DNA of 64,000 nt from an uncultured Gammaproteobacteria bacterium (GTDB taxonomy: Bacteria; Pseudomonadota; Gammaproteobacteria; GCA-001735895). The translations under genes were made by a program, and so were the position numbers. Every line of letters starts with the position of its first letter. The first letter of the stretch is position 1. Positions 1 to 64,000 of this stretch are shown piece by piece. The notes beneath the pieces were generated by a model. It ran no database searches and was not told the DNA's origin. It saw only the letters and a program-made list of their open reading frames with translations. Where the stretch lies: NCBI GenBank assembly GCA_947259485.1, contig CAMYLU010000001.1, positions 140,281 to 204,280 of the forward strand, read 5' to 3'.

Positions 1-1484
1 TCCCATTCGACACCACTAATTCCGGCTACATCCGGCACATCCACCCGGGTCAGCATATGGTGGAGTCCATGGCCGAATTCATGAAACAGCGTAATGACCT
101 CGTCGTGGGTGAAAAGCGCCGCTTCATCTCCCAAAGGAGGCGTCAAATTACAGGTTAGATAGGCAACAGGTAATTGAATATTGCCGTCAATGCGATAGCG
201 ATTAACGCACTCATCCATCCAGGCTCCGCCACGCTTGTTCTCGCGCGCATACAGGTCGAGGAAGAACTGCCCGATCACCTCACCCTGCTGATTTGCGATC
301 TGGTAAAAACTAACCGTCTCATCCCAGGTATCTATACCGGTTTCGATGCTCGATATATCAACCTGGTAAAGCCTGGCGACGATATCGAACAACCCCTTGA
401 TAACCCGTCCTTCTGAAAAGTAGGGCTTCAGGTCTTCATCGGAAATCTGGTAGCGGTGTTGTTTAAGCTTTTCACTGTAATAAGCATAATCCCATGCCTC
501 GAGTTCACCGACAAAACCCAACGACTCGGCAAAAGCCTGGCGCTGATCAACTTCGTCGATGGCGGTTGGTTGCGAACGCCGGGCAAGGTCGTTGAGAAAG
601 TCGACCACCTGCTTTACATCTGTCGCCATCTTGGTTTCAAGTGAGTACTCGGCATAGTGGTTAAAACCGAGGATATTGGCCTTTTCCTGTCTTTTAGCCA
701 CGATTTCGACCATTATGGCGGCATTATCCCAGATTTTATCGGTAATGCCCTGGTCCGATGCACGCGTCGCATAGGCCTCGTAAACGGCCCTGCGTAAATC
801 CCGGTTATCCGCATAGGTGATCACGGCGAGATAGCAGGGCATATCCAGCGTTACCCGATAGCCGGTCAGCTCTTTTTGCTCGGCTAATTGCTTTAGCATT
901 GCCAGTGCGTATTGGGGCAGTCCCTGTAATTCGGCCTCATCCCCGGTGAGGTATTGCCAGGCCTGTGTGGCATCGAGCAGATTGTTTTCGAACCTGGATT
1001 GCAGTTCAGATAAATCCTTTTGCAATTGCTGATAACGGGCCCGGTCTTTCCCCTCAAGCTCTACCCCGCCCAGGCGAAAATGCTTTAATGCATCGGTTAT
1101 AGCTTTCTGTTGTGCCGGGCTGAATTCGCTAAATAACGCAGATGCGGCGATATCACGATATCCCTGATACAGGTCGTGATTCTGGCTGATTTCGGTTGAA
1201 TATTCACTCAGCAAGGGCAGACACTTATTGTACGCCTCCCGCATCTCCGGGCTGCTTTTTACCGAATTCAGATGCCTCACCGGCGACCATGCCTTGTCGA
1301 GTCGATCCCCCATCAATTCCAGCGGCTTGATCAGATTATCCCAGCTCGGTTGCGGCTGCCTGGTTAACTGTGATATCGCGCTACGGTTTTCACTGATCAG
1401 ATGCTTGATAGCTGGCTCGATCATCTCGGGTTTAATTTTGCTGAAGGCCGGCAAAGTACCGGGTTCGAGTAACGGATTGGTCAA
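1..1484 (-). CDS. prlC: Oligopeptidase A (M3 zinc metallopeptidase); C-terminal part runs off the left edge
   Basis: Absent from the ORF track because it is open at the window edge. My minus-strand translation gives the N-terminus (TTG at 1484) [24 protein letters not shown]. An internal stretch reads [20 protein letters not shown]. The zinc motif [30 protein letters not shown] lies at about 1-90. The frame is continuous wherever I checked. Confidence 0.85.
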   Translation of the reverse strand, partial: [494 protein letters not shown]

Positions 1485-1540
1485 GGCTGAGCCATAAGGT
1501 TCGTCTAAAGCCCGCTAGTCTACTCAACTAGAGAATGCAT

Positions 1541-2476
1541 TCAAATGGAAAAGGGCGTGCGAATAGAAATCATCGTGACGACCGCGGTAAAAGTCAGCAA
1601 GGCTCCCGCTATAGAAAATCGGGCTTTCCATTTTTTAAACGTAACCATGTCCTCCTCTGTTCTTGCCGACAGGATATACGGCTGCCGACTATTGGTGGGA
1701 GATGAAATAACGTGGTGTTCCTTTTTTTCCTTATTAAGCTCGTTTAAAACCTGTTTTCGCGCCGCTGCTCGAATCACCTTCCACTCCCGTTTCTGAATTT
1801 TCCCATTCTGATCAAGATCGTACTCACGCAAATACCTTGCCGGCTGCAATTTCCATGTTTTAACCAATTCTTCAACCTGCCTGGCGATAAACTCGTCGGA
1901 CGGATTGCTATGCACGGTACGAAACCATCCGAGCGCATACAGGTTGCTGGCTGGCAGTAACAAGCGCTCACGAAAGCGGTAACTGCCCATACTGAGATTA
2001 AATCTGGTCGGTTTTTTCGGGGCACGCGTACTGTATTCGGTACTATGCCCATACCAGGTGGTATCCATCTCCGGTATCACGTGTGCATGATCGGGATCTA
2101 CGATGCAATCACCGGTATCATCGACCAGGCGAAACATGTGGCTGCTGCGTTCGTCCGAGATGTTAGTCCAGGTCAGGCGTTTTCCCGATCGGTGCTTCTT
2201 GTCAATCGAGCAGTGATACCATAAGCACCGACGCTTGCTAAACGGCGAGTGTATTTCGCCATTCGGCATCCATTCACCCAGTCCCTTGAGCTCGACATGG
2301 CCTTGCGGCGCTGACCTGATTCTGGAGGTCGCGGTTCCATCCATGAAGCGGTAACGCTTCATAATACTGAATGAGTAATAAACCAGGAATGCAAACACTG
2401 CGATCAACAGGCCGAGTATCACCAGGTACTCGATCCTGGGCAATTCAAGGATTTCAAACTCGAGCCAGGAAAACAT
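1541..2476 (-). CDS. GIDE-domain (E3-ligase-like fold) membrane protein with an embedded EF-hand loop
   Basis: 311-aa ORF with an N-terminal TM helix (IEYLVILGLLIAVFAFLVYYSF). GIDE-like core: GHVELKGLGEW...SPFSKRRCLWYHCSIDKK. C-terminal TM helix: FSIAGALLTFTAVVTMISI. It lies 22 nt downstream of lemA, the common LemA-GIDE pairing. EF-hand loop DLDQNGKIQKREW at aa 220-232. Confidence 0.6.
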   Translation of the reverse strand: MFSWLEFEILELPRIEYLVILGLLIAVFAFLVYYSFSIMKRYRFMDGTATSRIRSAPQGHVELKGLGEWMPNGEIHSPFSKRRCLWYHCSIDKKHRSGKRLTWTNISDERSSHMFRLVDDTGDCIVDPDHAHVIPEMDTTWYGHSTEYSTRAPKKPTRFNLSMGSYRFRERLLLPASNLYALGWFRTVHSNPSDEFIARQVEELVKTWKLQPARYLREYDLDQNGKIQKREWKVIRAAARKQVLNELNKEKKEHHVISSPTNSRQPYILSARTEEDMVTFKKWKARFSIAGALLTFTAVVTMISIRTPFSI

Positions 2477-2498
2477 AACCGCGGTATGGTCCCGGGTA

Positions 2499-3077
2499 TC
2501 AGGTTTCGAATAGCTCTTTTACGCTGACATCGGCAATTTCGCCTGCCTCAAATTCAAGCAGATCACGTGGCCCGAAACCGAACAGCCTGGCGACGATCAG
2601 GTCCGGGAATGTGTCGATTGCGATATTGTTGATATTTACAGATTCGTTGTAGAACTCGCGGCGATCGGCAATGGTGTTTTCCAGGGTGCTGATGCGCGCC
2701 TGTAAATGCTGGAAGTTTTCATTTGCGCGCAGCTCTGGATAATCCTCGGCGAGAGCAAAAAGTTGGCCAAGACCCATGCGCAGCGCACCTTCGGCGGCGC
2801 CCAGCCCGGGAACATCCTGTTTTTGCCTCGCTTCTGAAACCTGCGAGCGCGCCTGCATGACTTTCTCCAGGGTTTCCTGTTCGAATTTCATGTATTGCTT
2901 ACAGGTTTCTACCAGTTTTGGTATTTCGTCGTGGCGTTGCTTGAGGAGCACATCGATGTTCGACCATGCTTTCGAAACATTGTGTTTGATACGGACTAGA
3001 TGGTTGTAAATACTGATGATATAAATCACCAGTGCCACAATCACTCCCCAGAAGATGTAACTGCCAATATTATCCAT
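2499..3077 (-). CDS. lemA: LemA family membrane protein
   Basis: 192 aa. One N-terminal TM helix (YIFWGVIVALVIYIISIY) followed by NHLVRIKHNVSKAWSNIDVLLKQRHDEIPKLVE and a C-terminal FPDLIVARLFGF segment, typical of LemA. Confidence 0.85.
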   Translation of the reverse strand: MDNIGSYIFWGVIVALVIYIISIYNHLVRIKHNVSKAWSNIDVLLKQRHDEIPKLVETCKQYMKFEQETLEKVMQARSQVSEARQKQDVPGLGAAEGALRMGLGQLFALAEDYPELRANENFQHLQARISTLENTIADRREFYNESVNINNIAIDTFPDLIVARLFGFGPRDLLEFEAGEIADVSVKELFET

Positions 3078-3147
3078 CGCATTACGCCCCTAATATTTAA
3101 AATTGTTCCTCTTATATAGAGATTATTTGAATAAAATCAAGGGGTTG

Positions 3148-6632
<3,485 letters not shown>

Positions 6633-6650
6633 ATTAGGCCTCAGATATCG

Positions 6651-7751
6651 CTATAGCCGCATCGGCATAACAACGTAAAGGCTGGAATCGTCCTTGCTGT
6701 CGCTGATGATCGCGCTACTATTTGAATCCTTCAGTTTAACCTGGACCTTGGCGGAATCAAGGACTGTCAGGACATCAATTAGATAGGTCACATTGAAGCC
6801 TATTTCCACATCTCCCTCGCTGTAATCGACCTGTAGTTCTTCTTCGGCCTCTTCCTGGTCCGGATTATTTGCCTGGATTGATAAATTACCACTGGTTAAT
6901 GTCAGTCGGATGCCACGATATTTCTCGTTCGATAAAATAGCAATTCTACTCATCGAGTTCTTAAGTACTTCTCGATCGACTTCCAGTGTTTTATTACCAT
7001 CGACCGGTATTACCCGCTGGTAGTCGGGAAATTTTCCATCAATAAGCTTAGTGGTGAACACCAGGGAATCTGTTTCGACTCGAAAATGATTTTGACTTAA
7101 TACACACCGCGCCGGGCTATCCCCAGAATCGAGTAGGCGCGAGAGTTCGAGAACAGCTTTGCGCGGAATAATAATCTGCTTTTCCTCGTCCATTCCGGTA
7201 TCCAGGCTGGTTTCGCTTAAAGCCAGCCGATGTCCATCTGTAGCAACAAGCTTGATTTTGTCAGATGAAATCTCCATTAAAATACCATTCAGGTAATAGC
7301 GCACGTCTTGTTGCGCCATTGCGAACGAGGTTTTATCGAATAATTCCTTAAACCTATTTTGCGGTATAGAAAAAGAGTGCAATTCCTCTATTTCGTCTAG
7401 TCCGGGAAAATCGCGTGCGGAGAGTGACGCCAGGCTAAAGCGGCTGCGCGCCGATGTAAGTGATACTCGCGAATCCTCGATATTAAAGTTAATTGGTGAG
7501 GATTCGGGTAAGGCCTTGCAGATATCGAGAAGTTTTCGCGCCGGAATCGTTGTTTGAAATTCGTCGCTTTTATCGGCATTTACCCTTGAAACCATCTCGA
7601 TCTCGAGATCTGTTGCGGTTAGTGTTATGTCACTGCCTGTTGACTTAAATAAGACATTTCCCAATATCGGCAATGTTTGCCTTCGTTCTACCGCGCCGAT
7701 TACTTGCTGTAATGGCCCAAGTATGTCTTCTCTTTTAATAGTTGTTTTCAT
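6651..7751 (-). CDS. dnaN: DNA polymerase III beta sliding clamp
   Basis: 366 aa. N-terminus MKTTIKREDILGPLQQVIGAVERRQTLPILGNVL; C-terminus YVVMPMRL; downstream of dnaA. Confidence 0.97.
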   Translation of the reverse strand: MKTTIKREDILGPLQQVIGAVERRQTLPILGNVLFKSTGSDITLTATDLEIEMVSRVNADKSDEFQTTIPARKLLDICKALPESSPINFNIEDSRVSLTSARSRFSLASLSARDFPGLDEIEELHSFSIPQNRFKELFDKTSFAMAQQDVRYYLNGILMEISSDKIKLVATDGHRLALSETSLDTGMDEEKQIIIPRKAVLELSRLLDSGDSPARCVLSQNHFRVETDSLVFTTKLIDGKFPDYQRVIPVDGNKTLEVDREVLKNSMSRIAILSNEKYRGIRLTLTSGNLSIQANNPDQEEAEEELQVDYSEGDVEIGFNVTYLIDVLTVLDSAKVQVKLKDSNSSAIISDSKDDSSLYVVMPMRL

Positions 7752-7879
7752 TTATATATCTAATTTACTGTGTTTATTAGTAACTGAGCTTTCACGGGAT
7801 AAGTCTATTATTTCTTTATTTATCAATACCTTATGCCGAGAAACTCCGAATTTAAGCTGTCTGCTACTTATTAGCAAAC

Positions 7880-7888
7880 TGTGCATAA
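7880..7888. promoter_or_regulatory. DnaA box, one mismatch (TGTGCATAA, reverse complement TTATGCACA)
   Basis: Read directly in the AT-rich dnaA-dnaN spacer; 8 of 9 match to TTATCCACA. Confidence 0.45.
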
Positions 7889-7925
7889 CCCCGGGATAAA
7901 AACGCTGCTTTTATTTGCACCCAGC

Positions 7926-7934
7926 TTATCCACA
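7926..7934. promoter_or_regulatory. Perfect DnaA box TTATCCACA
   Basis: Exact 9-mer read at 7926-7934, 26 nt downstream of the dnaA stop, in the dnaA-dnaN spacer. Confidence 0.7.
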
Positions 7935-7960
7935 GGTCCAGCCCCCGTTTTTCCCCATTC

Positions 7961-9277
7961 CTAGTTGCTTAGCATGCGCGCCAGGATTTCCACGTCTTCA
8001 TCAATCCGCCGGTCTTCACCCCGCAATTCATCGATTTTACGGCAAGCATGGAGCACTGTCGTGTGGTCCCGCCCCCCGAAGGCACTTCCTATCTCGGGCA
8101 AACTATGGCGTGTCAATGATTTAGAAAGAGCCATCGCTATCTGGCGCGGGCGTGTAATAGAACGGTTGCGCCGACTTGATAATAGATCAGCGACCCGGAT
8201 TTTGAAATATTCCGCCACCAGCTTCTGTATATTATCGATGGTAATGGGCTTGTCTTGCACCGCGAGCAATTCTCTCAGGGCCTGGCGTGCAAAATCCTGG
8301 GTAATCGGCTCACCGGCAAAACGAGCATGTGCAACCACCCGCTTTAGCGCACCTTCGAGCTCGCGAATGTTCGATTTGAAACGTTCGGCAATAAAAAAAG
8401 CGACATCATCCGGCACATCTGCATCCACTTGTTCAGCCTTGCTGATCAGGATCGCCACGCGAGTCTCGAGATCGGCGGGTTTGATATCGACCGCGAGCCC
8501 CCATCCCAGGCGGGACTGGATTCGATCTTCGAGCCCTTCAATCTCTTTTGGAAATCGATCACAGGTAATGACCATCTGGGCTCGCGCCTCGTAAAGGGAA
8601 TTGAAGGTGTGGAAAAATTCTTCCTGCGATCGGTTTTTGTCGGCGAGAAACTGGATGTCATCGATGAGCAGGGCGTCGAGGCTACGATATGAATTCTTGA
8701 AATCATTCATACGGCTATGCTGCAAGGCCTTAACCATGTCGGAGACAAAACGCTCGCAATTTACGTACAAAATGTTCGCATCCGGGTTGTTTTCCCGGAT
8801 CTGGTTGCCAATCGCATGCATTAAATGCGTCTTTCCGAGGCCGACCCCACCGTAAATGTAAAGCGGATTATACTCAGAGCCGGGATTGCTGCTGATCTGG
8901 ATCGATGCAGCACGCGCTAGCTGATTTGATTTGCCTTCGACAAAGTTTTTGAATTTTTGGGATTCGTTAAGACCGGAGGAACGATAAGTTCGCGGCGGCG
9001 GTGTCGCGGTAACCGCATCGGGTTCTGCCGCCCTGGCATGGGAACCGATCATCAGGCTGACCGACATTGACTTGCTGTCATCAAGGCTGGTAACCAGTTC
9101 GCGTATGCGGTCAAGAAAATGTTTGCGAACCCAATCCATAACAAAACGGTTCGGAGCCAACAATTTCAGCGTATTGAGTTCCTGTTCTACCTGTAATGGC
9201 AAAATCCAGGTATTGAGCTGTTGCTCACTGATTTCGCCTTCCAGGCAGGCAATACACTGTTGCCAGATTGAATTCAA
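7961..9277 (-). CDS. dnaA: Chromosomal replication initiator DnaA
   Basis: 438 aa. AAA+ Walker [17 protein letters not shown]; C-terminal DNA-binding region [16 protein letters not shown]; diverges from rpmH. Confidence 0.98.
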
Positions 9278-9449
9278 AACACCCCCGATTGTTTGTATTC
9301 ACGCACCAAAAGTGGACGGAATTAGTGGTCAGAGCCAGGGTCAATGCTGCGCGCATGCCTGTAAGGACCACTAAAAAGCGGAAATACAGGCGGTTTTAAC
9401 CCTTTTTCGGTGAATTTATGTGCTCGACCGGTAAGGGGTAATATTATAC

Positions 9450-9458
9450 TTATCCACA
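9450..9458. promoter_or_regulatory. Perfect DnaA box TTATCCACA
   Basis: Exact 9-mer read at 9450-9458, upstream of dnaA. It fits either dnaA autoregulation or origin function. Confidence 0.7.
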
Positions 9459-9567
9459 GCCCTAGCAAGAGGCTTGAACAAAAAAAATGGTTTTGTGGTC
9501 AATTCATAATCGATCGCAGCCGTAACCGTGAAAAGATAGAAAAATTGTCGTAAAACTCAATTAAATA

Positions 9568-9596
9568 TTGACGTAACGCGACTCTAACAGTACATT
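9568..9596 (+). promoter_or_regulatory. Sigma70-type promoter for rpmH-rnpA
   Basis: TTGACG (9568-9573), a 17-nt spacer, then TACATT (9591-9596), about 48 nt upstream of the rpmH ATG. Confidence 0.5.
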
Positions 9597-9643
9597 GTCG
9601 CGCCTTGTTGAAATCGACAAACTAATGAGCCGAGGCGTTTGCT

Positions 9644-9778
9644 ATGAAGCGTACATTTCAACCCAGTAATCTTAAGCGTGCCAGAACGCATGGCTTTCGT
9701 GCGCGTATGCAAACCCGCGGTGGACGCGACGTCATTCGGGCCCGCAGAGCAAAAGGCAGAGCACGCCTGACACCGTAA
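9644..9778 (+). CDS. rpmH: 50S ribosomal protein L34
   Basis: Too short for the ORF track. My translation is [44 protein letters not shown] (44 aa), immediately upstream of rnpA. Confidence 0.97.
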
Positions 9779-9779
9779 A

Positions 9780-10151
9780 GTGGATGTCAGTGTCAGCGAG
9801 TCTTTCCCAAGACGGCTGAGATTAACGCGTGCAATCGATTTTCAGCAGGTTTTTAAGAACAATATTCGAGTTGGCGATAACCAAATCACGCTCCTGGTTG
9901 GTAAAAATACGGGTGCATGTCCTCGCATCGGGTTTGCGATAGCACGCAAACAGGTACCAGCAGCAGTCAAGCGCAATGCGCTGAAACGGTTGTTTCGAGA
10001 GAGCTTTCGCAAAAACAGGCATCGCCTGCCGCCGCGTGACATTGTGATTATGGTGAAACGTGAAATATTATTAACCCGGCCGGCAGATTTTCGAGCCATA
10101 TTGGATCAACACTGGAATAGCATCATTAAACAATGCGAAAGCCCCTGCTAA
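9780..10151 (+). CDS. rnpA: Ribonuclease P protein component
   Basis: 123 aa, basic. GTG start 1 nt after the rpmH stop. Sequence [17 protein letters not shown]...; conserved rpmH-rnpA-yidD-yidC order. Confidence 0.9.
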
Positions 10152-10369
10152 TACTGATTCACGCCTATCGCTACCTGGTAAGCCCGTTGCTTGGCAATCA
10201 TTGTCGTTATACTCCGAGCTGTTCTCAGTACGCGCTTGAAGCGCTTGAATCGCATGGTGTGCTGAAAGGTTTGTGGTTAACCCTAAAGCGCGTTAGTAGC
10301 TGCCATCCATGGCATGAGGGGGGTTATGACCCGGTTCCAGGCTCCTGCAGCGAGCACAACCATGGATAA
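10133..10369 (+). CDS. yidD: Membrane protein insertion efficiency factor YidD
   Basis: 78 aa. Sequence [31 protein letters not shown]...[13 protein letters not shown]; overlaps the rnpA 3' end as usual. Confidence 0.9.
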
Positions 10370-12038
10370 TTCACGACTATTTCTGTTTGCGGCGCTTGTT
10401 TTCGTTGGCATGTTGATGTGGCAGCAGTGGCAAATTGACTATGGTCCCCAGCCGGTTTCCAGTAGCGAATCTCTACCCGCCGCCGAGGGTGAGGTTGCCG
10501 AACAGGGAGTCCCCGGAGATGATTTGCCGGAGCAGGCCGATGAGTTAAGTCCTGGCACGGTAACCGACAGTAGCTCCGGCAGTGGGGAAGTTTCACCAAC
10601 CCTGCCACAGCAGCAACTGGTCAGAATCGATACCGATGTCGTACGCGCCATGATTGATACCCGGGGCGGGGTCATACGCTCGCTTAAACTCAAAAAGTAT
10701 CCAACCTCACTGGAGCAACCCGACGACTGGCTGGAACTGGTTCATAGCGATAGCGACTCGGTCTATATTGTACAAAGCGGACTGCGTAACAAAGAAGAAA
10801 AGGCTCCAACACACTACAGTACTTACCGTATCGATCAGACAGCGTACCAACTTGCCGATGGCCAGGACGAGCTTGTTGTTCCGATGTACTGGAACCAGGA
10901 CGGCATCAAAGTCGTCAAGAGCTATCACTTCAGGCGTGGTGATTACCTGATCGACGTAAGGCATCGGATTGAGAATGACTCGGCGCAGGAATGGCAGGGC
11001 AGCGAATATCGCCAGATCCAGCGCTCACGGCCGCTCGAAACCTCGCGCCTGCTCTATACCTACACCGGTTCGGTTTACTATAACGAAGAGGCCAAGTACG
11101 AAAAAGTAGACTTCGATGACATGGAGGATGCGCAGTTAAAACTCGAATCCACCGGCGGATGGATTGCCATGATCCATCACTACTTTCTATCGTCGTGGAT
11201 ACCGGGACAGGACGAAACGAACCTGATATACACAATTGCCAATACCAGGCGCAACCCGTCGACCTACACCATCGGCCTGCGCTCTGCCAACCGGGTAGTT
11301 GCTGTCGGTGGCAGCAGTGAATTTGTCAGCCAGTTGTTCGTCGGGCCGAAGATAGTGCAGCGGCTCGAGGAAATTTCACCGGGCCTCGATCTCACCGTCG
11401 ATTACGGTGTGCTGACATTCCTTTCCAAGCCGCTTTACTGGCTGCTCTCGTGGTACCACGGCTTTGTCGGTAACTGGGGCGTCGCGATCATCCTGCTGAC
11501 GCTGACAGTCAAGGCAGTATTCTACAAACTGTCGGAGACCAGTTATCGCTCAATGGCAAAGATGCGTAAAGTCAGCCCGCGCCTTAAGACTCTCAAGGAG
11601 CGTTATGGTGATGACCGCCAGAAAATGAACCAGGCGATGATGGAGCTTTATAAAACCGAGAAAATCAACCCGATGGGCGGTTGCCTGCCGATATTGGTGC
11701 AGATCCCGGTTTTTATCGCACTTTACTGGGCGCTGCTGGAAAGTGTCGACCTGCGCCAGGCACCCTTTATATTCTGGATCAAGGACCTGTCGGTGATGGA
11801 TCCCTTTTACGTGTTACCCATCGTGATGGGGGTTAGCATGGTTATTCAACAGCGCCTGAATCCGCCGCCGCCGGACCCGATCCAGGCCAAGATAATGATG
11901 GCTCTGCCATTCGTATTTACGATCTTCTTCGCCTTCTTTCCCGCGGGACTGGTATTGTACTGGGTCATTAATAATGTATTGTCGATCGCACAACAGTGGG
12001 TCATTACCAAACGTATCGAAGCCGGGGCTACCAAGTAA
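10362..12038 (+). CDS. yidC: Membrane protein insertase YidC
   Basis: The track ORF starts at 10314 inside yidD. I prefer the ATG at 10362 ([23 protein letters not shown]), the typical YidC N-terminus. C-terminal insertase core: [18 protein letters not shown]. Confidence 0.93.
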
Positions 12039-12074
12039 GCTGGTTCCCGGCTCAACCAGCAAACCTTTATTGCC

Positions 12075-13409
12075 ATGCCGTCGCATGAAACCATCGCCGC
12101 AATTGCAACGCCTCCCGGAACGGGCGGAATTGGCATCTTGCGCTTGTCCGGAAGCAGGGCGCTGGCGATTGGCGAAGCGATCAGCGCAAGTAAAATAAAA
12201 CCCGGCCTGGTTCAGTTTCGGCAGTTTTTCGATGCCGACGGTGCGGTGCTCGATCATGGCTTGTGCCTGTATTTCAACGCTCCGCATAGCTTCAGCGGTG
12301 AAGATTGTGTCGAAATACAGGCGCATGGCGGACCGATCGTACTTGATATGCTACTGGAAAGACTCTGTGAACTCGGTGCGCGACTGGCCCGGGCCGGTGA
12401 GTTTTCTGAACGTGCGTTCCTTAACGGCAAACTCGATTTAACCCAGGCGGAGGCGATTGCCGATTTGATCGAATCGGGTAGCCGGGCGGCGACCCGGGCC
12501 GCAATGCGCTCGCTGCAGGGCAGGTTTTCGCAGCAGGTTCACAGCTTGATCGATGAAATCATCAACCTGCGTGCCTATATTGAAGCCGCGCTTGATTTTG
12601 CCGAAGAAGAGATTGATTTTCTAAACAGCGGCGATATTAGCCTGCGACTCAAGGATTGCAGTCGCCATTTGCAAAGCCTGCTTGAGCAGGCCGAGCAGGG
12701 CAGGACGCTGCAGGAAGGATTAAGCGTAACCCTGGCGGGGCTCCCCAATGCCGGAAAATCGAGCCTGTTAAATTACCTGGCCGGCTACGAGGCCGCGATT
12801 GTTACCGAAATCGAAGGCACCACGCGCGACCTGTTGCGTGAGCATATTTCGCTTAAGGGCATTCCGATTAAGATTACCGACACCGCGGGCTTGCGTGAAT
12901 CTGAAAATCCGGTTGAGCGGGAAGGCGTTCGACGCGCCTGGGAAACGATCAGCCAGGCGGATGTAATCATTTACCTGATCGACTCCAGCAAGGGATTAAG
13001 CCCCGCGGATCAGAAAATCATCGATGAACTCGAAAGCGCTAACCTGCAACTGGTATTCAGCAAATGCGATTTGTCGGTGGCGGATCGGCAAGCTGATCCG
13101 CAAGCGCTCTATATTTCTACCCTGGACGGTACCGGTATGGAGCAGTTGATAGAACGAATAACCGGAAATGTTTCCGACTATAACCAGAATAATCAGGCAT
13201 TTATGGCCAGGCGGCGCCACGTCGATGCGCTGTTGCGTGCACAAAAAGCCGTGCGCCAGGCCACGCACACATTTGATAGCACCCGATCAGGAGAACTCAT
13301 GGCCGAGGATTTGCGCGAGGCGCAAGGGTTTTTAAATGAAATCACCGGTGAATTTACCAGCGAAGACTTGCTGGGTAAGATTTTCTCGAGCTTTTGCATC
13401 GGAAAATAA
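12075..13409 (+). CDS. mnmE: tRNA modification GTPase MnmE
   Basis: 444 aa. N-terminus ETIAAIATPPGTGGIGILRLSG; G1 motif GLPNAGKSSLLN; C-terminal CIGK. Confidence 0.95.
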   Translation: MPSHETIAAIATPPGTGGIGILRLSGSRALAIGEAISASKIKPGLVQFRQFFDADGAVLDHGLCLYFNAPHSFSGEDCVEIQAHGGPIVLDMLLERLCELGARLARAGEFSERAFLNGKLDLTQAEAIADLIESGSRAATRAAMRSLQGRFSQQVHSLIDEIINLRAYIEAALDFAEEEIDFLNSGDISLRLKDCSRHLQSLLEQAEQGRTLQEGLSVTLAGLPNAGKSSLLNYLAGYEAAIVTEIEGTTRDLLREHISLKGIPIKITDTAGLRESENPVEREGVRRAWETISQADVIIYLIDSSKGLSPADQKIIDELESANLQLVFSKCDLSVADRQADPQALYISTLDGTGMEQLIERITGNVSDYNQNNQAFMARRRHVDALLRAQKAVRQATHTFDSTRSGELMAEDLREAQGFLNEITGEFTSEDLLGKIFSSFCIGK

Positions 13410-13453
13410 AAACCGGCACCAGGGCCCATCGCGACCTGGCATGGCTCGGCCGC

Positions 13454-14419
13454 TCACCGCTGTCGCGGCGGCTGTAGCAGCTGTGCAATTTCATCTTGCT
13501 GCGAACTGCGCAGCCTCAGCATGTCGCGGAAACTGTCAGGACTTTTGACGAAGGTCAGCTCTCCGCTGAGTGGAAAAATCTTGTCGTGGAGTCGGGATAA
13601 CCAGAAACGAAGTGCAGCGATGCCCAACATTAACGGCAGGGCGTCGATTTCGATAGCCTCGAGACGACGCTGCTGTTGGTAGGCTTCAAGGGTTGCATTA
13701 ACCCGGCTGGCGACCAGGTCGCCATGGCTGTCGATACACCAGTCGTTCAATAGCACTGCAATGTCAAGTACGAAGCTGCCGCTGCAGGCATAGTCAAAAT
13801 CGAGAATACCGCCCAGCTCATTGTCGATAAACAATGCATTGTCGTGGAACAGGTCGGCGTGAATCGCACCCAGGGGTAAATCGTCGAGATCAAACCGCCC
13901 GGCTGCTTGCAAGGTTGCCTTAATCAGTTTCCGATCGCTGGCATCCAGAATTTCATCGAGCATGTCGGTTACTGCAATTATCCAGTCGATGCCACGAGGA
14001 TTGGGGCGGATTCCGGAGTAATCCTGGCCAGCCAGGTGGAAGCGGGCCAGCTCGGTACCAACCATGGCACAATGATGAGACTCTGGTTGTGGCTGTACCT
14101 GTCCGCGTAGACGATGAATGATTGCCGCGGGGCGCTGGTTCAGGATCGAGAAAAGATCACCGCGCCGGTCCATTACCGGTTCAGAACAGTGCACCGAGCG
14201 TTTTACCAGGTGCTGTTGCAATCCCAGCATGTAGTCGAGTTCGTCGTCACTATGGTGCTCGTAGAGGGTCAGCACGAAACGTCCGACCTCGGTGTCGAGA
14301 TAGTAATTGGTGTTGGTAATACCGCTGGCGATCGCAGAAAATTGCTGCAGTTTTCCTAGATCGTAACGTGCCAGAAACTGCTCAAGCTGCGCTGGTTCAA
14401 CAGAGGTATAAACGGACAT
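13454..14419 (-). CDS. thrB: Homoserine kinase, phosphotransferase (APH) type
   Basis: 321 aa. N-terminus MSVYTSVEPAQLEQFLARYDLGKL...GITNTNYYL; catalytic-loop sequence IHADLFHDNALF; Pseudomonas-like thrB-polA neighbourhood. Confidence 0.85.
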   Translation of the reverse strand: MSVYTSVEPAQLEQFLARYDLGKLQQFSAIASGITNTNYYLDTEVGRFVLTLYEHHSDDELDYMLGLQQHLVKRSVHCSEPVMDRRGDLFSILNQRPAAIIHRLRGQVQPQPESHHCAMVGTELARFHLAGQDYSGIRPNPRGIDWIIAVTDMLDEILDASDRKLIKATLQAAGRFDLDDLPLGAIHADLFHDNALFIDNELGGILDFDYACSGSFVLDIAVLLNDWCIDSHGDLVASRVNATLEAYQQQRRLEAIEIDALPLMLGIAALRFWLSRLHDKIFPLSGELTFVKSPDSFRDMLRLRSSQQDEIAQLLQPPRQR

Positions 14420-14511
14420 GAATCCTGCCAGTTAAAGAAGCAAACGGGCAAAGTCACCGAAGTTGCTGTGATATGATCCCGACTCAGGGTTCGGCATTTT
14501 AGCGCATCTAT

Positions 14512-17220
14512 ATGAATCAAGAGAAACAAAAAAAACTGGTGCTGGTTGACGGCAGTTCCTACCTGTTCCGTGCCTACCACGTCCCGGGGCCAGATCTAAA
14601 AAGCCCGTCAGGAGAACCAACCAAGGTAATTTACTTCGTCCTTAATATGCTTAATAAATTAATTAAGGACGAGCATCCCGATAAGTTAGCGGTGGTATTC
14701 GATGCCAAAGGGAAAACTTTTCGGAATGATATCTATCCGGAATACAAGGCCACTCGGCCGCCAATGCCGGATGATCTGCGTGAACAAATTGAACCCCTGC
14801 ATGAAATTATAAAGGCAAGGGGCTTACCATTAGTCAGTATAGAAGGTGTTGAGGCGGACGATGTCATCGGTACTATGTGTCGGCAGGCAACTGAACAGGG
14901 ATACACGGTGCTGGTATCGACCGGTGATAAGGATATGGCGCAACTGGTTAACGAAAACGTGAGCCTGATAAACACCATGAATAACCATTTCATGGATGAG
15001 CCGGCCGTGGTGGAGAAGTTCCAGGTGCGTGCCGACCAGATTATCGACTACCTGGCTCTAATGGGAGACAGTTCAGACAATATTCCGGGCGTCCCAAAAG
15101 TAGGGCCAAAGACAGCGGCTAAATGGATAGGCGAGTATGGTGACCTGAAAGGGGTAATGGATAACGCCGACGAAATAAAGGGAAAGGTCGGAGAATACTT
15201 GCGTGAATCACTTCACTTCCTGCCAATGTCTTATGAGCTCGCGACAATCAAGCTTGATTGCGTAACCGGTGTTGGCATCGAAGATCTGGAACAGCAGGAA
15301 GTTGATAAAAAAGCGCTTGCTGGCCTGTATGAGAAGTATGGATTTACCCGCTGGTACGATGAAATTGTTGCTGCAGATAGCAACCAAACAAAACCTCCTA
15401 CTGTAAAAATTAAGGCCGATTATGAAAAGGTGCTCGATCAGGATCACTTCGAGCAATGGCTGCAGCGATTGCGTGGCGCAGATGAGTTTGCGATTGATAC
15501 CGAAACCACCAGCATCGATTACATGCAGGCAGAGCTGGTAGGCATTTCGCTGTGCGTGACAGCGGGCGAGGCCTGTTACATCCCGCTAATGCACCGCTAC
15601 GAGAATGCGCCGTCGCAGCTCGACAAGGCGACAGCGCTTGCCGCATTGAAGCCGATTCTCGAGGATCCGGCAATTGGCAAAATCGGCCAGAATATCAAGT
15701 ATGACGCGCATATTTTCATTGGCGAGGGCATTCGAATGCGGGGTATTGCACATGACACCATGCTCGAATCCTACGTGCTCAACTCGACCGCCAGTCGCCA
15801 CAACATGGATGCCCTGGCAAAGTTCTATCTGGACCACGACACCATTCATTATGAAGACATAGCCGGTAAGGGAGCCAAACAAAAAACCTTCGACCTGATT
15901 GATCTTGAACAGGCTAGCGATTATGCCGCCGAAGATGCCGATGTCACGATGCAGTTGCACCAGGTGTTAAGTTCGGGGCTGCAGCAGGAAGCGAAGCTCA
16001 AACAGGTGTATGCCGATATCGAAATGCCCCTGGTCGATGTATTACTCGATGTCGAGCAAAATGGTGTTTTGATCGATCGGGAAATGCTGCAAAAACAGGG
16101 CAGGGAGATCGATCAGAAGCTGAGCCAGATAGAACAGACCATCTACCAGCAGGCGGGTGAAGTTTTCAATCTGAGTTCGCCCAAGCAAATCCAGGCCATC
16201 CTGTTCGACAAACTCGATTTACCGATACTGCGCAAAACACCGAAAGGGCAGCCGTCGACTGCAGAAGATGTACTCGAGGAACTGGCTGCCGACTATGAAA
16301 TTCCGGCCTTACTGCTTGAGCATCGTAGTTTGAACAAGTTGATGTCGACTTATATCGATAAATTGCCACAGGAAATCAATTCGAAGACCGGGCGTGTGCA
16401 TACTTCCTATCAGCAGGCGGTTGCTTCCACCGGCCGCCTGTCTTCGACCAGCCCAAACCTGCAAAATATTCCGATTCGCACGGCCGAGGGCCGCCGCATT
16501 CGTGAAGCCTTTATTGCGCCTGCCGAGCATAAGATCCTGGCGCTCGACTATTCCCAGATAGAACTGCGCATCATGGCTCACCTGTCCGCTGACGAAAGCC
16601 TGCTGAAGGCATTTTCCGGGGGCCTGGATGTGCACCGCTCGACCGCTGCCGAGGTCTTCGGGGAAGCGCTGGAGCAGGTCAGCGCCGAGCAGCGTCGCGC
16701 TGCCAAGGCGATCAATTTTGGCCTGATTTACGGAATGTCAGCATTTGGCCTCGGCAAGCAATTGAATATCGGTCGAAACGAAGCACAGCAGTATGTCGAT
16801 ACCTATTTTGAGCGTTATCCCGGCGTCAAACGCTACATGGAAGAAACCAAGCAACGCGCCCGCGACCAGGGCTATGTCGAGACCGTATTCGGGCGCAGGC
16901 TGTATTTACCCGATATCAATGCGCGCAATGCCAACGTGCGTCAATATGCGGAGCGCACTGCAATCAATGCACCAATGCAGGGCACCGCGGCGGACATAAT
17001 CAAGCGCGCAATGATCGAGGTACAGGCCTGGCTCATTAAGGGTGACCAGGGCTGTAAGATGATTATGCAGGTCCACGATGAGCTGGTGTTTGAAGTTGCG
17101 GTCGATGAAGTCGACTCCTGCCAGGCTTCAATCGCCGGGTTAATGACCGGGGCAGCCGATCTTTCGGTGAAGCTGGAGGTTGACGCCGGAGTAGGGCTCA
17201 ACTGGAACGAAGCCCACTAG
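14512..17220 (+). CDS. polA: DNA polymerase I
   Basis: 902 aa. 5'-nuclease N-terminus LVLVDGSSYLFRAYH; 3'-5' exonuclease motif FAIDTETTS; polymerase motifs DYSQIELRIMAHLS and QVHDELVFE. Confidence 0.98.
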   Translation: MNQEKQKKLVLVDGSSYLFRAYHVPGPDLKSPSGEPTKVIYFVLNMLNKLIKDEHPDKLAVVFDAKGKTFRNDIYPEYKATRPPMPDDLREQIEPLHEIIKARGLPLVSIEGVEADDVIGTMCRQATEQGYTVLVSTGDKDMAQLVNENVSLINTMNNHFMDEPAVVEKFQVRADQIIDYLALMGDSSDNIPGVPKVGPKTAAKWIGEYGDLKGVMDNADEIKGKVGEYLRESLHFLPMSYELATIKLDCVTGVGIEDLEQQEVDKKALAGLYEKYGFTRWYDEIVAADSNQTKPPTVKIKADYEKVLDQDHFEQWLQRLRGADEFAIDTETTSIDYMQAELVGISLCVTAGEACYIPLMHRYENAPSQLDKATALAALKPILEDPAIGKIGQNIKYDAHIFIGEGIRMRGIAHDTMLESYVLNSTASRHNMDALAKFYLDHDTIHYEDIAGKGAKQKTFDLIDLEQASDYAAEDADVTMQLHQVLSSGLQQEAKLKQVYADIEMPLVDVLLDVEQNGVLIDREMLQKQGREIDQKLSQIEQTIYQQAGEVFNLSSPKQIQAILFDKLDLPILRKTPKGQPSTAEDVLEELAADYEIPALLLEHRSLNKLMSTYIDKLPQEINSKTGRVHTSYQQAVASTGRLSSTSPNLQNIPIRTAEGRRIREAFIAPAEHKILALDYSQIELRIMAHLSADESLLKAFSGGLDVHRSTAAEVFGEALEQVSAEQRRAAKAINFGLIYGMSAFGLGKQLNIGRNEAQQYVDTYFERYPGVKRYMEETKQRARDQGYVETVFGRRLYLPDINARNANVRQYAERTAINAPMQGTAADIIKRAMIEVQAWLIKGDQGCKMIMQVHDELVFEVAVDEVDSCQASIAGLMTGAADLSVKLEVDAGVGLNWNEAH

Positions 17221-17305
17221 GTGCTCCTGACGGGCCCCGGGTTAAACACGACCCAATACTTTTTGCGGTTTAAAAAAGGGCATAAATTAATTTTTTGCGC
17301 TGCGA

Positions 17306-17331
17306 TGATCCAAATCGTCGAGCCAAACGTA
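17306..17331 (+). promoter_or_regulatory. Candidate ChrR-type ECF sigma promoter (TGATCC-N16-CGTA)
   Basis: TGATCC at 17306-17311, an exact 16-nt spacer, then CGTA at 17328-17331. This is the same architecture as the two motifs flanking the ECF sigma gene at 41379-41435. It lies in the polA-engB spacer with no protein-coding ORF downstream. Confidence 0.45.
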
Positions 17332-17433
17332 GATTTTTGAAAGACCCGGACCGGGGGGTTTAAAAAGTTAAATCAGTCCCCAAGTAATAGCTTTAAGAGT
17401 CATCCAACGCACCGCGATACGGGCAATCTGAAG

Positions 17434-17460
17434 GAACTAAATGCCGTATCGGGTGTCTAC
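17434..17460 (+). promoter_or_regulatory. Candidate RpoE/AlgU-type promoter (GAACTA-N16-TCTAC)
   Basis: Resembles the GAACTT-N16/17-TCTGA consensus. It sits just upstream of the structured RNA core, but it also lies in the loop and 3' arm of a possible 8-bp hairpin (17414-17421 with 17444-17451), so it may be a chance match. Confidence 0.3.
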
Positions 17461-17465
17461 CTAAC

Positions 17466-17580
17466 TGGCGCTATAGCCCAGCGCTAGGTCCGTTCTCCCT
17501 CCTATGAGCGGACAAAGATCCGGAAACCCCATCCGGATCACACGTTTGTCCCTGGCAGTTATCTGCCAGGGCTTTTTTTT
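17466..17580 (+). ncRNA. Candidate small regulatory RNA at the Spot 42 (spf) / ErsA syntenic locus
   Basis: Lies in the 393-bp polA-engB spacer, on the same strand as polA. Consecutive hairpins: 17467-17472 with 17480-17485; GTCCG 17488-17492 with CGGAC 17509-17513, whose 16-nt loop carries CUCCCUCCU; GATCCGGA 17517-17524 with TCCGGATC 17532-17539. A terminator follows at 17550-17580. The 5' end is uncertain and could be near 17338 if the upstream ECF-type promoter is used. Confidence 0.55.
17550..17580 (+). terminator. Rho-independent terminator
   Basis: Stem CCCTGGCAG (17550-17558), loop TTAT, stem CTGCCAGGG (17563-17571), then C and a run of eight T (17573-17580). Confidence 0.85.
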
Positions 17581-17613
17581 GCGCCTAAAGTGCTGAAGTT
17601 AAGCCGATCCAAC

Positions 17614-18207
17614 TCAGTCTAAAGTCAGCCATTTGCCGCATATTTGCTCGAGAGACTCAATCCCCTGGCGGCCCAGGATCGATAGCGTGGAGACACTTTG
17701 CTCTGAGCCGGATAGCTGCGCCTCGGCGTCTGCTATCGCTTTGCGAGTCGCTGACCGCGACAGCTTATCTGATTTGGTGAGCAGGATATGCAGCGGCAAG
17801 CTGTCGCCTATCATTCTGATCAGACCCCGATCGAGCTCGCCGATACCGCGGCGAATATCAACCACTATAACCAGCCCTCTCAGGGCCTGGCGCTCCAACA
17901 GGAAAGCCGTCAGCACCTGATCCCAATGATTTCGCATTTGTTTCGATACCCTGGCGAAGCCATAACCGGGTAAATCTACCAGGTGTCGATGCGGGTCGAG
18001 TTCGAAAAAATTTATCAATTGTGTACGCCCTGGGGTCTTGCTGGTTTTACACAATCCCTTTTGACGCACCAGGCAGTTTATCGCGCTCGATTTACCCGAA
18101 TTAGAGCGACCGGCGAACGCCACCTCGACTCCTTCGTCTACAGGCAGCTGTGAAAGCTCAAATGCACTGGTGGCAAATTTTGCCTGCTTGAAAGAAATAC
18201 TCATCAT
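17614..18207 (-). CDS. engB: Ribosome biogenesis GTP-binding protein EngB/YihA
   Basis: G1 motif FAGRSNSGKSSAIN. The track ORF (to 18309) adds an unlikely 34-aa extension running into the cc4 start region. I prefer the ATG at 18207 (MMSISFKQAKFATSA). Confidence 0.88.
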   Translation of the reverse strand: MMSISFKQAKFATSAFELSQLPVDEGVEVAFAGRSNSGKSSAINCLVRQKGLCKTSKTPGRTQLINFFELDPHRHLVDLPGYGFARVSKQMRNHWDQVLTAFLLERQALRGLVIVVDIRRGIGELDRGLIRMIGDSLPLHILLTKSDKLSRSATRKAIADAEAQLSGSEQSVSTLSILGRQGIESLEQICGKWLTLD

Positions 18208-18294
18208 ATCGATTGGGTTAGTGTTGAACGTGCGGCCCGGGTATGATATACATTTGCGCCCGAAATTTCCGACCATTTTCCCCCTGGAGAAATA

Positions 18295-18903
18295 ATGAAA
18301 GCGAGCCAAATTGGAGCCATGATTTTGGCCTTGTCCGGCCTGGTGTCATTCGCCGCGTATGCCGGTGATATCGAAGCCGGTAAAGCAAAGAGCGCCGTGT
18401 GTGCTGCTTGCCACGGAGCGGATGGAAACAGTACCAACGCGGCCTGGCCGTCGCTTGCCGGTCAGCATGCCAGTTACACATACAAGCAGTTAGCGGATTT
18501 CAAAGCCGGACGTCGTAACAATGCCTCGATGACCGGCATGGTGGCGCTGTTAAATGACGAGGACATGAAGAACCTCGCGGCTTTCTATGAAACTCAGCAA
18601 CCCAAAACGATGGCTTTCGATGGGGACATGATTGAAACCGGGGAAAGTATTTATCGAGGTGGTATTACCGAAACCAAAGTGGCCGCCTGTATGGGCTGTC
18701 ATGCTCCGAGCGGTCTGGGTAACGGCCCCGCTGGTTGGCCGTCTCTCAAGGGCCAGCATCCCGAGTACCTGGTAACTCAGCTGCAGAGCTTCAAGCAGGG
18801 AACACGTGCCAACGATACCGGCAAAATGATGCGTAACGTCGTGGTACGTATGTCAGATGAAGAAATGAAGGCGGTTGCGGCCTACATAGCGGGTATCCGG
18901 TAA
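18295..18903 (+). CDS. cc4: Dihaem cytochrome c4
   Basis: 202 aa. Signal peptide; two CxxCH motifs (CAACHG and CMGCHA), each followed by a distal Met region; GGAGA ribosome-binding site before the ATG; engB-cc4-dsbA order as in Pseudomonas. Confidence 0.9.
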   Translation: MKASQIGAMILALSGLVSFAAYAGDIEAGKAKSAVCAACHGADGNSTNAAWPSLAGQHASYTYKQLADFKAGRRNNASMTGMVALLNDEDMKNLAAFYETQQPKTMAFDGDMIETGESIYRGGITETKVAACMGCHAPSGLGNGPAGWPSLKGQHPEYLVTQLQSFKQGTRANDTGKMMRNVVVRMSDEEMKAVAAYIAGIR

Positions 18904-19017
18904 ATCCGGTTATTTCCGTATTCAGCGGCCATTAACCCGGCTCGATGTAATTTCACGACTAAACTAATCGACAACAACGCTGTCTCTAAATGAATGAATT
19001 GTTGCAGGAGAAACACA

Positions 19018-19644
19018 ATGATTAAGCGCTGGCTGATGAGTTTCGCCGTGTTACTGATAGTTTCAGGTAGCGCTGCTGCGCAGATGACCTTCGCAGAAGG
19101 TACCGATTACCAGCTGATTACGCCGGTGGTCAAGACATCGCAGCCCGACAAGGTAGTGGTTACCGAAATTTTCTGGTACGGCTGTCCGCACTGCTTTCGT
19201 TTCGAGCCTTATGTCGAACGCTGGTCTGCGGGCCTGCCTGACGGCGTTGTTTTTGAGCAGGTCCCATCATCCCTCAACCCGCGATGGACGGAGCATGCGC
19301 GTGCTTACTATGCATTTAAGATGATGGGCGAGTTGGAGCAGACACATAAGGCTCTATTTGATGCAATTCATCTCAAGCGCGAGCGAATAATGAGCGTCGA
19401 TACGCTCGCCGAGTTTGCCACCAGCCGCGGGCTCGACGAGAAATTGTTTAGAGAAAATTATTTTTCATTCCCGGTCGAAACCCAGATTCGTAAAAATATA
19501 CAAAAGGAAAAGCGCTATGGACATCGTGGCGTGCCGGCGGTTATCGTCAATGGCAAGTACCTGGTGTCGGCATCACAGGCTGGAAGCAACGAGCGCATGA
19601 TTCAAATTATGAACTTCCTTGTTGCGCAAGAACTGGCGCAGTAG
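19018..19644 (+). CDS. dsbA: Thiol:disulfide interchange protein DsbA
   Basis: Active site FWYGCPHCFRFEP. Signal peptide from MIKRWLMSFAVLLIVSGSAAA. AGGAGA ribosome-binding site 6 nt before the ATG at 19018; the track start at 18994 is less likely. Confidence 0.92.
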   Translation: MIKRWLMSFAVLLIVSGSAAAQMTFAEGTDYQLITPVVKTSQPDKVVVTEIFWYGCPHCFRFEPYVERWSAGLPDGVVFEQVPSSLNPRWTEHARAYYAFKMMGELEQTHKALFDAIHLKRERIMSVDTLAEFATSRGLDEKLFRENYFSFPVETQIRKNIQKEKRYGHRGVPAVIVNGKYLVSASQAGSNERMIQIMNFLVAQELAQ

Positions 19645-19680
19645 TAAATCTGACAGTAGTTTAACTGTTTCGAAGAGATC

Positions 19681-19700
19681 GGCAGCTACGTGCTGTTTTT
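19681..19700 (+). terminator. Weak terminator-like hairpin after dsbA
   Basis: GGCAGC-TACGT-GCTGTT (the stem needs two G-U pairs) followed by a T run. Confidence 0.3.
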
Positions 19701-19724
19701 ACCTTACGCTCGTTCAATCCCCGA

Positions 19725-21422
19725 CTAGCTGGTGCTCCATCCGAAGCGGGCGATTGCGATATTACCCTTACCATGGAATTCCAGTGATTCACATAAATCC
19801 TGGATTAGCAGCAGGCCACGGCCGCTCAGGGCCGTAGCCTCGTCGGTCGGCGGGTCGTGGTTTTCGAAATCAAAACCCTTGCCGCTGTCCTCGATGCGAA
19901 GCAATATACTGCGTCGGGTTGACTCCTGTTCAACCGACAGGTTGAAAATCACGTGGCCGCTGTCGAGATTGGCAAGTCGACTTTCACGTGTCTGAAAGTA
20001 GGTCTCGAAACCTGCTGGATCGGCCTTTAAATTGGAATCAAGGCCCAGTACACCGTGATCGAGAGCGTTTATATACAGTTCGGTCATAACCGTGAATAAT
20101 GATTGCCGCTCGGCTTCCAGTTCTTCCATCTCCATGAGGTAGTTAACCAGGATTGGAACCGGGTTGGTTTCACGCAGTCTGGCCCCATTAAAACGCATCG
20201 ACAGTTTCCATTCGCCGCGATCTCCCAGCATGTACTTTGACGGTTTGATGTAGTCATGCACCTCTATTTCGGGCAACACATCGTGGACGCAGGTAATTTC
20301 GACCAGTGTGACGTCGTCGGCCTGGGTGGTGTTATCGCCACAAAATTGATCGAGATCATCGAACACCTGGTCGAATATGCTGTTTTTGGGCGCATTTGAA
20401 ATGGACGCTAGCAGCCGGTTACTGCCGAACTCCTTATCCTGCCCATTACGGGCTTCGGTTAAACCGTCGCTATGCATCAGTATTTTGTCGTTGTAAGCGA
20501 TCGGGGCGTATTGCAACATTTCCCTGGGGTCAATAACCGCCTCAACACCCAGGGGCAAACCGGTAGATGTCAGGCGGTGCTTGATCTGGTTGGTTTCTCC
20601 ATCGACGATTATCACGTCCGGCATACCGGCATTGAACACGCGCACATGTTCGAGGTCATGGTTCACGACTACCAGTTGGGCACCAAAGAACATACCGACA
20701 GGCAACATTGACTTCAATTTCTTGTTGATGCCGGTAAGTATTTCTTCGGCACTGAATCCCTTGGTGGTCATGGCACGAAATACTTCGGAAACCGGCATCG
20801 CGCCGAGCGCGGCGAGCAGTCCGTGTCCGGTGAAATCCCCGGTCAGAAAAAACAGGTCGCGCGAAGGTGAGTAGGCCGATAAAACCATGTCACCACTGAA
20901 GATGCCGGCAGGTCGCACGACATGTCGCAGATGCGGGTTCTCGATGTTGGAACTCTGGATCGCATTAATAAACACTGACTCAGCGATTTCCTGCTCACGG
21001 TGAATCATGCTGTACATGCCCTGTACTTCGCTATTCAGTGCGGCGATACGCTGCATCGAGCGGATTTTACTCTGCAGGATAAATTTATCGTAAGGCTTGA
21101 TCAGGAAATCATCGCCACCGGCCTCGATACACTGCGCGAGCGCTTCCTCATCACTCATTGCTGTCAGGAAAATGACCGGTACAAAGCGGTTCGCGGCAGC
21201 CGCCTTGATTTGACGTGTCGCTTCGTAACCATCAAGCACGGGCATCATCACGTCCATGAAAATGATGCTGGGGTTTTCCTGATGGAACAGGTCGATTGCT
21301 TCCTGTCCGTTGACGGCTTCAATGGTTTGGTAACCCTGCTTGTTCAGCAGCGACTTTAAAACTAGCCGATTGGTTTTTTCGTCGTCGACGATCAGGGCTT
21401 TGCCGAGGCCGATATCACTCAT
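19725..21422 (-). CDS. Three-domain regulator: receiver (REC) - PP2C/SpoIIE phosphatase - RsbW-like HATPase kinase (HsbR-like)
   Basis: 565 aa. REC domain: ALIVDDEKTNRLVLKSLL...IIFMDVMMPVLDGYEATRQIK. Central PP2C-like region: GDFTGHGLLAALGAM...HSDGLTEA. C-terminal GHKL-type region: ELYINALDHGVLGLDS...RIEDSGKGFDF...GRGLLLIQDL. Confidence 0.8.
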   Translation of the reverse strand: MSDIGLGKALIVDDEKTNRLVLKSLLNKQGYQTIEAVNGQEAIDLFHQENPSIIFMDVMMPVLDGYEATRQIKAAAANRFVPVIFLTAMSDEEALAQCIEAGGDDFLIKPYDKFILQSKIRSMQRIAALNSEVQGMYSMIHREQEIAESVFINAIQSSNIENPHLRHVVRPAGIFSGDMVLSAYSPSRDLFFLTGDFTGHGLLAALGAMPVSEVFRAMTTKGFSAEEILTGINKKLKSMLPVGMFFGAQLVVVNHDLEHVRVFNAGMPDVIIVDGETNQIKHRLTSTGLPLGVEAVIDPREMLQYAPIAYNDKILMHSDGLTEARNGQDKEFGSNRLLASISNAPKNSIFDQVFDDLDQFCGDNTTQADDVTLVEITCVHDVLPEIEVHDYIKPSKYMLGDRGEWKLSMRFNGARLRETNPVPILVNYLMEMEELEAERQSLFTVMTELYINALDHGVLGLDSNLKADPAGFETYFQTRESRLANLDSGHVIFNLSVEQESTRRSILLRIEDSGKGFDFENHDPPTDEATALSGRGLLLIQDLCESLEFHGKGNIAIARFGWSTS

Positions 21423-21542
21423 ATTGAAGTGCAGGTCGGTAACGGCAGGGCAGCCTTGTTACCGAAAAGTGCGGGTTTCCCCTTTCTGATAATGCCTACT
21501 TTTGTAGTACATACCACGCTTAAATCAAGCCGGCCAGGGTAC

Positions 21543-23294
21543 TTAACCCGGCCAACCCAGTTTATACGCAAGACCCGAATGGCGCCGGGTAAGATTTTCA
21601 ATGGCGCGGACAACAATGCTATTCGAAGCATGAAGAATAAACCGCTGTCGTGCCCGCGTGATCGCGGTATAAAGCAGCTCCCGTGACAGTACCCCCGAAT
21701 CCGGATCCGATGGAAGTATCAGCAATACCGAGTCAAATTCAGATCCCTGGGACTTATGCACGGTGCTGGCCCAGGCGGGAGTGAATTCGGGCAGGCGGCT
21801 TATCGCCAGATCACGAATATCACCATCGGAATCGCGAAAACAGGCACGCAGACCATCTTCGAATTGCCACAGGATTCCGGTATCGCCGTTAAACAGTCCC
21901 AATTCATGGTGGTTGCGCGTGATCATGATGGGAAGACCGCTATATAAATTTGCTGCGGGCAGATTGTTGCGCGCCAACAGCGCGGTTGAAATCCTGTGAT
22001 TCAGAGATTCGACGCCTGAAAAGCCCCGGTTGGTAGCGCATAACACTCTTGTAGTGTCGTAAATATCGAGTGCATCTGCCGGTGAACCGCTGTCAAACAC
22101 GGGCTGGTAAGTATCGTATATCCAGGCAAGCGTCTCGGCATGGATCTGATCCGATTCCTCTGCGTACCAAAGCAATCCCCTGTCTGTACTGCGCAGTAAA
22201 TCGGTCGCGGCGACACTCTGACCCTGGTTGACCAGGGAAGCGATCTCACTAATGGCGTTGTCTCGATTGAAGCGGTAGCTGTTACGCAGCAACGCGATCG
22301 AAGTAGCAATTGCCGTAGTGCCGATATCCAGCGCATGACCGTGACCGGTGATATCGCCGAGAATATTTCCCGCTGCCACCGATGCCAACTGATCACGGTC
22401 ACCGAGTAAAATCAGCTGGGCCTGGTGCGGCAGCGCTGCGAGCAGCTGATACATCAGTTTGAGATCAATCATCGAGGCTTCATCAATTACCACGCAGTCG
22501 ACCGGTAACCGATGCAGTTCGTTGTAATTAAAGCCATTGCGACGATATCCGAGCAATCGATGGATGGTCGTCGCTTCGCCCGGCATTTTAAATTTAGTGC
22601 TGTTGTCGAGTCCGACCTGATCGACAAGTTGACGAATCGAAACCGTCATGCGTGCAGCGGCTTTTCCGGTCGGTGCGGCCAGGGCAATTCGACATTCCGG
22701 ATTCAGTGCCAGCAATACCGCCAGGATCCGAACGATTGTCGATGTCTTGCCGCTGCCTGGACCTCCCGATATGACACTAAAGGGTTTACTCGCGGCGGCC
22801 AGGACCGCGTCTTTTTGATCCTGATCGATTGCGTCTGATGCCGGGACTAACCGATCGACCTGGGCGCTAATTTCCGACTGGTTGGTAATGGCTTCGCGTT
22901 CAAGTAACGCCTTGATTTTCGTGGCTACAAAATCTTCATAAAACCACAGGCGATTCAGGTACAGGCGATTTTCATCGAGTACCAGCGGGGCGTTTTCACT
23001 GGGCCCCCCGATGCAGGGACTTGTGCGGAGCCGGGCACACCAGTCGGCGCTTTCCAGACCCAATGGAATTTCTGCTGCCTCGATTCGGCTGGAGCTGAAA
23101 AGAGGGCGCTTACTGTAAGCGTCCAGTTCTATGCAAACGTTTCCCGCCAGGTTGGCTTCACTGACCAATGCAGCACTGAGACCCGGCAATTCATCGTTAG
23201 AGGTTTGCGCCTGTTTTGCAATAAATTCGGCAAAAAAGTAGCTCAACCAATGAATGTCGCCGTTACGAGCGAGGCTGTATAGCAGGTTTGTCAT
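21543..23294 (-). CDS. recD: Exodeoxyribonuclease V alpha subunit RecD
   Basis: 583 aa. Walker A ISGGPGSGKTST; C-terminal ASTVHKSQGSEFD; ATGA overlap with the recB stop. Confidence 0.93.
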   Translation of the reverse strand: MTNLLYSLARNGDIHWLSYFFAEFIAKQAQTSNDELPGLSAALVSEANLAGNVCIELDAYSKRPLFSSSRIEAAEIPLGLESADWCARLRTSPCIGGPSENAPLVLDENRLYLNRLWFYEDFVATKIKALLEREAITNQSEISAQVDRLVPASDAIDQDQKDAVLAAASKPFSVISGGPGSGKTSTIVRILAVLLALNPECRIALAAPTGKAAARMTVSIRQLVDQVGLDNSTKFKMPGEATTIHRLLGYRRNGFNYNELHRLPVDCVVIDEASMIDLKLMYQLLAALPHQAQLILLGDRDQLASVAAGNILGDITGHGHALDIGTTAIATSIALLRNSYRFNRDNAISEIASLVNQGQSVAATDLLRSTDRGLLWYAEESDQIHAETLAWIYDTYQPVFDSGSPADALDIYDTTRVLCATNRGFSGVESLNHRISTALLARNNLPAANLYSGLPIMITRNHHELGLFNGDTGILWQFEDGLRACFRDSDGDIRDLAISRLPEFTPAWASTVHKSQGSEFDSVLLILPSDPDSGVLSRELLYTAITRARQRFILHASNSIVVRAIENLTRRHSGLAYKLGWPG

Positions 23295-26200
23295 GTGTTT
23301 ACCGGCTCCAGCGGTGTAAAGCTCATTAGCTGGTCGAGTGCCACAATGGTCGGCTCTGTGGGTCGATCAAAATGAACGCCGTAGCGGATGCCGTGCTGTG
23401 GCCTCATCGCGCGTAAAAACAGGTAATAAGCGCCACCAAAGTGTTGCTCAAAGTTATAGTCGTGCAGACGCTGTTGCAGAAATCGATGCAGTGCGAGCGA
23501 GTAAAGCAGCGACTGAAGATCGTAGCGTCGGTCCAGCATCGCCAGTTGGAGTTTTTCGGGGTCGTAGTCTTCGAGACGGGTGCCGAGGAAGTTACTCTTA
23601 TAATCGGCGATGTAATAGCGACCCTGGTGTACAAATACAAGATCTATCACGCCGGTCATTAAACCATGAAACTCCGGGCTGCTTAGGGCTTTCAGTGGCG
23701 TGGGTGACAGGGATTGCATAAACTGATTCAGTGCCTCGATATCAAGATGATCGAGCGCAAAGTCGAATGACAGTTCGTTGAGCCTTTGCTTGTTAGCCAG
23801 GTCGCTTAATGTCATGCCTGCTTGGTCGAGGGGCGTCAGTCTAACCTGTTCCAGCCACATAACCAGTGCCTGTTCGTGTTCGGCGGCCAATCCGGAACGG
23901 GGCAGGTAGCGCGAAAATAGCTGCCTGCACTGTTGTCCGCTATCCTGCTGGAAATCGAGATTTTCGAGCAACGAATGAATCAGTAATCCGATGTGACTAC
24001 CGGCCGGGAAATCCAGTATAGGATCACCCTGGCTTGCCAGGGTTCCGGCATTACCGGGTTGATGTATGCCTCTTGTCAGTCCGGTAAAACTATTAATACG
24101 CCATTGGTTCAATTTTGTGCGAGAGAACCAGGCGAGTTTGGCGGGCGCTTGCTGCGCTACCTCGGGGCCAGGCACGGGCGGTTCGCTTTCAACCGGCAGG
24201 GGAAGCAGTTCAATGGTTTCATTACTCTTATCGACCAGGTTTTGTAGATCGCTGGCAAAGTTCATATCATCCGGAAAGCCGTCGGCAGCAGCGGACTCCA
24301 GGTCAACCGGTGATTGCCTGGAATGGAGTAAATACGCGAGCGCGGTCTGGTTTGCATAGCCCGGTTTGCCGGGGTCACCGGCCAGGCCCCAGGCAAGGTA
24401 AACCTTGGAACGCGCACGCGTAAGCGCGACATAGAGTAAGCGCATATCTTCTGCCAGGCGCTCTTTCTCCGCTATCAACCAGTTGGCGCCTAGTTCGGCA
24501 GAACCCAGGTCGATGCACGGTGCCAGTTCGAAATCATGAAAATAGACAGCCTTGGACCGGTCTACCTGTTTACAGGACCAAAGGAATGGCACAAACACGA
24601 TCGGATACTGCAAACCCTTGGATTTATGAATCGTTACTATTTTGACCAACGCCTCATCGTTCTCCAGGCGCAGCTCGGCATCCTCGCTGTTGTTTTCCTC
24701 AAACTGGTCATGAAACCAGCTGATCATGGGTGTCATGCCGGCGGTGATCGTGGATTGCTGTTGCAGCAGCTCGGCCAGGTGCAGCAGATTGGTAATGCGC
24801 CTTTCCGGGTTATCTTTTTGTGCCAGCGACCGGGTAATTTCGAACTTATGCAGCAGCGACTGGAACATGGCTATAAATCCCTGCCGGTCCCAGAGTTGTT
24901 GCAATTCGCCGAGCTCCTCTAACCAGCTTTGCCACGCTGAATCACTGTCGACAATCGCAGCGATCTGCCGGTAATCGAGATTGAGAAGACTGGAGGTTAA
25001 TGACCGCCTGGCGAGGTCCTGGTCCTGATACTGGGATATTGCCAACAGCAGGTCATAAAGGCCGCTGGCCTCGTCGCTTTGATATACCGAATCCCTGCCG
25101 ATGGTAACGCTGCGGATACCACGCCGATTCAGAATCCGGCTGAGTGCCTGCCCCTCGGAAGCCTGTCGCACCAGGACCGCGATATCCCCGCTTTGTACGG
25201 GGCGACCATCGATGGTCGCGGATTGCCGGCCTGCTGCATCGAGTAAGCTGCTGATTTCGGACGCGACCGCCTGATTGATCAGATCCCGCATTGCCTGGCG
25301 TGAATAATTCCCTTGATTTTCATATCTGGGAAGCTGCCACAATGTCATTGCGCTAACGCCCTTAGCCTCGAGGCGAAGCTCGTGAATTGCATTTTGCGTA
25401 ATCGATTCAACCCGGGAAAACAGGATCGAGTCCTGGTAAATGAAGGCGTCGGGACGATGTGAAAAAAAGGTATTAATTGCATGCACCAGGTCTGGCTGGG
25501 AGCGCCAGTTTGTTTGCAGGCTGAACAAATCAACCTGCGGTAATTGCCTGGCTTGCATATAGGTAAAAATATCGCCGCCACGGAAACTGTAGATCGCCTG
25601 CTTGGGATCACCGATGAGGGTCAGGCTGGTGTTATCAGCAGACAGGTAAATATGACTGAAAATTTTGTACTGGATGGAATCGGTATCCTGAAATTCGTCG
25701 ATCAGCGCTACCGGGTACTGTTGCCGAAGGCTCTCCGCGAGCGTTTTCCCGGTGCTCGATTCAAGCGCATCGAGCAGCAGCGTAAGCTGGTCCTGATAGG
25801 CGAGCGCGGTTAATTCACGTTTGGCCTCGATCACCTGCAAAGCAGCAGTATGATAAGCATCGGCGCGCAATTGCGGGCTAATTTCACTGGTAAACTCAAG
25901 CCAGGCATTCGCGACAGGGCCTACCTGCTTGAAAAATTCATGCTCCAGCCCCGGGTCCTGTCCTCGTTTGCTGGGTTTCGAGTTCTGCTGTAATAACTCT
26001 GTCCCCAGATACTGAAAATTCCGGAACGGGCTGGCTGGCTCCGGGGCGTTGAAAAAATTGTCGGCAGTTTCCAGCAACTGCGGCAGATTTAGAGGGTGAT
26101 AGGGTAGTTTTACGGCTCTGCTGAGTACTGTCGAGTTTGAAATTATTTCGATGATATCTGCCCGGTACTTTAACCAAAGCGGGGCCAGCCGATGTAGTGA

Positions 26201-26899
26201 GCCGGCAATCTTTCGTGGTTGCTCCATCATTTCAGCCAGGCTGGCCCGGGCTTCCGGTATGACGCGTGCAGACGGTTTATTTCGCAGCTCGAGCAGGGTC
26301 GCGATCAGACCATCAAGATCCGGTATATTGTCGTGAATCAATTGCCAGCCATCACTGTCAAGTTCGTATGTCCGCTTTCGCCACCAGTCTTTAATAGCGG
26401 ATTCCCAGATCGGGCCGTCATCGGTTAGCATGTCGCTGTCAAAAAGCTGGTTACCGGATAATGCGTGTTGCTGCAGGCTGCGCTGGCAAAAGCTGTGAAT
26501 CGTCGAGATTGAGGCTTCGTCCATGCTGCGTATTGCCAGCTGCAGGCGGTTGATCCAGGCCTTGCGCGAATCCTCATCGAGGTCTTGTGACTGTTTCAGT
26601 AACAGCATCAGCAAATCGTCTGCGCAGGCAGCGGAGTGCTGGAGCAAGTCCAACGCCTCGTAGAGCCGTCTGCGAATTCGACCACGCAATTCCTCGGTTG
26701 CAGCGTTGGTGTAGGTAACAATCAGAATCTGTGACGGTTGTCGACCGTCGAGGATATGTCTCAGGTACAGGTCGGCGATGGTGTGTGTTTTACCGGTACC
26801 GGCGCTGGCCTCGATGAGTTTAAATCCTTCAAGATCGAGCCCTAGTACCGCCCCGGCGTCGAGAATAGTTGAAGTCGAGGCTTCAGGCACTTTTTTCAC
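23291..26899 (-). CDS. recB: Exodeoxyribonuclease V beta subunit RecB
   Basis: UvrD-like Walker A EASAGTGKTHTI; C-terminal nuclease motif VIDLVF...YYIADYKSN. The track ORF extends to 27058 inside recC. I prefer the GTG at 26899 (VKKVPEAST...), which overlaps the recC stop by 17 nt. The exact start is uncertain. Confidence 0.9.
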   Translation of the reverse strand: MKKVPEASTSTILDAGAVLGLDLEGFKLIEASAGTGKTHTIADLYLRHILDGRQPSQILIVTYTNAATEELRGRIRRRLYEALDLLQHSAACADDLLMLLLKQSQDLDEDSRKAWINRLQLAIRSMDEASISTIHSFCQRSLQQHALSGNQLFDSDMLTDDGPIWESAIKDWWRKRTYELDSDGWQLIHDNIPDLDGLIATLLELRNKPSARVIPEARASLAEMMEQPRKIAGSLHRLAPLWLKYRADIIEIISNSTVLSRAVKLPYHPLNLPQLLETADNFFNAPEPASPFRNFQYLGTELLQQNSKPSKRGQDPGLEHEFFKQVGPVANAWLEFTSEISPQLRADAYHTAALQVIEAKRELTALAYQDQLTLLLDALESSTGKTLAESLRQQYPVALIDEFQDTDSIQYKIFSHIYLSADNTSLTLIGDPKQAIYSFRGGDIFTYMQARQLPQVDLFSLQTNWRSQPDLVHAINTFFSHRPDAFIYQDSILFSRVESITQNAIHELRLEAKGVSAMTLWQLPRYENQGNYSRQAMRDLINQAVASEISSLLDAAGRQSATIDGRPVQSGDIAVLVRQASEGQALSRILNRRGIRSVTIGRDSVYQSDEASGLYDLLLAISQYQDQDLARRSLTSSLLNLDYRQIAAIVDSDSAWQSWLEELGELQQLWDRQGFIAMFQSLLHKFEITRSLAQKDNPERRITNLLHLAELLQQQSTITAGMTPMISWFHDQFEENNSEDAELRLENDEALVKIVTIHKSKGLQYPIVFVPFLWSCKQVDRSKAVYFHDFELAPCIDLGSAELGANWLIAEKERLAEDMRLLYVALTRARSKVYLAWGLAGDPGKPGYANQTALAYLLHSRQSPVDLESAAADGFPDDMNFASDLQNLVDKSNETIELLPLPVESEPPVPGPEVAQQAPAKLAWFSRTKLNQWRINSFTGLTRGIHQPGNAGTLASQGDPILDFPAGSHIGLLIHSLLENLDFQQDSGQQCRQLFSRYLPRSGLAAEHEQALVMWLEQVRLTPLDQAGMTLSDLANKQRLNELSFDFALDHLDIEALNQFMQSLSPTPLKALSSPEFHGLMTGVIDLVFVHQGRYYIADYKSNFLGTRLEDYDPEKLQLAMLDRRYDLQSLLYSLALHRFLQQRLHDYNFEQHFGGAYYLFLRAMRPQHGIRYGVHFDRPTEPTIVALDQLMSFTPLEPVNT

Positions 26900-29800
26900 C
26901 GTGCTGGATTGCTGGCAGATAGATTTGCCGTGCACAATCCTGGAACAATGAATCTTCGAGCGGCCTGGTCGTATTCTGCTGCAACGCCAGCCGTATGAAT
27001 TCGTCTTCGCATTCACCCGGGGGCGCATTCCGGTATTGGCCCCCGTTCCAGCAAGCAAGCGCTTTGCTCATCGCAGCCTCAGGATCAGCCTGCGATGCAT
27101 AGGCGTAGCTGGTGTCCGGAAACACCGGTAGAGGATACTCGAGGCCTTGTTGAAACAGCGCGATATAGCTAGCCAGAATCTGTTTGGCTATACCTGCTTC
27201 GAGATATTCAAAACGAAGACCCTTTGTGTTCGGGATTAGCAATTGACTGCTCTCGTGCCGGGCTATCTGGTCGGTCGCAGATAAAGCCAGGTGATCAAGC
27301 CAAAGCGACATTAGTGCTCTGCTCTTGACGGCTTTACTCGCGCTGAAGTGCATCAATCCAGTGTCGGGATAACAGGCGTTTACTTCTCCATACAGCAGTG
27401 GCAGTTCGTCAATTCGACACTCGACTGGCCTGGTAATGGGTTGCTTACCGCGAAAGTCCTCCAGTTGCTCGAGTAAAACACGGTATTCTGACTGAATTGC
27501 AAGCCATTCGGTTTGCGCGGCCCTGCCGTGCGGCAGCAGACCCAGCGCGGAAAACGTCGCATTGTCATTTTGACGACCGTTTAACTGGTTATCCGCAAGA
27601 CGTACTGCAAGATCCCACTTCTGTAGTCCCTGCAGGGTAAAACTTTCTTCGTCGTCGGAATCCGTTTCGGCAGGAATCCTGATACCCAGCCTCGAGCTGA
27701 AGAAGTATCGAATGGGATGGCTGAAGAATCGCTTCAACATCTGGAGATCGATGCCACTATCCAGGTTTAAGGTAGAGGCAAGTGATTCCTTCTGCCAGGC
27801 CCGGGTTCGATCAGGGGGTTTGCTTGCAGCAAGATATTGCGACGTGTCAAACCAGTATTGGTCGTAACCGGGATTGCCCGGTGTAAAATTTCTTGCAGAA
27901 AAAGCCTGCATCGGATGAATCCGTGAAATCTGCTCACTGACTGTTCGACCGCTGTCATCGGTTGCGAAGTTGATATCGAGGTAATCGAGCAGTTCGCGCA
28001 GCAACACCGAAGGCTGACATTCACTATTATCCTTGAAACTGCGCCCACAATAACTGAAATAAAGGTAACGCCGTGCGCACAACAGGGTTTCGAGCATCAG
28101 GTAGCGGTCTTCATCGGATCGAAGCGGGTCACCCGGGCGCCATTGGTGATGCATCAGGTCAAACTCGGCGGGATGGTCCCTGCGCGGGAAGGCGTTGTCC
28201 TGCATACCGAGCACACAGATAACCGGAAACGGGATGTTGCGCATGGGTTGCATACCACAAAAAGTGATCCCGCCTGAATAGAGGCGGCCCGGTTGTTGAT
28301 TTGTTGCCAGTTGTTTTTCCATCCAGTAACAAACCAGGGCAGGGCTCAATTCAACCGATTCTGATTGACCGATTTCACTGATCGCGTTACGCAACGGTAG
28401 CAGCAAGTCATCAGCCACAATTCGCGGCGAAAAGAACTCTTCGATCAATTGATGCAAACGCTGCTGCCATTCTCCGGCGCACGCAACAGTTCCAAGTTTT
28501 TCATGCCAGTATGTCAGGCGCTCGAAAAGGTACCTGAACTGGGATATGGCAACGCCACCATCGGTGCCTATCTCGGTAATCGGTGCAATACCATGCCAAA
28601 GGGTATCTTCGAGCATCGCGTAGCCGGCAAAAAACCGGTCCCAGGCCTGTTGCCAGGTATTTTCGTGAATTGCGGGCAGGCCGAGGGCTCGTCGCTGATC
28701 TGCGTCGATACCCCAGTGTACCCGGCTGGAATCAAGCAGTTGATATATAAGTTCCAGCATTTGCTGATCGATACCGAATCGATTTCGAATTTCGCCACAC
28801 TCGAGAAAGGCCAGCACATCGGAGCGGGTGAACCTGCTGCCGGGTAGTTTCAATAATTGCAGAAAAATACTCACCAGTGGATGGGCGTCGCTAACACTGA
28901 TATCGGAAATATTCCAGGCCAGGTCGGGGCGCTTGTCACCGGTATCCTGTTGAAAAACTGCTTCGATGTATGGTGCGTAGCGACTTATTTCGGGGACCAT
29001 AACCAGGATGTCTTCGCTCGACAGTTCAGGATGCCGATCAAGCAGCATCAGCAGGTGATCATGTAGCACCTGGCATTCCCGCATCGGGCTATGACATATT
29101 TGAACCGAGATGGAATCATCGATCGTTATTCCGGGTTCCGGTTTTTCAAGATTAAACAGGCTCGCCTGCAGGCATTGCAGGGTGCTGTCATTGCCAGGAG
29201 GTTGATTATCTTCAATTTCATTGCCGCTAACCGATCCCATTTCAAGCAATAAATCCTGCATCACCTGCCCCTGTCGGCCCCAGGAAGCCAGCAAGCTGTT
29301 ACTGGAATCAAGATACTCTGCGTCGGCAGGATTTTGCAGGCGCATTTTCGCCTTTGCTTTTTCACTGACCAGGTCGGCCCAGTACTCGTCCGTGGGATTA
29401 TGCTGATAGAGAATTATTTCGGTTCTGCGCGCGACAGCGTTAATAAATTCGATGACAGGGGGTGCGAGACTGGACAGCGCAAACAGGCTGATACGTTCGG
29501 GAAGATTGATTTCGACGGGGCTGTTGTCGAGGCGGTCGATGATGCCTCCCATAATATCAACCCGATGAGGCTGCTTCCTGGCAGCAACAATTTTCCGCCA
29601 CAGCCGGGCCTGCCACTGGTTGTCGTTGCCATGCGACCAGTCGCGAATCAACTCCGGTCTATATACCTGGTAGTGGTCGAAGCTGATCGCGATTCGTTGC
29701 GCCAGTTGCCAGCGCTTGATACCGCTCTGGTCGTCATCGAGATACCAGCGCAATGATGCAAACCTATCCTGACTCAGCAGCCCGGGCAAGGCTGCAAAAA

Positions 29801-30086
29801 TCTGCCAACCGAGCAAGTCCCTGGAATAGGGGTCTTGATGAGGCAGTTCCTGCAGTATCCGGCCGGCTAGTTCCCATATCCACTCTCCCACCTGGGGATA
29901 TTGGATGTTTGCCGCGATTCCCTGTTGTTGCGCGATACGCAGATTCAGCCAACGCGACATCGCGTAGGTCGGGACCACGATTACCTCGTGCGCGAACGGG
30001 TCTGTCAATGGCTCGACGGCAAGATGCTGCGTTAACCGCGATTGTAGCGTTTCGATTCGATTGGAGCTCAGGATGCTTAAAGCCAT
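26883..30086 (-). CDS. recC: Exodeoxyribonuclease V gamma subunit RecC
   Basis: 1067 aa. N-terminus MALSILSSNRIETLQSRL; recC-recB-recD order. Confidence 0.92.
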   Translation of the reverse strand: MALSILSSNRIETLQSRLTQHLAVEPLTDPFAHEVIVVPTYAMSRWLNLRIAQQQGIAANIQYPQVGEWIWELAGRILQELPHQDPYSRDLLGWQIFAALPGLLSQDRFASLRWYLDDDQSGIKRWQLAQRIAISFDHYQVYRPELIRDWSHGNDNQWQARLWRKIVAARKQPHRVDIMGGIIDRLDNSPVEINLPERISLFALSSLAPPVIEFINAVARRTEIILYQHNPTDEYWADLVSEKAKAKMRLQNPADAEYLDSSNSLLASWGRQGQVMQDLLLEMGSVSGNEIEDNQPPGNDSTLQCLQASLFNLEKPEPGITIDDSISVQICHSPMRECQVLHDHLLMLLDRHPELSSEDILVMVPEISRYAPYIEAVFQQDTGDKRPDLAWNISDISVSDAHPLVSIFLQLLKLPGSRFTRSDVLAFLECGEIRNRFGIDQQMLELIYQLLDSSRVHWGIDADQRRALGLPAIHENTWQQAWDRFFAGYAMLEDTLWHGIAPITEIGTDGGVAISQFRYLFERLTYWHEKLGTVACAGEWQQRLHQLIEEFFSPRIVADDLLLPLRNAISEIGQSESVELSPALVCYWMEKQLATNQQPGRLYSGGITFCGMQPMRNIPFPVICVLGMQDNAFPRRDHPAEFDLMHHQWRPGDPLRSDEDRYLMLETLLCARRYLYFSYCGRSFKDNSECQPSVLLRELLDYLDINFATDDSGRTVSEQISRIHPMQAFSARNFTPGNPGYDQYWFDTSQYLAASKPPDRTRAWQKESLASTLNLDSGIDLQMLKRFFSHPIRYFFSSRLGIRIPAETDSDDEESFTLQGLQKWDLAVRLADNQLNGRQNDNATFSALGLLPHGRAAQTEWLAIQSEYRVLLEQLEDFRGKQPITRPVECRIDELPLLYGEVNACYPDTGLMHFSASKAVKSRALMSLWLDHLALSATDQIARHESSQLLIPNTKGLRFEYLEAGIAKQILASYIALFQQGLEYPLPVFPDTSYAYASQADPEAAMSKALACWNGGQYRNAPPGECEDEFIRLALQQNTTRPLEDSLFQDCARQIYLPAIQHGEKSA

Positions 30087-30277
30087 TACAGCAGGACACT
30101 CTTGTGAAACTCGGGGATTATAAAAGTGTGACGGCTCACAGGATGAGCCATCGCGCCGACCCGCCGCCTTCCAGTATTCGAAATTTTAATTGATTACCCC
30201 AACAGATTTCATAACATTGTAGCCAGATTGATTTATGATTGTTCGATTCCTAATGACAGTAGCAACTCGCGGACCCC

Positions 30278-31198
30278 ATGGAAACCGCTTCTGAAAGTAA
30301 TCTTCCCCCGAAAAATGGGGATCAACGCGTTATCGATGGTCTGGAGCGCGTATTCTTCGATGGTTACTGGATTCGATACTACGCTCCGCTGCGAGATACG
30401 CTGGCCAATCGCAAGCGCCTGATCGACAGCCTTACCCGGCGGGCGTTTCACCATACCGAGGCTGGTATCAATACTCCGGGCAGGAGTCTTGAGCTTGCCC
30501 GCGAAGCTTACGCAGATGAAACCGATCCGGAACGAAAGCGCGTCAACGCGGCGATGCTGGCGGGTGCGCTTTTCAATCGCGCCACGGATTTGTTTACCAC
30601 GATCGTGGACCTGGGCGAACTCGGCGTGCAGGTCAGCGAGAACAATGAATTAATGCGCCAGTGCAGCGATTGCTTTGAGGAGGCACTGTCGCTGGGTCAA
30701 CAGGTCAGGCATCATAGTGGCTGCGAGGGAATCGACGAGGTCTGGGGTGAACCGTTCAAAGCCTTCACCATGCCTATCGATGACTTTTACGAATCAAGGT
30801 TCATAAAAATTGCGCAAGGCATGCGCGAGATCGACCAGGTTGCAAATTGCATGATAGAGGTGTTCTGCAGCCAGTCACTGTTTGTCGGGCTGGAGAGTTT
30901 GATCGTGAATTATGCCACGGCCGCACGACAGGCCACCGAAACCATGAAGAAGGATCCGATTATTTTTCAGGTGTGGCCGGACTTCGTCTCGCTCGGTGAA
31001 AGGCTCGATGCATTCAGGCCCAGTTTGCCCGACGTGGCTGATCAAATGCTGCGTATGCGGATAGCCTACGGTCGAGATCTGATTCAGGAGGGCAGGTTGC
31101 TGATCAGCTATATTGCCAGTGCCCGGGTGCCGATGACGAAAAGTGCGGCTGCTTATATTGAAGAATGTCAACGCTATGGCAAGACACCGTTGATTTAA
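30278..31198 (+). CDS. Hypothetical protein, family not recognised, predicted mostly helical
   Basis: 306-aa ORF diverging from recC. I see no TM segment, signal peptide or recognisable motif. Codon usage resembles its neighbours. Confidence 0.55.
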   Translation: METASESNLPPKNGDQRVIDGLERVFFDGYWIRYYAPLRDTLANRKRLIDSLTRRAFHHTEAGINTPGRSLELAREAYADETDPERKRVNAAMLAGALFNRATDLFTTIVDLGELGVQVSENNELMRQCSDCFEEALSLGQQVRHHSGCEGIDEVWGEPFKAFTMPIDDFYESRFIKIAQGMREIDQVANCMIEVFCSQSLFVGLESLIVNYATAARQATETMKKDPIIFQVWPDFVSLGERLDAFRPSLPDVADQMLRMRIAYGRDLIQEGRLLISYIASARVPMTKSAAAYIEECQRYGKTPLI

Positions 31199-31340
31199 GC
31201 GATTAATCTTTGCCACCTAAAGCAGCCTGCAATCAGAACATCATTACACTTTGGCCAACCCTGTTACTGGCAAAGCGCTTTGCGCATTAGCAAAAGATAA
31301 ATCCCGCCCTGCTGACGCAATTAACCGGGTCAGTCGAACC

Positions 31341-32867
31341 TTATTTCAACACCGGCATTGTAAACTCAGCGTCGAGCCCGCTATCCAGCCAGCGGGAAGT
31401 CACGGTTTTAACCTTGGTGTAAAAACGTAATGCTTCCATGCCATATTGGTTGTGGTCACCAAAAGCCGAAGATTTCCAGCCGCCAAAACTGTGGAAAGCC
31501 AACGGTACCGGGATCGGTACGTTAATTCCGACCATACCAACTTCGACCTTGTCGGCAAAGGTCCGTGCAGCGGCCCCGTTTTTAGTGAAAATAGAAGTGC
31601 CGTTGCCGTAAGGATGATCGGTAGCCAGTGCAGCCCCCTCTTCAAACGAGCCAACGCGCATGATTTGCAGCACCGGGCCAAAAATTTCTTCCTGGTATGA
31701 CTGCATTTCGGGGGTGACATTGTCGATTAGTGAACCGCCCAGAAAGAAGCCATTCTCGTGGCCGTCACAGACGAAATCGCGACCGTCGACGACGAGACGA
31801 GAGCCTTCGTCCTCGGCCATCTGGATATAGTTCATTACCTTTTCGCGGTGCTCTTTAGTCACCAGTGGTCCCATTTCGAGGTTGGTATCAAGGCTGGCAC
31901 CAATGCGCAGTGCCTCGACGCGTGGTTTTAAAATATCGATTAACTGGTCGGCAACCTCGTCGCCGACACAGACACCGACCGAAATAGCCATGCAGCGTTC
32001 GCCAGCGGAACCATAAGCCGCACCCATCAGTGCGTTGGCGACATCCTCGAGGTCTGCATCGGGCAGGATCAGCATGTGGTTCTTGGCACCTCCCATGGCC
32101 TGGCAACGTTTGCCGTTTGCGGTGGCGGTGGCGTAAACATATTTCGCGATCGGGGTCGATCCGACGAAGCTGATCGCCTTGACACGCGCGTCGTTGAGCA
32201 GGGTATCGACGGCTTCCTTGTCTCCGTTGATCACGTTAAAGACACCTGCGGGAGCGCCCGCTTCGATGAACAGTTCTGCCAGCCGGATCGGGCAGGAAGG
32301 ATCTTTTTCCGAGGGTTTCAGCACCACGGTGTTACCGGTAATCAACGCCATACCCGCCATCCACAACGGAATCATCGCGGGAAAATTAAACGGGGTGATG
32401 CCGGCGACTACTCCCAGCGGCTTGCGCATCGAATAGATATCGATACCACGCGCCACGTTGTCGGAAAACTCGCCCTTTTGAGCGTGGGGTGCGCCACAGG
32501 CAAACTCGGCTACTTCGATCCCGCGCAATACCGATCCCATCGCATCTTCGATGACCTTGCCGTGTTCGGTTGACACCAGAGAGGCCAGTTCATGCTGGTG
32601 CTTGTAGAGTAACTGCACGTAGCGCGCCATGATTCTTGAACGCTGCAGCACAGAAGTCGCAGCCCAGTCGGGAAAGGCTGCCTCGGCAGCGGCTATCGCG
32701 ACCTCGACCTCCGCTTTCGATGCCAATGGAACATCGCTGATTTTCACGCCCCTGCTTGGATTGAAAATATCACCAAACCGCCCGCTAGTGCCGGCGATAT
32801 GTTCGCCATTGATATAGTGACTTAACTGCGTGATTTCTGAGGATACGGCTTCAGCTGGCTGGCTCAT
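31341..32867 (-). CDS. mmsA: Methylmalonate-semialdehyde dehydrogenase (CoA-acylating)
   Basis: 508 aa. ALDH fold with ITPFNFPAMIPLWM and catalytic AGERCMA, both characteristic of MMSDH. Confidence 0.85.
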   Translation of the reverse strand: MSQPAEAVSSEITQLSHYINGEHIAGTSGRFGDIFNPSRGVKISDVPLASKAEVEVAIAAAEAAFPDWAATSVLQRSRIMARYVQLLYKHQHELASLVSTEHGKVIEDAMGSVLRGIEVAEFACGAPHAQKGEFSDNVARGIDIYSMRKPLGVVAGITPFNFPAMIPLWMAGMALITGNTVVLKPSEKDPSCPIRLAELFIEAGAPAGVFNVINGDKEAVDTLLNDARVKAISFVGSTPIAKYVYATATANGKRCQAMGGAKNHMLILPDADLEDVANALMGAAYGSAGERCMAISVGVCVGDEVADQLIDILKPRVEALRIGASLDTNLEMGPLVTKEHREKVMNYIQMAEDEGSRLVVDGRDFVCDGHENGFFLGGSLIDNVTPEMQSYQEEIFGPVLQIMRVGSFEEGAALATDHPYGNGTSIFTKNGAAARTFADKVEVGMVGINVPIPVPLAFHSFGGWKSSAFGDHNQYGMEALRFYTKVKTVTSRWLDSGLDAEFTMPVLK

Positions 32868-32936
32868 GGTGTCTCCGCTAAGGGCAAAATCAATAAAGGG
32901 CGGACATTATAGACAAGATATTTCTGCAAAAGAAGG

Positions 32937-34808
32937 TTAAAGACGCGCGCCGCGAAGCTGCAATACGCTCTGTTGCAGCAGTTCTGGCCTGGCATCGATG
33001 GCATCGATGGCATCGCCCGCGATCAACTCGATACGACTCAACATGCCACGCGGAAGCAGGCGGGTCATCGCGTTGCCATATGCCCGGCTGAAAAAACTCC
33101 CCCATAGTCCACGCAGTGCCAGCGGTATAACTGTTACCGGGTCGCGCTGCAGGATACGGGTGATGCCGGGTTTAAAGGGGCCCATTTCGCCGCTTTCGGT
33201 AATCTTGCCCTCGGGAAATATGCACACCAGTTCACCTTGTTGCAATGCGTTACTAACCTTGTCGAAGGCGCGTTCCATCATGTCTTTATCCTCGTGCTCT
33301 GCCGCTATTGGAATTGCATTTGCAGTTTTGAAAATAAAAGACAGAACCGGTAATTCAAATATCTGGTAATACATGATGAAGCGTATCGGGCGCCGGATGC
33401 AGCCGGCCAGAACCAGTGCGTCGATAAAGCTCACATGGTTACAGATAAGCACGGCCGGTCCGTCATCGGGAATCTGCTCGAGCCCGGTTTTCTTGACCCG
33501 GTACAGCGTGTGGACCAGCAACCATACCAACAGGCGCATAATGAACTCGGGCACCAGCATGAAGATGAATAATGTGACCGCTGCGTTCATAAATGCCAGG
33601 ATCAAAAACAGCGTTGGAATCGAAATCCCGGCAGACAGCGCAAACAGGCCGTAGAGCGAAGCCGCAACCATAAACAGGGCATTCAGTACATTGTTAGCCG
33701 CTATGATGCGGGAGCGTTTGTTGGGTTTGCTGCGTTGCTGCACCAGTGCATAAAGAGGCACGATGTAAATACCGCCGGAGATCCCCAGCATGACAATGTC
33801 AAAGCATACGCGGAGACTGGAACCCTGTGCCAGGAACTCTGCCGGACCGATCAGGCTGTCACTGGATGACAGGCCCTGGTTGAAGTAGAGGTCGATGCCA
33901 AAAAGCGTCAGACCCAGCGCCCCAATAGGTACCAGGCCGATTTCGACGATGCGGCCAGAAAGACGCTCGCAGAGGAAGGAACCGGCACCGATGCCGATTG
34001 AAAACATCGCCAGTAACAAGATATAAACCTGTTCATTTGCACCAAGTTCGTAGCGAACAAAATTGGGCAGCTGGGTAATGTAGGTAATACCGATAAACCA
34101 GAACCATGAAATACCCATGACCGAGTAAAACACGGTCAAATTTTCGCGTGCATCGCGCAGAATGCTGAGGGTTTGCTTGGGAATATTAAAGCTGATCTTG
34201 AGTTCCGGGTCCCCCGCAGCAAGTAGTGGAATGCCGCGACTTGCCCAGTAACCGGCACAGGCCGTAAACACTACAGCGATGGCAATCGCCGCATGGCCCA
34301 GGCCAATCACGTAGACGCTCACGATTAATCCCATCAGGATCGCGATAAAGGTCCCGAACTCGACCATTGCATTTCCACCCACCAATTCAGCAGGTTTTAA
34401 TGCCTGCGGCAGCAAGCTATATTTGACCGGACCGAACAGGGCTGACTGGGTTCCCATTAAAAATAGAATCGCTACCAGTAGTTCCGGACTTTGCAACACG
34501 AAAGCGATTCCCCCCAGCAGCATTATCATGATTTCAAGTAACTTGATACGCCGGATTAGCATTGATTTTTCGAGCTTGTCAGCAAGCTGCCCTGCAATGG
34601 GTGAAAACAGGAAAAAAGGAAGAATGAACAAACCGGCGGCGATATTTACCAGGGTATTACTTTGCTGCTGGGAAACGCTTGCTGCCTGAAACGCAATGAA
34701 AATCGTTAACCCGTTTTTATAAAGGTTATCGTTGAAGGCACCCAGCAACTGGGTCAGAAAGAATGGCCGGAATCGGCGGGTTGACAATAGCTTGATTGAG
34801 TCAGGCAT
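32937..34808 (-). CDS. Fusion of an MFS lysophospholipid-transporter-like domain (LplT-like) with a PlsC/Aas-type acyltransferase domain
   Basis: N-terminus MPDSIKLLSTRRFRPFFLTQLLGAFNDNLYKN followed by about 12 TM helices. C-terminal acyltransferase H-x4-D motif CNHVSFIDALVL and FPEGKIT. The track start at 34886 adds 26 aa; the ATG at 34808 is preferred. Confidence 0.8.
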   Translation of the reverse strand: MPDSIKLLSTRRFRPFFLTQLLGAFNDNLYKNGLTIFIAFQAASVSQQQSNTLVNIAAGLFILPFFLFSPIAGQLADKLEKSMLIRRIKLLEIMIMLLGGIAFVLQSPELLVAILFLMGTQSALFGPVKYSLLPQALKPAELVGGNAMVEFGTFIAILMGLIVSVYVIGLGHAAIAIAVVFTACAGYWASRGIPLLAAGDPELKISFNIPKQTLSILRDARENLTVFYSVMGISWFWFIGITYITQLPNFVRYELGANEQVYILLLAMFSIGIGAGSFLCERLSGRIVEIGLVPIGALGLTLFGIDLYFNQGLSSSDSLIGPAEFLAQGSSLRVCFDIVMLGISGGIYIVPLYALVQQRSKPNKRSRIIAANNVLNALFMVAASLYGLFALSAGISIPTLFLILAFMNAAVTLFIFMLVPEFIMRLLVWLLVHTLYRVKKTGLEQIPDDGPAVLICNHVSFIDALVLAGCIRRPIRFIMYYQIFELPVLSFIFKTANAIPIAAEHEDKDMMERAFDKVSNALQQGELVCIFPEGKITESGEMGPFKPGITRILQRDPVTVIPLALRGLWGSFFSRAYGNAMTRLLPRGMLSRIELIAGDAIDAIDARPELLQQSVLQLRGARL

Positions 34809-35100
34809 GGCGAGCTCGAGAGTTGCCATGAAGGCTAAAAGAATGTGTTGCCAAGCGCAATTAATTCCGTCCTGAAGGATGTTCAAAATTTGCCAGGGAA
34901 TCTGGGGAATATCCTAAATCAGTGCCGCAATAGCTTGCAGCGATAAAAATCCCGGTAATAGCGTTACCTAATCGGCCCTGTGCCATTGAATCCCGACATT
35001 CCCGACGGGTGCTTTTTATATGCAATCGAAGCAGAAAATCCTGCACGAATGGACTATAAGACACCAAACAGCTGGGTAGTTATAAAAAAGCGAAGCTTGA

Positions 35101-37632
35101 ATGCCATCGATTAAGTCTCTATTGCGCCGCGACTGGTTTATCGGACTGGTCATTACAATCTTGTTCCTGTACCTCGCAGAGGCAGGCTGGATGGCTGCGC
35201 TCGATCGCCAGGCTTATAATTTTGGAGCGAAGTTTTCTGCGGCTAAAGAGCCGCACGAAGATATCGTAGTAGTTGCCATTGATGACAAATCGATACAGGC
35301 ACTCGGAGCGTGGCCCTGGTCGCGCGAGGTACTGGCTAAAACCACGCGTCTACTGTCCAGGGCAAAGCCCTCTGTCATGGGTTTTACGATGCCATTCGAC
35401 ACGGGTCAGCACGGTGCCGGATTGTCTTCGTTGGCCGGGTTGCGCGCCATCCTCAGTAAAGAGAAAAAACTCAGCAAGCGGGTTAACAAGGCTCTAAGAA
35501 GGGCTGAGGTGAACCTGCATGGCGATAAGAACCTCGCCAGCAGTTTTAAATCTGGCGGTCGAATCGTCCTCGCGATGCCCTATACCCCTACCGAAAAACC
35601 ATTGACGGGACTAAGTTCTTCGCTACCCCAATACATGCAAAAATTTGCTTTACCCAAGGTTAGTGCAAATGGAGGTAGTCGCGGTTTCGGCTGGCCATCG
35701 CCGAAAATTAACCGGGCTTCAGAAATCTCCCCGCCCATTGAACTATTGGCAAAGCAGGCGGGTGGGATTGGTGTAATCAGCCTTGTCGAACCGTTCAACG
35801 GTGAACCGTTGATCGTACAATACGGCAGCGATTATCTGCCATCGTTTTCACTAATGCTGGCAGCTCGCAGTAAAGGTATGTCAGTGCAGCATATCGAATC
35901 CAGGGCCAGTGCCAGGCCGATGCTCGGCGGTGATGATCTTGGTGCGGACATAAACTTCGGCATCTACCCGCGCTTTTATAAAGACAAGGATGGTAAATCG
36001 GCTTTCAAGATATACTCGTTAATTGATGTTCTTAACGGAGGTGTGGCCACGGATGTTTTTCGTGACAAGATTATTATCGTTGGATTGACGTCACCAGGCA
36101 TTGCGCAGCCGCGTTTGACACCCACGGGACAGGCGATTTCATCGACAGTGGCTATCGCCCATACGGTCTCAAGTCTGCTCAACAATGAACAATACCGTTT
36201 GCCGGACTGGGCCGGCTGGGCACAGCGTGGAATTATTGTCGTGGTCGGACTTTACCTGATGCTGGTAATGGGTCGTTTTCGCCCCAACACCGCATTTTTT
36301 TTAAGCCTGTTTCTGATACTAATGATTTTCAATGCGCATTTTATGCTGATGAGCTCGCAGTCGTTATGGTTGCCGATGATGTCCGCGGTGGCCATGTTAA
36401 TCGTTGGGCATTTGATACTGGGAACGCGGCAGTCGGTGAATGCACGTTTAAGCCTGGTGCGGGGCGAGCTGTCGACTGCAAATCGTCTACTCGGGCAGTC
36501 GTTGCATGCGCAGGGAAACCTGGACCAGGCCTTTGCAAAGTATCGCAGCTGCCGGGCAGATGAATCACTGCTTGGACAGGTTTACAACCTGGGTCTTGAC
36601 TATGAACGCAAGCGGCAACATAACAAAGCGGCGGCAGTCTTCAAGTTTATCTTTGAGCACGATGCCAAGTTCAGCGACGTAAGTGAGCGCATACAGCAAA
36701 ACGAAAACGCGGCCAATGCGGTGGTTCTCGGCAGTCGAGACCCAACTGGTCCCGGTCCGAATCTGATTTCTGGTGCAGATACACTGGAGAAGCCGAAACT
36801 GGGTCGCTACCGTATCGAAAGTGAAATCGGTCGCGGTGCGATGGGAATGGTTTATCTCGGCCAGGACGACAAGATCGGCCGTACCGTGGCAATCAAGACG
36901 ATGTTGCTATCGGATGAGATAGAAGACGAAATGCGCGATGAGGTTCGCACCCGTTTTTTTCGTGAAGCAGAGGCCGCTGGAAGGCTTGATCATCCCGGTA
37001 TCGTTACTGTTTACGACGTCGGGGACGAGCAGGATCTAGCCTATATCGCGATGGATTATCTCAAGGGCAAGGACCTGACAGCATACACCAGTCCCAAAAC
37101 ACTGCTGCCGGTAAGCGAGGTATTTAACATCATTATCAACGTTGCGACGGCACTAGATTATGCCCACCAGCAGCATGTCGTGCATCGAGATATCAAGCCG
37201 GCGAACATCATTTACGATGACGAAAAACGCGTTGCCAAGATAACCGATTTTGGCGTTGCCTGTCTCACCGACGCGAGCAAAACCAAAACCGGCACCGTAA
37301 TCGGCAGCCCCTATTACATGTCGCCCGAACAGCTTGCCGGCAAGAAAGTAGATGGCCGCGCAGACCTTTTTTCACTAGGGGTGATGATGTTCCAGATGCT
37401 ATGTGGTGAATTACCATTCAAGGGCGATTCAATCGCCAGCCTGATGTATAACATCGCCAATGAGAGGCATCCCGACATCCGGCGTTTTCGTTCCGACCTG
37501 CCGAACTGTGTCAATAACCTGATTGACAGGATACTGGAAAAAGAAGCGCAGCAGCGTTTTGAAAGCGGCCAGGAAATGGCAGATACAATGAAACTTTGCC
37601 AGGAGCATATCCGCGAGATGGAAGCCGCCTGA
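35101..37632 (+). CDS. CHASE2 sensor domain - TM - TPR-like linker - Hanks-type Ser/Thr protein kinase
   Basis: 843 aa. N-terminal TM helix plus a periplasmic CHASE2-like region (VVVAIDDKSIQALGAWPWSR). A TM cluster lies around aa 370-440. Kinase motifs: GRGAMGMV, VAIK, HRDIKPANII, DFGVA, YMSPEQ. Confidence 0.8.
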   Translation: MPSIKSLLRRDWFIGLVITILFLYLAEAGWMAALDRQAYNFGAKFSAAKEPHEDIVVVAIDDKSIQALGAWPWSREVLAKTTRLLSRAKPSVMGFTMPFDTGQHGAGLSSLAGLRAILSKEKKLSKRVNKALRRAEVNLHGDKNLASSFKSGGRIVLAMPYTPTEKPLTGLSSSLPQYMQKFALPKVSANGGSRGFGWPSPKINRASEISPPIELLAKQAGGIGVISLVEPFNGEPLIVQYGSDYLPSFSLMLAARSKGMSVQHIESRASARPMLGGDDLGADINFGIYPRFYKDKDGKSAFKIYSLIDVLNGGVATDVFRDKIIIVGLTSPGIAQPRLTPTGQAISSTVAIAHTVSSLLNNEQYRLPDWAGWAQRGIIVVVGLYLMLVMGRFRPNTAFFLSLFLILMIFNAHFMLMSSQSLWLPMMSAVAMLIVGHLILGTRQSVNARLSLVRGELSTANRLLGQSLHAQGNLDQAFAKYRSCRADESLLGQVYNLGLDYERKRQHNKAAAVFKFIFEHDAKFSDVSERIQQNENAANAVVLGSRDPTGPGPNLISGADTLEKPKLGRYRIESEIGRGAMGMVYLGQDDKIGRTVAIKTMLLSDEIEDEMRDEVRTRFFREAEAAGRLDHPGIVTVYDVGDEQDLAYIAMDYLKGKDLTAYTSPKTLLPVSEVFNIIINVATALDYAHQQHVVHRDIKPANIIYDDEKRVAKITDFGVACLTDASKTKTGTVIGSPYYMSPEQLAGKKVDGRADLFSLGVMMFQMLCGELPFKGDSIASLMYNIANERHPDIRRFRSDLPNCVNNLIDRILEKEAQQRFESGQEMADTMKLCQEHIREMEAA

Positions 37633-37651
37633 GGTTACCCTGCAGGTTCAA

Positions 37652-39079
37652 TTAGACCAATGCCTTGAAGCGTGCCAGCGCTCTCTGGCGGGTTGTTTTT
37701 AAATCAAGAATTGGCGCCGGGTAGTCTGTGCCGAGCTTGATCCCCGCAGCAGCTAAAACCTCTTCACTCGCTTCCCAGGGTTTGTGCCGAAACCTGGCTG
37801 GAAGACCTGCGAGTTCAGGGCAGAATCGAAGCAGGTATTCCCCCTCAGGGTCAAATTTTTCACTTTGTAATACCGGGTTGAAGATTCGAAAGTAGGGCGC
37901 AGCGTCGGCACCGGACCCGGCACACCACTGCCAGCTTGCGGCATTACTGGCGAGGTCTGCATCTACCAGGCAATCCCAGAACCAGTTTTCACCGATACGC
38001 CAGTGAACGAGCATATTCTTAATCAGGAATGAAGCAACAATCATCCTGACGCGATTATGCATGTACCCGGTTTGCCAGAGCTCGCGCATCCCGGCATCGA
38101 TAATTGGAAACCCGGTACGGCCCTCGCGCCAGGCTTGTAAACCTGTCGGCTTATCAAGCCACTGGAAACCATCAAACTTGCTATTGAAGTTCTGTTGCGG
38201 AAGCCCGGGGTAGTGATACAGCAAGTGGTAAGAAAACTCTCGCCAGGCGATTTCGCGTAAGAAATGGGCGGGTCCGTCACCATCATCATGCATGCGTGAG
38301 TGATCGATCTGGTGCCAGATCTGGTGCGGAGATATTTCGCCAAAATGCAGGTGCGGCGAGAGCCTGGAAGTTGCGTCGAGCGCGGGGAAATCCCTTCCAC
38401 GTTTGTAATCGGTAAGGGTATTCTGCCAGAAGGCATCGAATTTTTGAGCTGCCGCGCTTTCGCCGATTTGCCAATGGCTGCTCAGTGACTGATGCCAGCA
38501 GGCCGATGGCAATAGTTCGAGGTCATCGATCGATTCGCTGTTTTTAATGTCAAGGTTACACCATTGAACCTGTTCGGCTGGTGCTAGCGGTTGGCGTGGC
38601 GGTGGTGATGACAGGCAACCTTTCTGGTAAAACGGTGTGAAAACCCGGTAGGGGGTGCCGTCTTTCTTGCTGATGTCCCAGGGCTCCCATAACAGCGCAG
38701 CGTTGAAACTGCGGGTCTGGATATCTCCCGCGATCAGGTCCGCCTTTATTTGGGCGTCGCGTTTTATGCGCCAGGGCTCGTAGCAGCGATTCCAGAAAAC
38801 TCCTTCCAGTGGCAAACTCGCGGCGAGTTGTGCGATGACTTCACGCGCGTCGCCCCTGAAAATTCTGAGCCTGCCGTCAAGTGCAAGATTCAGTGCGTTC
38901 AACGAATGATGTAACCAAATCCTGCTCGCCGCACCCATCGCCCAATCTGCCGCGTTAACATCGTCCAGGATATAAATCGGCAGCACTTCGCCAGCCGCGG
39001 CCGCGGCGTTTAGCGCCGGGTTATCCGAGATTCTAAGGTCCTGGCGAAACCAGGCTATGGCGACGGGTTTTGTAGTCAA
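37652..39079 (-). CDS. phrB: Deoxyribodipyrimidine (CPD) photolyase
   Basis: 475 aa. N-terminus AIAWFRQDLRISDNPAL; FAD-binding region TGFPIIDAGMRELWQTGYMHNRVRMIVASFL; WQWCAGSGADAAPYFRIFNP. Confidence 0.93.
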   Translation of the reverse strand: MTTKPVAIAWFRQDLRISDNPALNAAAAAGEVLPIYILDDVNAADWAMGAASRIWLHHSLNALNLALDGRLRIFRGDAREVIAQLAASLPLEGVFWNRCYEPWRIKRDAQIKADLIAGDIQTRSFNAALLWEPWDISKKDGTPYRVFTPFYQKGCLSSPPPRQPLAPAEQVQWCNLDIKNSESIDDLELLPSACWHQSLSSHWQIGESAAAQKFDAFWQNTLTDYKRGRDFPALDATSRLSPHLHFGEISPHQIWHQIDHSRMHDDGDGPAHFLREIAWREFSYHLLYHYPGLPQQNFNSKFDGFQWLDKPTGLQAWREGRTGFPIIDAGMRELWQTGYMHNRVRMIVASFLIKNMLVHWRIGENWFWDCLVDADLASNAASWQWCAGSGADAAPYFRIFNPVLQSEKFDPEGEYLLRFCPELAGLPARFRHKPWEASEEVLAAAGIKLGTDYPAPILDLKTTRQRALARFKALV

Positions 39080-39102
39080 AACTGAGTAAAGATTTGTTGG
39101 CG

Positions 39103-40062
39103 CTAGAGTGAATTAAGCAGCATGAGCTCGTCGGGATGCGGCTGCATGTAGTACGAGCGCTCGATGTATTGATTGGGATTACGGCGAAAGTGATGCCGCA
39201 ACAGGGTAATCGGAACAATCAGCGGCAGCAGCCCCAGGCGATAATTTTCTATACAGTTGCTCAATTCCTGCTTGTCGCTTTTATCAAGCTCCCGCTTCAG
39301 GTAACCGCGTACATGTTCAAGCACGTTAACGTGGTTCGATCGTTTTGCAAAAATTCTAAGAATGCTCATCATCTGTGCAAGATAGCGGGGTGCGTATTCC
39401 TCGATTGGGCCCTGATGCGCAGCCGAGAGCTCACGCCCCAGTTTACGTCCCAGGTCCTGGTTGTGACTATAGAGTATTAGCTTGTGGCGAGCATGAAAGT
39501 CGGTTAATGCCGCCCAGTCGAGCCCCGAGTGGATCATCTTATGCCAGCGCTGGTAGATGAAAACTCGTTTGACAAAGCTTTCGCGCAACACCGGATCGCC
39601 GAGACGACCCTCTTCCTCGACTGGCAGCGCCGGGAAGTTCTGCATCAGGGTTTCGGTATAGAGCCCGATGCCGCTGCGTTGCGGCTGGTCTTTATGGTAA
39701 ACCTTTACCCGCTCCATGCCGCAGCTGGGCGAATCTTTCTTGACGATGTAGCCGAATATCTTTTGTTGCCATGATTTCTGGTCATGGGAAATCTGGATCA
39801 GTGCCTGGGTGACGTTGAGTTCGGTATTCTTGTTGCCAACCGCCTCGGTCTTGCCCGCAACATCAACCAGGCGAATGGTTTCTCTCGGGACACCGAGCCC
39901 GATCGCCATTTCGGGGCAAAACGGGCGAAAACTGAAGTATTGGCCGAGTGTATCGAGAATGTAGCGGTTTTGTTTATGGCCGCCATCGAAGCGAACCTTC
40001 TCTCCGATCAGACAGCTGCTGATACCCAGCGGAATTTTTTCATGCCCGTCAGCGACGGGCAT
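39103..40062 (-). CDS. DUF523 (TudS-like) - DUF1722 (YbgA-like) fusion protein
   Basis: 319 aa. The N-terminal half has three spaced Cys (C17 in ISSCLIG, C49 in PFCPEM, C114 in SPSCGM), as in the [4Fe-4S] DUF523 family. The C-terminal half is YbgA-like. It sits directly upstream of phrB, as ybgA-phr does in E. coli. Confidence 0.75.
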   Translation of the reverse strand: MPVADGHEKIPLGISSCLIGEKVRFDGGHKQNRYILDTLGQYFSFRPFCPEMAIGLGVPRETIRLVDVAGKTEAVGNKNTELNVTQALIQISHDQKSWQQKIFGYIVKKDSPSCGMERVKVYHKDQPQRSGIGLYTETLMQNFPALPVEEEGRLGDPVLRESFVKRVFIYQRWHKMIHSGLDWAALTDFHARHKLILYSHNQDLGRKLGRELSAAHQGPIEEYAPRYLAQMMSILRIFAKRSNHVNVLEHVRGYLKRELDKSDKQELSNCIENYRLGLLPLIVPITLLRHHFRRNPNQYIERSYYMQPHPDELMLLNSL

Positions 40063-40091
40063 GGTTTTCTGGTGTTTGTTGGGGCGCGGGA

Positions 40092-40754
40092 TCAGGCATA
40101 ACCGCGACGGATAAACGGGTTAAGCAATCGATGCAGGAATCCGGTGAACTGAATCGGGCCCTCGGTGACCGCGAGGCAAATGCATTCGCGATCCTGGGTG
40201 GCGACAGGCGTGTGCTGGTCCTTCTCGTCTCTGACGAGGAAGTCACCCTGACCGTAAAGACCGGATTCATCGGAAAAGCTGCCCTCGAGGATTACCGTGT
40301 ACTCGTCACCCATGTGGGTATGCGTCGTCGCAGAACCACCGGGTTTGATTTTCAGCAATTCAACCTTGGCGCCATTGCTGTCGCGGCACAGCTCGGCGCT
40401 GTGAATGTCGGCAGAGACACGCTTCCAGTCCAGATCATCGTAACCCTTGTCGATAAACTGGTGCAGGCAACGTGGCACCCGGGAATCGACCTCACGGGGT
40501 TGTTCTTGCGCAAGATCCTGCGGCAATGAATCAAGCATGCCAAGCAGCTTGTTCTTAAGCTCGTCCGATGCCTTCGCAGGCTTCAGCTGCTGCATCAGTT
40601 CGCTGCCGACGTGATTAAGTTGTTGCAGCCGCTGCCCGCAGCTGTGGCAGTGTTCCAGGTGTGCCGAGATGCACAATGCCTGGCTTAATGGCAGGCTACC
40701 CGCAGAGTAGGCGGCCAGTAATTCGTCATAGGGATGGTTGTTTGATTGATCCAT
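40092..40754 (-). CDS. chrR: Anti-sigma factor ChrR (zinc-binding ZAS N-domain plus cupin C-domain)
   Basis: 220 aa. H7 plus H32-x3-C36-x2-C39 (AHLEHCHSCG) closely parallels the Zn ligands I recall for R. sphaeroides ChrR. Cupin motif HTHMGDEYTVILEGSF. Its start is 2 nt after the sigma-gene stop. Confidence 0.88.
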   Translation of the reverse strand: MDQSNNHPYDELLAAYSAGSLPLSQALCISAHLEHCHSCGQRLQQLNHVGSELMQQLKPAKASDELKNKLLGMLDSLPQDLAQEQPREVDSRVPRCLHQFIDKGYDDLDWKRVSADIHSAELCRDSNGAKVELLKIKPGGSATTHTHMGDEYTVILEGSFSDESGLYGQGDFLVRDEKDQHTPVATQDRECICLAVTEGPIQFTGFLHRLLNPFIRRGYA

Positions 40755-40756
40755 GG

Positions 40757-41344
40757 TTACCTCGTTACCAGTACTTCGAGTTTCTTCAATGCCAGGCGCA
40801 CACGGGATTTAACCGTGCCCAGTGGCAGCTTCAGCTCTTCGCTGGTTTGTTGATGGCTTTTCCCCTCCAGGTAGACTTTGGTTAATACTTCGGCTTGCTC
40901 TTGCGGCAGTTGTTCCAGTCCTTCACGTACACTTTGCTGGGCCTTGTTTTGCTGTACCATCTGGAATGGTCCGGGGCCCTCGTCTTCCATTTCGTTAAAG
41001 ATGTCGGTTGGATCGATTTCAGTCGCGTAACGACTATTGCGTCGCAAGTAATCGATGCGACAGTTTCGTGCCAGCGTGAAAATCCAGGTATTGAGGTTGG
41101 CAAGCTTTGCGTTATATTTTTCGGCCTTGAGCCAGACCCGGGTCATGACTTCCTGCACCAGTTCGTCTGCGACCAGGTCTGCACCGGGTTCACGCGCGAG
41201 ACTGTAAGCGCGGATGAGTGGCGTGTAGTGATCAAATAGCTCGGCGAATGCCGATTTGTCGCGCTTGTCAGCAACACGACCAATGCAGGCGCTCAGATGC
41301 GCAAGCTTGTCGCTCTTTCCTGTCGTGGTTGCCATGAGGGCCAT
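40757..41344 (-). CDS. ECF RNA polymerase sigma factor, ChrR-partnered (R. sphaeroides sigma-E type)
   Basis: 195 aa. Region 2: LVQEVMTRVWLKAEKYN...NTWIFTLARN. Region 4: SHQQTSEELKLPLGTVKSRVRLALKKL. Co-transcribed with chrR. Confidence 0.9.
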   Translation of the reverse strand: MALMATTTGKSDKLAHLSACIGRVADKRDKSAFAELFDHYTPLIRAYSLAREPGADLVADELVQEVMTRVWLKAEKYNAKLANLNTWIFTLARNCRIDYLRRNSRYATEIDPTDIFNEMEDEGPGPFQMVQQNKAQQSVREGLEQLPQEQAEVLTKVYLEGKSHQQTSEELKLPLGTVKSRVRLALKKLEVLVTR

Positions 41345-41378
41345 TATATACTCTCGATTTTGCGTTTATAGGCCTTAT

Positions 41379-41404
41379 TACGTCTGAGCGACGATACTGG
41401 ATCA
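41379..41404 (-). promoter_or_regulatory. Candidate autoregulated ECF promoter (TGATCC-N16-CGTA on the minus strand)
   Basis: The plus strand reads TACG (41379-41382), 16 nt, then GGATCA (41399-41404). The minus strand therefore reads TGATCC-AGTATCGTCGCTCAGA-CGTAATAAGG, ending about 35 nt upstream of the sigma ATG. Confidence 0.65.
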
Positions 41405-41409
41405 CTGAT

Positions 41410-41435
41410 TGATCCATTTCTTTATCGTGGGCGTA
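41410..41435 (+). promoter_or_regulatory. Candidate ECF promoter for the lipid-modification operon (TGATCC-N16-CGTA)
   Basis: TGATCC (41410-41415), spacer ATTTCTTTATCGTGGG, then CGTATAAGT from 41432, ending 46 nt upstream of the ATG at 41482. It lies back to back with the minus-strand copy, with 5 bp between the two -35 hexamers. Confidence 0.65.
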
Positions 41436-41481
41436 TAAGTCCCCCAACAACCTGTATCTTAAGCGAGAGAGATCTAATTGA

Positions 41482-41910
41482 ATGAATGCTGACACACCCA
41501 TAATCGAACACTTCAAGGATTATTTCCGGGTCCTGCACCAGTCCGACCTGAGCCAATTGCGCGAGTTCTATTCCGATCGCATCGTGTTCAAGGACCCGGT
41601 TCATGAAATCAGGGGCCTCGTTGAACTCGAGGACTACTTCACTTCGATGTGCTCCGACCTCAGCGATTGCCGCTTCGAGTATCTCGACGAACTCACCAGT
41701 GACAGCGTTGCCTATATCAAGTGGATGATGCACTTCAAACATCCGAAACTGGGCAATCGCCTTATTAGTGTGCGCGGTGTCAGCCATCTTCAGATCAGCG
41801 ACAAAATTGAATTTCACGAGGATTTCTATGACATGGGCGCGATGCTCTACGAACAACTGCCGTTGCTTGGCAACGTCACGCGTTGGCTTAAATTGCGCCT
41901 GGTGAGCTAG
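41482..41910 (+). CDS. NTF2/SnoaL-like fold protein
   Basis: 142 aa. Sequence HFKDYFRVLHQSDLSQLREFYSDRIVFKDPVHEIRG, typical of the SnoaL-like family. First gene of the operon. Confidence 0.7.
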   Translation: MNADTPIIEHFKDYFRVLHQSDLSQLREFYSDRIVFKDPVHEIRGLVELEDYFTSMCSDLSDCRFEYLDELTSDSVAYIKWMMHFKHPKLGNRLISVRGVSHLQISDKIEFHEDFYDMGAMLYEQLPLLGNVTRWLKLRLVS

Positions 41911-41914
41911 CATC

Positions 41915-42706
41915 ATGAACGGCAAAACACCCAAGGTGATATGGATTACCGGTGCCAGTAGTGGCCTCGGCAGGAGCCTGGCGCTGCAGCTTGCCAACCA
42001 GGGTAACCGGGTGATTGCATCGGCCCGTAACCAGGCAGAGCTTGAAAAGCTCGCTGCGCAGAATACAAATATTGTCGCCCTGCCTTGTGATATCACCGAT
42101 GAAGAAGCAATGCAATCGCTAAGCTCGCGCATCGAGGAAATCTCACCAGCGCTCGACCAGGTGATACTGAACGCCGGAAACTGTGAGTATCTCGATTTTC
42201 CCGATCCCGACTGGTCGGCTGTGCGCCGTGTCATGGAGGTGAACTTTTTTGGCACGCTTAACTGCGTCAAGCTTGCGCTGCCCTTATTAAAGAAAAGTAA
42301 CAGCGATCGCCCCCACGTGGTAGCAGTCGTTTCGCAGGTGACTGCCGCGCCGTTCCCAAGGGCCGAGGCCTACGGGGCTTCGAAGGCAGCGATGCGTTAT
42401 TTCTTCGACAGTTTGCGCATGGATCTCGCGGCCGATGACATTGATGTGACAGTGGTTAATCCCGGCTTTGTCGATACCCCGCTGACGCGCAAGAATGATT
42501 TCCCGATGCCTTTCCTGATGCAGGTGGATGAGGCGGCAGAACGCATCGTTAAAAATATTGCAGCAAGGCCCAGGCAGTATAGTTTTCCACTGCGACTCTC
42601 AGCCCTGTTGTCGCTGTCAAAAATCTTACCCGGCGTATGGCAAAAAATGGTAGCTGCGGACGCCGCTATGCCTGCAAAAGATTCCGGGGAAGGTGTGAGC
42701 AAATGA
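41915..42706 (+). CDS. Short-chain dehydrogenase/reductase (SDR)
   Basis: 263 aa. Cofactor motif ITGASSGLGRSLA; catalytic YGASKAA. Confidence 0.88.
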   Translation: MNGKTPKVIWITGASSGLGRSLALQLANQGNRVIASARNQAELEKLAAQNTNIVALPCDITDEEAMQSLSSRIEEISPALDQVILNAGNCEYLDFPDPDWSAVRRVMEVNFFGTLNCVKLALPLLKKSNSDRPHVVAVVSQVTAAPFPRAEAYGASKAAMRYFFDSLRMDLAADDIDVTVVNPGFVDTPLTRKNDFPMPFLMQVDEAAERIVKNIAARPRQYSFPLRLSALLSLSKILPGVWQKMVAADAAMPAKDSGEGVSK

Positions 42707-44001
42707 ATATTGCGATAATCGGTGCCGGGATTTCCGGCTTAACTGCCGCTTATTATTTGCATGATAAACACAATATTACCGTTTACGAAGCGGCGCCCCA
42801 AGTCGGTGGGCATACCGCAACGATCAACGTCGAGCACGAAGGTCGGCATTACGCGATCGACACCGGATTCATTGTTTACAATGACTGGACTTATCCGAAT
42901 TTTATCGAGTTGATGCAGGAACTGGGGGTTGAAACCCAACCTACCGAAATGAGTTTCAGCGTGCGTTGCGATGAAAGCGGCCTCGAGTATGGCGGAAATA
43001 ATCTGAATACCTTGTTTGCACAGCGTCGTAACCTGCTGCGACCTTCATTCCACCGGATGTTGCGTGATATTCTGCGCTTCAACCGCGAGGCGATTGCTGA
43101 TCTCGAAAGGGGGCGCATATCTGCGACAACCACGCTCGGCGAGTATCTTGTCGACAATCGTTATGGTGAGGCGTTCATATACCAGTACCTGCTGCCAATG
43201 GGATGCGCTATCTGGTCTGCCTCCACCGAGCGCATGGTCGATTTTCCACTGCTCTTTTTCACCCGGTTTTTTAAGAATCATGGTCTGTTAAGCGTTAACG
43301 ATCGACCGCAATGGCATGTCATCAAGGGTGGGTCAAGGCGTTATCTCGAGCCCCTGATCCAGGAGTTTAGCAGCGCCATCAGGCTGGACGCCAAAATCTC
43401 TGCCGTGCGCCGCCATCAGCAAGCGGTAGAACTGGTCATGGCAAACGGGCTCACGGTACAATACGACCAGGTGGTTTTCGCCTGTCACAGCGACCAGGCG
43501 CTTGGATTGCTCGGAGATGCGTCCCGGGTCGAGCGTGACGCGCTCGAAGCGATTCCCTACCAATCCAACGAGGTGGTACTGCATACCGATGAGAGCCTGT
43601 TACCGCGTCATCGTGCGGCGTGGTCGAGCTGGAACTACTGGTTACGTGAGCGACATCAGCAGCGAGCAGTGTTGAATTACAATATGAACATACTTCAGGG
43701 CTTGAAATCGGACACCACTTTCTGCGTTACGCTCAATGCGACCGAGTCGATATCGCCCGCAAAAATTATCGATAGCTTCAACTACAGCCACCCGGTGTTT
43801 TCACTGGAATCGGTAGCGGCGGCGCAAAAGATCCAGGACTTTAACGGGTTAAATCGTACCTGGTTTGCAGGCGCCTACCTGGGTAATGGATTTCATGAAG
43901 ATGGTGTTGTCAGTGGACGACGCGTTGCCGATGCAATTAACCAGCTTGTGCCCTCGATGCCGGTGGATATCGGCTCATTCGACGATGTCGCTTATGCATA
44001 G
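42703..44001 (+). CDS. FAD-dependent oxidoreductase, amine-oxidase/desaturase-like (candidate UfaD-type fatty-acyl desaturase)
   Basis: Dinucleotide fold MNIAIIGAGISGLTAAYYL. ATGA overlap with the SDR stop. The track start at 42637 lies inside the SDR gene and is rejected. Confidence 0.8.
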   Translation: MNIAIIGAGISGLTAAYYLHDKHNITVYEAAPQVGGHTATINVEHEGRHYAIDTGFIVYNDWTYPNFIELMQELGVETQPTEMSFSVRCDESGLEYGGNNLNTLFAQRRNLLRPSFHRMLRDILRFNREAIADLERGRISATTTLGEYLVDNRYGEAFIYQYLLPMGCAIWSASTERMVDFPLLFFTRFFKNHGLLSVNDRPQWHVIKGGSRRYLEPLIQEFSSAIRLDAKISAVRRHQQAVELVMANGLTVQYDQVVFACHSDQALGLLGDASRVERDALEAIPYQSNEVVLHTDESLLPRHRAAWSSWNYWLRERHQQRAVLNYNMNILQGLKSDTTFCVTLNATESISPAKIIDSFNYSHPVFSLESVAAAQKIQDFNGLNRTWFAGAYLGNGFHEDGVVSGRRVADAINQLVPSMPVDIGSFDDVAYA

Positions 44002-44785
44002 CGCGATCTACCAGGGTTACTTGCGTCACCGTCGCTTTACGCCGCATGCGCACCGCTTCAGCTACCAGGTTTTCATGATGTATCTGGACCTTGACGAATT
44101 GGACAAAGTCCTCGCCCAGTCGCCTTTCTGGTCGCGCAAACCGTGGCGTCCAGCACGCTTTAAGCGCAGCGATTTTCTGGGTGACCCCGCAGTACCTTTG
44201 AAACAGGCGGTGAAGGAAAGAATCCACGACGAAACCGGGCATTGGCATGAAGGCCCGATTCGAATGCTGGCGAACCTGCGTTACTTCGGTTTCAACATCA
44301 ATCCGATAAGCTGTTACTACTGCTTCGATGCACAGCAAGCGCTGCAGTTTATCGTTGTCGAAGTCACCAACACACCGTGGAACGAACGCCAGAGTTACGT
44401 GATCAAATGCGATCCGAAACAGCGCTTTCAGCGCAGCCAGTTTCAAAAATTAATGCACGTTTCACCATTCAATCCGATGAACATGATGTATCACTGGTGT
44501 AGCAACAATCCGCAGCGGGTCTTGAGCCTCAATCTCGAAACCGAGCGCGATGGGGAAATCGATATGGATGCGACCATGGCGTTAAAAAGACAGGATATCA
44601 ATGGCGCGTCTCTCGCGCGAATCTTGCTACGACATCCGTGGATGACGGCCAAGGTCGCATTGACGATTTACTGGCAGGCTTTGAAACTCTGGGTCAAGCG
44701 CAATCCGTTCTATGATCACCCCAAAACCCGGAATTGGGACCACCAAAATCAACCAACAATAACCAGACTGAAGACAAAGACATGA
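43994..44785 (+). CDS. DUF1365 family protein (candidate UfaO-type furan-forming enzyme)
   Basis: Starts MHSAIYQGYLRHRRFTPHAHRFSYQVFMMYLDLDELD, a typical DUF1365 N-terminus. 8-nt overlap with the upstream gene. The track start at 43865 is rejected. Confidence 0.75.
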   Translation: MHSAIYQGYLRHRRFTPHAHRFSYQVFMMYLDLDELDKVLAQSPFWSRKPWRPARFKRSDFLGDPAVPLKQAVKERIHDETGHWHEGPIRMLANLRYFGFNINPISCYYCFDAQQALQFIVVEVTNTPWNERQSYVIKCDPKQRFQRSQFQKLMHVSPFNPMNMMYHWCSNNPQRVLSLNLETERDGEIDMDATMALKRQDINGASLARILLRHPWMTAKVALTIYWQALKLWVKRNPFYDHPKTRNWDHQNQPTITRLKTKT

Positions 44786-46041
44786 ATACTGTAAATCCCT
44801 CCGTAGTTAAAGTGCCCGAAAAACCAGGCCTTATAGATGGTTTTGCCAAGAATCAGCTGCTCAAGCGCCTGCAACAGATGCCGCGTGGATACCTGTTGAT
44901 TGAAGATGGCGACGAGTTACACGGTTTTGGAAATCCGGCTGACGAGATCGATGTCAAGGCAAAGATCGTTATCCAGGATCCCGGTACCTACAGGGATATC
45001 GCCTTTGGTGGCTCCATCGGCGGCGCAGAGGCGTATATGCTGGGTAAATGGACCACACCGAACCTGGTGGACGTTGTGCGCCTGATGTCGGTCAATATCG
45101 ATTTTCTGAATGAAATGGATGATTCAAAATCAGTGCTTCAACGTGCCGGGGACAAGGTTTTTCACCTGCTCAACCGCAACACCGAAAAGCAGGCGCGTGA
45201 CAATATTTCGCGGCATTACGATTTGAGCAACGACTTTTTCGAATTATTTCTCGATCCGGAAATGATGTACTCGGCGGCAATCTTTCCAAGTGTGGACGCC
45301 GATCTCGATGAAGCAGCGCTGCACAAGCTAGACGTTATCTGCCGTAAACTCGAGCTCAAGCCCAGTGATCACCTGCTTGAAATTGGAACCGGCTGGGGTG
45401 GTCTGGCGATTTATGCGGCCCGGCATTATGGCTGCCGGGTAACGACCACAACGATTTCACGAGAACAGTACGATACAGCAACCCGGCGAGTGCAGGACGA
45501 AGGCCTCGACGGAAAGATCACGGTTCTATTCGAGGATTATCGAAACCTGAGCGGGCGTTACGACAAGCTGGTCTCGGTGGAAATGATCGAAGCGGTGGGT
45601 CACGAGTTCTACAAGCAGTATTTCAGCGGCTGTGCGGCGTTGCTGAAGGATGATGGCCTGATGCTACTGCAGGCGATTACGATACCGGATCAACGCTACC
45701 AGTACGCGCGAAAGTCGGTTGATTTTATCCAACGCTACATTTTCCCGGGTGGCTCATTGCCGAGCCATGAAGCGATTATTTCGTCGGTCAGGTCGAACAC
45801 CGACCTGCTGATGGTCGGGATGCAGGAGATCGGTGAAGACTACGCCAGGACGCTCGAAGTATGGCGTGAGCGTTTTTTGGCGAAACTGGATGAAGTCAAG
45901 GCACTGGGTTTCGATGACTATTTCATCCGCATGTGGAACTACTACCTGTGCTACTGCCAGGGCGGATTCGAGGAGCGAATTATCGGCACCTCGCAAATAC
46001 TGTTTGCAAAACCTGATTGGCGCAGGACTGGCCAGTCTTGA
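44782..46041 (+). CDS. Cyclopropane-fatty-acyl-phospholipid synthase family SAM-dependent methyltransferase
   Basis: SAM motif LLEIGTGWGGLAIYAA, then YYLCYCQGGFEE near the C-terminus. ATGA overlap with the DUF1365 stop; the start at 44782 (MNTVNPS) is preferred to 44734. Confidence 0.85.
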   Translation: MNTVNPSVVKVPEKPGLIDGFAKNQLLKRLQQMPRGYLLIEDGDELHGFGNPADEIDVKAKIVIQDPGTYRDIAFGGSIGGAEAYMLGKWTTPNLVDVVRLMSVNIDFLNEMDDSKSVLQRAGDKVFHLLNRNTEKQARDNISRHYDLSNDFFELFLDPEMMYSAAIFPSVDADLDEAALHKLDVICRKLELKPSDHLLEIGTGWGGLAIYAARHYGCRVTTTTISREQYDTATRRVQDEGLDGKITVLFEDYRNLSGRYDKLVSVEMIEAVGHEFYKQYFSGCAALLKDDGLMLLQAITIPDQRYQYARKSVDFIQRYIFPGGSLPSHEAIISSVRSNTDLLMVGMQEIGEDYARTLEVWRERFLAKLDEVKALGFDDYFIRMWNYYLCYCQGGFEERIIGTSQILFAKPDWRRTGQS

Positions 46042-46061
46042 TTGAGCGGTAAGGTCGCGGC

Positions 46062-46556
46062 GTGAAGAAGATACTGATCAACCTGGCACTATTCCAGATC
46101 GGCTGGTTCGTTTGTGTCATCGGGGGCGATATCTATGCCGTCATTTTTACAGTAGCAGCGCTGCTTATCCATAACTGGCTGGTGTTGAGCAATTTCGTCG
46201 AGTGGAAGTTAATTGCAATCGTCGTAGCCGTCGGCTGCCTGTGGGATATACTGATGGCGCAAACCGGGGTCATTCAATACGGCGATACCCTGGTGCTCGG
46301 AATCCCGCTTTGGCTGGTATGCCTGTGGATATTGTTTGCCACCACTTTCATGCACGGCCTGTTCTGGATGAATCGACATCTCCCGCTGGCAGTGATATTT
46401 GCGGCGGTGCTTGGACCGGCCAGTTACTGGTTGGGGAGCAATTTGACAGACGCCGAACTTGGATTGCCACTGATGACATCAATGTTGATCATGGCCATTG
46501 GATGGGCGCTGTTGTTTCCATCTGGAATCTACTACGCGGGAAAACTTAAATCATGA
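46062..46556 (+). CDS. DUF2878-like small integral membrane protein
   Basis: 164 aa, 4-5 TM helices, GTG start. This is the position DUF2878 usually occupies after the CFA-synthase-like gene in these clusters. The family call is from memory of cluster composition. Confidence 0.6.
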   Translation: MKKILINLALFQIGWFVCVIGGDIYAVIFTVAALLIHNWLVLSNFVEWKLIAIVVAVGCLWDILMAQTGVIQYGDTLVLGIPLWLVCLWILFATTFMHGLFWMNRHLPLAVIFAAVLGPASYWLGSNLTDAELGLPLMTSMLIMAIGWALLFPSGIYYAGKLKS

Positions 46557-47386
46557 AGACCGGAACCCGAAACAAAAGCTGCTCTATGGTTGTTATCGCC
46601 CTGTTATCAGGAGTGATGATGCCCACCGCCTATGCCAACGACATTGTCGCCCAGACCATTGGCGAGGCCTTCGACCTCAAAAGCGACGAACCCCTGTACA
46701 GCGAAACCCATTGTCTCAGTGATGACGCGCTCGCACGCGAGGTGATTTATCGAGATGTCGAGGGTCGGCTGATTGCGCACAAAATTCTGAGCTACAGCAC
46801 GGGTCCGACAACACCATCCTTTGTGCAGCGTAATTTCTATTCGCAGGAATCGATCGAGGTTGAACTAAAGCAGGATGAAGTCACCATGACGGTAAAGGAT
46901 GAAAACAGTTCTGCGCCCGCAAAGGTTGTCTCGACCCGGCCCAGTGCAAATTTGCCTGTCGTGATCGATGCCGGTTTCGATGCATTTGTAACCGGTAACT
47001 GGGATAGTCTGTTAGCCGGTGAGAACAAGAGTTTCCAGTTTCCGTTTGCTGCTCGAGAAAGCCTGGTGAAGCTGCGCATCAAACCGACCAGCTGTAGCTA
47101 TGATAGCGAATCTGATCAATGCTTCAGGCTGGAAATGAATAACTGGTTCCTGCGCATGCTGGTGGCCCCGATTGAACTTGGATATGACACCAGGCTTAAA
47201 CGCCTCACCCGTTACCGGGGGCTTTCGAATATCGGTGATGGCAAAGGTGAAGGACTCGTGGTCGATATTCGTTACAACTACCAGGATGTCCCCGCCAAGG
47301 CCTGCAGTGTCAACGATCTGAAATTAACTGGAAAAGCGGTTGAGTGGAAGGTGTCGGCCTTCGATAGCCGGCAACGGGCGCTATGA
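46553..47386 (+). CDS. Secreted hypothetical protein
   Basis: 277 aa. Signal peptide MVVIALLSGVMMPTAYA-ND; ATGA overlaps on both sides; family not recognised. Confidence 0.6.
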   Translation: MKTGTRNKSCSMVVIALLSGVMMPTAYANDIVAQTIGEAFDLKSDEPLYSETHCLSDDALAREVIYRDVEGRLIAHKILSYSTGPTTPSFVQRNFYSQESIEVELKQDEVTMTVKDENSSAPAKVVSTRPSANLPVVIDAGFDAFVTGNWDSLLAGENKSFQFPFAARESLVKLRIKPTSCSYDSESDQCFRLEMNNWFLRMLVAPIELGYDTRLKRLTRYRGLSNIGDGKGEGLVVDIRYNYQDVPAKACSVNDLKLTGKAVEWKVSAFDSRQRAL

Positions 47387-47916
47387 AACTGATTGTTAAA
47401 GCCACGCTGGTCGCTTTCGCCCTGACGGTCGTCAGCGCCTGTTCATCGGTTACGATCGATGAATACGCCGGCAACAAGCCGCTACTGGTGCCGGAGAAAT
47501 TTTTTGATGGCCAGCTCAGCGCCCATGGTATTGTCAAGGACCGTGGCGGGCGGGTTATTCGCTACTTCAGCGCAAAAATTAAAGCCTACTGGGTCGATGG
47601 CATCGGTACCCTCGACGAAAGCTTTGTATTTGATGACGGCGAACAACAATCCCGCGTCTGGAAGTTGAAACCGCAATCAGACGGCAGCTATGTTGCGACT
47701 GCCGGTGATGTTATCGGTGAAGGGAGAATGAAAGCATCAGGTAACAGCCTGTTCCTGGATTACGTGTTGCGTATCCCCTATGGCGATAGCACGATTGACT
47801 TGCGTATCGATGACCGCATGTACCTGGTGTCGGAGCGAGTGTTGTTAAACGAATCAGTCATGACCAAGTGGGGTTTTAAGGTTGGTCAGATTACCCTCGT
47901 GATCGAAAAGGAATAA
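47383..47916 (+). CDS. DUF3833-like lipoprotein (lipocalin-like)
   Basis: 177 aa. Lipobox LTVVSAC-SS. GNKPLLVPEKFFDGQLSAHGIVKDRGGRVIRYFSAKI is typical of DUF3833. Last gene of the operon. Confidence 0.7.
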   Translation: MKLIVKATLVAFALTVVSACSSVTIDEYAGNKPLLVPEKFFDGQLSAHGIVKDRGGRVIRYFSAKIKAYWVDGIGTLDESFVFDDGEQQSRVWKLKPQSDGSYVATAGDVIGEGRMKASGNSLFLDYVLRIPYGDSTIDLRIDDRMYLVSERVLLNESVMTKWGFKVGQITLVIEKE

Positions 47917-47920
47917 GCCT

Positions 47921-50095
47921 CTACTTGCGTGGTGGCAAACCGGTATGTTGTGTTAACAGGCTACCCTTTTTAACTCTTCCGGAACGGGCCTGGTAACTGT
48001 TTTTACGTCGCGGGCTGTGGTAACTGCCGGTATCGCGAGGCTGGTAGGTCGGGACCAGTTGATGCTTGCCGTTGCCGATCATTTCCTCCCTGCCCATATC
48101 CTTTAACGCTGCGCGCAGCATCGGCCAGTTGGCCGGGTCATGGTAGCGCAGAAAAGCCTTGTGCAGGCGTCGTTGTTTTTCTCCCTTGGCAGTGCCGACT
48201 TCCTCGCTATCGCGGCGGATTCGTTTTAGTGGATTCTTACCGCTGTGGTACATCGCGGTCGCGGTTGCCATCGGGGAGGGGTAAAAATTTTGTACCTGGT
48301 CCGCGCGAAAGCCGTTTTGCTTGAGCCAGAGAGCAAGGTTCAACATGTCTTCATCGGTGGTGCCGGGATGGGCGGCGATAAAGTAGGGGATAAGATACTG
48401 TTCCTTGCCCGCTTTTCTGGAGTACTTTTCAAACAGCGCCTTGAAGCGATCGTAGCTACCCATTCCCGGTTTCATCATCTTTGATAGTGGACCCTGCTCG
48501 GTGTGCTCCGGTGCAATTTTCAAATAACCGCCGACGTGATGGGTGACCAGCTCTTCGACGTATTTCGGCGACTCCACGGCGAGGTCATAGCGCAGCCCGG
48601 AACTGATCAAAACCTTTTTCACGCCATCGATGGCGCGTGCGCCACGGTAAAGTTCGATCAGCGCCGAATGATCGGTATTGAGATTTTCACAGATTCCCGG
48701 GTAGACGCAGGAGGGGCGACGGCAGGCTGTTTCGATCGCCTTTGACTTGCAGGCGATCCGGTACATGTTGGCGGTCGGCCCGCCGAGATCGGATACCACC
48801 CCGGTAAACCCCGGGACCTTGTCTCGGATGACTTCGATTTCACGCAGGATCGACTCCTGCGAGCGGTTCTGGATGATGCGACCCTCGTGTTCGGTAATCG
48901 AGCAAAAGGTACAGCCGCCGAAACAGCCACGCATGATATTGACCGAGAAGCGGATCATTTCGTAAGCGGGTATGCGCGCCTCGCCGTAAACCGGGTGTGG
49001 TACGCGCGCGTAATCGAAGCCGAATACGTAATCCATTTCTTCGGTACTGAGTGGAATGGGCGGCGGATTGAACCAGATCTTCTGCCCACCCTGGTTTTGC
49101 ACCAGTGCACGTGCATTGCCGGGATTGGTTTCGAGATGGAGCACGCGACTCGCATGCGCGTAAAGTACCGGGTCGCGACTGACATCGTTAAAAGAGGGCA
49201 GGCGCACCACGGTTTTAAAGCGCTGTTCGAGTTTCTGCTGCACGCGGGCAAGCTTACCCTCGAGTTTGACCTCGGCAGCGGGCGCCTGGTCATTGTTTGG
49301 GCTTGCATCGCAAACCGATTGATCGATGATTGCGTAAGGGTTTTTTGGATTTTCCACGCGCCCGGGTTTATCGACGTTGGTCGAATCGATCACGGTCCAG
49401 TCGGTCGGCAAGTCCTTGACGAAAAATGCGGTCCCGCGCACATCGGTGATTTGGTCCACGGTTTCGCCGTTGGCCAGGCGATGCGCAATCTCGACGATCG
49501 CACGCTCGGCATTGCCATAGAGCAGAATATCAGCCCTGGCATCGGCCAGGATAGAGCGCCTTACCTTGTCCTGCCAGTAATCGTAGTGCGCTATCCGCCG
49601 CAGCGAGGCTTCGATGCCGCCGATTACAATGGGCGTGTCGGTGAAGGCTTCGCGGCAGCGCTGTGCATAAACGATCGAGCAGCGATCGGGACGCTTGCCA
49701 CCGATATCGCCCGGCGAGTAAGCATCGTCGCTGCGAATTTTTCGATCCGCGGTATAGCGATTAATCATCGAATCCATGTTGCCCGCGGTCACGCCAAAAA
49801 ACAGGTTGGGCTTGCCGAGCGTTTTAAACGGTTCGGCGGAATGCCAGTCGGGCTGCGCGATAATACCAACCCGGTAACCCTGAGCTTCGAGCAGGCGCCC
49901 GATTACCGCCATGCCGAAACTCGGGTGATCGACGTAGGCATCGCCGGTGACGACAATAATGTCGCAACTATCCCAACCGAGCTGCTCCATTTCCGCCCGC
50001 GACATCGGTAAAAACGGCGCCGTACCAAAGCATTCCGCCCAGTACAGCGGGTAATGATTCAAGGGTCGGGGCTGGGAGCTCAGTTCGATTTGCAT
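47921..50095 (-). CDS. ygiQ: YgiQ family radical SAM protein (UPF0313)
   Basis: 724 aa. N-terminus [46 protein letters not shown]; radical SAM cluster motif [13 protein letters not shown]. Confidence 0.88.
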
Positions 50096-50155
50096 GTTGG
50101 AATCCGGGTAGGGACGCGATTCTACCCGATCGGTGATTAAAATGTCGGCGCTTGA

Positions 50156-50899
50156 CTATATAAGCAGGTTAAATATCGCGAGGCATAAAAGTACCGCGAT
50201 TGCAGCACGACGAAAAACTTTTTCACTCGATTTGTGAAACCCGTGCGAACCCATCCAGGTGCCCAGTAGATAGGTTACTGCACCGGGTGCGGCGGCGATT
50301 ACATCATCGATACCGGTGGTGCCGCTGAGCACGGAAACCAGGGCGAAGCCGAGTACCGCAAAAAACGACCAGGAAATAATCAGGGTCCGCCCCTGGTGTT
50401 TATCATAAGGCCCGAGCAGGATAAATACGACCGCGACCAGTGCGATGTAGCTACCACCAAAAACGATACCGGCACAGACCCCGACAAAAATCAGCCAGTT
50501 GGTTGTCATTGGATGCCGGTAACGGAATCCCACCAGCATCATGACGCACACGGTTGCAATAATCAGCGCCATTGCGCGCTTCATCCACAGCGGATCAAGT
50601 TCGATCAGTAACCAGTGGCCGAGCGGCATAAATAGCAGGGTTGGAATCACCATCGACGCAGTTGCGCGCCAGTCGATTTCCCGGTAAACAACCTTGAACA
50701 GGTAGACGCTGGCAATAAAGTCCACCACCAGGATTTTCGACACAATGCTATAGGGCGTAAAAAACAGGGTTAGAATCGCGAGGATAAACGCGGGGCCACC
50801 AAAACCGGTGAATCCGCGGATCAATCCGGCGCCGAAGGCGACGATGGCTACAATTGCCATGCCCGGCTCGCCGCTTAAACTGATATTGAGAAAATCCAT
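50156..50899 (-). CDS. TauE/SafE family anion (sulfite-type) exporter permease
   Basis: 247 aa, about 8 TM helices, with GFTGFGGPAFILAIL near the N-terminus. Confidence 0.7.
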   Translation of the reverse strand: MDFLNISLSGEPGMAIVAIVAFGAGLIRGFTGFGGPAFILAILTLFFTPYSIVSKILVVDFIASVYLFKVVYREIDWRATASMVIPTLLFMPLGHWLLIELDPLWMKRAMALIIATVCVMMLVGFRYRHPMTTNWLIFVGVCAGIVFGGSYIALVAVVFILLGPYDKHQGRTLIISWSFFAVLGFALVSVLSGTTGIDDVIAAAPGAVTYLLGTWMGSHGFHKSSEKVFRRAAIAVLLCLAIFNLLI

Positions 50900-50937
50900 T
50901 TAATGTTTTTCGGGTAATACCAGATTCAACTGGGGTT

Positions 50938-51549
50938 TTATGGCTGGTTGCCTGGCGCTGATTCGGTATCCATTGCTTCACGTTGCAGGCGAACTTCGCT
51001 GGTGCGATAGACGCGAGCTATGAATCGAGCCCAGCGGCGCCGTATTTTGCGTTGTACCAGGAACGGGAAAAAGTCCAGCCAGTTGAGTGCGGTCACATCG
51101 CCGAGGCCATCGATTGCGACCAGTCGCGTCTTGCGCGTCGAAAATTTCTGTACCAGCAGGGCGCCGATGGTCATGTCATGATTGAATATGATCAGGTTTT
51201 GCAGAAACGAGTGTTTCAGTTCATCCAGGTAGGGTTCAAATTCCTCGATCAGACAACCCTGGGCGAGATACCAGTTCAGTGGCCTGGAAACCTCACCATC
51301 GTAGTTGCGAATCAGGTCGACAACGATACCCTGCCCGAGATTGGTCTCGCAGAGACCGTAAAACTTCGGGATATGTTTTTCATCCACGCCACCACGCTTT
51401 TTTAACCCGCGATAAAACTTGATCTCGCGTTTCGATTGCTTGTTGATTTCACCCATTGAAATCTTGATTGCCTTGCGCGGGTCGTCAGGGTGAACATAGC
51501 AAGCTCGTTCTTTTCCCCTGCCGATCGGGTCTTTGGTGATCTGCAGCAT
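50938..51549 (-). CDS. YrbL family protein (PhoP regulatory network protein, kinase-like fold)
   Basis: 203 aa. IGRGKERACYVHPDDPRKAIKI...REIKFYRGL resembles YrbL-family N-termini. Confidence 0.6.
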   Translation of the reverse strand: MLQITKDPIGRGKERACYVHPDDPRKAIKISMGEINKQSKREIKFYRGLKKRGGVDEKHIPKFYGLCETNLGQGIVVDLIRNYDGEVSRPLNWYLAQGCLIEEFEPYLDELKHSFLQNLIIFNHDMTIGALLVQKFSTRKTRLVAIDGLGDVTALNWLDFFPFLVQRKIRRRWARFIARVYRTSEVRLQREAMDTESAPGNQP

Positions 51550-51561
51550 GGATAAAAGGAT

Positions 51562-52344
51562 TTAATCCAGGATTTTGGCCAGAGTTTTCAGGATATCACC
51601 AAGAATAACACGAAGTTTGTCAGCCTTGTCATCGACATAATGCCACGGCGGCGCCTCGACCATGTAATTACATTGCGCCAGCTCCATCTGGATCGCATGA
51701 AATCCGTGCCTGGGTTCACCGTAATGCCGCGTGGTCCAGCCCCCCTTGAAGCGGCCATTCGCCACGGTGCGATATTCCGGGGCTCGAGTACAGGCGCTGC
51801 GAACCGCGGATTCGATCACCGCGTCACAGCTACTGCCGTTGTTGGTGCCGATATTAAGGTCGGGCAATTGCCCCTCGAATAAATAGGGTACGAGTGAGCG
51901 AATCGAATGGCAGTCGTAAAGTATTGCATAGCCATGTTTCTGGTGAATGCGCTCGAGTTGCTCTCGCAACGCATCGTGATAAGGCTGGTGATATAGCTGC
52001 TGGCGTTGATTTATCTCGTCCCTCGAAGGCGCCTGTCCGTCGAGGTAAATTTCATCACCGTCAAAGGTCGTAGTCGGGCACAGGCTGGTCGTGTTTTGCC
52101 CGGGATATAGCGACTCGTCGGCGGGGTCGCGATTTACATCGATGACGTAGCGATGTATCGACGTGCTGACGATGGTGGTATTGCCGAGTAAATCTGCATA
52201 GAGGCGGCCGATGTGCCAGTCGGTATCGGCCCTGGCCTGGCCATGGTGGTTAAGTCGGGCCAGGATTGAATCGGGTATTACGGTACCGCCGTGGGGCTGA
52301 GCGAGCAGTAACGGGCCGTCGCCCGGCTTGATATCAGGCTTCAT
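51562..52344 (-). CDS. hutG: N-formylglutamate deformylase
   Basis: 260 aa. PHGGTVIPD...NRDPAD pattern of N-formylglutamate amidohydrolases. ATGA overlap with hutH. Confidence 0.85.
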
Positions 52345-53888
52345 GGATCGAGCTGAGGGAGTAAACCGATTTCACCCAGTGAAGCAATGATGCTTCTATC
52401 CATAACCATTTGCTTAATTTCTGCGATGTCATCGGCCAGGTAGCGATCTTCTTCAAGCGCCGACACATGAGCGCGAACTTTTTTCATCACCTCGCGCAGG
52501 CGCACGCTGGTTTCGATTGGCGCTCGAAATTCCACCCCCTGGACACCGACCAGCAGCTCGATAGCAATAATATGGGCCAGGTTGTGGTTCATTTCAGCCA
52601 GCCGACGGGCGCCATGACAGGCCATGGAAACATGATCTTCCTGGTTGGCACTGGTCGGGGTTGAATCCAGCGAGCAGGGCATGGCGCGCTGCTTGTTTTC
52701 GGCCATTAATGCGGCCGAGGTGACTTCGGCGATCATGAATCCGGAATTGAGCCCGGGATCGGGCGAAAGAAACGCGGGCAGGCCAAAGTTTTGCGCCGGA
52801 TCCACGGTAATCGCGATGCGGCGCTCGGTGATCGAACCGATCTCGGCAATCGCGAGTGCGCATTGATCGGCGCCGAAAGCCACCGGTTCGGCGTGGAAAT
52901 TACCACCGGACAGGATCGACTCGTCTTCGACCACCACTATCGGATTGTCGGTTACCGCATTGGCTTCGATCTCGAGCATCTGTGCAACATGCCGAAACTG
53001 ATCGAGACAGGCGCCCATTACCTGTGGCTGACAACGAACGCTATAGGGGTCCTGTACGCGTTTGTCATCATCGCGGTGAGATTCCCTGATTTTGGATCCC
53101 TCGAGCAAAGCGCGCAGGCAAAGCGCGACATCGATCTGTCCCTGCAGACCTCTGAGTTCATGGATTTCCGGTCGAAAAGGGGCGGGTGAATTCATCAAGG
53201 CATCGGTCGAGAGCGCACCCGAGATCAGCGCAGTTTGCGCAAGACTCCAGGCGTCGAACAGGCCCGCGAGCGCGAGCGCGGTCGATACCTGGGTACCATT
53301 GATCATGCCAAGACCTTCTTTTGGCCCCAGCTTTAGTGGTTCCAGCTTTACCGCTTTAAGCGCGTCGGCAGCCGGCATGGTTTTTTCCTGGTAAACCACG
53401 AAACCTTCCCCAATTACCACTGCTGCCAGGTGCGCAAGCGGGGCCAGGTCCCCCGAAGCACCGACCGATCCTTGTCCTGGAATTACCGGAATTATGTCGA
53501 GTTGCAGAAAAGTCTGCAGGCGCAGGATAAGGTCCCAACGGACGCCCGAAGCGCCGCGGCCGAGCGATAACATTTTCAACGCTATGATCAGGCGCACAAC
53601 CTCTCGCGGTAACGGCTCGCCAACTCCGCAGCAGTGTGACAATACCAGGTTGCGCTGTAATCGCTCGGTTTTTGCAGACGCAATATGCGTGCTCGCGAGT
53701 TTGCCGAAACCGGTGTTGATACCGTAAACCGGTTTGTTCCCGCGGGCAGCGTCGGCAACAATTTTAGCAGCAGCATCGACCCGGGATTTGCAGGCATCGT
53801 CGAGGCGTACCGGTATGTCACTGCGGTAGATACGGCGCAAATCCGCAATGCGCGCTTTACCAGGAGTCAGTGTCAGTGCCTTGCTCAA
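52341..53888 (-). CDS. hutH: Histidine ammonia-lyase
   Basis: 515 aa. MIO-forming [15 protein letters not shown]. Confidence 0.95.
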
Positions 53889-53899
53889 TTCAATCCCCT

Positions 53900-55264
53900 C
53901 TAGTTTGCCAACTGGTCCAGGGTGTTTCGATAATTACGCGCTATGGTATCTTCATCGACGTGATGACCATTGTCGATAACCTTGTTGCCGCCGATATAAA
54001 CATCGCGCACCAGGTTCGAATTACCGGAAAAAATCCAGCTATCGATCAAGTCGTCCCTGCTGCGTCCGTACAGACGAGGGTGCTCGTCATCCAGTACCAC
54101 GAAATCAGCCCGGTAACCTTCGGCGATACTGCCGATGTTACGTCCGCAGGCCTGGGCGCCACCGGCAAGCGCACCATCGAGCAGGTTGCGGCCGGTGTTT
54201 GCGTTAGCGTTAGATACCAGAACGTTACGACCATGGGTTTGCAAACGCATACCGTACTCCAGCCAACGCAACTCTTCTACCGGATCAATCGAAATGTGAC
54301 TGTCGGAACCGATGGCCCAACAACCTCGCTGCGCAAAATATTCGCGCGCATTGAAAAAGCCGTCACCTAGATTGGCTTCGGTGGTCGGGCACAGGCCGGC
54401 GACGCAACCGCTGCCTGCCATAGCTGCTGTTTCCTGATCATTAATATGGGTGGCATGGATTAGACACCATTTCCGGTCGACAGCAAAATTTTCAAACAAC
54501 CATTCGACCGGGCGCTTCCCGGACCAGTCCAGGCAGTCATCAACTTCTCTGGTCTGTTCGGCCACGTGCACGTGTATCGCGGCAAGATTCTCGAGTGAGG
54601 CAATAACTTCGGCTAACAGCTCCCGGTTAATCGCACGTAGCGAATGTGGCGCGATACCAACCGAGCAATTGGCATCGTTAGTAGTAGTTGATTGCAGGCT
54701 TTTGACAATCTCGATAAAACCATCGGCATCGTTGAGAAATCGCTTCTGGCTGTCGAGCGCTGCGGCGCTGTCAAAACCGCCGTATCGATAGAGCACCGGT
54801 AATGCGGTAAAACCGATACCAACCTGTGCTGCCGCTTGCAGGCATTGCAAACTCATTTCGGCAGGATTGTCGTAAACCTGGCCGTTCAGATCATGGTGCA
54901 GGTACTGGAATTCACCGACGCAGCTGTAGCCGGCTTTAAGCATTTCCAGGTAAAGTTGTGCCGCGATATGAAACAGGTTATCCGGCTGGATACGTTCCAG
55001 GTAGTGATACATCACCTTGCGCCAGGTCCAGAAGCATTCCCGGGTGTTGCCCGCGCGTTCCCCCAGTCCTGCCATGGCACGTTGATGCGCATGCGAATGT
55101 ACATTTGGAATAGCCGGGATCAATACTTCAACCCGGTCGCCATCCGTATAGGGCAGGTCGGGAGATATCGTTGCGATACTTCCCGTCGCATCAATCTTGA
55201 TTTCGACCGAGTCAGCCCAGCCGCTCGCCAGCAGCGCCGAGTTTGCCCAGATTTTGCCTGTCAT
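53900..55264 (-). CDS. hutF: Formimidoylglutamate deiminase
   Basis: 454 aa. Amidohydrolase motif [17 protein letters not shown]. In a hut cluster together with hutG, indicating the five-step pathway. Confidence 0.85.
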
Positions 55265-55304
55265 AGGTCAACCTGCCTTGCAAAAGTGCAAAATTCAGCG
55301 TAAC

Positions 55305-55324
55305 ATACTTGTATATACAAGTAT
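55305..55324. promoter_or_regulatory. HutC operator, perfect 20-bp palindrome ATACTTGTATATACAAGTAT
   Basis: Read directly, centred in the 77-bp hutF/hutI divergent spacer. Its core GTATATAC fits the GT-n-TA-n-AC HutC/GntR half-site rule and resembles the CTTGTATAGACAAG-type hut operators of enterics and pseudomonads. Confidence 0.8.
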
Positions 55325-55341
55325 AGCGTACGATAACGTTA

Positions 55342-56562
55342 ATGTCTCAAACCTTGTTTACCAATGCAACCCTCGCCTGTATCGACGGTGATACCGGTTA
55401 TGGACTGCGTGATGACTTCTGGCTACTGGTCGAAGACGACAAAATTGCCTGGCTGGGGCCGATGGCAGAGTGCCCAACTGCGCCCGGTGCCGATATCGTC
55501 GACTGCCAGCAGCGCTTGATGACCCCGGGATTGATCGATTGTCACACCCACCTGGTTTACGGCGGCGACCGTGCCGATGAATTCGAACGCCGTCTCGAAG
55601 GTGCGAGTTATGCAGAAATCGCGGCGGCAGGCGGCGGAATCGTGTCAACCGTCAATGCAACGCGTGCTGCCAGCCCCGATCAATTATTCGAGCAGGCTTT
55701 ACCAAGATTAAAGCAGTTGATGGATGAGGGTGTCACCACCCTCGAAATTAAATCGGGCTATGGCCTCGACTGCGACAATGAAATCAAAATGCTGCGTGTT
55801 GCAGGGCAGCTCGAAACCGAGCTGGGATTGCGCATACAGAAGACTTTTCTCGGGGCGCATGCACTACCACCGGAATTTGAAGGCCGCAGTGACGACTATA
55901 TTGCGCTGGTGTGTGACGAAATGCTGCCGCGGGCGTATGCTGAAGGCCTGGTCGACGCTGTCGATGTGTTCATCGAATCAATCGCGTTCAGTGTTGCGCA
56001 AGGCGAGCGTGTACTGGCATGTGCGCAGGAACTGGGATTACCGGTTAAGGCGCATGTTGAACAGCTCAGCGACCTGGGTGGTGCCGTTATGGCCGCCGCG
56101 CGCGGTGCGCTCTCGGTCGATCATCTCGAGTATTTAAAAAGTGAAGATGTTGCGCGACTCGCACAGGCAAACAGCGTTGCGGTTCTGTTGCCGGGCGCCT
56201 TCTATTTTTTGCGTGAACAACAGCTGCCCCCGATCACCGCGATGCGCAAGCATGGCGTTTCGATCGCGCTGGCCAGCGATGCCAACCCGGGCAGTTCTCC
56301 GGTGCACTCGTTATTGCTGATTATGAACATGGCCTGCACCTTGTTTCACCTGACTCCGGCAGAAGCCTTGCGCGGAGTAACCCTGAATGCTGCCCGCGCG
56401 CTGGGTATGGCACCGGAGATCGGCTCACTCGAAACGGGCAAGCAGGCTGATATCGTGATCTGGGATGTAGAGCGTCCGTCACTGCTGAGTTATCGCGTCG
56501 GCATGAACCCCTGCCGTGCGGTAATGCAGGGTGGCAAGTGGCGCGGGCGAAGCGACGGGTGA
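55342..56562 (+). CDS. hutI: Imidazolonepropionase
   Basis: 406 aa. Metal motif GLIDCHTHLVYGG; conserved LEIKSGYGL. Confidence 0.93.
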   Translation: MSQTLFTNATLACIDGDTGYGLRDDFWLLVEDDKIAWLGPMAECPTAPGADIVDCQQRLMTPGLIDCHTHLVYGGDRADEFERRLEGASYAEIAAAGGGIVSTVNATRAASPDQLFEQALPRLKQLMDEGVTTLEIKSGYGLDCDNEIKMLRVAGQLETELGLRIQKTFLGAHALPPEFEGRSDDYIALVCDEMLPRAYAEGLVDAVDVFIESIAFSVAQGERVLACAQELGLPVKAHVEQLSDLGGAVMAAARGALSVDHLEYLKSEDVARLAQANSVAVLLPGAFYFLREQQLPPITAMRKHGVSIALASDANPGSSPVHSLLLIMNMACTLFHLTPAEALRGVTLNAARALGMAPEIGSLETGKQADIVIWDVERPSLLSYRVGMNPCRAVMQGGKWRGRSDG

Positions 56563-56566
56563 CAGA

Positions 56567-57328
56567 ATGAACGCGATTCTCGACAGTTTCGATGATATCA
56601 GCAAGGCTGCACCCGAGCCGATTTATCAGCAGATCAAGAAAACCATTCAGCGGCGTATCGAAAGCGGTGACTGGATTGCGGGCCAGAAATTGCCTTCCGA
56701 AAACGATCTTGTGGTCGCCCTCGACGTGAGCCGGATGACAATTAACCGGGCTCTGCGTGAACTGACCCAGCAGGGTTTGATCAAGCGTGTACACGGGCTG
56801 GGTTCGTTTGTCGCGGAAGCCCCCCGACACGCGAGCCTGATCGAGTTACAGGATATAGCGCTCGAAATTGAGCAGGATGGTAAGCACCACAGTTCGCAGG
56901 TGCTCAGTCTCGATACGGTCGTCGCGTCGCCGGAAATCGCTGCACAGTTAGAGCTGCCCGAGGGTAGCCAGGTCTATTACCTGCGCGCCGTGCACCTCCA
57001 GGATGGCTTGCCGATTCAGCTCGAATCACGCTACGTGAACCCGGCAGTAATGCCGGAGTTTATTGACCAGGACTTTACCGAACTTACCGCTACCGCCTAT
57101 TTGTTGCAGCAATTCAAACCCGACGAAATGGAGCATCGGGTACGCGCGGTGATGCCCGACCGGGCACAGCGTGAACTACTGGCGATGGAGGACGGGGAGC
57201 CCTGCCTGCAACTGACCCGGCACACCTGGAGCGACGACCAGGTTGTGACCTACGTGACCCTAACCTACCCGGGCAACCGCCACGAACTCGGTGCGCGCTA
57301 TGCCACTAATGAATACCAGCTGCGTTAG
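56567..57328 (+). CDS. hutC: Histidine utilization repressor (GntR/HutC family)
   Basis: Winged helix: [54 protein letters not shown]-type C-domain. The ATG at 56567 is preferred to the track start at 56531, which overlaps hutI. Confidence 0.9.
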
Positions 57329-57351
57329 CAGCCTTGCATGAGGATACTGAA

Positions 57352-59025
57352 ATGCCTTTAGATCGAACTGACAACAGCCGTAAAATCCGCGCGCCGCGTG
57401 GTAGCGAACTGAGCTGCAAGAGCTGGCTCACCGAGGCGCCTTACCGCATGATTCAGAATAATCTTGATGCGGAAGTCGCGGAGAAACCCGAGCAATTAAT
57501 CGTTTACGGTGGCATCGGTCGCGCTGCTCGTAACTGGGAGTGCTACGACAAAATTCTCGAGTGCCTGCGCGAACTCAATGACGATGAAAGCCTGCTGGTA
57601 CAGTCGGGCAAGCCGGTCGGTGTATTCAAGACGCATATCGACGCACCGCGCGTGTTAATCGCTAACTCCAACCTGGTCCCGCACTGGGCCAACTGGGAAC
57701 ATTTCAACGAACTCGATCGCAAGGGCCTGATGATGTTTGGCCAGATGACCGCGGGTTCGTGGATCTATATCGGCAGCCAGGGGATCGTTCAGGGAACCTA
57801 TGAAACTTTCGTCGAGGCCGGTCGCCAGCATTTCGAAGGCGACACCCAGGGCAAGTGGATCCTGACTTCGGGTCTCGGTGGCATGGGTGGCGCACAACCG
57901 CTTGCCGCGACCATGGCCGGTTACAGCATACTGTGTATCGAGTGTGAGGAGGCGCGTATTGATTTTCGTTTGCGCACGAAATATCTCGATAAAAAGGCCA
58001 ACTCTCTCGACGAGGCACTGCAGCTGATCGACGACGCCTGCGCCAGGGGCGAGGCCCTATCGGTGGGCTTACTCGGCAACGGCGGGGAAATTCTGCCCGA
58101 GCTGGTGAAGCGCGGTGTCAAACCCGATATCGTGACCGATCAGACGTCGGCACATGATCCGGTTAATGGTTACCTGCCAATCGGCTGGACCATGGAACAA
58201 TGGGCGCTGAAGCGTAATACCGACCCTGAGCTGGTCGCTGCAGAAGCGCGTAAATCGATGGCGGTCCACGTGCAGGCAATGCTCGATTTTCACGACCAGG
58301 GCATCGCAACGGTTGACTACGGTAACAATATCCGCCAGGAAGCTTTTGACCAGGGCATTAAAAATGCGTTTGATTTTCCGGGTTTTGTGCCGGCCTACAT
58401 ACGGCCCCTGTTTTGCAAAGGGATCGGTCCATTTCGCTGGGTCGCGCTTTCCGGTGACCCGGAAGATATCTACAAGACCGATGCCAGGGTTAAGGAACTG
58501 ATCCCGGACGATCCGCACCTGCACAACTGGCTCGACATGGCACAGAGCCGTATCAGTTTCCAGGGTTTGCCGGCGCGTATCTGCTGGGTCGGGCTAGGTG
58601 ATCGTGATCGCCTCGGTGTTGCGTTCAACGACATGGTCAGATCCGGTGAGCTGAAAGCCCCGGTTGTCATCGGCCGCGATCATCTCGATTCGGGCTCGGT
58701 GGCAAGTCCGAATCGTGAAACCGAGGCGATGTTGGACGGCTCCGACGCGGTTTCTGACTGGGCGCTGCTAAACCTGTTGTTGAGCACCTCGGGTGGGGCG
58801 ACCTGGGTTTCGTTTCATCACGGCGGTGGCGTCGGCATGGGCTATGCACAGCATGCGGGCCTGGTGATCTGCTGCGACGGTACCGATGCCGCCGAGGCGC
58901 GCATCAAGCGCGTGTTGTGGAACGATCCCGCCAGCGGGGTGATGCGGCATGCCGATGCCGGCTATGACATCGCCAAACAGTGCGCGCTTGAGCATGAGCT
59001 AAATCTCGGCGCTATCGAACTTTAG
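57352..59025 (+). CDS. hutU: Urocanate hydratase
   Basis: [27 protein letters not shown]...[18 protein letters not shown] ribosome-binding site 6 nt before the ATG at 57352; the track uses an upstream TTG at 57334. Confidence 0.95.
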
Positions 59026-59083
59026 ACCTATTCACACAACCGAAACAAAGACTGGAAATCTGAATTACCACTGACGCCTGGGC

Positions 59084-59214
59084 GCTAGTTCGCGGGGAAC
59101 CTCCACAAAAGTGTAGCGAGGCAGGATGCCGAGCTCCAAGCGATTCCATGGATGGACCAACCGGCGCTAGCGCCGGTTGGGAGCGTCTTTTGTGGAGGTT
59201 CCCCGCGAACTAGC
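59084..59214. repeat. 131-bp nested palindromic extragenic element between convergent hutU and tcdA
   Basis: Perfect 28-bp inverted arms: GCTAGTTCGCGGGGAACCTCCACAAAAG at 59084-59111 and its exact reverse complement at 59187-59214. They enclose a 75-bp core containing a second perfect 24-bp palindrome, CCAACCGGCGCTAGCGCCGGTTGG (59157-59180). Confidence 0.8.
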
Positions 59215-59237
59215 AGGCGAGAAGCATGTTGCCAGAA

Positions 59238-60050
59238 TTACCGCTTACTCGGGAATGACACGTCAATTTGTGATTTGAGGTGTTTCCTGATTGCGTGCGC
59301 CGCGGCGGTGAAGCCGAAGCAGGCGGTAACGCCGACGAAGGAGCCGATCCCGGTGGCGCAGTCGAGCGTGGTGCGCTCGGGTACTTCGGGCTTCTCGTAA
59401 CTGACCTCGCCGTTGGCAGCGGGGTAGAGGGGCTGTTCAGTAGAAAACACGCAATCCATTGCATAACGTCGCTTCGGGTTGCGGCTGTATTCGAGCTGCT
59501 GGCGCAAGGTCGAGCGTACTTTCGCGAGCAGGGGGTCGTTGAAGCTCAGGGTTAAATCCATGACCACGATCTGGGTTGGATCGATCAGGCCGCCGGCACC
59601 ACCGGTGGAGACGCAGCGGATCTTGTTGCGGCGACAATGATGCATCAGGCTCAGCTTGTGGCTGACATGGTCGATGGCGTCGATGACATAATCGAACTGT
59701 GCGAAGTTGAATTTTCCTATATTGCTCCGGGTCACCAGGTCATCGATCGCGATACAGTGGCATTCCGGGTTAATCGCCAGAATGCGTTCACGCAATACCT
59801 CGACCTTGGAGCGGCCGATGCTGTCGGTCAGGGTATGCAGTTGTCGATTGCTGTTGCTGATATCGATGTCATCGTGATCGACCAGCGTGATGTTTCCAAC
59901 ACCCGAGCGTGCACAGGCCTCGGCGGCCCAGGAACCGACCCCGCCGATACCGACGATACAAAAATGTGCCTGTTGCAGCGGTTCAAGCGCGGCTTCGCCA
60001 AAAACACGTGCCAGACCGGCAAAACGCTGCAGGTAATCTTCGCTTAACAT
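59238..60050 (-). CDS. tcdA: tRNA threonylcarbamoyladenosine dehydratase (E1-like ThiF/MoeB fold)
   Basis: 270 aa. FCIVGIGGVGSWAAEACARSGVGNITLVDHDDIDISNSNRQ. Confidence 0.85.
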   Translation of the reverse strand: MLSEDYLQRFAGLARVFGEAALEPLQQAHFCIVGIGGVGSWAAEACARSGVGNITLVDHDDIDISNSNRQLHTLTDSIGRSKVEVLRERILAINPECHCIAIDDLVTRSNIGKFNFAQFDYVIDAIDHVSHKLSLMHHCRRNKIRCVSTGGAGGLIDPTQIVVMDLTLSFNDPLLAKVRSTLRQQLEYSRNPKRRYAMDCVFSTEQPLYPAANGEVSYEKPEVPERTTLDCATGIGSFVGVTACFGFTAAAHAIRKHLKSQIDVSFPSKR

Positions 60051-60153
60051 TTAGTGATTTTAAACTTTAGTGCGGACAGTGTATTGGTCTATAGTTCGTC
60101 TGTCATTACAATAGGACGCCGCAACCTGGAGCGGACTAAGCCCGGATCTTTCA

Positions 60154-60780
60154 TTGAACACTGCCTGCCTGTTTACCATTTCGGCACCCTCGGGTGCCGG
60201 CAAGACCAGCCTGGTGAAAGCACTGCTGGAAAAGCGCGCCGAGTCCGTCACGGTGTGCGTGTCGCATTCGACGCGGGCGATACGCCCGGGTGAAGTGGAT
60301 GGCAAGGCCTATCACTTCGTATCGCAGGAAGTATTTGACCAAATGGTCGCCAACGATGAGTTTCTCGAGTATGCGCAGGTGTTTGACAATTGCTACGGTA
60401 CCGCGCGGGCCTCGGTCGATGCGTTACTGGCCAGCGGCAAGCACGTTATCCTTGAAATCGACTGGCAGGGAGCGCGCCAGGTCAAGGCGAAAATGCCGGA
60501 AACCGTCAGCATATTTATCCTGCCGCCATCGCGCGAGGAACTCGAACGACGCCTGCGCGACCGCGGCACCGATGACCAGACCACGATTGCGCGACGCATG
60601 CGCGACGCCGATCGCGAAATGTCGCACTACCACGATGCCGAGTACCTGGTAATTAACGATGCTTTCGAACAGGCATTATTCGATCTCGATGCGATTATTC
60701 ATACCCGGGGCCTGACACTGGCGCGCCAAAAGCTCAAAAACAAGGCCCTTGTGGATTCGATCCCTGCTGAAATGGAATAG
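60154..60780 (+). CDS. gmk: Guanylate kinase
   Basis: 208 aa. P-loop ISAPSGAGKTSL. TTG start as given by the track, so the exact start is uncertain. gmk-rpoZ-spoT order. Confidence 0.92.
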   Translation: MNTACLFTISAPSGAGKTSLVKALLEKRAESVTVCVSHSTRAIRPGEVDGKAYHFVSQEVFDQMVANDEFLEYAQVFDNCYGTARASVDALLASGKHVILEIDWQGARQVKAKMPETVSIFILPPSREELERRLRDRGTDDQTTIARRMRDADREMSHYHDAEYLVINDAFEQALFDLDAIIHTRGLTLARQKLKNKALVDSIPAEME

Positions 60781-60860
60781 TGGTTTTTCGCGATTAACGC
60801 TTTAGATTTATTGCTTTTTTAGCTATTATTGCCGACCTTTTTGATCCGAGAGCTAATCGC

Positions 60861-61151
60861 ATGGCGCGAATCACCGTTGAAGACTGCCTCGAGCACGTAG
60901 AAAATCGTTTTGACCTGGTATTGCTGGCGTCGCGGCGCGCGCGTCAGATTTCACAGGGGGCCGATCCGCTGGTACCCGCTGAAAACGACAAGCCTACGGT
61001 TATCGCATTGCGTGAGATCGCAGAAAACCTGATTAACGCGAGCTCGATGGACGAAATGGAAGCCAAGGCTGAAATCGAAAAGATCTCTACCGATGACGAC
61101 CTAATTCGACAAATCGCGCAGGCCAGCCTGATCAACGAAGAAACCGAGTAA
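60861..61151 (+). CDS. rpoZ: DNA-directed RNA polymerase omega subunit
   Basis: 96 aa. [30 protein letters not shown]. Confidence 0.96.
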
Positions 61152-61282
61152 GCGTTTCTTTTTATTCACTTTAATTTTCATTAGCAGGCCGGGCTAGCGG
61201 CGTGCACGGCGCGGGCTTACGCCTTGCAAATGTGTTATAAAACCCCATTATCATTAGTTACTTAGGTATAGATAGAACACTG

Positions 61283-63448
61283 ATGGGGGCGAACTACGCC
61301 AATCTGTTTGAAGTTGTCGCCGGGGATATTACCGCCAGCGATTCCGAAACCCGAATTTCCGAGCTTTGTACCGAACTCGAAACCTACCTCGAGCCCGGCC
61401 AGGTCGAAGAAATCTATAGCGCTTACCTGGTTGGTGCGGCTGCACACGAGGGGCAGAGACGGGTATCGGGTGAGCCCTACATCAGTCACCCGGTTGCGGT
61501 CGCGCGCATTCTCGCCGAAATGCGCATGGACAGTAAAAGTATCATCGCGGCGATACTGCATGACGTCATCGAGGACACGCCCACACTGAAAGAAAACCTG
61601 GCCGACCAGTTTGGCGATGAAGTGGCTGAACTGGTCGATGGAGTCAGCAAGCTGGCGCAGATGGACTTCCGCAACAAGGCGGAGGCACAGGCGGAAAATT
61701 TTCGCAAGATGATGTTGGCGATGGTCAAGGACATTCGCGTCATTATTATCAAGCTCGCCGACCGACTGCACAATATGCGTACGCTGGATGCGATGCGCCC
61801 CGACAAGCGTCGTCGGATTGCCTTCGAAACCATGGACATCTACGCACCGATTGCAAACCGGCTCGGTATTTTCAAGATGCGCCATGAATTGCTCGACCTG
61901 TCGATCAAGGCGGCCTACCCGATGCGTTACCGTGCGCTGGAAAGTGCCTGCAAGGAAGTGGTTGGCTATCGCAAGGAAATATTCAACACCATCGAGGCCG
62001 CTATTCGCCAACGGCTCAAGGAATCGAATATCAATGCCACCGTCAAGTATCGTCAGAAGAATATCCACAGCATCTATCGCAAGATGAAGGAGAAGAAGCT
62101 TAGCTTCAAAGAGCTCACCGACGTCTTCGGGGTTCGTATCATGACCGAATCGGTGGATGACTGTTACCGCGTGCTCGGCGTCATGCACAACCTCTACAAG
62201 CCGCTACCGGGAAAGTTCAAGGATTACCTCGCGATTCCGAAAACCAACGGCTACCAGTCGTTGCACAGCAGCCTGTTTGGACCCCACGGGGTTGCCGTCG
62301 AGGTGCAGATTCGGACCGTCGAGATGGACCACTTTGCCGAGTCCGGGATTGCCGCACACTGGATTTACAAGGAGGGTGAGAGCGACGCCACCAATACCCA
62401 GGGCCGCGCGCTCGAATGGTTGAAAAGCCTGCTCGAGATGCAGCAGAAATCGGGCAGCTCGCAGGAGTTCCTGGAAAGCGTCAAGGTCGATCTGTTCCCC
62501 GATGAAGTTTACGTATTCACCCCCAAGGGCGCGATCAAGAAGTTACCGCGGGGCGCGACCGTTGTTGATTTTGCTTACGCGGTGCATACCGATGTGGGTA
62601 ATACCTGCGTTGCAGCGCGAATTGACCATCAAATGTCACCGTTAAGCAGTAAATTATACAATGGCCAGACTGTCGAGATTATTACCTCGCAGGCCAGTCG
62701 TCCACACCCGAGCTGGCTTGATTTCGTCTCTACGGCCAAGGCACGCACCAATATTCGGCATTTTCTGAAGTCGTTGCAGAAGATCGAGGCGATTTCGCTC
62801 GGGCAGCGCTTGTTGCAGCAGTCAGTCAGCCTGATCAAGGGGCGCGAAGTAGCGATTCCAAAGGCCAGGTTTAAAAAGGTGCTTGAGCAATATCACATGT
62901 CTGACCAGAAGGAACTATTGGCCGAAATCGGATTGGGTAATCGAAATTCAAGCCTGGTCGCGAAGGCGATGTATGACATCGAGGAAGATACCACCGCCTT
63001 CGATGACCGGGGCCGGCCGCTTGCGATCAAGGGTACCGAGGGCATGGTTATTTCCTTTGCCAAGTGTTGTCGACCCGTGCCGGGGGATGCGATCGCCGGC
63101 TTCATGTCATCGGGCAAAGGCATCGTAATCCATCAGCGCAGTTGCCCCAACATGACCGAACTCAACAAGGGTGACAGGCAACTGTCAGTGCAGTGGTCTG
63201 AACATGTTGAAGGCGAGTATCTTGCCAATATGCGGGTGCAGGTTGCGAATCAGCGTGGTGTACTGGCAACGTTGGCGACGACGATCTCCAACATGTCATC
63301 CAACATCGAGCATGTCAACGTAACCGAAAAAGATGGCCGCATTTCGACTATCGAGTTCGTGATTACCGTTAAAGACCGTATCCACCTGGCGCGTATCATG
63401 AAAAAACTGCGCAGCTTAGTGGTTGTTAATCGCATTTGGCGTAGATAG
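61283..63448 (+). CDS. spoT: Bifunctional (p)ppGpp synthetase/hydrolase
   Basis: 721 aa. HD hydrolase motifs (EPYISHPVAVARIL, ILHDVIEDT), synthetase domain, TGS and ACT regions. Called spoT because it follows rpoZ; relA versus spoT cannot be settled from sequence alone. Confidence 0.9.
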   Translation: MGANYANLFEVVAGDITASDSETRISELCTELETYLEPGQVEEIYSAYLVGAAAHEGQRRVSGEPYISHPVAVARILAEMRMDSKSIIAAILHDVIEDTPTLKENLADQFGDEVAELVDGVSKLAQMDFRNKAEAQAENFRKMMLAMVKDIRVIIIKLADRLHNMRTLDAMRPDKRRRIAFETMDIYAPIANRLGIFKMRHELLDLSIKAAYPMRYRALESACKEVVGYRKEIFNTIEAAIRQRLKESNINATVKYRQKNIHSIYRKMKEKKLSFKELTDVFGVRIMTESVDDCYRVLGVMHNLYKPLPGKFKDYLAIPKTNGYQSLHSSLFGPHGVAVEVQIRTVEMDHFAESGIAAHWIYKEGESDATNTQGRALEWLKSLLEMQQKSGSSQEFLESVKVDLFPDEVYVFTPKGAIKKLPRGATVVDFAYAVHTDVGNTCVAARIDHQMSPLSSKLYNGQTVEIITSQASRPHPSWLDFVSTAKARTNIRHFLKSLQKIEAISLGQRLLQQSVSLIKGREVAIPKARFKKVLEQYHMSDQKELLAEIGLGNRNSSLVAKAMYDIEEDTTAFDDRGRPLAIKGTEGMVISFAKCCRPVPGDAIAGFMSSGKGIVIHQRSCPNMTELNKGDRQLSVQWSEHVEGEYLANMRVQVANQRGVLATLATTISNMSSNIEHVNVTEKDGRISTIEFVITVKDRIHLARIMKKLRSLVVVNRIWRR

Positions 63449-63505
63449 TGATTGTCAGCGCGGTTAATAACCGCATAATCCAAACAACTGAGCTGGAGGC
63501 ATAGC

Positions 63506-63889
63506 ATGGCCAAAACCATCATTCAGACCGACGACGCACCCCAGGCAATTGGCACCTACTCACAGGCGGTCAAGGTTGATAGTACGGTGTATATTTCGGG
63601 TCAGATACCACTTGATCCTGCGAGTATGGAAGTTGTTAGTGGCGGTATCGAAGCCGAAATCACCCGTGTCTTCGACAACCTGCAGGCGGTTGCCAATGCC
63701 TCGGGTGGCAGTCTTGCCGACGTGGTCAAGTTGAACATATTCCTGACAGACCTGGGCAACTTTCCAACCGTCAACGAAATCATGGCGCAATATTTCCAGC
63801 AGCCTTACCCCGCCCGTGCCGCGATAGGTGTTGCCGCATTACCCAAGGCGGTCGGCGTCGAGATGGACGCGGTGCTGGTTATCGACTAG
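63506..63889 (+). CDS. ridA: RidA/YjgF family reactive-intermediate deaminase
   Basis: 127 aa. [31 protein letters not shown]...[22 protein letters not shown]. Confidence 0.9.
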
Positions 63890-63924
63890 TGGTCGATCTA
63901 CGTAGATCGACTACCAATAATTGA

Positions 63925-64000
63925 ATGGAGCATTGGTCAGCTCAAGGATTACGCTATCTTAAAGGTGTCGGTCCCAAGGTAGCGGAAAAGCTGCACAAAC
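63925..64000 (+). CDS. recG: ATP-dependent DNA helicase RecG, first 25 codons only (runs off the right edge)
   Basis: My translation from the ATG at 63925 is MEHWSAQGLRYLKGVGPKVAEKLHK. The LKGVGPK-AEKL helix-hairpin-helix is a typical RecG N-terminus, and the position after spoT matches the enteric spoT operon. Confidence 0.55.
   Translation, partial: MEHWSAQGLRYLKGVGPKVAEKLHK

Follow-up and report, generated by a model that had tools for sequence, protein, structure and literature searches.

Several small RNAs (sRNAs) linked to polA are known, namely Spot 42, ErsA, sX13 and the alpha-r7 family. Spot 42 (spf, RF00021) resides in the polA-engB spacer of enterics and Vibrionaceae. ErsA from P. 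aeruginosa is also polA-engB intergenic, is dependent on sigma-22/AlgU, and harbours an unstructured target-pairing domain (II) between its stem-loops SL1 and SL2 (PMC8575079). sX13 from Xanthomonas, reported in Xanthomonadaceae only, is a polA-adjacent RNA of ~115 nt with three stable stem-loops displaying apical C-rich motifs, and represses mRNAs with G-rich ribosome-binding regions (PMC3771888).

ChrR-type promoters, the sRNA Pos19 and RpoH-dependent sRNAs are known as well. Outside phototrophs, the ChrR/sigma-E regulons known so far are small sets of protein-coding repair genes. The consensus TGATCC-N16-CGTA has been reported for RpoE2 promoters with mapped starts in S. oneidensis (PMC4336711) and for the PSPTO_1043 binding sites of P. 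syringae, which have ChIP support and, in many cases, qRT-PCR induction values (PMC5507510); the promoter tables of these two studies list no RNA gene. Pos19 from R. sphaeroides is an RpoE/ChrR-dependent sRNA of ~219 nt, whose sigma-E promoter is active in photo-oxidative stress. In the singlet-oxygen network of the same organism, CcsR1-4, SorX and SorY are stress sRNAs dependent on RpoHI/RpoHII. CcsR exhibits C-rich CCUCCUCCC loops. An initial interpretation of the DNA described below, made from the sequence alone (the sequence-only reading), had named Spot 42 in enterics and AlgU-dependent ErsA in P. aeruginosa as occupants of this locus and Pos19 as an alphaproteobacterial precedent. It had named no ChrR-controlled riboregulator at this position in a gammaproteobacterium, and our full-text literature search for ChrR-controlled sRNAs likewise found no gammaproteobacterial case.

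We analysed a 64,000-nt stretch of DNA (the window) from an uncultured gammaproteobacterium. Its polA-engB spacer is predicted to encode one conserved sRNA of ~115 nt that has three apical loops rich in C and ends in a strong intrinsic terminator (Table 1). The core is nearly invariant in relatives, and in a consensus structure based on 44 sequences, six pairs display compensatory changes. A covariance model of the core extended the family to Woeseia- and Steroidobacteraceae-like MAGs, where distant members adjoin engB (E values from 7.5e-8 to 2e-3). The model also gave a weak match within the window at 8740-8833 on the minus strand (11.9 bits, E 0.25), which is probably due to chance.

Table 1. 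Coordinates of features in the window (64,000 nt). Transcription starts and transcript lengths are predictions.
Feature	Position	Strand	Remarks
polA, end	17220		
ChrR-type (ECF11-like) promoter motif	17306-17331	+	exact; -35 TGATCC 17306-17311, 16-nt spacer, -10 CGTA 17328-17331; ~125 nt upstream of proximal promoter; offset kept in relatives with diverged spacers
Predicted start, long isoform (ChrR-type)	~17340	+	conserved A, 9 nt after CGTA; transcript ~241 nt
Sigma-32 (RpoH)-like block	17359-17385 (17358 with leading G)	+	(G)TTTAAA-N13-CCCCAAGT; motif-level; ~75 nt upstream of proximal promoter
Predicted start, sigma-32-type	~17392	+	transcript ~190 nt
RpoE/AlgU (sigma-24)-like promoter (proximal)	17433-17459	+	GGAACT-N17-TCTA; directly upstream of core
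Predicted start, RpoE/AlgU-type	~17465	+	transcript ~115 nt
Conserved sRNA core	17464-17583	+	115-120 nt; fold z = -6.9
SL1	17466-17486	+	loop UAUAGCC
SL2	17488-17513	+	loop UCUCCCUCCU
SL3	17517-17539	+	loop AAACCCC
Terminator	17550-17571 + U8	+	9-bp G+C-rich stem
engB, end	17614	-	
RecC gene	26883-30086		mid-point anchor for locus comparison
CHASE2 Ser/Thr kinase gene	35101-37632		island border
ChrR regulon island	37652-47916		10 kb, between kinase and radical-SAM genes
ChrR anti-sigma factor gene	40092-40754	-	Pfam PF12973 ChrR cupin
ECF sigma factor gene	40757-41344	-	Pfam Sigma70_r2 + r4_2; presumed reader of motif
Two divergent cognate promoters	41379-41435	both	exact motifs 41379-41404 (-) and 41410-41435 (+); sigma/chrR operon and SnoaL-to-CFA-synthase operon
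Radical-SAM (YgiQ-like) gene	47921-50095		island border

The position in the polA-engB spacer is one that the sRNA shares with Spot 42 and ErsA. At gathering thresholds, no Rfam family matched the window. An identity with Spot 42 was rejected (16.4 bits against a gathering threshold of 80), as was one with anti-hemB (RF02837), the Rfam family that scored highest on the core (26.9 bits, E 3e-4, against 49.5). Compared by description, the layout resembles that of sX13 and the alpha-r7 family, with adjacency to polA, a length of ~115 nt and three stem-loops with C-rich loops; sX13 was absent among the Rfam matches at E values up to 10. By analogy with sX13, the loops of the core probably pair with G-rich ribosome-binding or Shine-Dalgarno-like regions of target mRNAs. 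Searching the window for sequence complementary to the SL2 loop turned up nothing other than the sRNA gene itself. With respect to ErsA, again compared by description only, the proximal promoter (Table 1) fits AlgU at the motif level, whereas C-rich apical loops are found here in place of an unstructured pairing domain. ChrR or RpoH promoters have not been reported for ErsA, nor has a promoter array such as the one described below been reported for sX13.

The sequence-only reading had pointed to a TGATCC-N16-CGTA motif directed into this spacer, and to its identity in architecture with copies at an ECF sigma/chrR operon. Both observations proved accurate. The window contains three exact matches where 0.13 would be expected, a number that no dinucleotide shuffle out of 100 attained. 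One lies upstream of the sRNA, and the other two are arranged back to back in the interval that separates two divergent operons. One-mismatch copies at 15421 and 37012 were rejected, as they are located inside genes and such copies are no more numerous in the window than by chance (5 against 3.1 expected). The -35 TGATCC, the 16-nt spacer and the -10 CGTA of a ChrR-type (ECF11) promoter are matched upstream of the sRNA, and an ECF sigma factor and a ChrR anti-sigma factor are encoded in the window together with autoregulatory copies of the motif. Homologues of this ChrR bear the source name 'ChrR family anti-sigma-E factor'. The sigma/chrR operon comprises the genes for the ECF sigma factor, ChrR, a DUF1722/2-thiouracil-desulfurase protein and a photolyase, and the divergent operon, according to Pfam, those for SnoaL, SDR, amine oxidase, DUF1365 and cyclopropane-fatty-acid (CFA) synthase proteins. 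This is the gene content of a classic ChrR/sigma-E regulon. The regulons of R. sphaeroides RpoE, S. oneidensis RpoE2 and P. syringae PSPTO_1043 share with it the three promoter elements, a sigma/ChrR pair with autoregulatory motifs, the photolyase, the CFA synthase and the DUF1365/amine-oxidase operon. What sets the present case apart is its target, a non-coding RNA encoded between polA and engB. In the chrR loci of relatives, the gene order is the same and both divergent TGATCC-N16-CGTA promoters are kept, with different spacers.

We then considered whether the motif upstream of the sRNA is a selected promoter or a chance sequence. A scan of species-representative genomes based on EngB provided nine close uncultured gammaproteobacterial MAGs along with some distant ones, and a metagenome scan with a 28-nt core pattern, a choice independent of the promoter, added 40 more loci. 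The set for motif comparison consisted of 49 distinct polA-engB spacers, picked by the RNA core alone and each extending 260 nt or more ahead of it. The motif was exact in 23 of the 49 spacers and present with at most one mismatch in 32, compared to 0.04% and 0.8%, respectively, of shuffled upstream regions. In every case it shares the strand of the sRNA, and its distance to the SL2 marker downstream is constant at ~180 nt, except in a rearranged short variant (L005, L023, L054), where it is 95 nt; this variant has lost ~85 nt of the leader and nevertheless kept the motif. Retention of the motif extends to many uncultured marine relatives. In the DNA surrounding the spacers of these loci (776 kb, both strands), the exact motif was found once, against 19 times in the spacer. 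A conserved A nine nucleotides after CGTA was present in 27 of 29 motif-bearing spacers and is likely the start nucleotide of the ChrR-type promoter.

A motif of only ten specified bases, missing from some 12-17 of the related spacers (roughly one in four to one in three), might be neutral sequence without function. Such a reading would regain weight only with near-clonal loci, which is contradicted by the divergence of their spacers and flanks. The ten bases recur, identical, across at least eight unrelated sequence groups of the N16 segment. In the 29 motif-bearing sequences (at most one mismatch), the spacer and flanks carry 0.36 and 0.41 bits per position, compared to 1.84 bits at the ten specified positions, a value inflated by the selection of these sequences through the motif. 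Together with the enrichment over shuffles, the fixed offset and strand and the diverged N16 segments argue for a selected promoter footprint, and we regard a chance origin as very nearly negligible. On these comparative grounds, TGATCC-N16-CGTA upstream of the sRNA bears the marks of a selected promoter. The one-mismatch forms found at the same offset, AGATCC, GGATCC and TGATCT, resemble sites reported to be active in P. syringae (PMC5507510). Given the spacers in which the motif is missing, the sRNA can do without it.

Three further observations concern the individual spacers. A near-motif in L006, TGAACC-N16-CGTA, overlaps the sigma-32-like block described below and was judged spurious. L003, L004 and L069 have an additional insertion of ~120 nt (…GGCCACTGCATTGGCCTGGGAATTGACTAG…) between the polA stop and the ChrR-type motif; the spacer of the window lacks this insertion. 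In L075, the source annotates an 84-aa gene without a Pfam match inside the polA-engB spacer (20885-21139, minus strand); it probably overlaps the promoter region on the opposite strand and is likely a spurious call.

Concerning the region between the motif and the terminator, the sequence-only reading had listed hairpins and a terminator at 17550-17580 as the sole features. The terminator was recovered, and the 245-nt stretch 17338-17582 folds with a z of -4.3, but two promoter-like blocks had been overlooked. Accordingly, what had been taken for a single new promoter into the sRNA locus, although supported comparatively, would be one member of an array of three. The block directly upstream of the core, GGAACT-N17-TCTA, has one match in the window against 0.02 expected. 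Before the core of the relatives, GGAACT-N16/17-TCTA was exact in 34 of the 49 spacers and present with at most one mismatch in 44. At the motif level it is the RpoE/AlgU (sigma-24) consensus, as found in the RpoE list of S. oneidensis (PMC4336711).

The other block resembles a sigma-32 promoter, the consensus of which is CTTGAAA-13/15-CCCCAT (PMC3168786). Position 17358-17385 agrees at the motif level with CTTGAAA, a gap of 13-15 nt and CCCCATnT, and the block is the sole match in the window to a pattern of the type (G)TTGAAA-N13-CCCCAnnT. With at most one mismatch, it was found in 32 of the 49 spacers, compared to 0.02% of shuffles, and it occurs in most related spacers, including ones without the ChrR-type motif. 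The segment 17355-17385 might instead represent an RNA hairpin of the long isoform formed by GGGG...CCCC. The sigma-32 consensus contains no G-run ahead of TTGAAA, and the minimum free energy fold does pair the G-run of this segment with the C-run. On the other hand, TTGAAA and CCCCAnnT are kept at a fixed gap of 13 nt across a variable spacer and match the published consensus directly, and L020, L024, L042 and L051 have lost the G-run and still keep a CCC-type -10 without compensatory change. Since the loci that lost the G-run maintain the C-rich -10 in this manner, we consider the hairpin unlikely and the sigma-32 promoter the more probable reading.

In this lineage, the sRNA gene would then be preceded by up to three tandem promoters for alternative sigma factors. 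The distant members L011 and L013-L016 (~3595-3777, minus strand), in which engB is adjacent, have just a GGAACTT-type promoter and a short spacer. The two upstream promoters therefore look like additions in the present clade. In L014-L016, the gene upstream of the sRNA is not polA. The RpoH-type promoter is reminiscent of CcsR1-4, SorX and SorY, stress sRNAs that also rely on sigma factors of the RpoH type. In R. sphaeroides, however, regulation proceeds as a cascade from RpoE via RpoHII to the sRNA, whereas the ChrR- and RpoH-type promoters appear to lie next to each other on one sRNA gene here.

As to the product of the distal promoter, the sequence-only reading had proposed either a transcript of about 240 nt or a second, longer isoform of the sRNA core. 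The latter fits best, with the predicted ~241-nt transcript. The terminator at 17550-17571 is the first intrinsic terminator downstream of the ChrR-type motif, and with none before 17550, the distal transcript would run through the leader and yield an isoform containing the whole core. All three predicted transcripts would share this one terminator. In the fold of the long transcript, the core hairpins persist and the C-rich loops stay exposed. The absence of an ORF of meaningful length, also noted previously, was confirmed. From 17340 to the terminator, a single ORF reaches 30 aa (17504-17596, inside the conserved core), and inspection of the sequence by eye revealed one other ATG downstream of the motif, that of a 7-codon frame at 17442. 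We also rejected a reading of the locus as a small-protein gene, as the leader has no usable ORF, and the 30-aa ORF 17504-17596 falls in the invariant core and lacks its ATG in distant members. Apart from the promoter blocks, no sequence in the leader is conserved, and a special function of the long isoform is thus unsupported. Taking into account that the leader is free of ORFs, that only the promoter blocks in it are conserved and that the short variant keeps the motif, the upstream promoters most likely bring further inputs to the core and not an additional functional domain. A longer isoform of the sRNA core is therefore the best-fitting reading of the distal transcript. We place the probability that the motif is a functional ChrR-type promoter giving rise to such an isoform at about 0.7.

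A distal promoter could also fire without producing a functional long sRNA, either by interfering with or occluding the downstream promoters or by supplying a precursor processed to the core. Conservation of the leader at the promoter blocks only would be compatible with this, as would the short variant, in which the predicted start lies just ~7 nt before the sigma-E -35. The lack of a terminator ahead of the core and the persistence of the core hairpins in the long fold speak against it, and processing would deliver the same regulator, so that this version partly merges with the main explanation. We regard interference or processing as improbable. On the 3' side of polA (17221-17305), there is only a weak terminator-like hairpin at 17239-17254 followed by a T-run, and read-through from polA could also feed transcripts of the spacer.

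If the long isoform is produced from a ChrR-type promoter, singlet oxygen or photo-oxidative stress would inactivate ChrR, and the freed ECF sigma factor would initiate distal transcription. Judging from the motifs, the sRNA probably receives a photo-oxidative stress input beside those of two other stress promoters. It would resemble Pos19 in having a direct ChrR-controlled promoter, and the size of Pos19 is near that predicted for the long isoform. Pos19, in contrast, is alphaproteobacterial, was titled a small coding RNA and has not been reported at polA, whereas the present sRNA is gammaproteobacterial, lacks a conserved ORF and has two further predicted stress promoters.

We also examined whether the motif is distributed in parallel with the chrR genes. 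The genes of both divergent operons and three more ORFs constitute an island of 10 kb between the CHASE2 kinase gene and the radical-SAM gene (Table 1). With RecC as the mid-point anchor, 23-kb loci around RecC homologues span both the sRNA and the island junction, and orthology of the junction genes was assigned by tblastn. L070 was left out because its contig stops before engB, and L073 because its sRNA is decayed and its contig stops before the island junction. The contigs of the ChrR homologues P0002 and P0038 had no counterpart among the sRNA-bearing MAGs. In L072 and L075, the orthologue of the island photolyase adjoins the kinase. In the island-negative relatives, the radical-SAM orthologue directly adjoins the kinase; L077 is the exception, lacking the kinase and having its radical-SAM gene bordered by other genes. 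The ChrR regulon is thus an island that is present or absent at the kinase/radical-SAM junction.

The window, L072 and L075 harbour the island, and each has the exact motif, the latter two with a different N16. Six loci lack the island at the junction. Of these, L071, L074, L076 and L077 have no motif, L078 has a degenerate form (TGGTCC-N17-CGTA) and L069 has the exact motif. The motif thus tracks the island in 8 of the 9 RecC-centred loci, as seen at the junction and not in whole genomes. The exact motif is found in 3/3 island-positive and 1/6 island-negative loci (Fisher one-sided p ~0.05, with lineages that are not independent). An alignment of related spacers and a check of co-occurrence with chrR had been suggested by the sequence-only reading, with absence of the motif from close chrR-positive genomes named as evidence against its proposal. 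In our comparison, all three island-positive lineages have the exact motif, and its retention in the spacers is clear, whereas the co-occurrence is qualified by L069 and by a small, dependent sample. Co-distribution of the motif with the chrR island is suggestive, bearing in mind that 'absent' refers to the junction and that the island could sit elsewhere in a genome.

Among the relatives, L069 is closest to the window, with 90% identity in RecC. Its island may have been relocated or recently lost. The combination of an exact motif with no chrR island at the usual position, in genomes each inspected in part, would also be accounted for if the promoter, while selected, were read by another ECF sigma factor of similar specificity, in which case the signal would not be singlet oxygen. 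We find this distinctly unlikely, as the window's two autoregulatory/regulon promoters and those in the chrR loci of relatives have the very same motif, its consensus is the one documented for ChrR-associated sigma factors, and it is kept in each of the three island-positive lineages but lost or degraded in five of the six without the island. The ECF sigma factor of the island remains the presumed reader. More broadly, an sRNA of the core genome with C-rich loops may be a point of convergence for the ChrR-controlled ECF sigma factor, sigma-32 and RpoE/AlgU through a tandem array, with the ChrR-type promoter gained, kept or lost along with the 10-kb island. We propose this tentatively, at a little under even odds.

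With its components individually known, the locus offers a candidate for a gammaproteobacterial ChrR-dependent riboregulator, placed by its motifs in a three-sigma array that possibly co-varies with an island. If the sRNA is directly controlled by ChrR, the photo-oxidative response of non-phototrophic sediment gammaproteobacteria would include a post-transcriptional arm, which in our literature search was described for Rhodobacter only. An island-encoded sigma factor would have wired itself into a chromosomal riboregulator, and the sRNA would be the first ChrR-dependent one in gammaproteobacteria. The locus would also illustrate, in a small natural setting, how a single regulator gene can respond to three stress sigma factors, and how a core-genome promoter may co-vary with the accessory island encoding its sigma factor.

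The decayed sRNA of L073 (17314-17430, minus strand) has an SL2 loop shortened to CCCCCCUGUA and an SL3 loop without CCCC. Its proximal promoter lacks TCTA, and none of the upstream stress-promoter blocks is present. L073 may represent a lineage that is losing the sRNA regulator.

Follow-up and report, generated by a model that had tools for sequence, protein, structure and literature searches.

A predicted pair of divergent ECF11-type promoters between a sigma-E–ChrR operon and a lipid-modification operon in an uncultured gammaproteobacterium

The system closest to the locus described here is sigma-E/ChrR of Rhodobacter sphaeroides, in which the ECF11 promoter motif is TGATCC(N15)GCGTA (PMC5036791). 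In that organism the genes RSP1091-1087 are 'divergently transcribed from rpoE-chrR' (PMC3546557), and furan fatty acid synthesis uses UfaD as its desaturase and UfaO as the enzyme that inserts the oxygen (PMC7380195). Related systems have been described in gammaproteobacteria. In Pseudomonas syringae the consensus TGATCC-N16-CGTA was found by ChIP-seq and qRT-PCR (PMC5507510), and in Shewanella the RpoE2 consensus was obtained by primer extension, the rpoE2 and pgpD starts lying downstream of TGATCC and CGTAAT (PMC4336711). According to PMC6852236, citing Dufour et al. 2008, some eight genes make up a core regulon that is conserved across alpha- and gammaproteobacteria; phrB is a core member in R. 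sphaeroides (PMC3546557) and P. syringae (PMC5507510).

We analysed a stretch of 64,000 nt (the window) from an uncultured Gammaproteobacteria bacterium (GCA_947259485.1, contig CAMYLU010000001.1, positions 140,281-204,280 of the forward strand; GTDB lineage Bacteria; Pseudomonadota; Gammaproteobacteria; GCA-001735895). A 57-bp element within it, at 41379-41435, very probably consists of two independent divergent promoters, both recognised by the ECF11 sigma factor (sigma-E of ChrR type) that is encoded next to them. A tRNA scan of the window gave no match, and an Rfam search of the window gave no family at gathering score.

Genes on either side of the control region

The sigma factor (195 aa; 40757-41344, minus strand; Pfam Sigma70_r2 and Sigma70_r4_2) has R. 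sphaeroides sigma-E/RpoE as its best PDB match (2Q1Z_A; 106.8 bits, E = 1e-29), the next ECF sigma factor scoring 54.7 bits. It is a Group IV sigma factor, containing regions 2 and 4 only, and is closest to R. sphaeroides RpoE. The chrR gene starts 2 nt past the sigma stop codon in the same orientation, the adjacency to ChrR that marks ECF11, and encodes a 220-aa zinc anti-sigma factor of the ChrR family with a C-terminal cupin (40092-40754, minus strand; Pfam Cupin_7). The TIGR02451 score of this protein is 186.9 bits, the cut-off being 124.5, and it aligns with PDB 2Z2S_B over 200 residues (120.7 bits, E = 7e-34). Both sets of metal ligands are present, those for zinc as H7 and H32-x3-C36-x2-C39 and those of the cupin as HxHxxxE...H (HTHMGDE...H). 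At the level of sequence, the matches to 2Q1Z_A and 2Z2S_B make the pair clear homologues of R. sphaeroides sigma-E and ChrR (ECF11).

Two further genes complete the minus arm. ybgA (39103-40062, minus strand), whose product is assigned by domain match as a YbgA-like protein with a 2-thiouracil desulfurase domain and DUF1722, starts 29 bp after chrR and is probably part of the same transcript. The last gene encodes a deoxyribodipyrimidine photolyase (37652-39079, minus strand; Pfam DNA_photolyase and FAD_binding_7); NCBIfam photolyase models also match, but below their cut-offs. The motif scan of the window found no ECF11 motif between the minus-arm genes, and this absence together with the short gaps suggests that ybgA and phr are co-transcribed with the regulator genes. 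The order sigma-ChrR-YbgA is retained in 14 relatives, with the photolyase also present in 12 of the 14, where the sequence extends that far. A hairpin with a strong 11-bp stem (TCATGCCCGTC...GACGGGCATGG) lies across the chrR-ybgA junction (40040-40064), takes in the ybgA start codon and could influence how the distal part of the minus-arm transcript is translated or how stable it is. Convergent with the photolyase gene, with stop codons 19 bp apart, is a gene for an 843-aa CHASE2-domain Ser/Thr protein kinase (35101-37632, plus strand).

The plus arm comprises eight closely packed genes and ends at 47916. Its first gene, assigned by domain match, encodes a SnoaL-like protein (41482-41910) and is the divergent neighbour of the sigma gene in 13 relatives; the second, also assigned by domain match, encodes a short-chain dehydrogenase resembling RSP1087 and PSPTO_1119 (41915-42706; PMC5507510 Table 2). 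These are followed by a UfaD-like protein of the FAD amine-oxidase family, the RSP1091 type of fatty acyl desaturase (42637-44001, with the true start probably near 42703; PMC7380195, PMC5507510 Table 2), and by a UfaO-like DUF1365 protein, the RSP1090 type of furan-ring-forming enzyme (43865-44785; Pfam DUF1365, 265 bits; PMC7380195). The fifth gene encodes a SAM methyltransferase of the cyclopropane/mycolic-acid-synthase family, cfa/UfaM-like (44734-46041; Pfam CMAS, 298.5 bits; PMC3546557, PMC7380195). The last three genes (46062-47916) are close-packed or overlap by 4 nt and encode a DUF2878 protein (46062-46556), a 277-aa protein that has no Pfam or NCBIfam match (46553-47386) and a DUF3833 protein (47383-47916). 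Photolyase, cfa-like methyltransferase, amine-oxidase/UfaD, DUF1365/UfaO and short-chain dehydrogenase genes, which compare with the published core regulon lists (PMC3546557; PMC5507510 Table 2), are all found among the genes of the two arms downstream of the promoter pair. The locus thus has every feature of ECF11 membership that can be tested on a sequence: the sigma factor, the adjacent ChrR, an autoregulatory promoter and core regulon genes.

As in R. sphaeroides, a homologous sigma/anti-sigma pair, judged by best PDB matches, is found together with the promoter consensus TGATCC-N16-CGTA (PMC5036791); the R. sphaeroides system is autoregulated. The regulator operon is also divergent, as there, from an operon with UfaD, the DUF1365 protein UfaO and a short-chain dehydrogenase (PMC3546557, PMC7380195). 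Unlike R. sphaeroides, the host is a gammaproteobacterium, and identity is about 40% at most (37-41% to alphaproteobacterial relatives). Photolyase and ybgA, which occupy the separate locus RSP2143-2144 in R. sphaeroides, are here joined to the regulator operon; the eight genes of the lipid arm start with the SnoaL-like one and include the cfa-like, DUF2878 and DUF3833 genes. The gammaproteobacterial ECF11 systems PSPTO_1043/PSPTO_1042 of P. syringae and RpoE2-ChrR of Shewanella oneidensis likewise have an experimentally supported TGATCC-N16-CGTA promoter before the sigma gene, and in them ECF11 promoters also precede photolyase, cfa, amine-oxidase and DUF1365 genes (PMC5507510, PMC4336711). 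In P. syringae, however, PSPTO_1121-1114 is a single operon of lipid and photolyase genes distant from the sigma gene (PMC5507510), and Shewanella has a separate promoter for ybgA-phrB-cfa (PMC4336711), whereas a single bidirectional control region here has the targets divided between its two arms. The differences from known ECF11 loci are confined to wiring.

Paired promoter motifs in the 137-bp spacer

Between the sigma ATG (41344) and the ATG of the first plus-operon gene (41482) lies a spacer of 137 bp, which contains two copies of TGATCC-N16-CGTA back to back, with exact matches at all four elements. The sigma-side copy, which serves rpoE-chrR, has its -35 element at 41399-41404 and its -10 element at 41379-41382 on the minus strand, the whole motif (41379-41404) lying 34 nt upstream of the sigma ATG. 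The operon-side copy has its -35 element at 41410-41415 and its -10 element at 41432-41435 on the plus strand. The 5 bp that separate the hexamers (41405-41409) read CTGAT. Downstream of CGTA, the minus-strand copy (41382-41379) continues with ATAAGG and the plus-strand copy (41432-41435) with TAAGTC. The sigma-side transcript is predicted to start at about 41370-41373, a few nucleotides downstream of CGTA, with a 5' UTR of about 27 nt, and the operon-side transcript at about 41441-41444, with a 5' UTR of about 39 nt; the starts of the two arms would then be about 70 bp apart. No sigma-70-like promoter was predicted in the 137-bp spacer.

An exact search of both strands of the window found TGATCC-N16-CGTA three times, at 17306-17331 (plus), 41379-41404 (minus) and 41410-41435 (plus). 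Dinucleotide-preserving shuffles gave a mean of 0.13 matches, and three were reached in none of 100 shuffles. All three matches are intergenic, in a window at least about 91% of which is coding. These results bear out the earlier note, which had described back-to-back hexamers 5 bp apart, N16 between hexamer and CGTA on each strand and a 137-bp spacer between the ECF sigma gene and an eight-gene operon, and had counted three motifs by eye, all of them intergenic, against a chance expectation of about 0.12. The many copies inside genes that it had feared do not appear in the exact search, nor does widening the spacer to 15-17 nt add any exact TGATCC/CGTA match in the window. The A/T-rich, AAG-containing tail that it described is present at both sites, but beyond the closest relatives its AAG is not retained; the 43 sites compared from relatives favour T/A and then A 3' of CGTA (CGTA-W-A).

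Relaxing the motif brought little. With one mismatch allowed, 7 additional matches appear in the window, each touching coding sequence, and scans with one or two mismatches gave no additional credible regulon member in the window. A looser scan, requiring exact CGTA and at least 4/6 in the -35 element, shows no intergenic enrichment in the window when the RecC-like ORF at 26883-30086 is taken as coding, as two relaxed 'intergenic' matches then become coding. This ORF belongs to a minus-strand region (23291-30086) with two very long overlapping ORFs, one of 1255 aa that is RecB/AddA-like by sequence motifs and one of 1067 aa that is probably RecC-like; longest-ORF gene maps mis-assign the region.

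A scan with the sigma protein, taking one genome per species, gave 18 uncultured gammaproteobacterial relatives with 70-92% sigma identity, the Olavius algarvensis Gamma 3 symbiont among them. Both promoters are retained in all 18, and 17 carry both motifs exact, just upstream of the sigma gene, with an invariant sigma-side -35 element; in the eighteenth (L015) this element is TGGTCC, a single mismatch. The operon-side -35 element is invariant wherever the relatives have the region, and its CGTA is conserved. The length of N16 is constant in all 18 relatives, whereas its sequence is free to diverge. Indeed, when the whole spacer is aligned across 14 genomes, the only conserved blocks are TACG (the invariant sigma-side -10 element), GGATCAC, TGATCCA and CGTAT, along with two translation-start regions, a pattern that reads as a clear phylogenetic footprint of two promoters. 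Gene order is kept in the relatives on both arms. In at least four relatives (L009, L013, L016 and L018) it is another CMAS-like gene that diverges from the sigma gene, and the promoter pair persists all the same. The gap between the -35 hexamers is 3-8 bp in about 17 of the 18 relatives and 34 bp in one: 3 bp in two, 4 bp in four, 5 bp in six, 6 bp in one, 7 bp in two, 8 bp in one and 34 bp in one. Together, regulator homology, the published consensus and conservation in relatives uphold the assignment to the promoter type of ChrR-regulated sigma-E (ECF11) that had been proposed earlier.

Several further features of the region can be recorded. In L009, L013, L016 and L018 the CMAS-family gene stands in place of the SnoaL-SDR-UfaD-UfaO operon, and the methyltransferase it encodes (about 1760-2650, minus strand of each locus) has 27-29% identity to that of the window. 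The spacer also conserves TATATAATG at the sigma start (41345-41353) and, some 8-10 nt ahead of the SnoaL start, CGAGAGCGA (41460-41481); both look like unusual conserved translation-initiation regions. Each TGATCC hexamer contains a GATC site (41399-41415 and 17306-17311), so that the pair puts two such sites 11 bp apart. As pure speculation, Dam methylation state could affect -35 recognition if the organism has a Dam methylase.

Independent promoters are not the only way to read this arrangement. The hexamers form a perfect 6+6 inverted repeat, GGATCA-N5-TGATCC, with centres 11 bp apart, and divergent operons frequently share a palindromic operator; the repeat could be the binding site of a dimeric transcription factor between the operons, with the CGTA elements incidental. 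A dimeric operator would need a constant gap and would be intolerant of the range seen in the relatives, where the half-sites are 3, 4, 5, 6, 7 or 8 bp apart and 34 bp apart in one. What is always the same is the 16 nt from hexamer to CGTA, and the TGATCC-N16-CGTA unit is also found singly, at 17306. An operator is therefore very unlikely. We give still less credence, indeed next to none, to the matches being a product of chance or the repeat being a hairpin or terminator. The shuffles speak against the former, and the motif pair is kept across the 18 relatives. As to the latter, a terminator-like pattern, TGGATCACTGATTGATCCA and then a T-rich run, does occur on the plus strand at 41398-41416, but both flanking genes start at the spacer and, because no gene ends there, such a match on a palindrome is meaningless.

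A different objection accepts both sites as real ECF11 promoters but holds that they are coupled, with holoenzymes either competing or assisting one another through the negative supercoiling of divergent transcription; if they compete, mutually exclusive occupancy would set the ratio of regulator to lipid operon. The twin-supercoil-domain effect on divergent promoters is established, and coupling would suit both the short gap in nearly all relatives and the closeness of the predicted starts. This short gap nevertheless ranges over 5 bp, roughly half a turn of the helix, and with one relative at 34 bp no single geometry is conserved; moreover, the short distance may simply have been inherited. 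Because the gap varies, a cooperative arrangement of fixed geometry is unlikely, and coupling in general we consider improbable, though a serious contender. For the same reason, the short gap looks like the compaction of two autonomous promoters, not a cooperative device.

With two independent promoters as the preferred reading, the homologous systems, from which we infer use of the motifs by the sigma factor, the inducing signal and the extent and co-transcription of each arm, suggest how the locus would operate. In an unstressed cell the zinc anti-sigma factor ChrR would keep sigma-E inactive. Singlet oxygen or organic-peroxide stress would inactivate ChrR, allowing sigma-E-RNA polymerase to fire both promoters. 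The minus promoter would drive rpoE-chrR-ybgA-phr, so that sigma-E is positively autoregulated, the anti-sigma factor is made anew and photolyase is produced. From the plus promoter the polymerase would read the eight-gene lipid-modification operon, whose UfaD-like, UfaO-like and CFA-synthase-like products would provide furan fatty acid functions. Positive autoregulation and co-induction of both arms, as known for the R. sphaeroides archetype, are supported by this analogy. With 5 bp between the -35 hexamers there may not be room for two polymerases together, and co-induction may hold at the level of the population rather than as simultaneous firing.

A third motif upstream of an sRNA-like element

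The third exact match to TGATCC-N16-CGTA (17306-17331, plus strand) lies in the spacer between the convergent genes polA (14512-17220) and engB (17614-18309) and is directed towards a conserved sRNA gene. Among relatives the motif is exact and in the same position in six (L030-L034 and L040), has one mismatch in L041 and L046 and two in L045, and is absent in L042-L044. A proximal promoter-like motif, GGAACTA-N16-TCTAC (17433-17460, plus strand), resembles the RpoE/AlgU (ECF02) consensus. The published form of that consensus is GAACTT...TC (PMC4336711 Table 1), and E. coli sigma-E promoters served as a further point of comparison; for sRNA genes such as ErsA the promoter type compared was GGAACTT-N16-TCnnA. 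All 13 relatives keep GGAACT unchanged, together with a conserved GTC(T/A)A(C/T), which in L037 reads GTCACA. Between the distal ECF11-type and the proximal sigma-E-type motifs there is a conserved box, GGGGTT(T/G)AA...CCCCA (about 17355-17384, plus strand). The box is kept in L044, which is without the ECF11-type motif, and the 5' extension may therefore have a role of its own.

Folding, terminator prediction and conservation define a conserved sRNA-like element of about 115 nt, with three hairpins and a rho-independent terminator, at 17466-17580 on the plus strand (MFE -53.4 kcal/mol, z = -6.3). Hairpin 2 has CUCCCUCCU as its loop, in appearance an anti-Shine-Dalgarno sequence. EngB led to 13 relatives, among which the element hardly varies and base pairing survives every substitution in a stem. 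Against Rfam Spot_42 (RF00021) it scores 16.4 bits (E = 1.6), below the gathering score of 80 for membership of that family. Spot_42 and anti-hemB (26.9 bits) were both rejected as identities in the polA-engB spacer, as these matches rest on generic hairpins and the terminator.

In E. coli the polA-engB/yihA slot holds spf (Spot 42), which has genomic position as its only feature in common with the sRNA-like element. The same slot in P. aeruginosa is presumably that of ErsA, which is sigma-22-dependent. ErsA has been called a functional orthologue of Spot 42 (PMC8395346). The order polA, sRNA and convergent engB/yihA, with a rho-independent terminator, is that of Spot 42 and presumably of ErsA. 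As for ErsA, which depends on sigma-22/AlgU in P. aeruginosa, an ECF02-type promoter motif lies directly upstream (PMC8395346, PMC7565897), the sigma dependence here being putative. Unlike either, the element in the clade of the window has a second, distal ECF11-type promoter motif stacked further upstream. For an sRNA gene driven from an ECF11 promoter there is a precedent in Pos19 (RSs0019) of R. sphaeroides, which lies behind a perfect ECF11 promoter, depends on RpoE(ChrR) and is induced by singlet oxygen in that organism; at 219 nt it comes close in length to the long form predicted here, about 240 nt (PMC5036791). Pos19, however, codes for a small protein and occurs in strains of R. sphaeroides only (PMC5036791), whereas the sRNA-like element is without a conserved ORF, at a different locus and without sequence relation to it. 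The distal motif has the look of a second promoter, specific to the clade, from which the long form would arise. That it is a functional ECF11 promoter in the window's clade, stacked about 125 bp upstream of the RpoE/AlgU-type promoter of the sRNA, is a tentative proposal to which we give somewhat less than even chances.

A probable ECF11 response in an uncultured marine clade

The locus repeats an arrangement already described in Rhodobacter, and the main finding brings no new mechanism for the specialist. What it does is to extend the conserved sigma-E/ChrR singlet-oxygen response to an uncultured marine gammaproteobacterial clade, the relatives of the Olavius Gamma 3 symbiont, in which the Rhodobacter-type divergent arrangement of regulator and furan-fatty-acid genes is also found. 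Moreover, the strictness with which TGATCC-N16-CGTA is conserved in the genomes of the relatives provides a clean pattern with which the regulon can be defined in their assembled genomes.

A new question could come only from the sRNA in the Spot 42/ErsA slot, if it is indeed under dual ECF control. One sRNA gene would in that case be read by two different ECF sigma factors, with the long form (about 240 nt) made under photo-oxidative stress and the short form (about 115 nt) under envelope stress. Two stress responses would then converge on a riboregulator of the anti-Shine-Dalgarno type, and the distal promoter would mark the entry of an older sRNA gene into the ChrR regulon, specifically in this clade.
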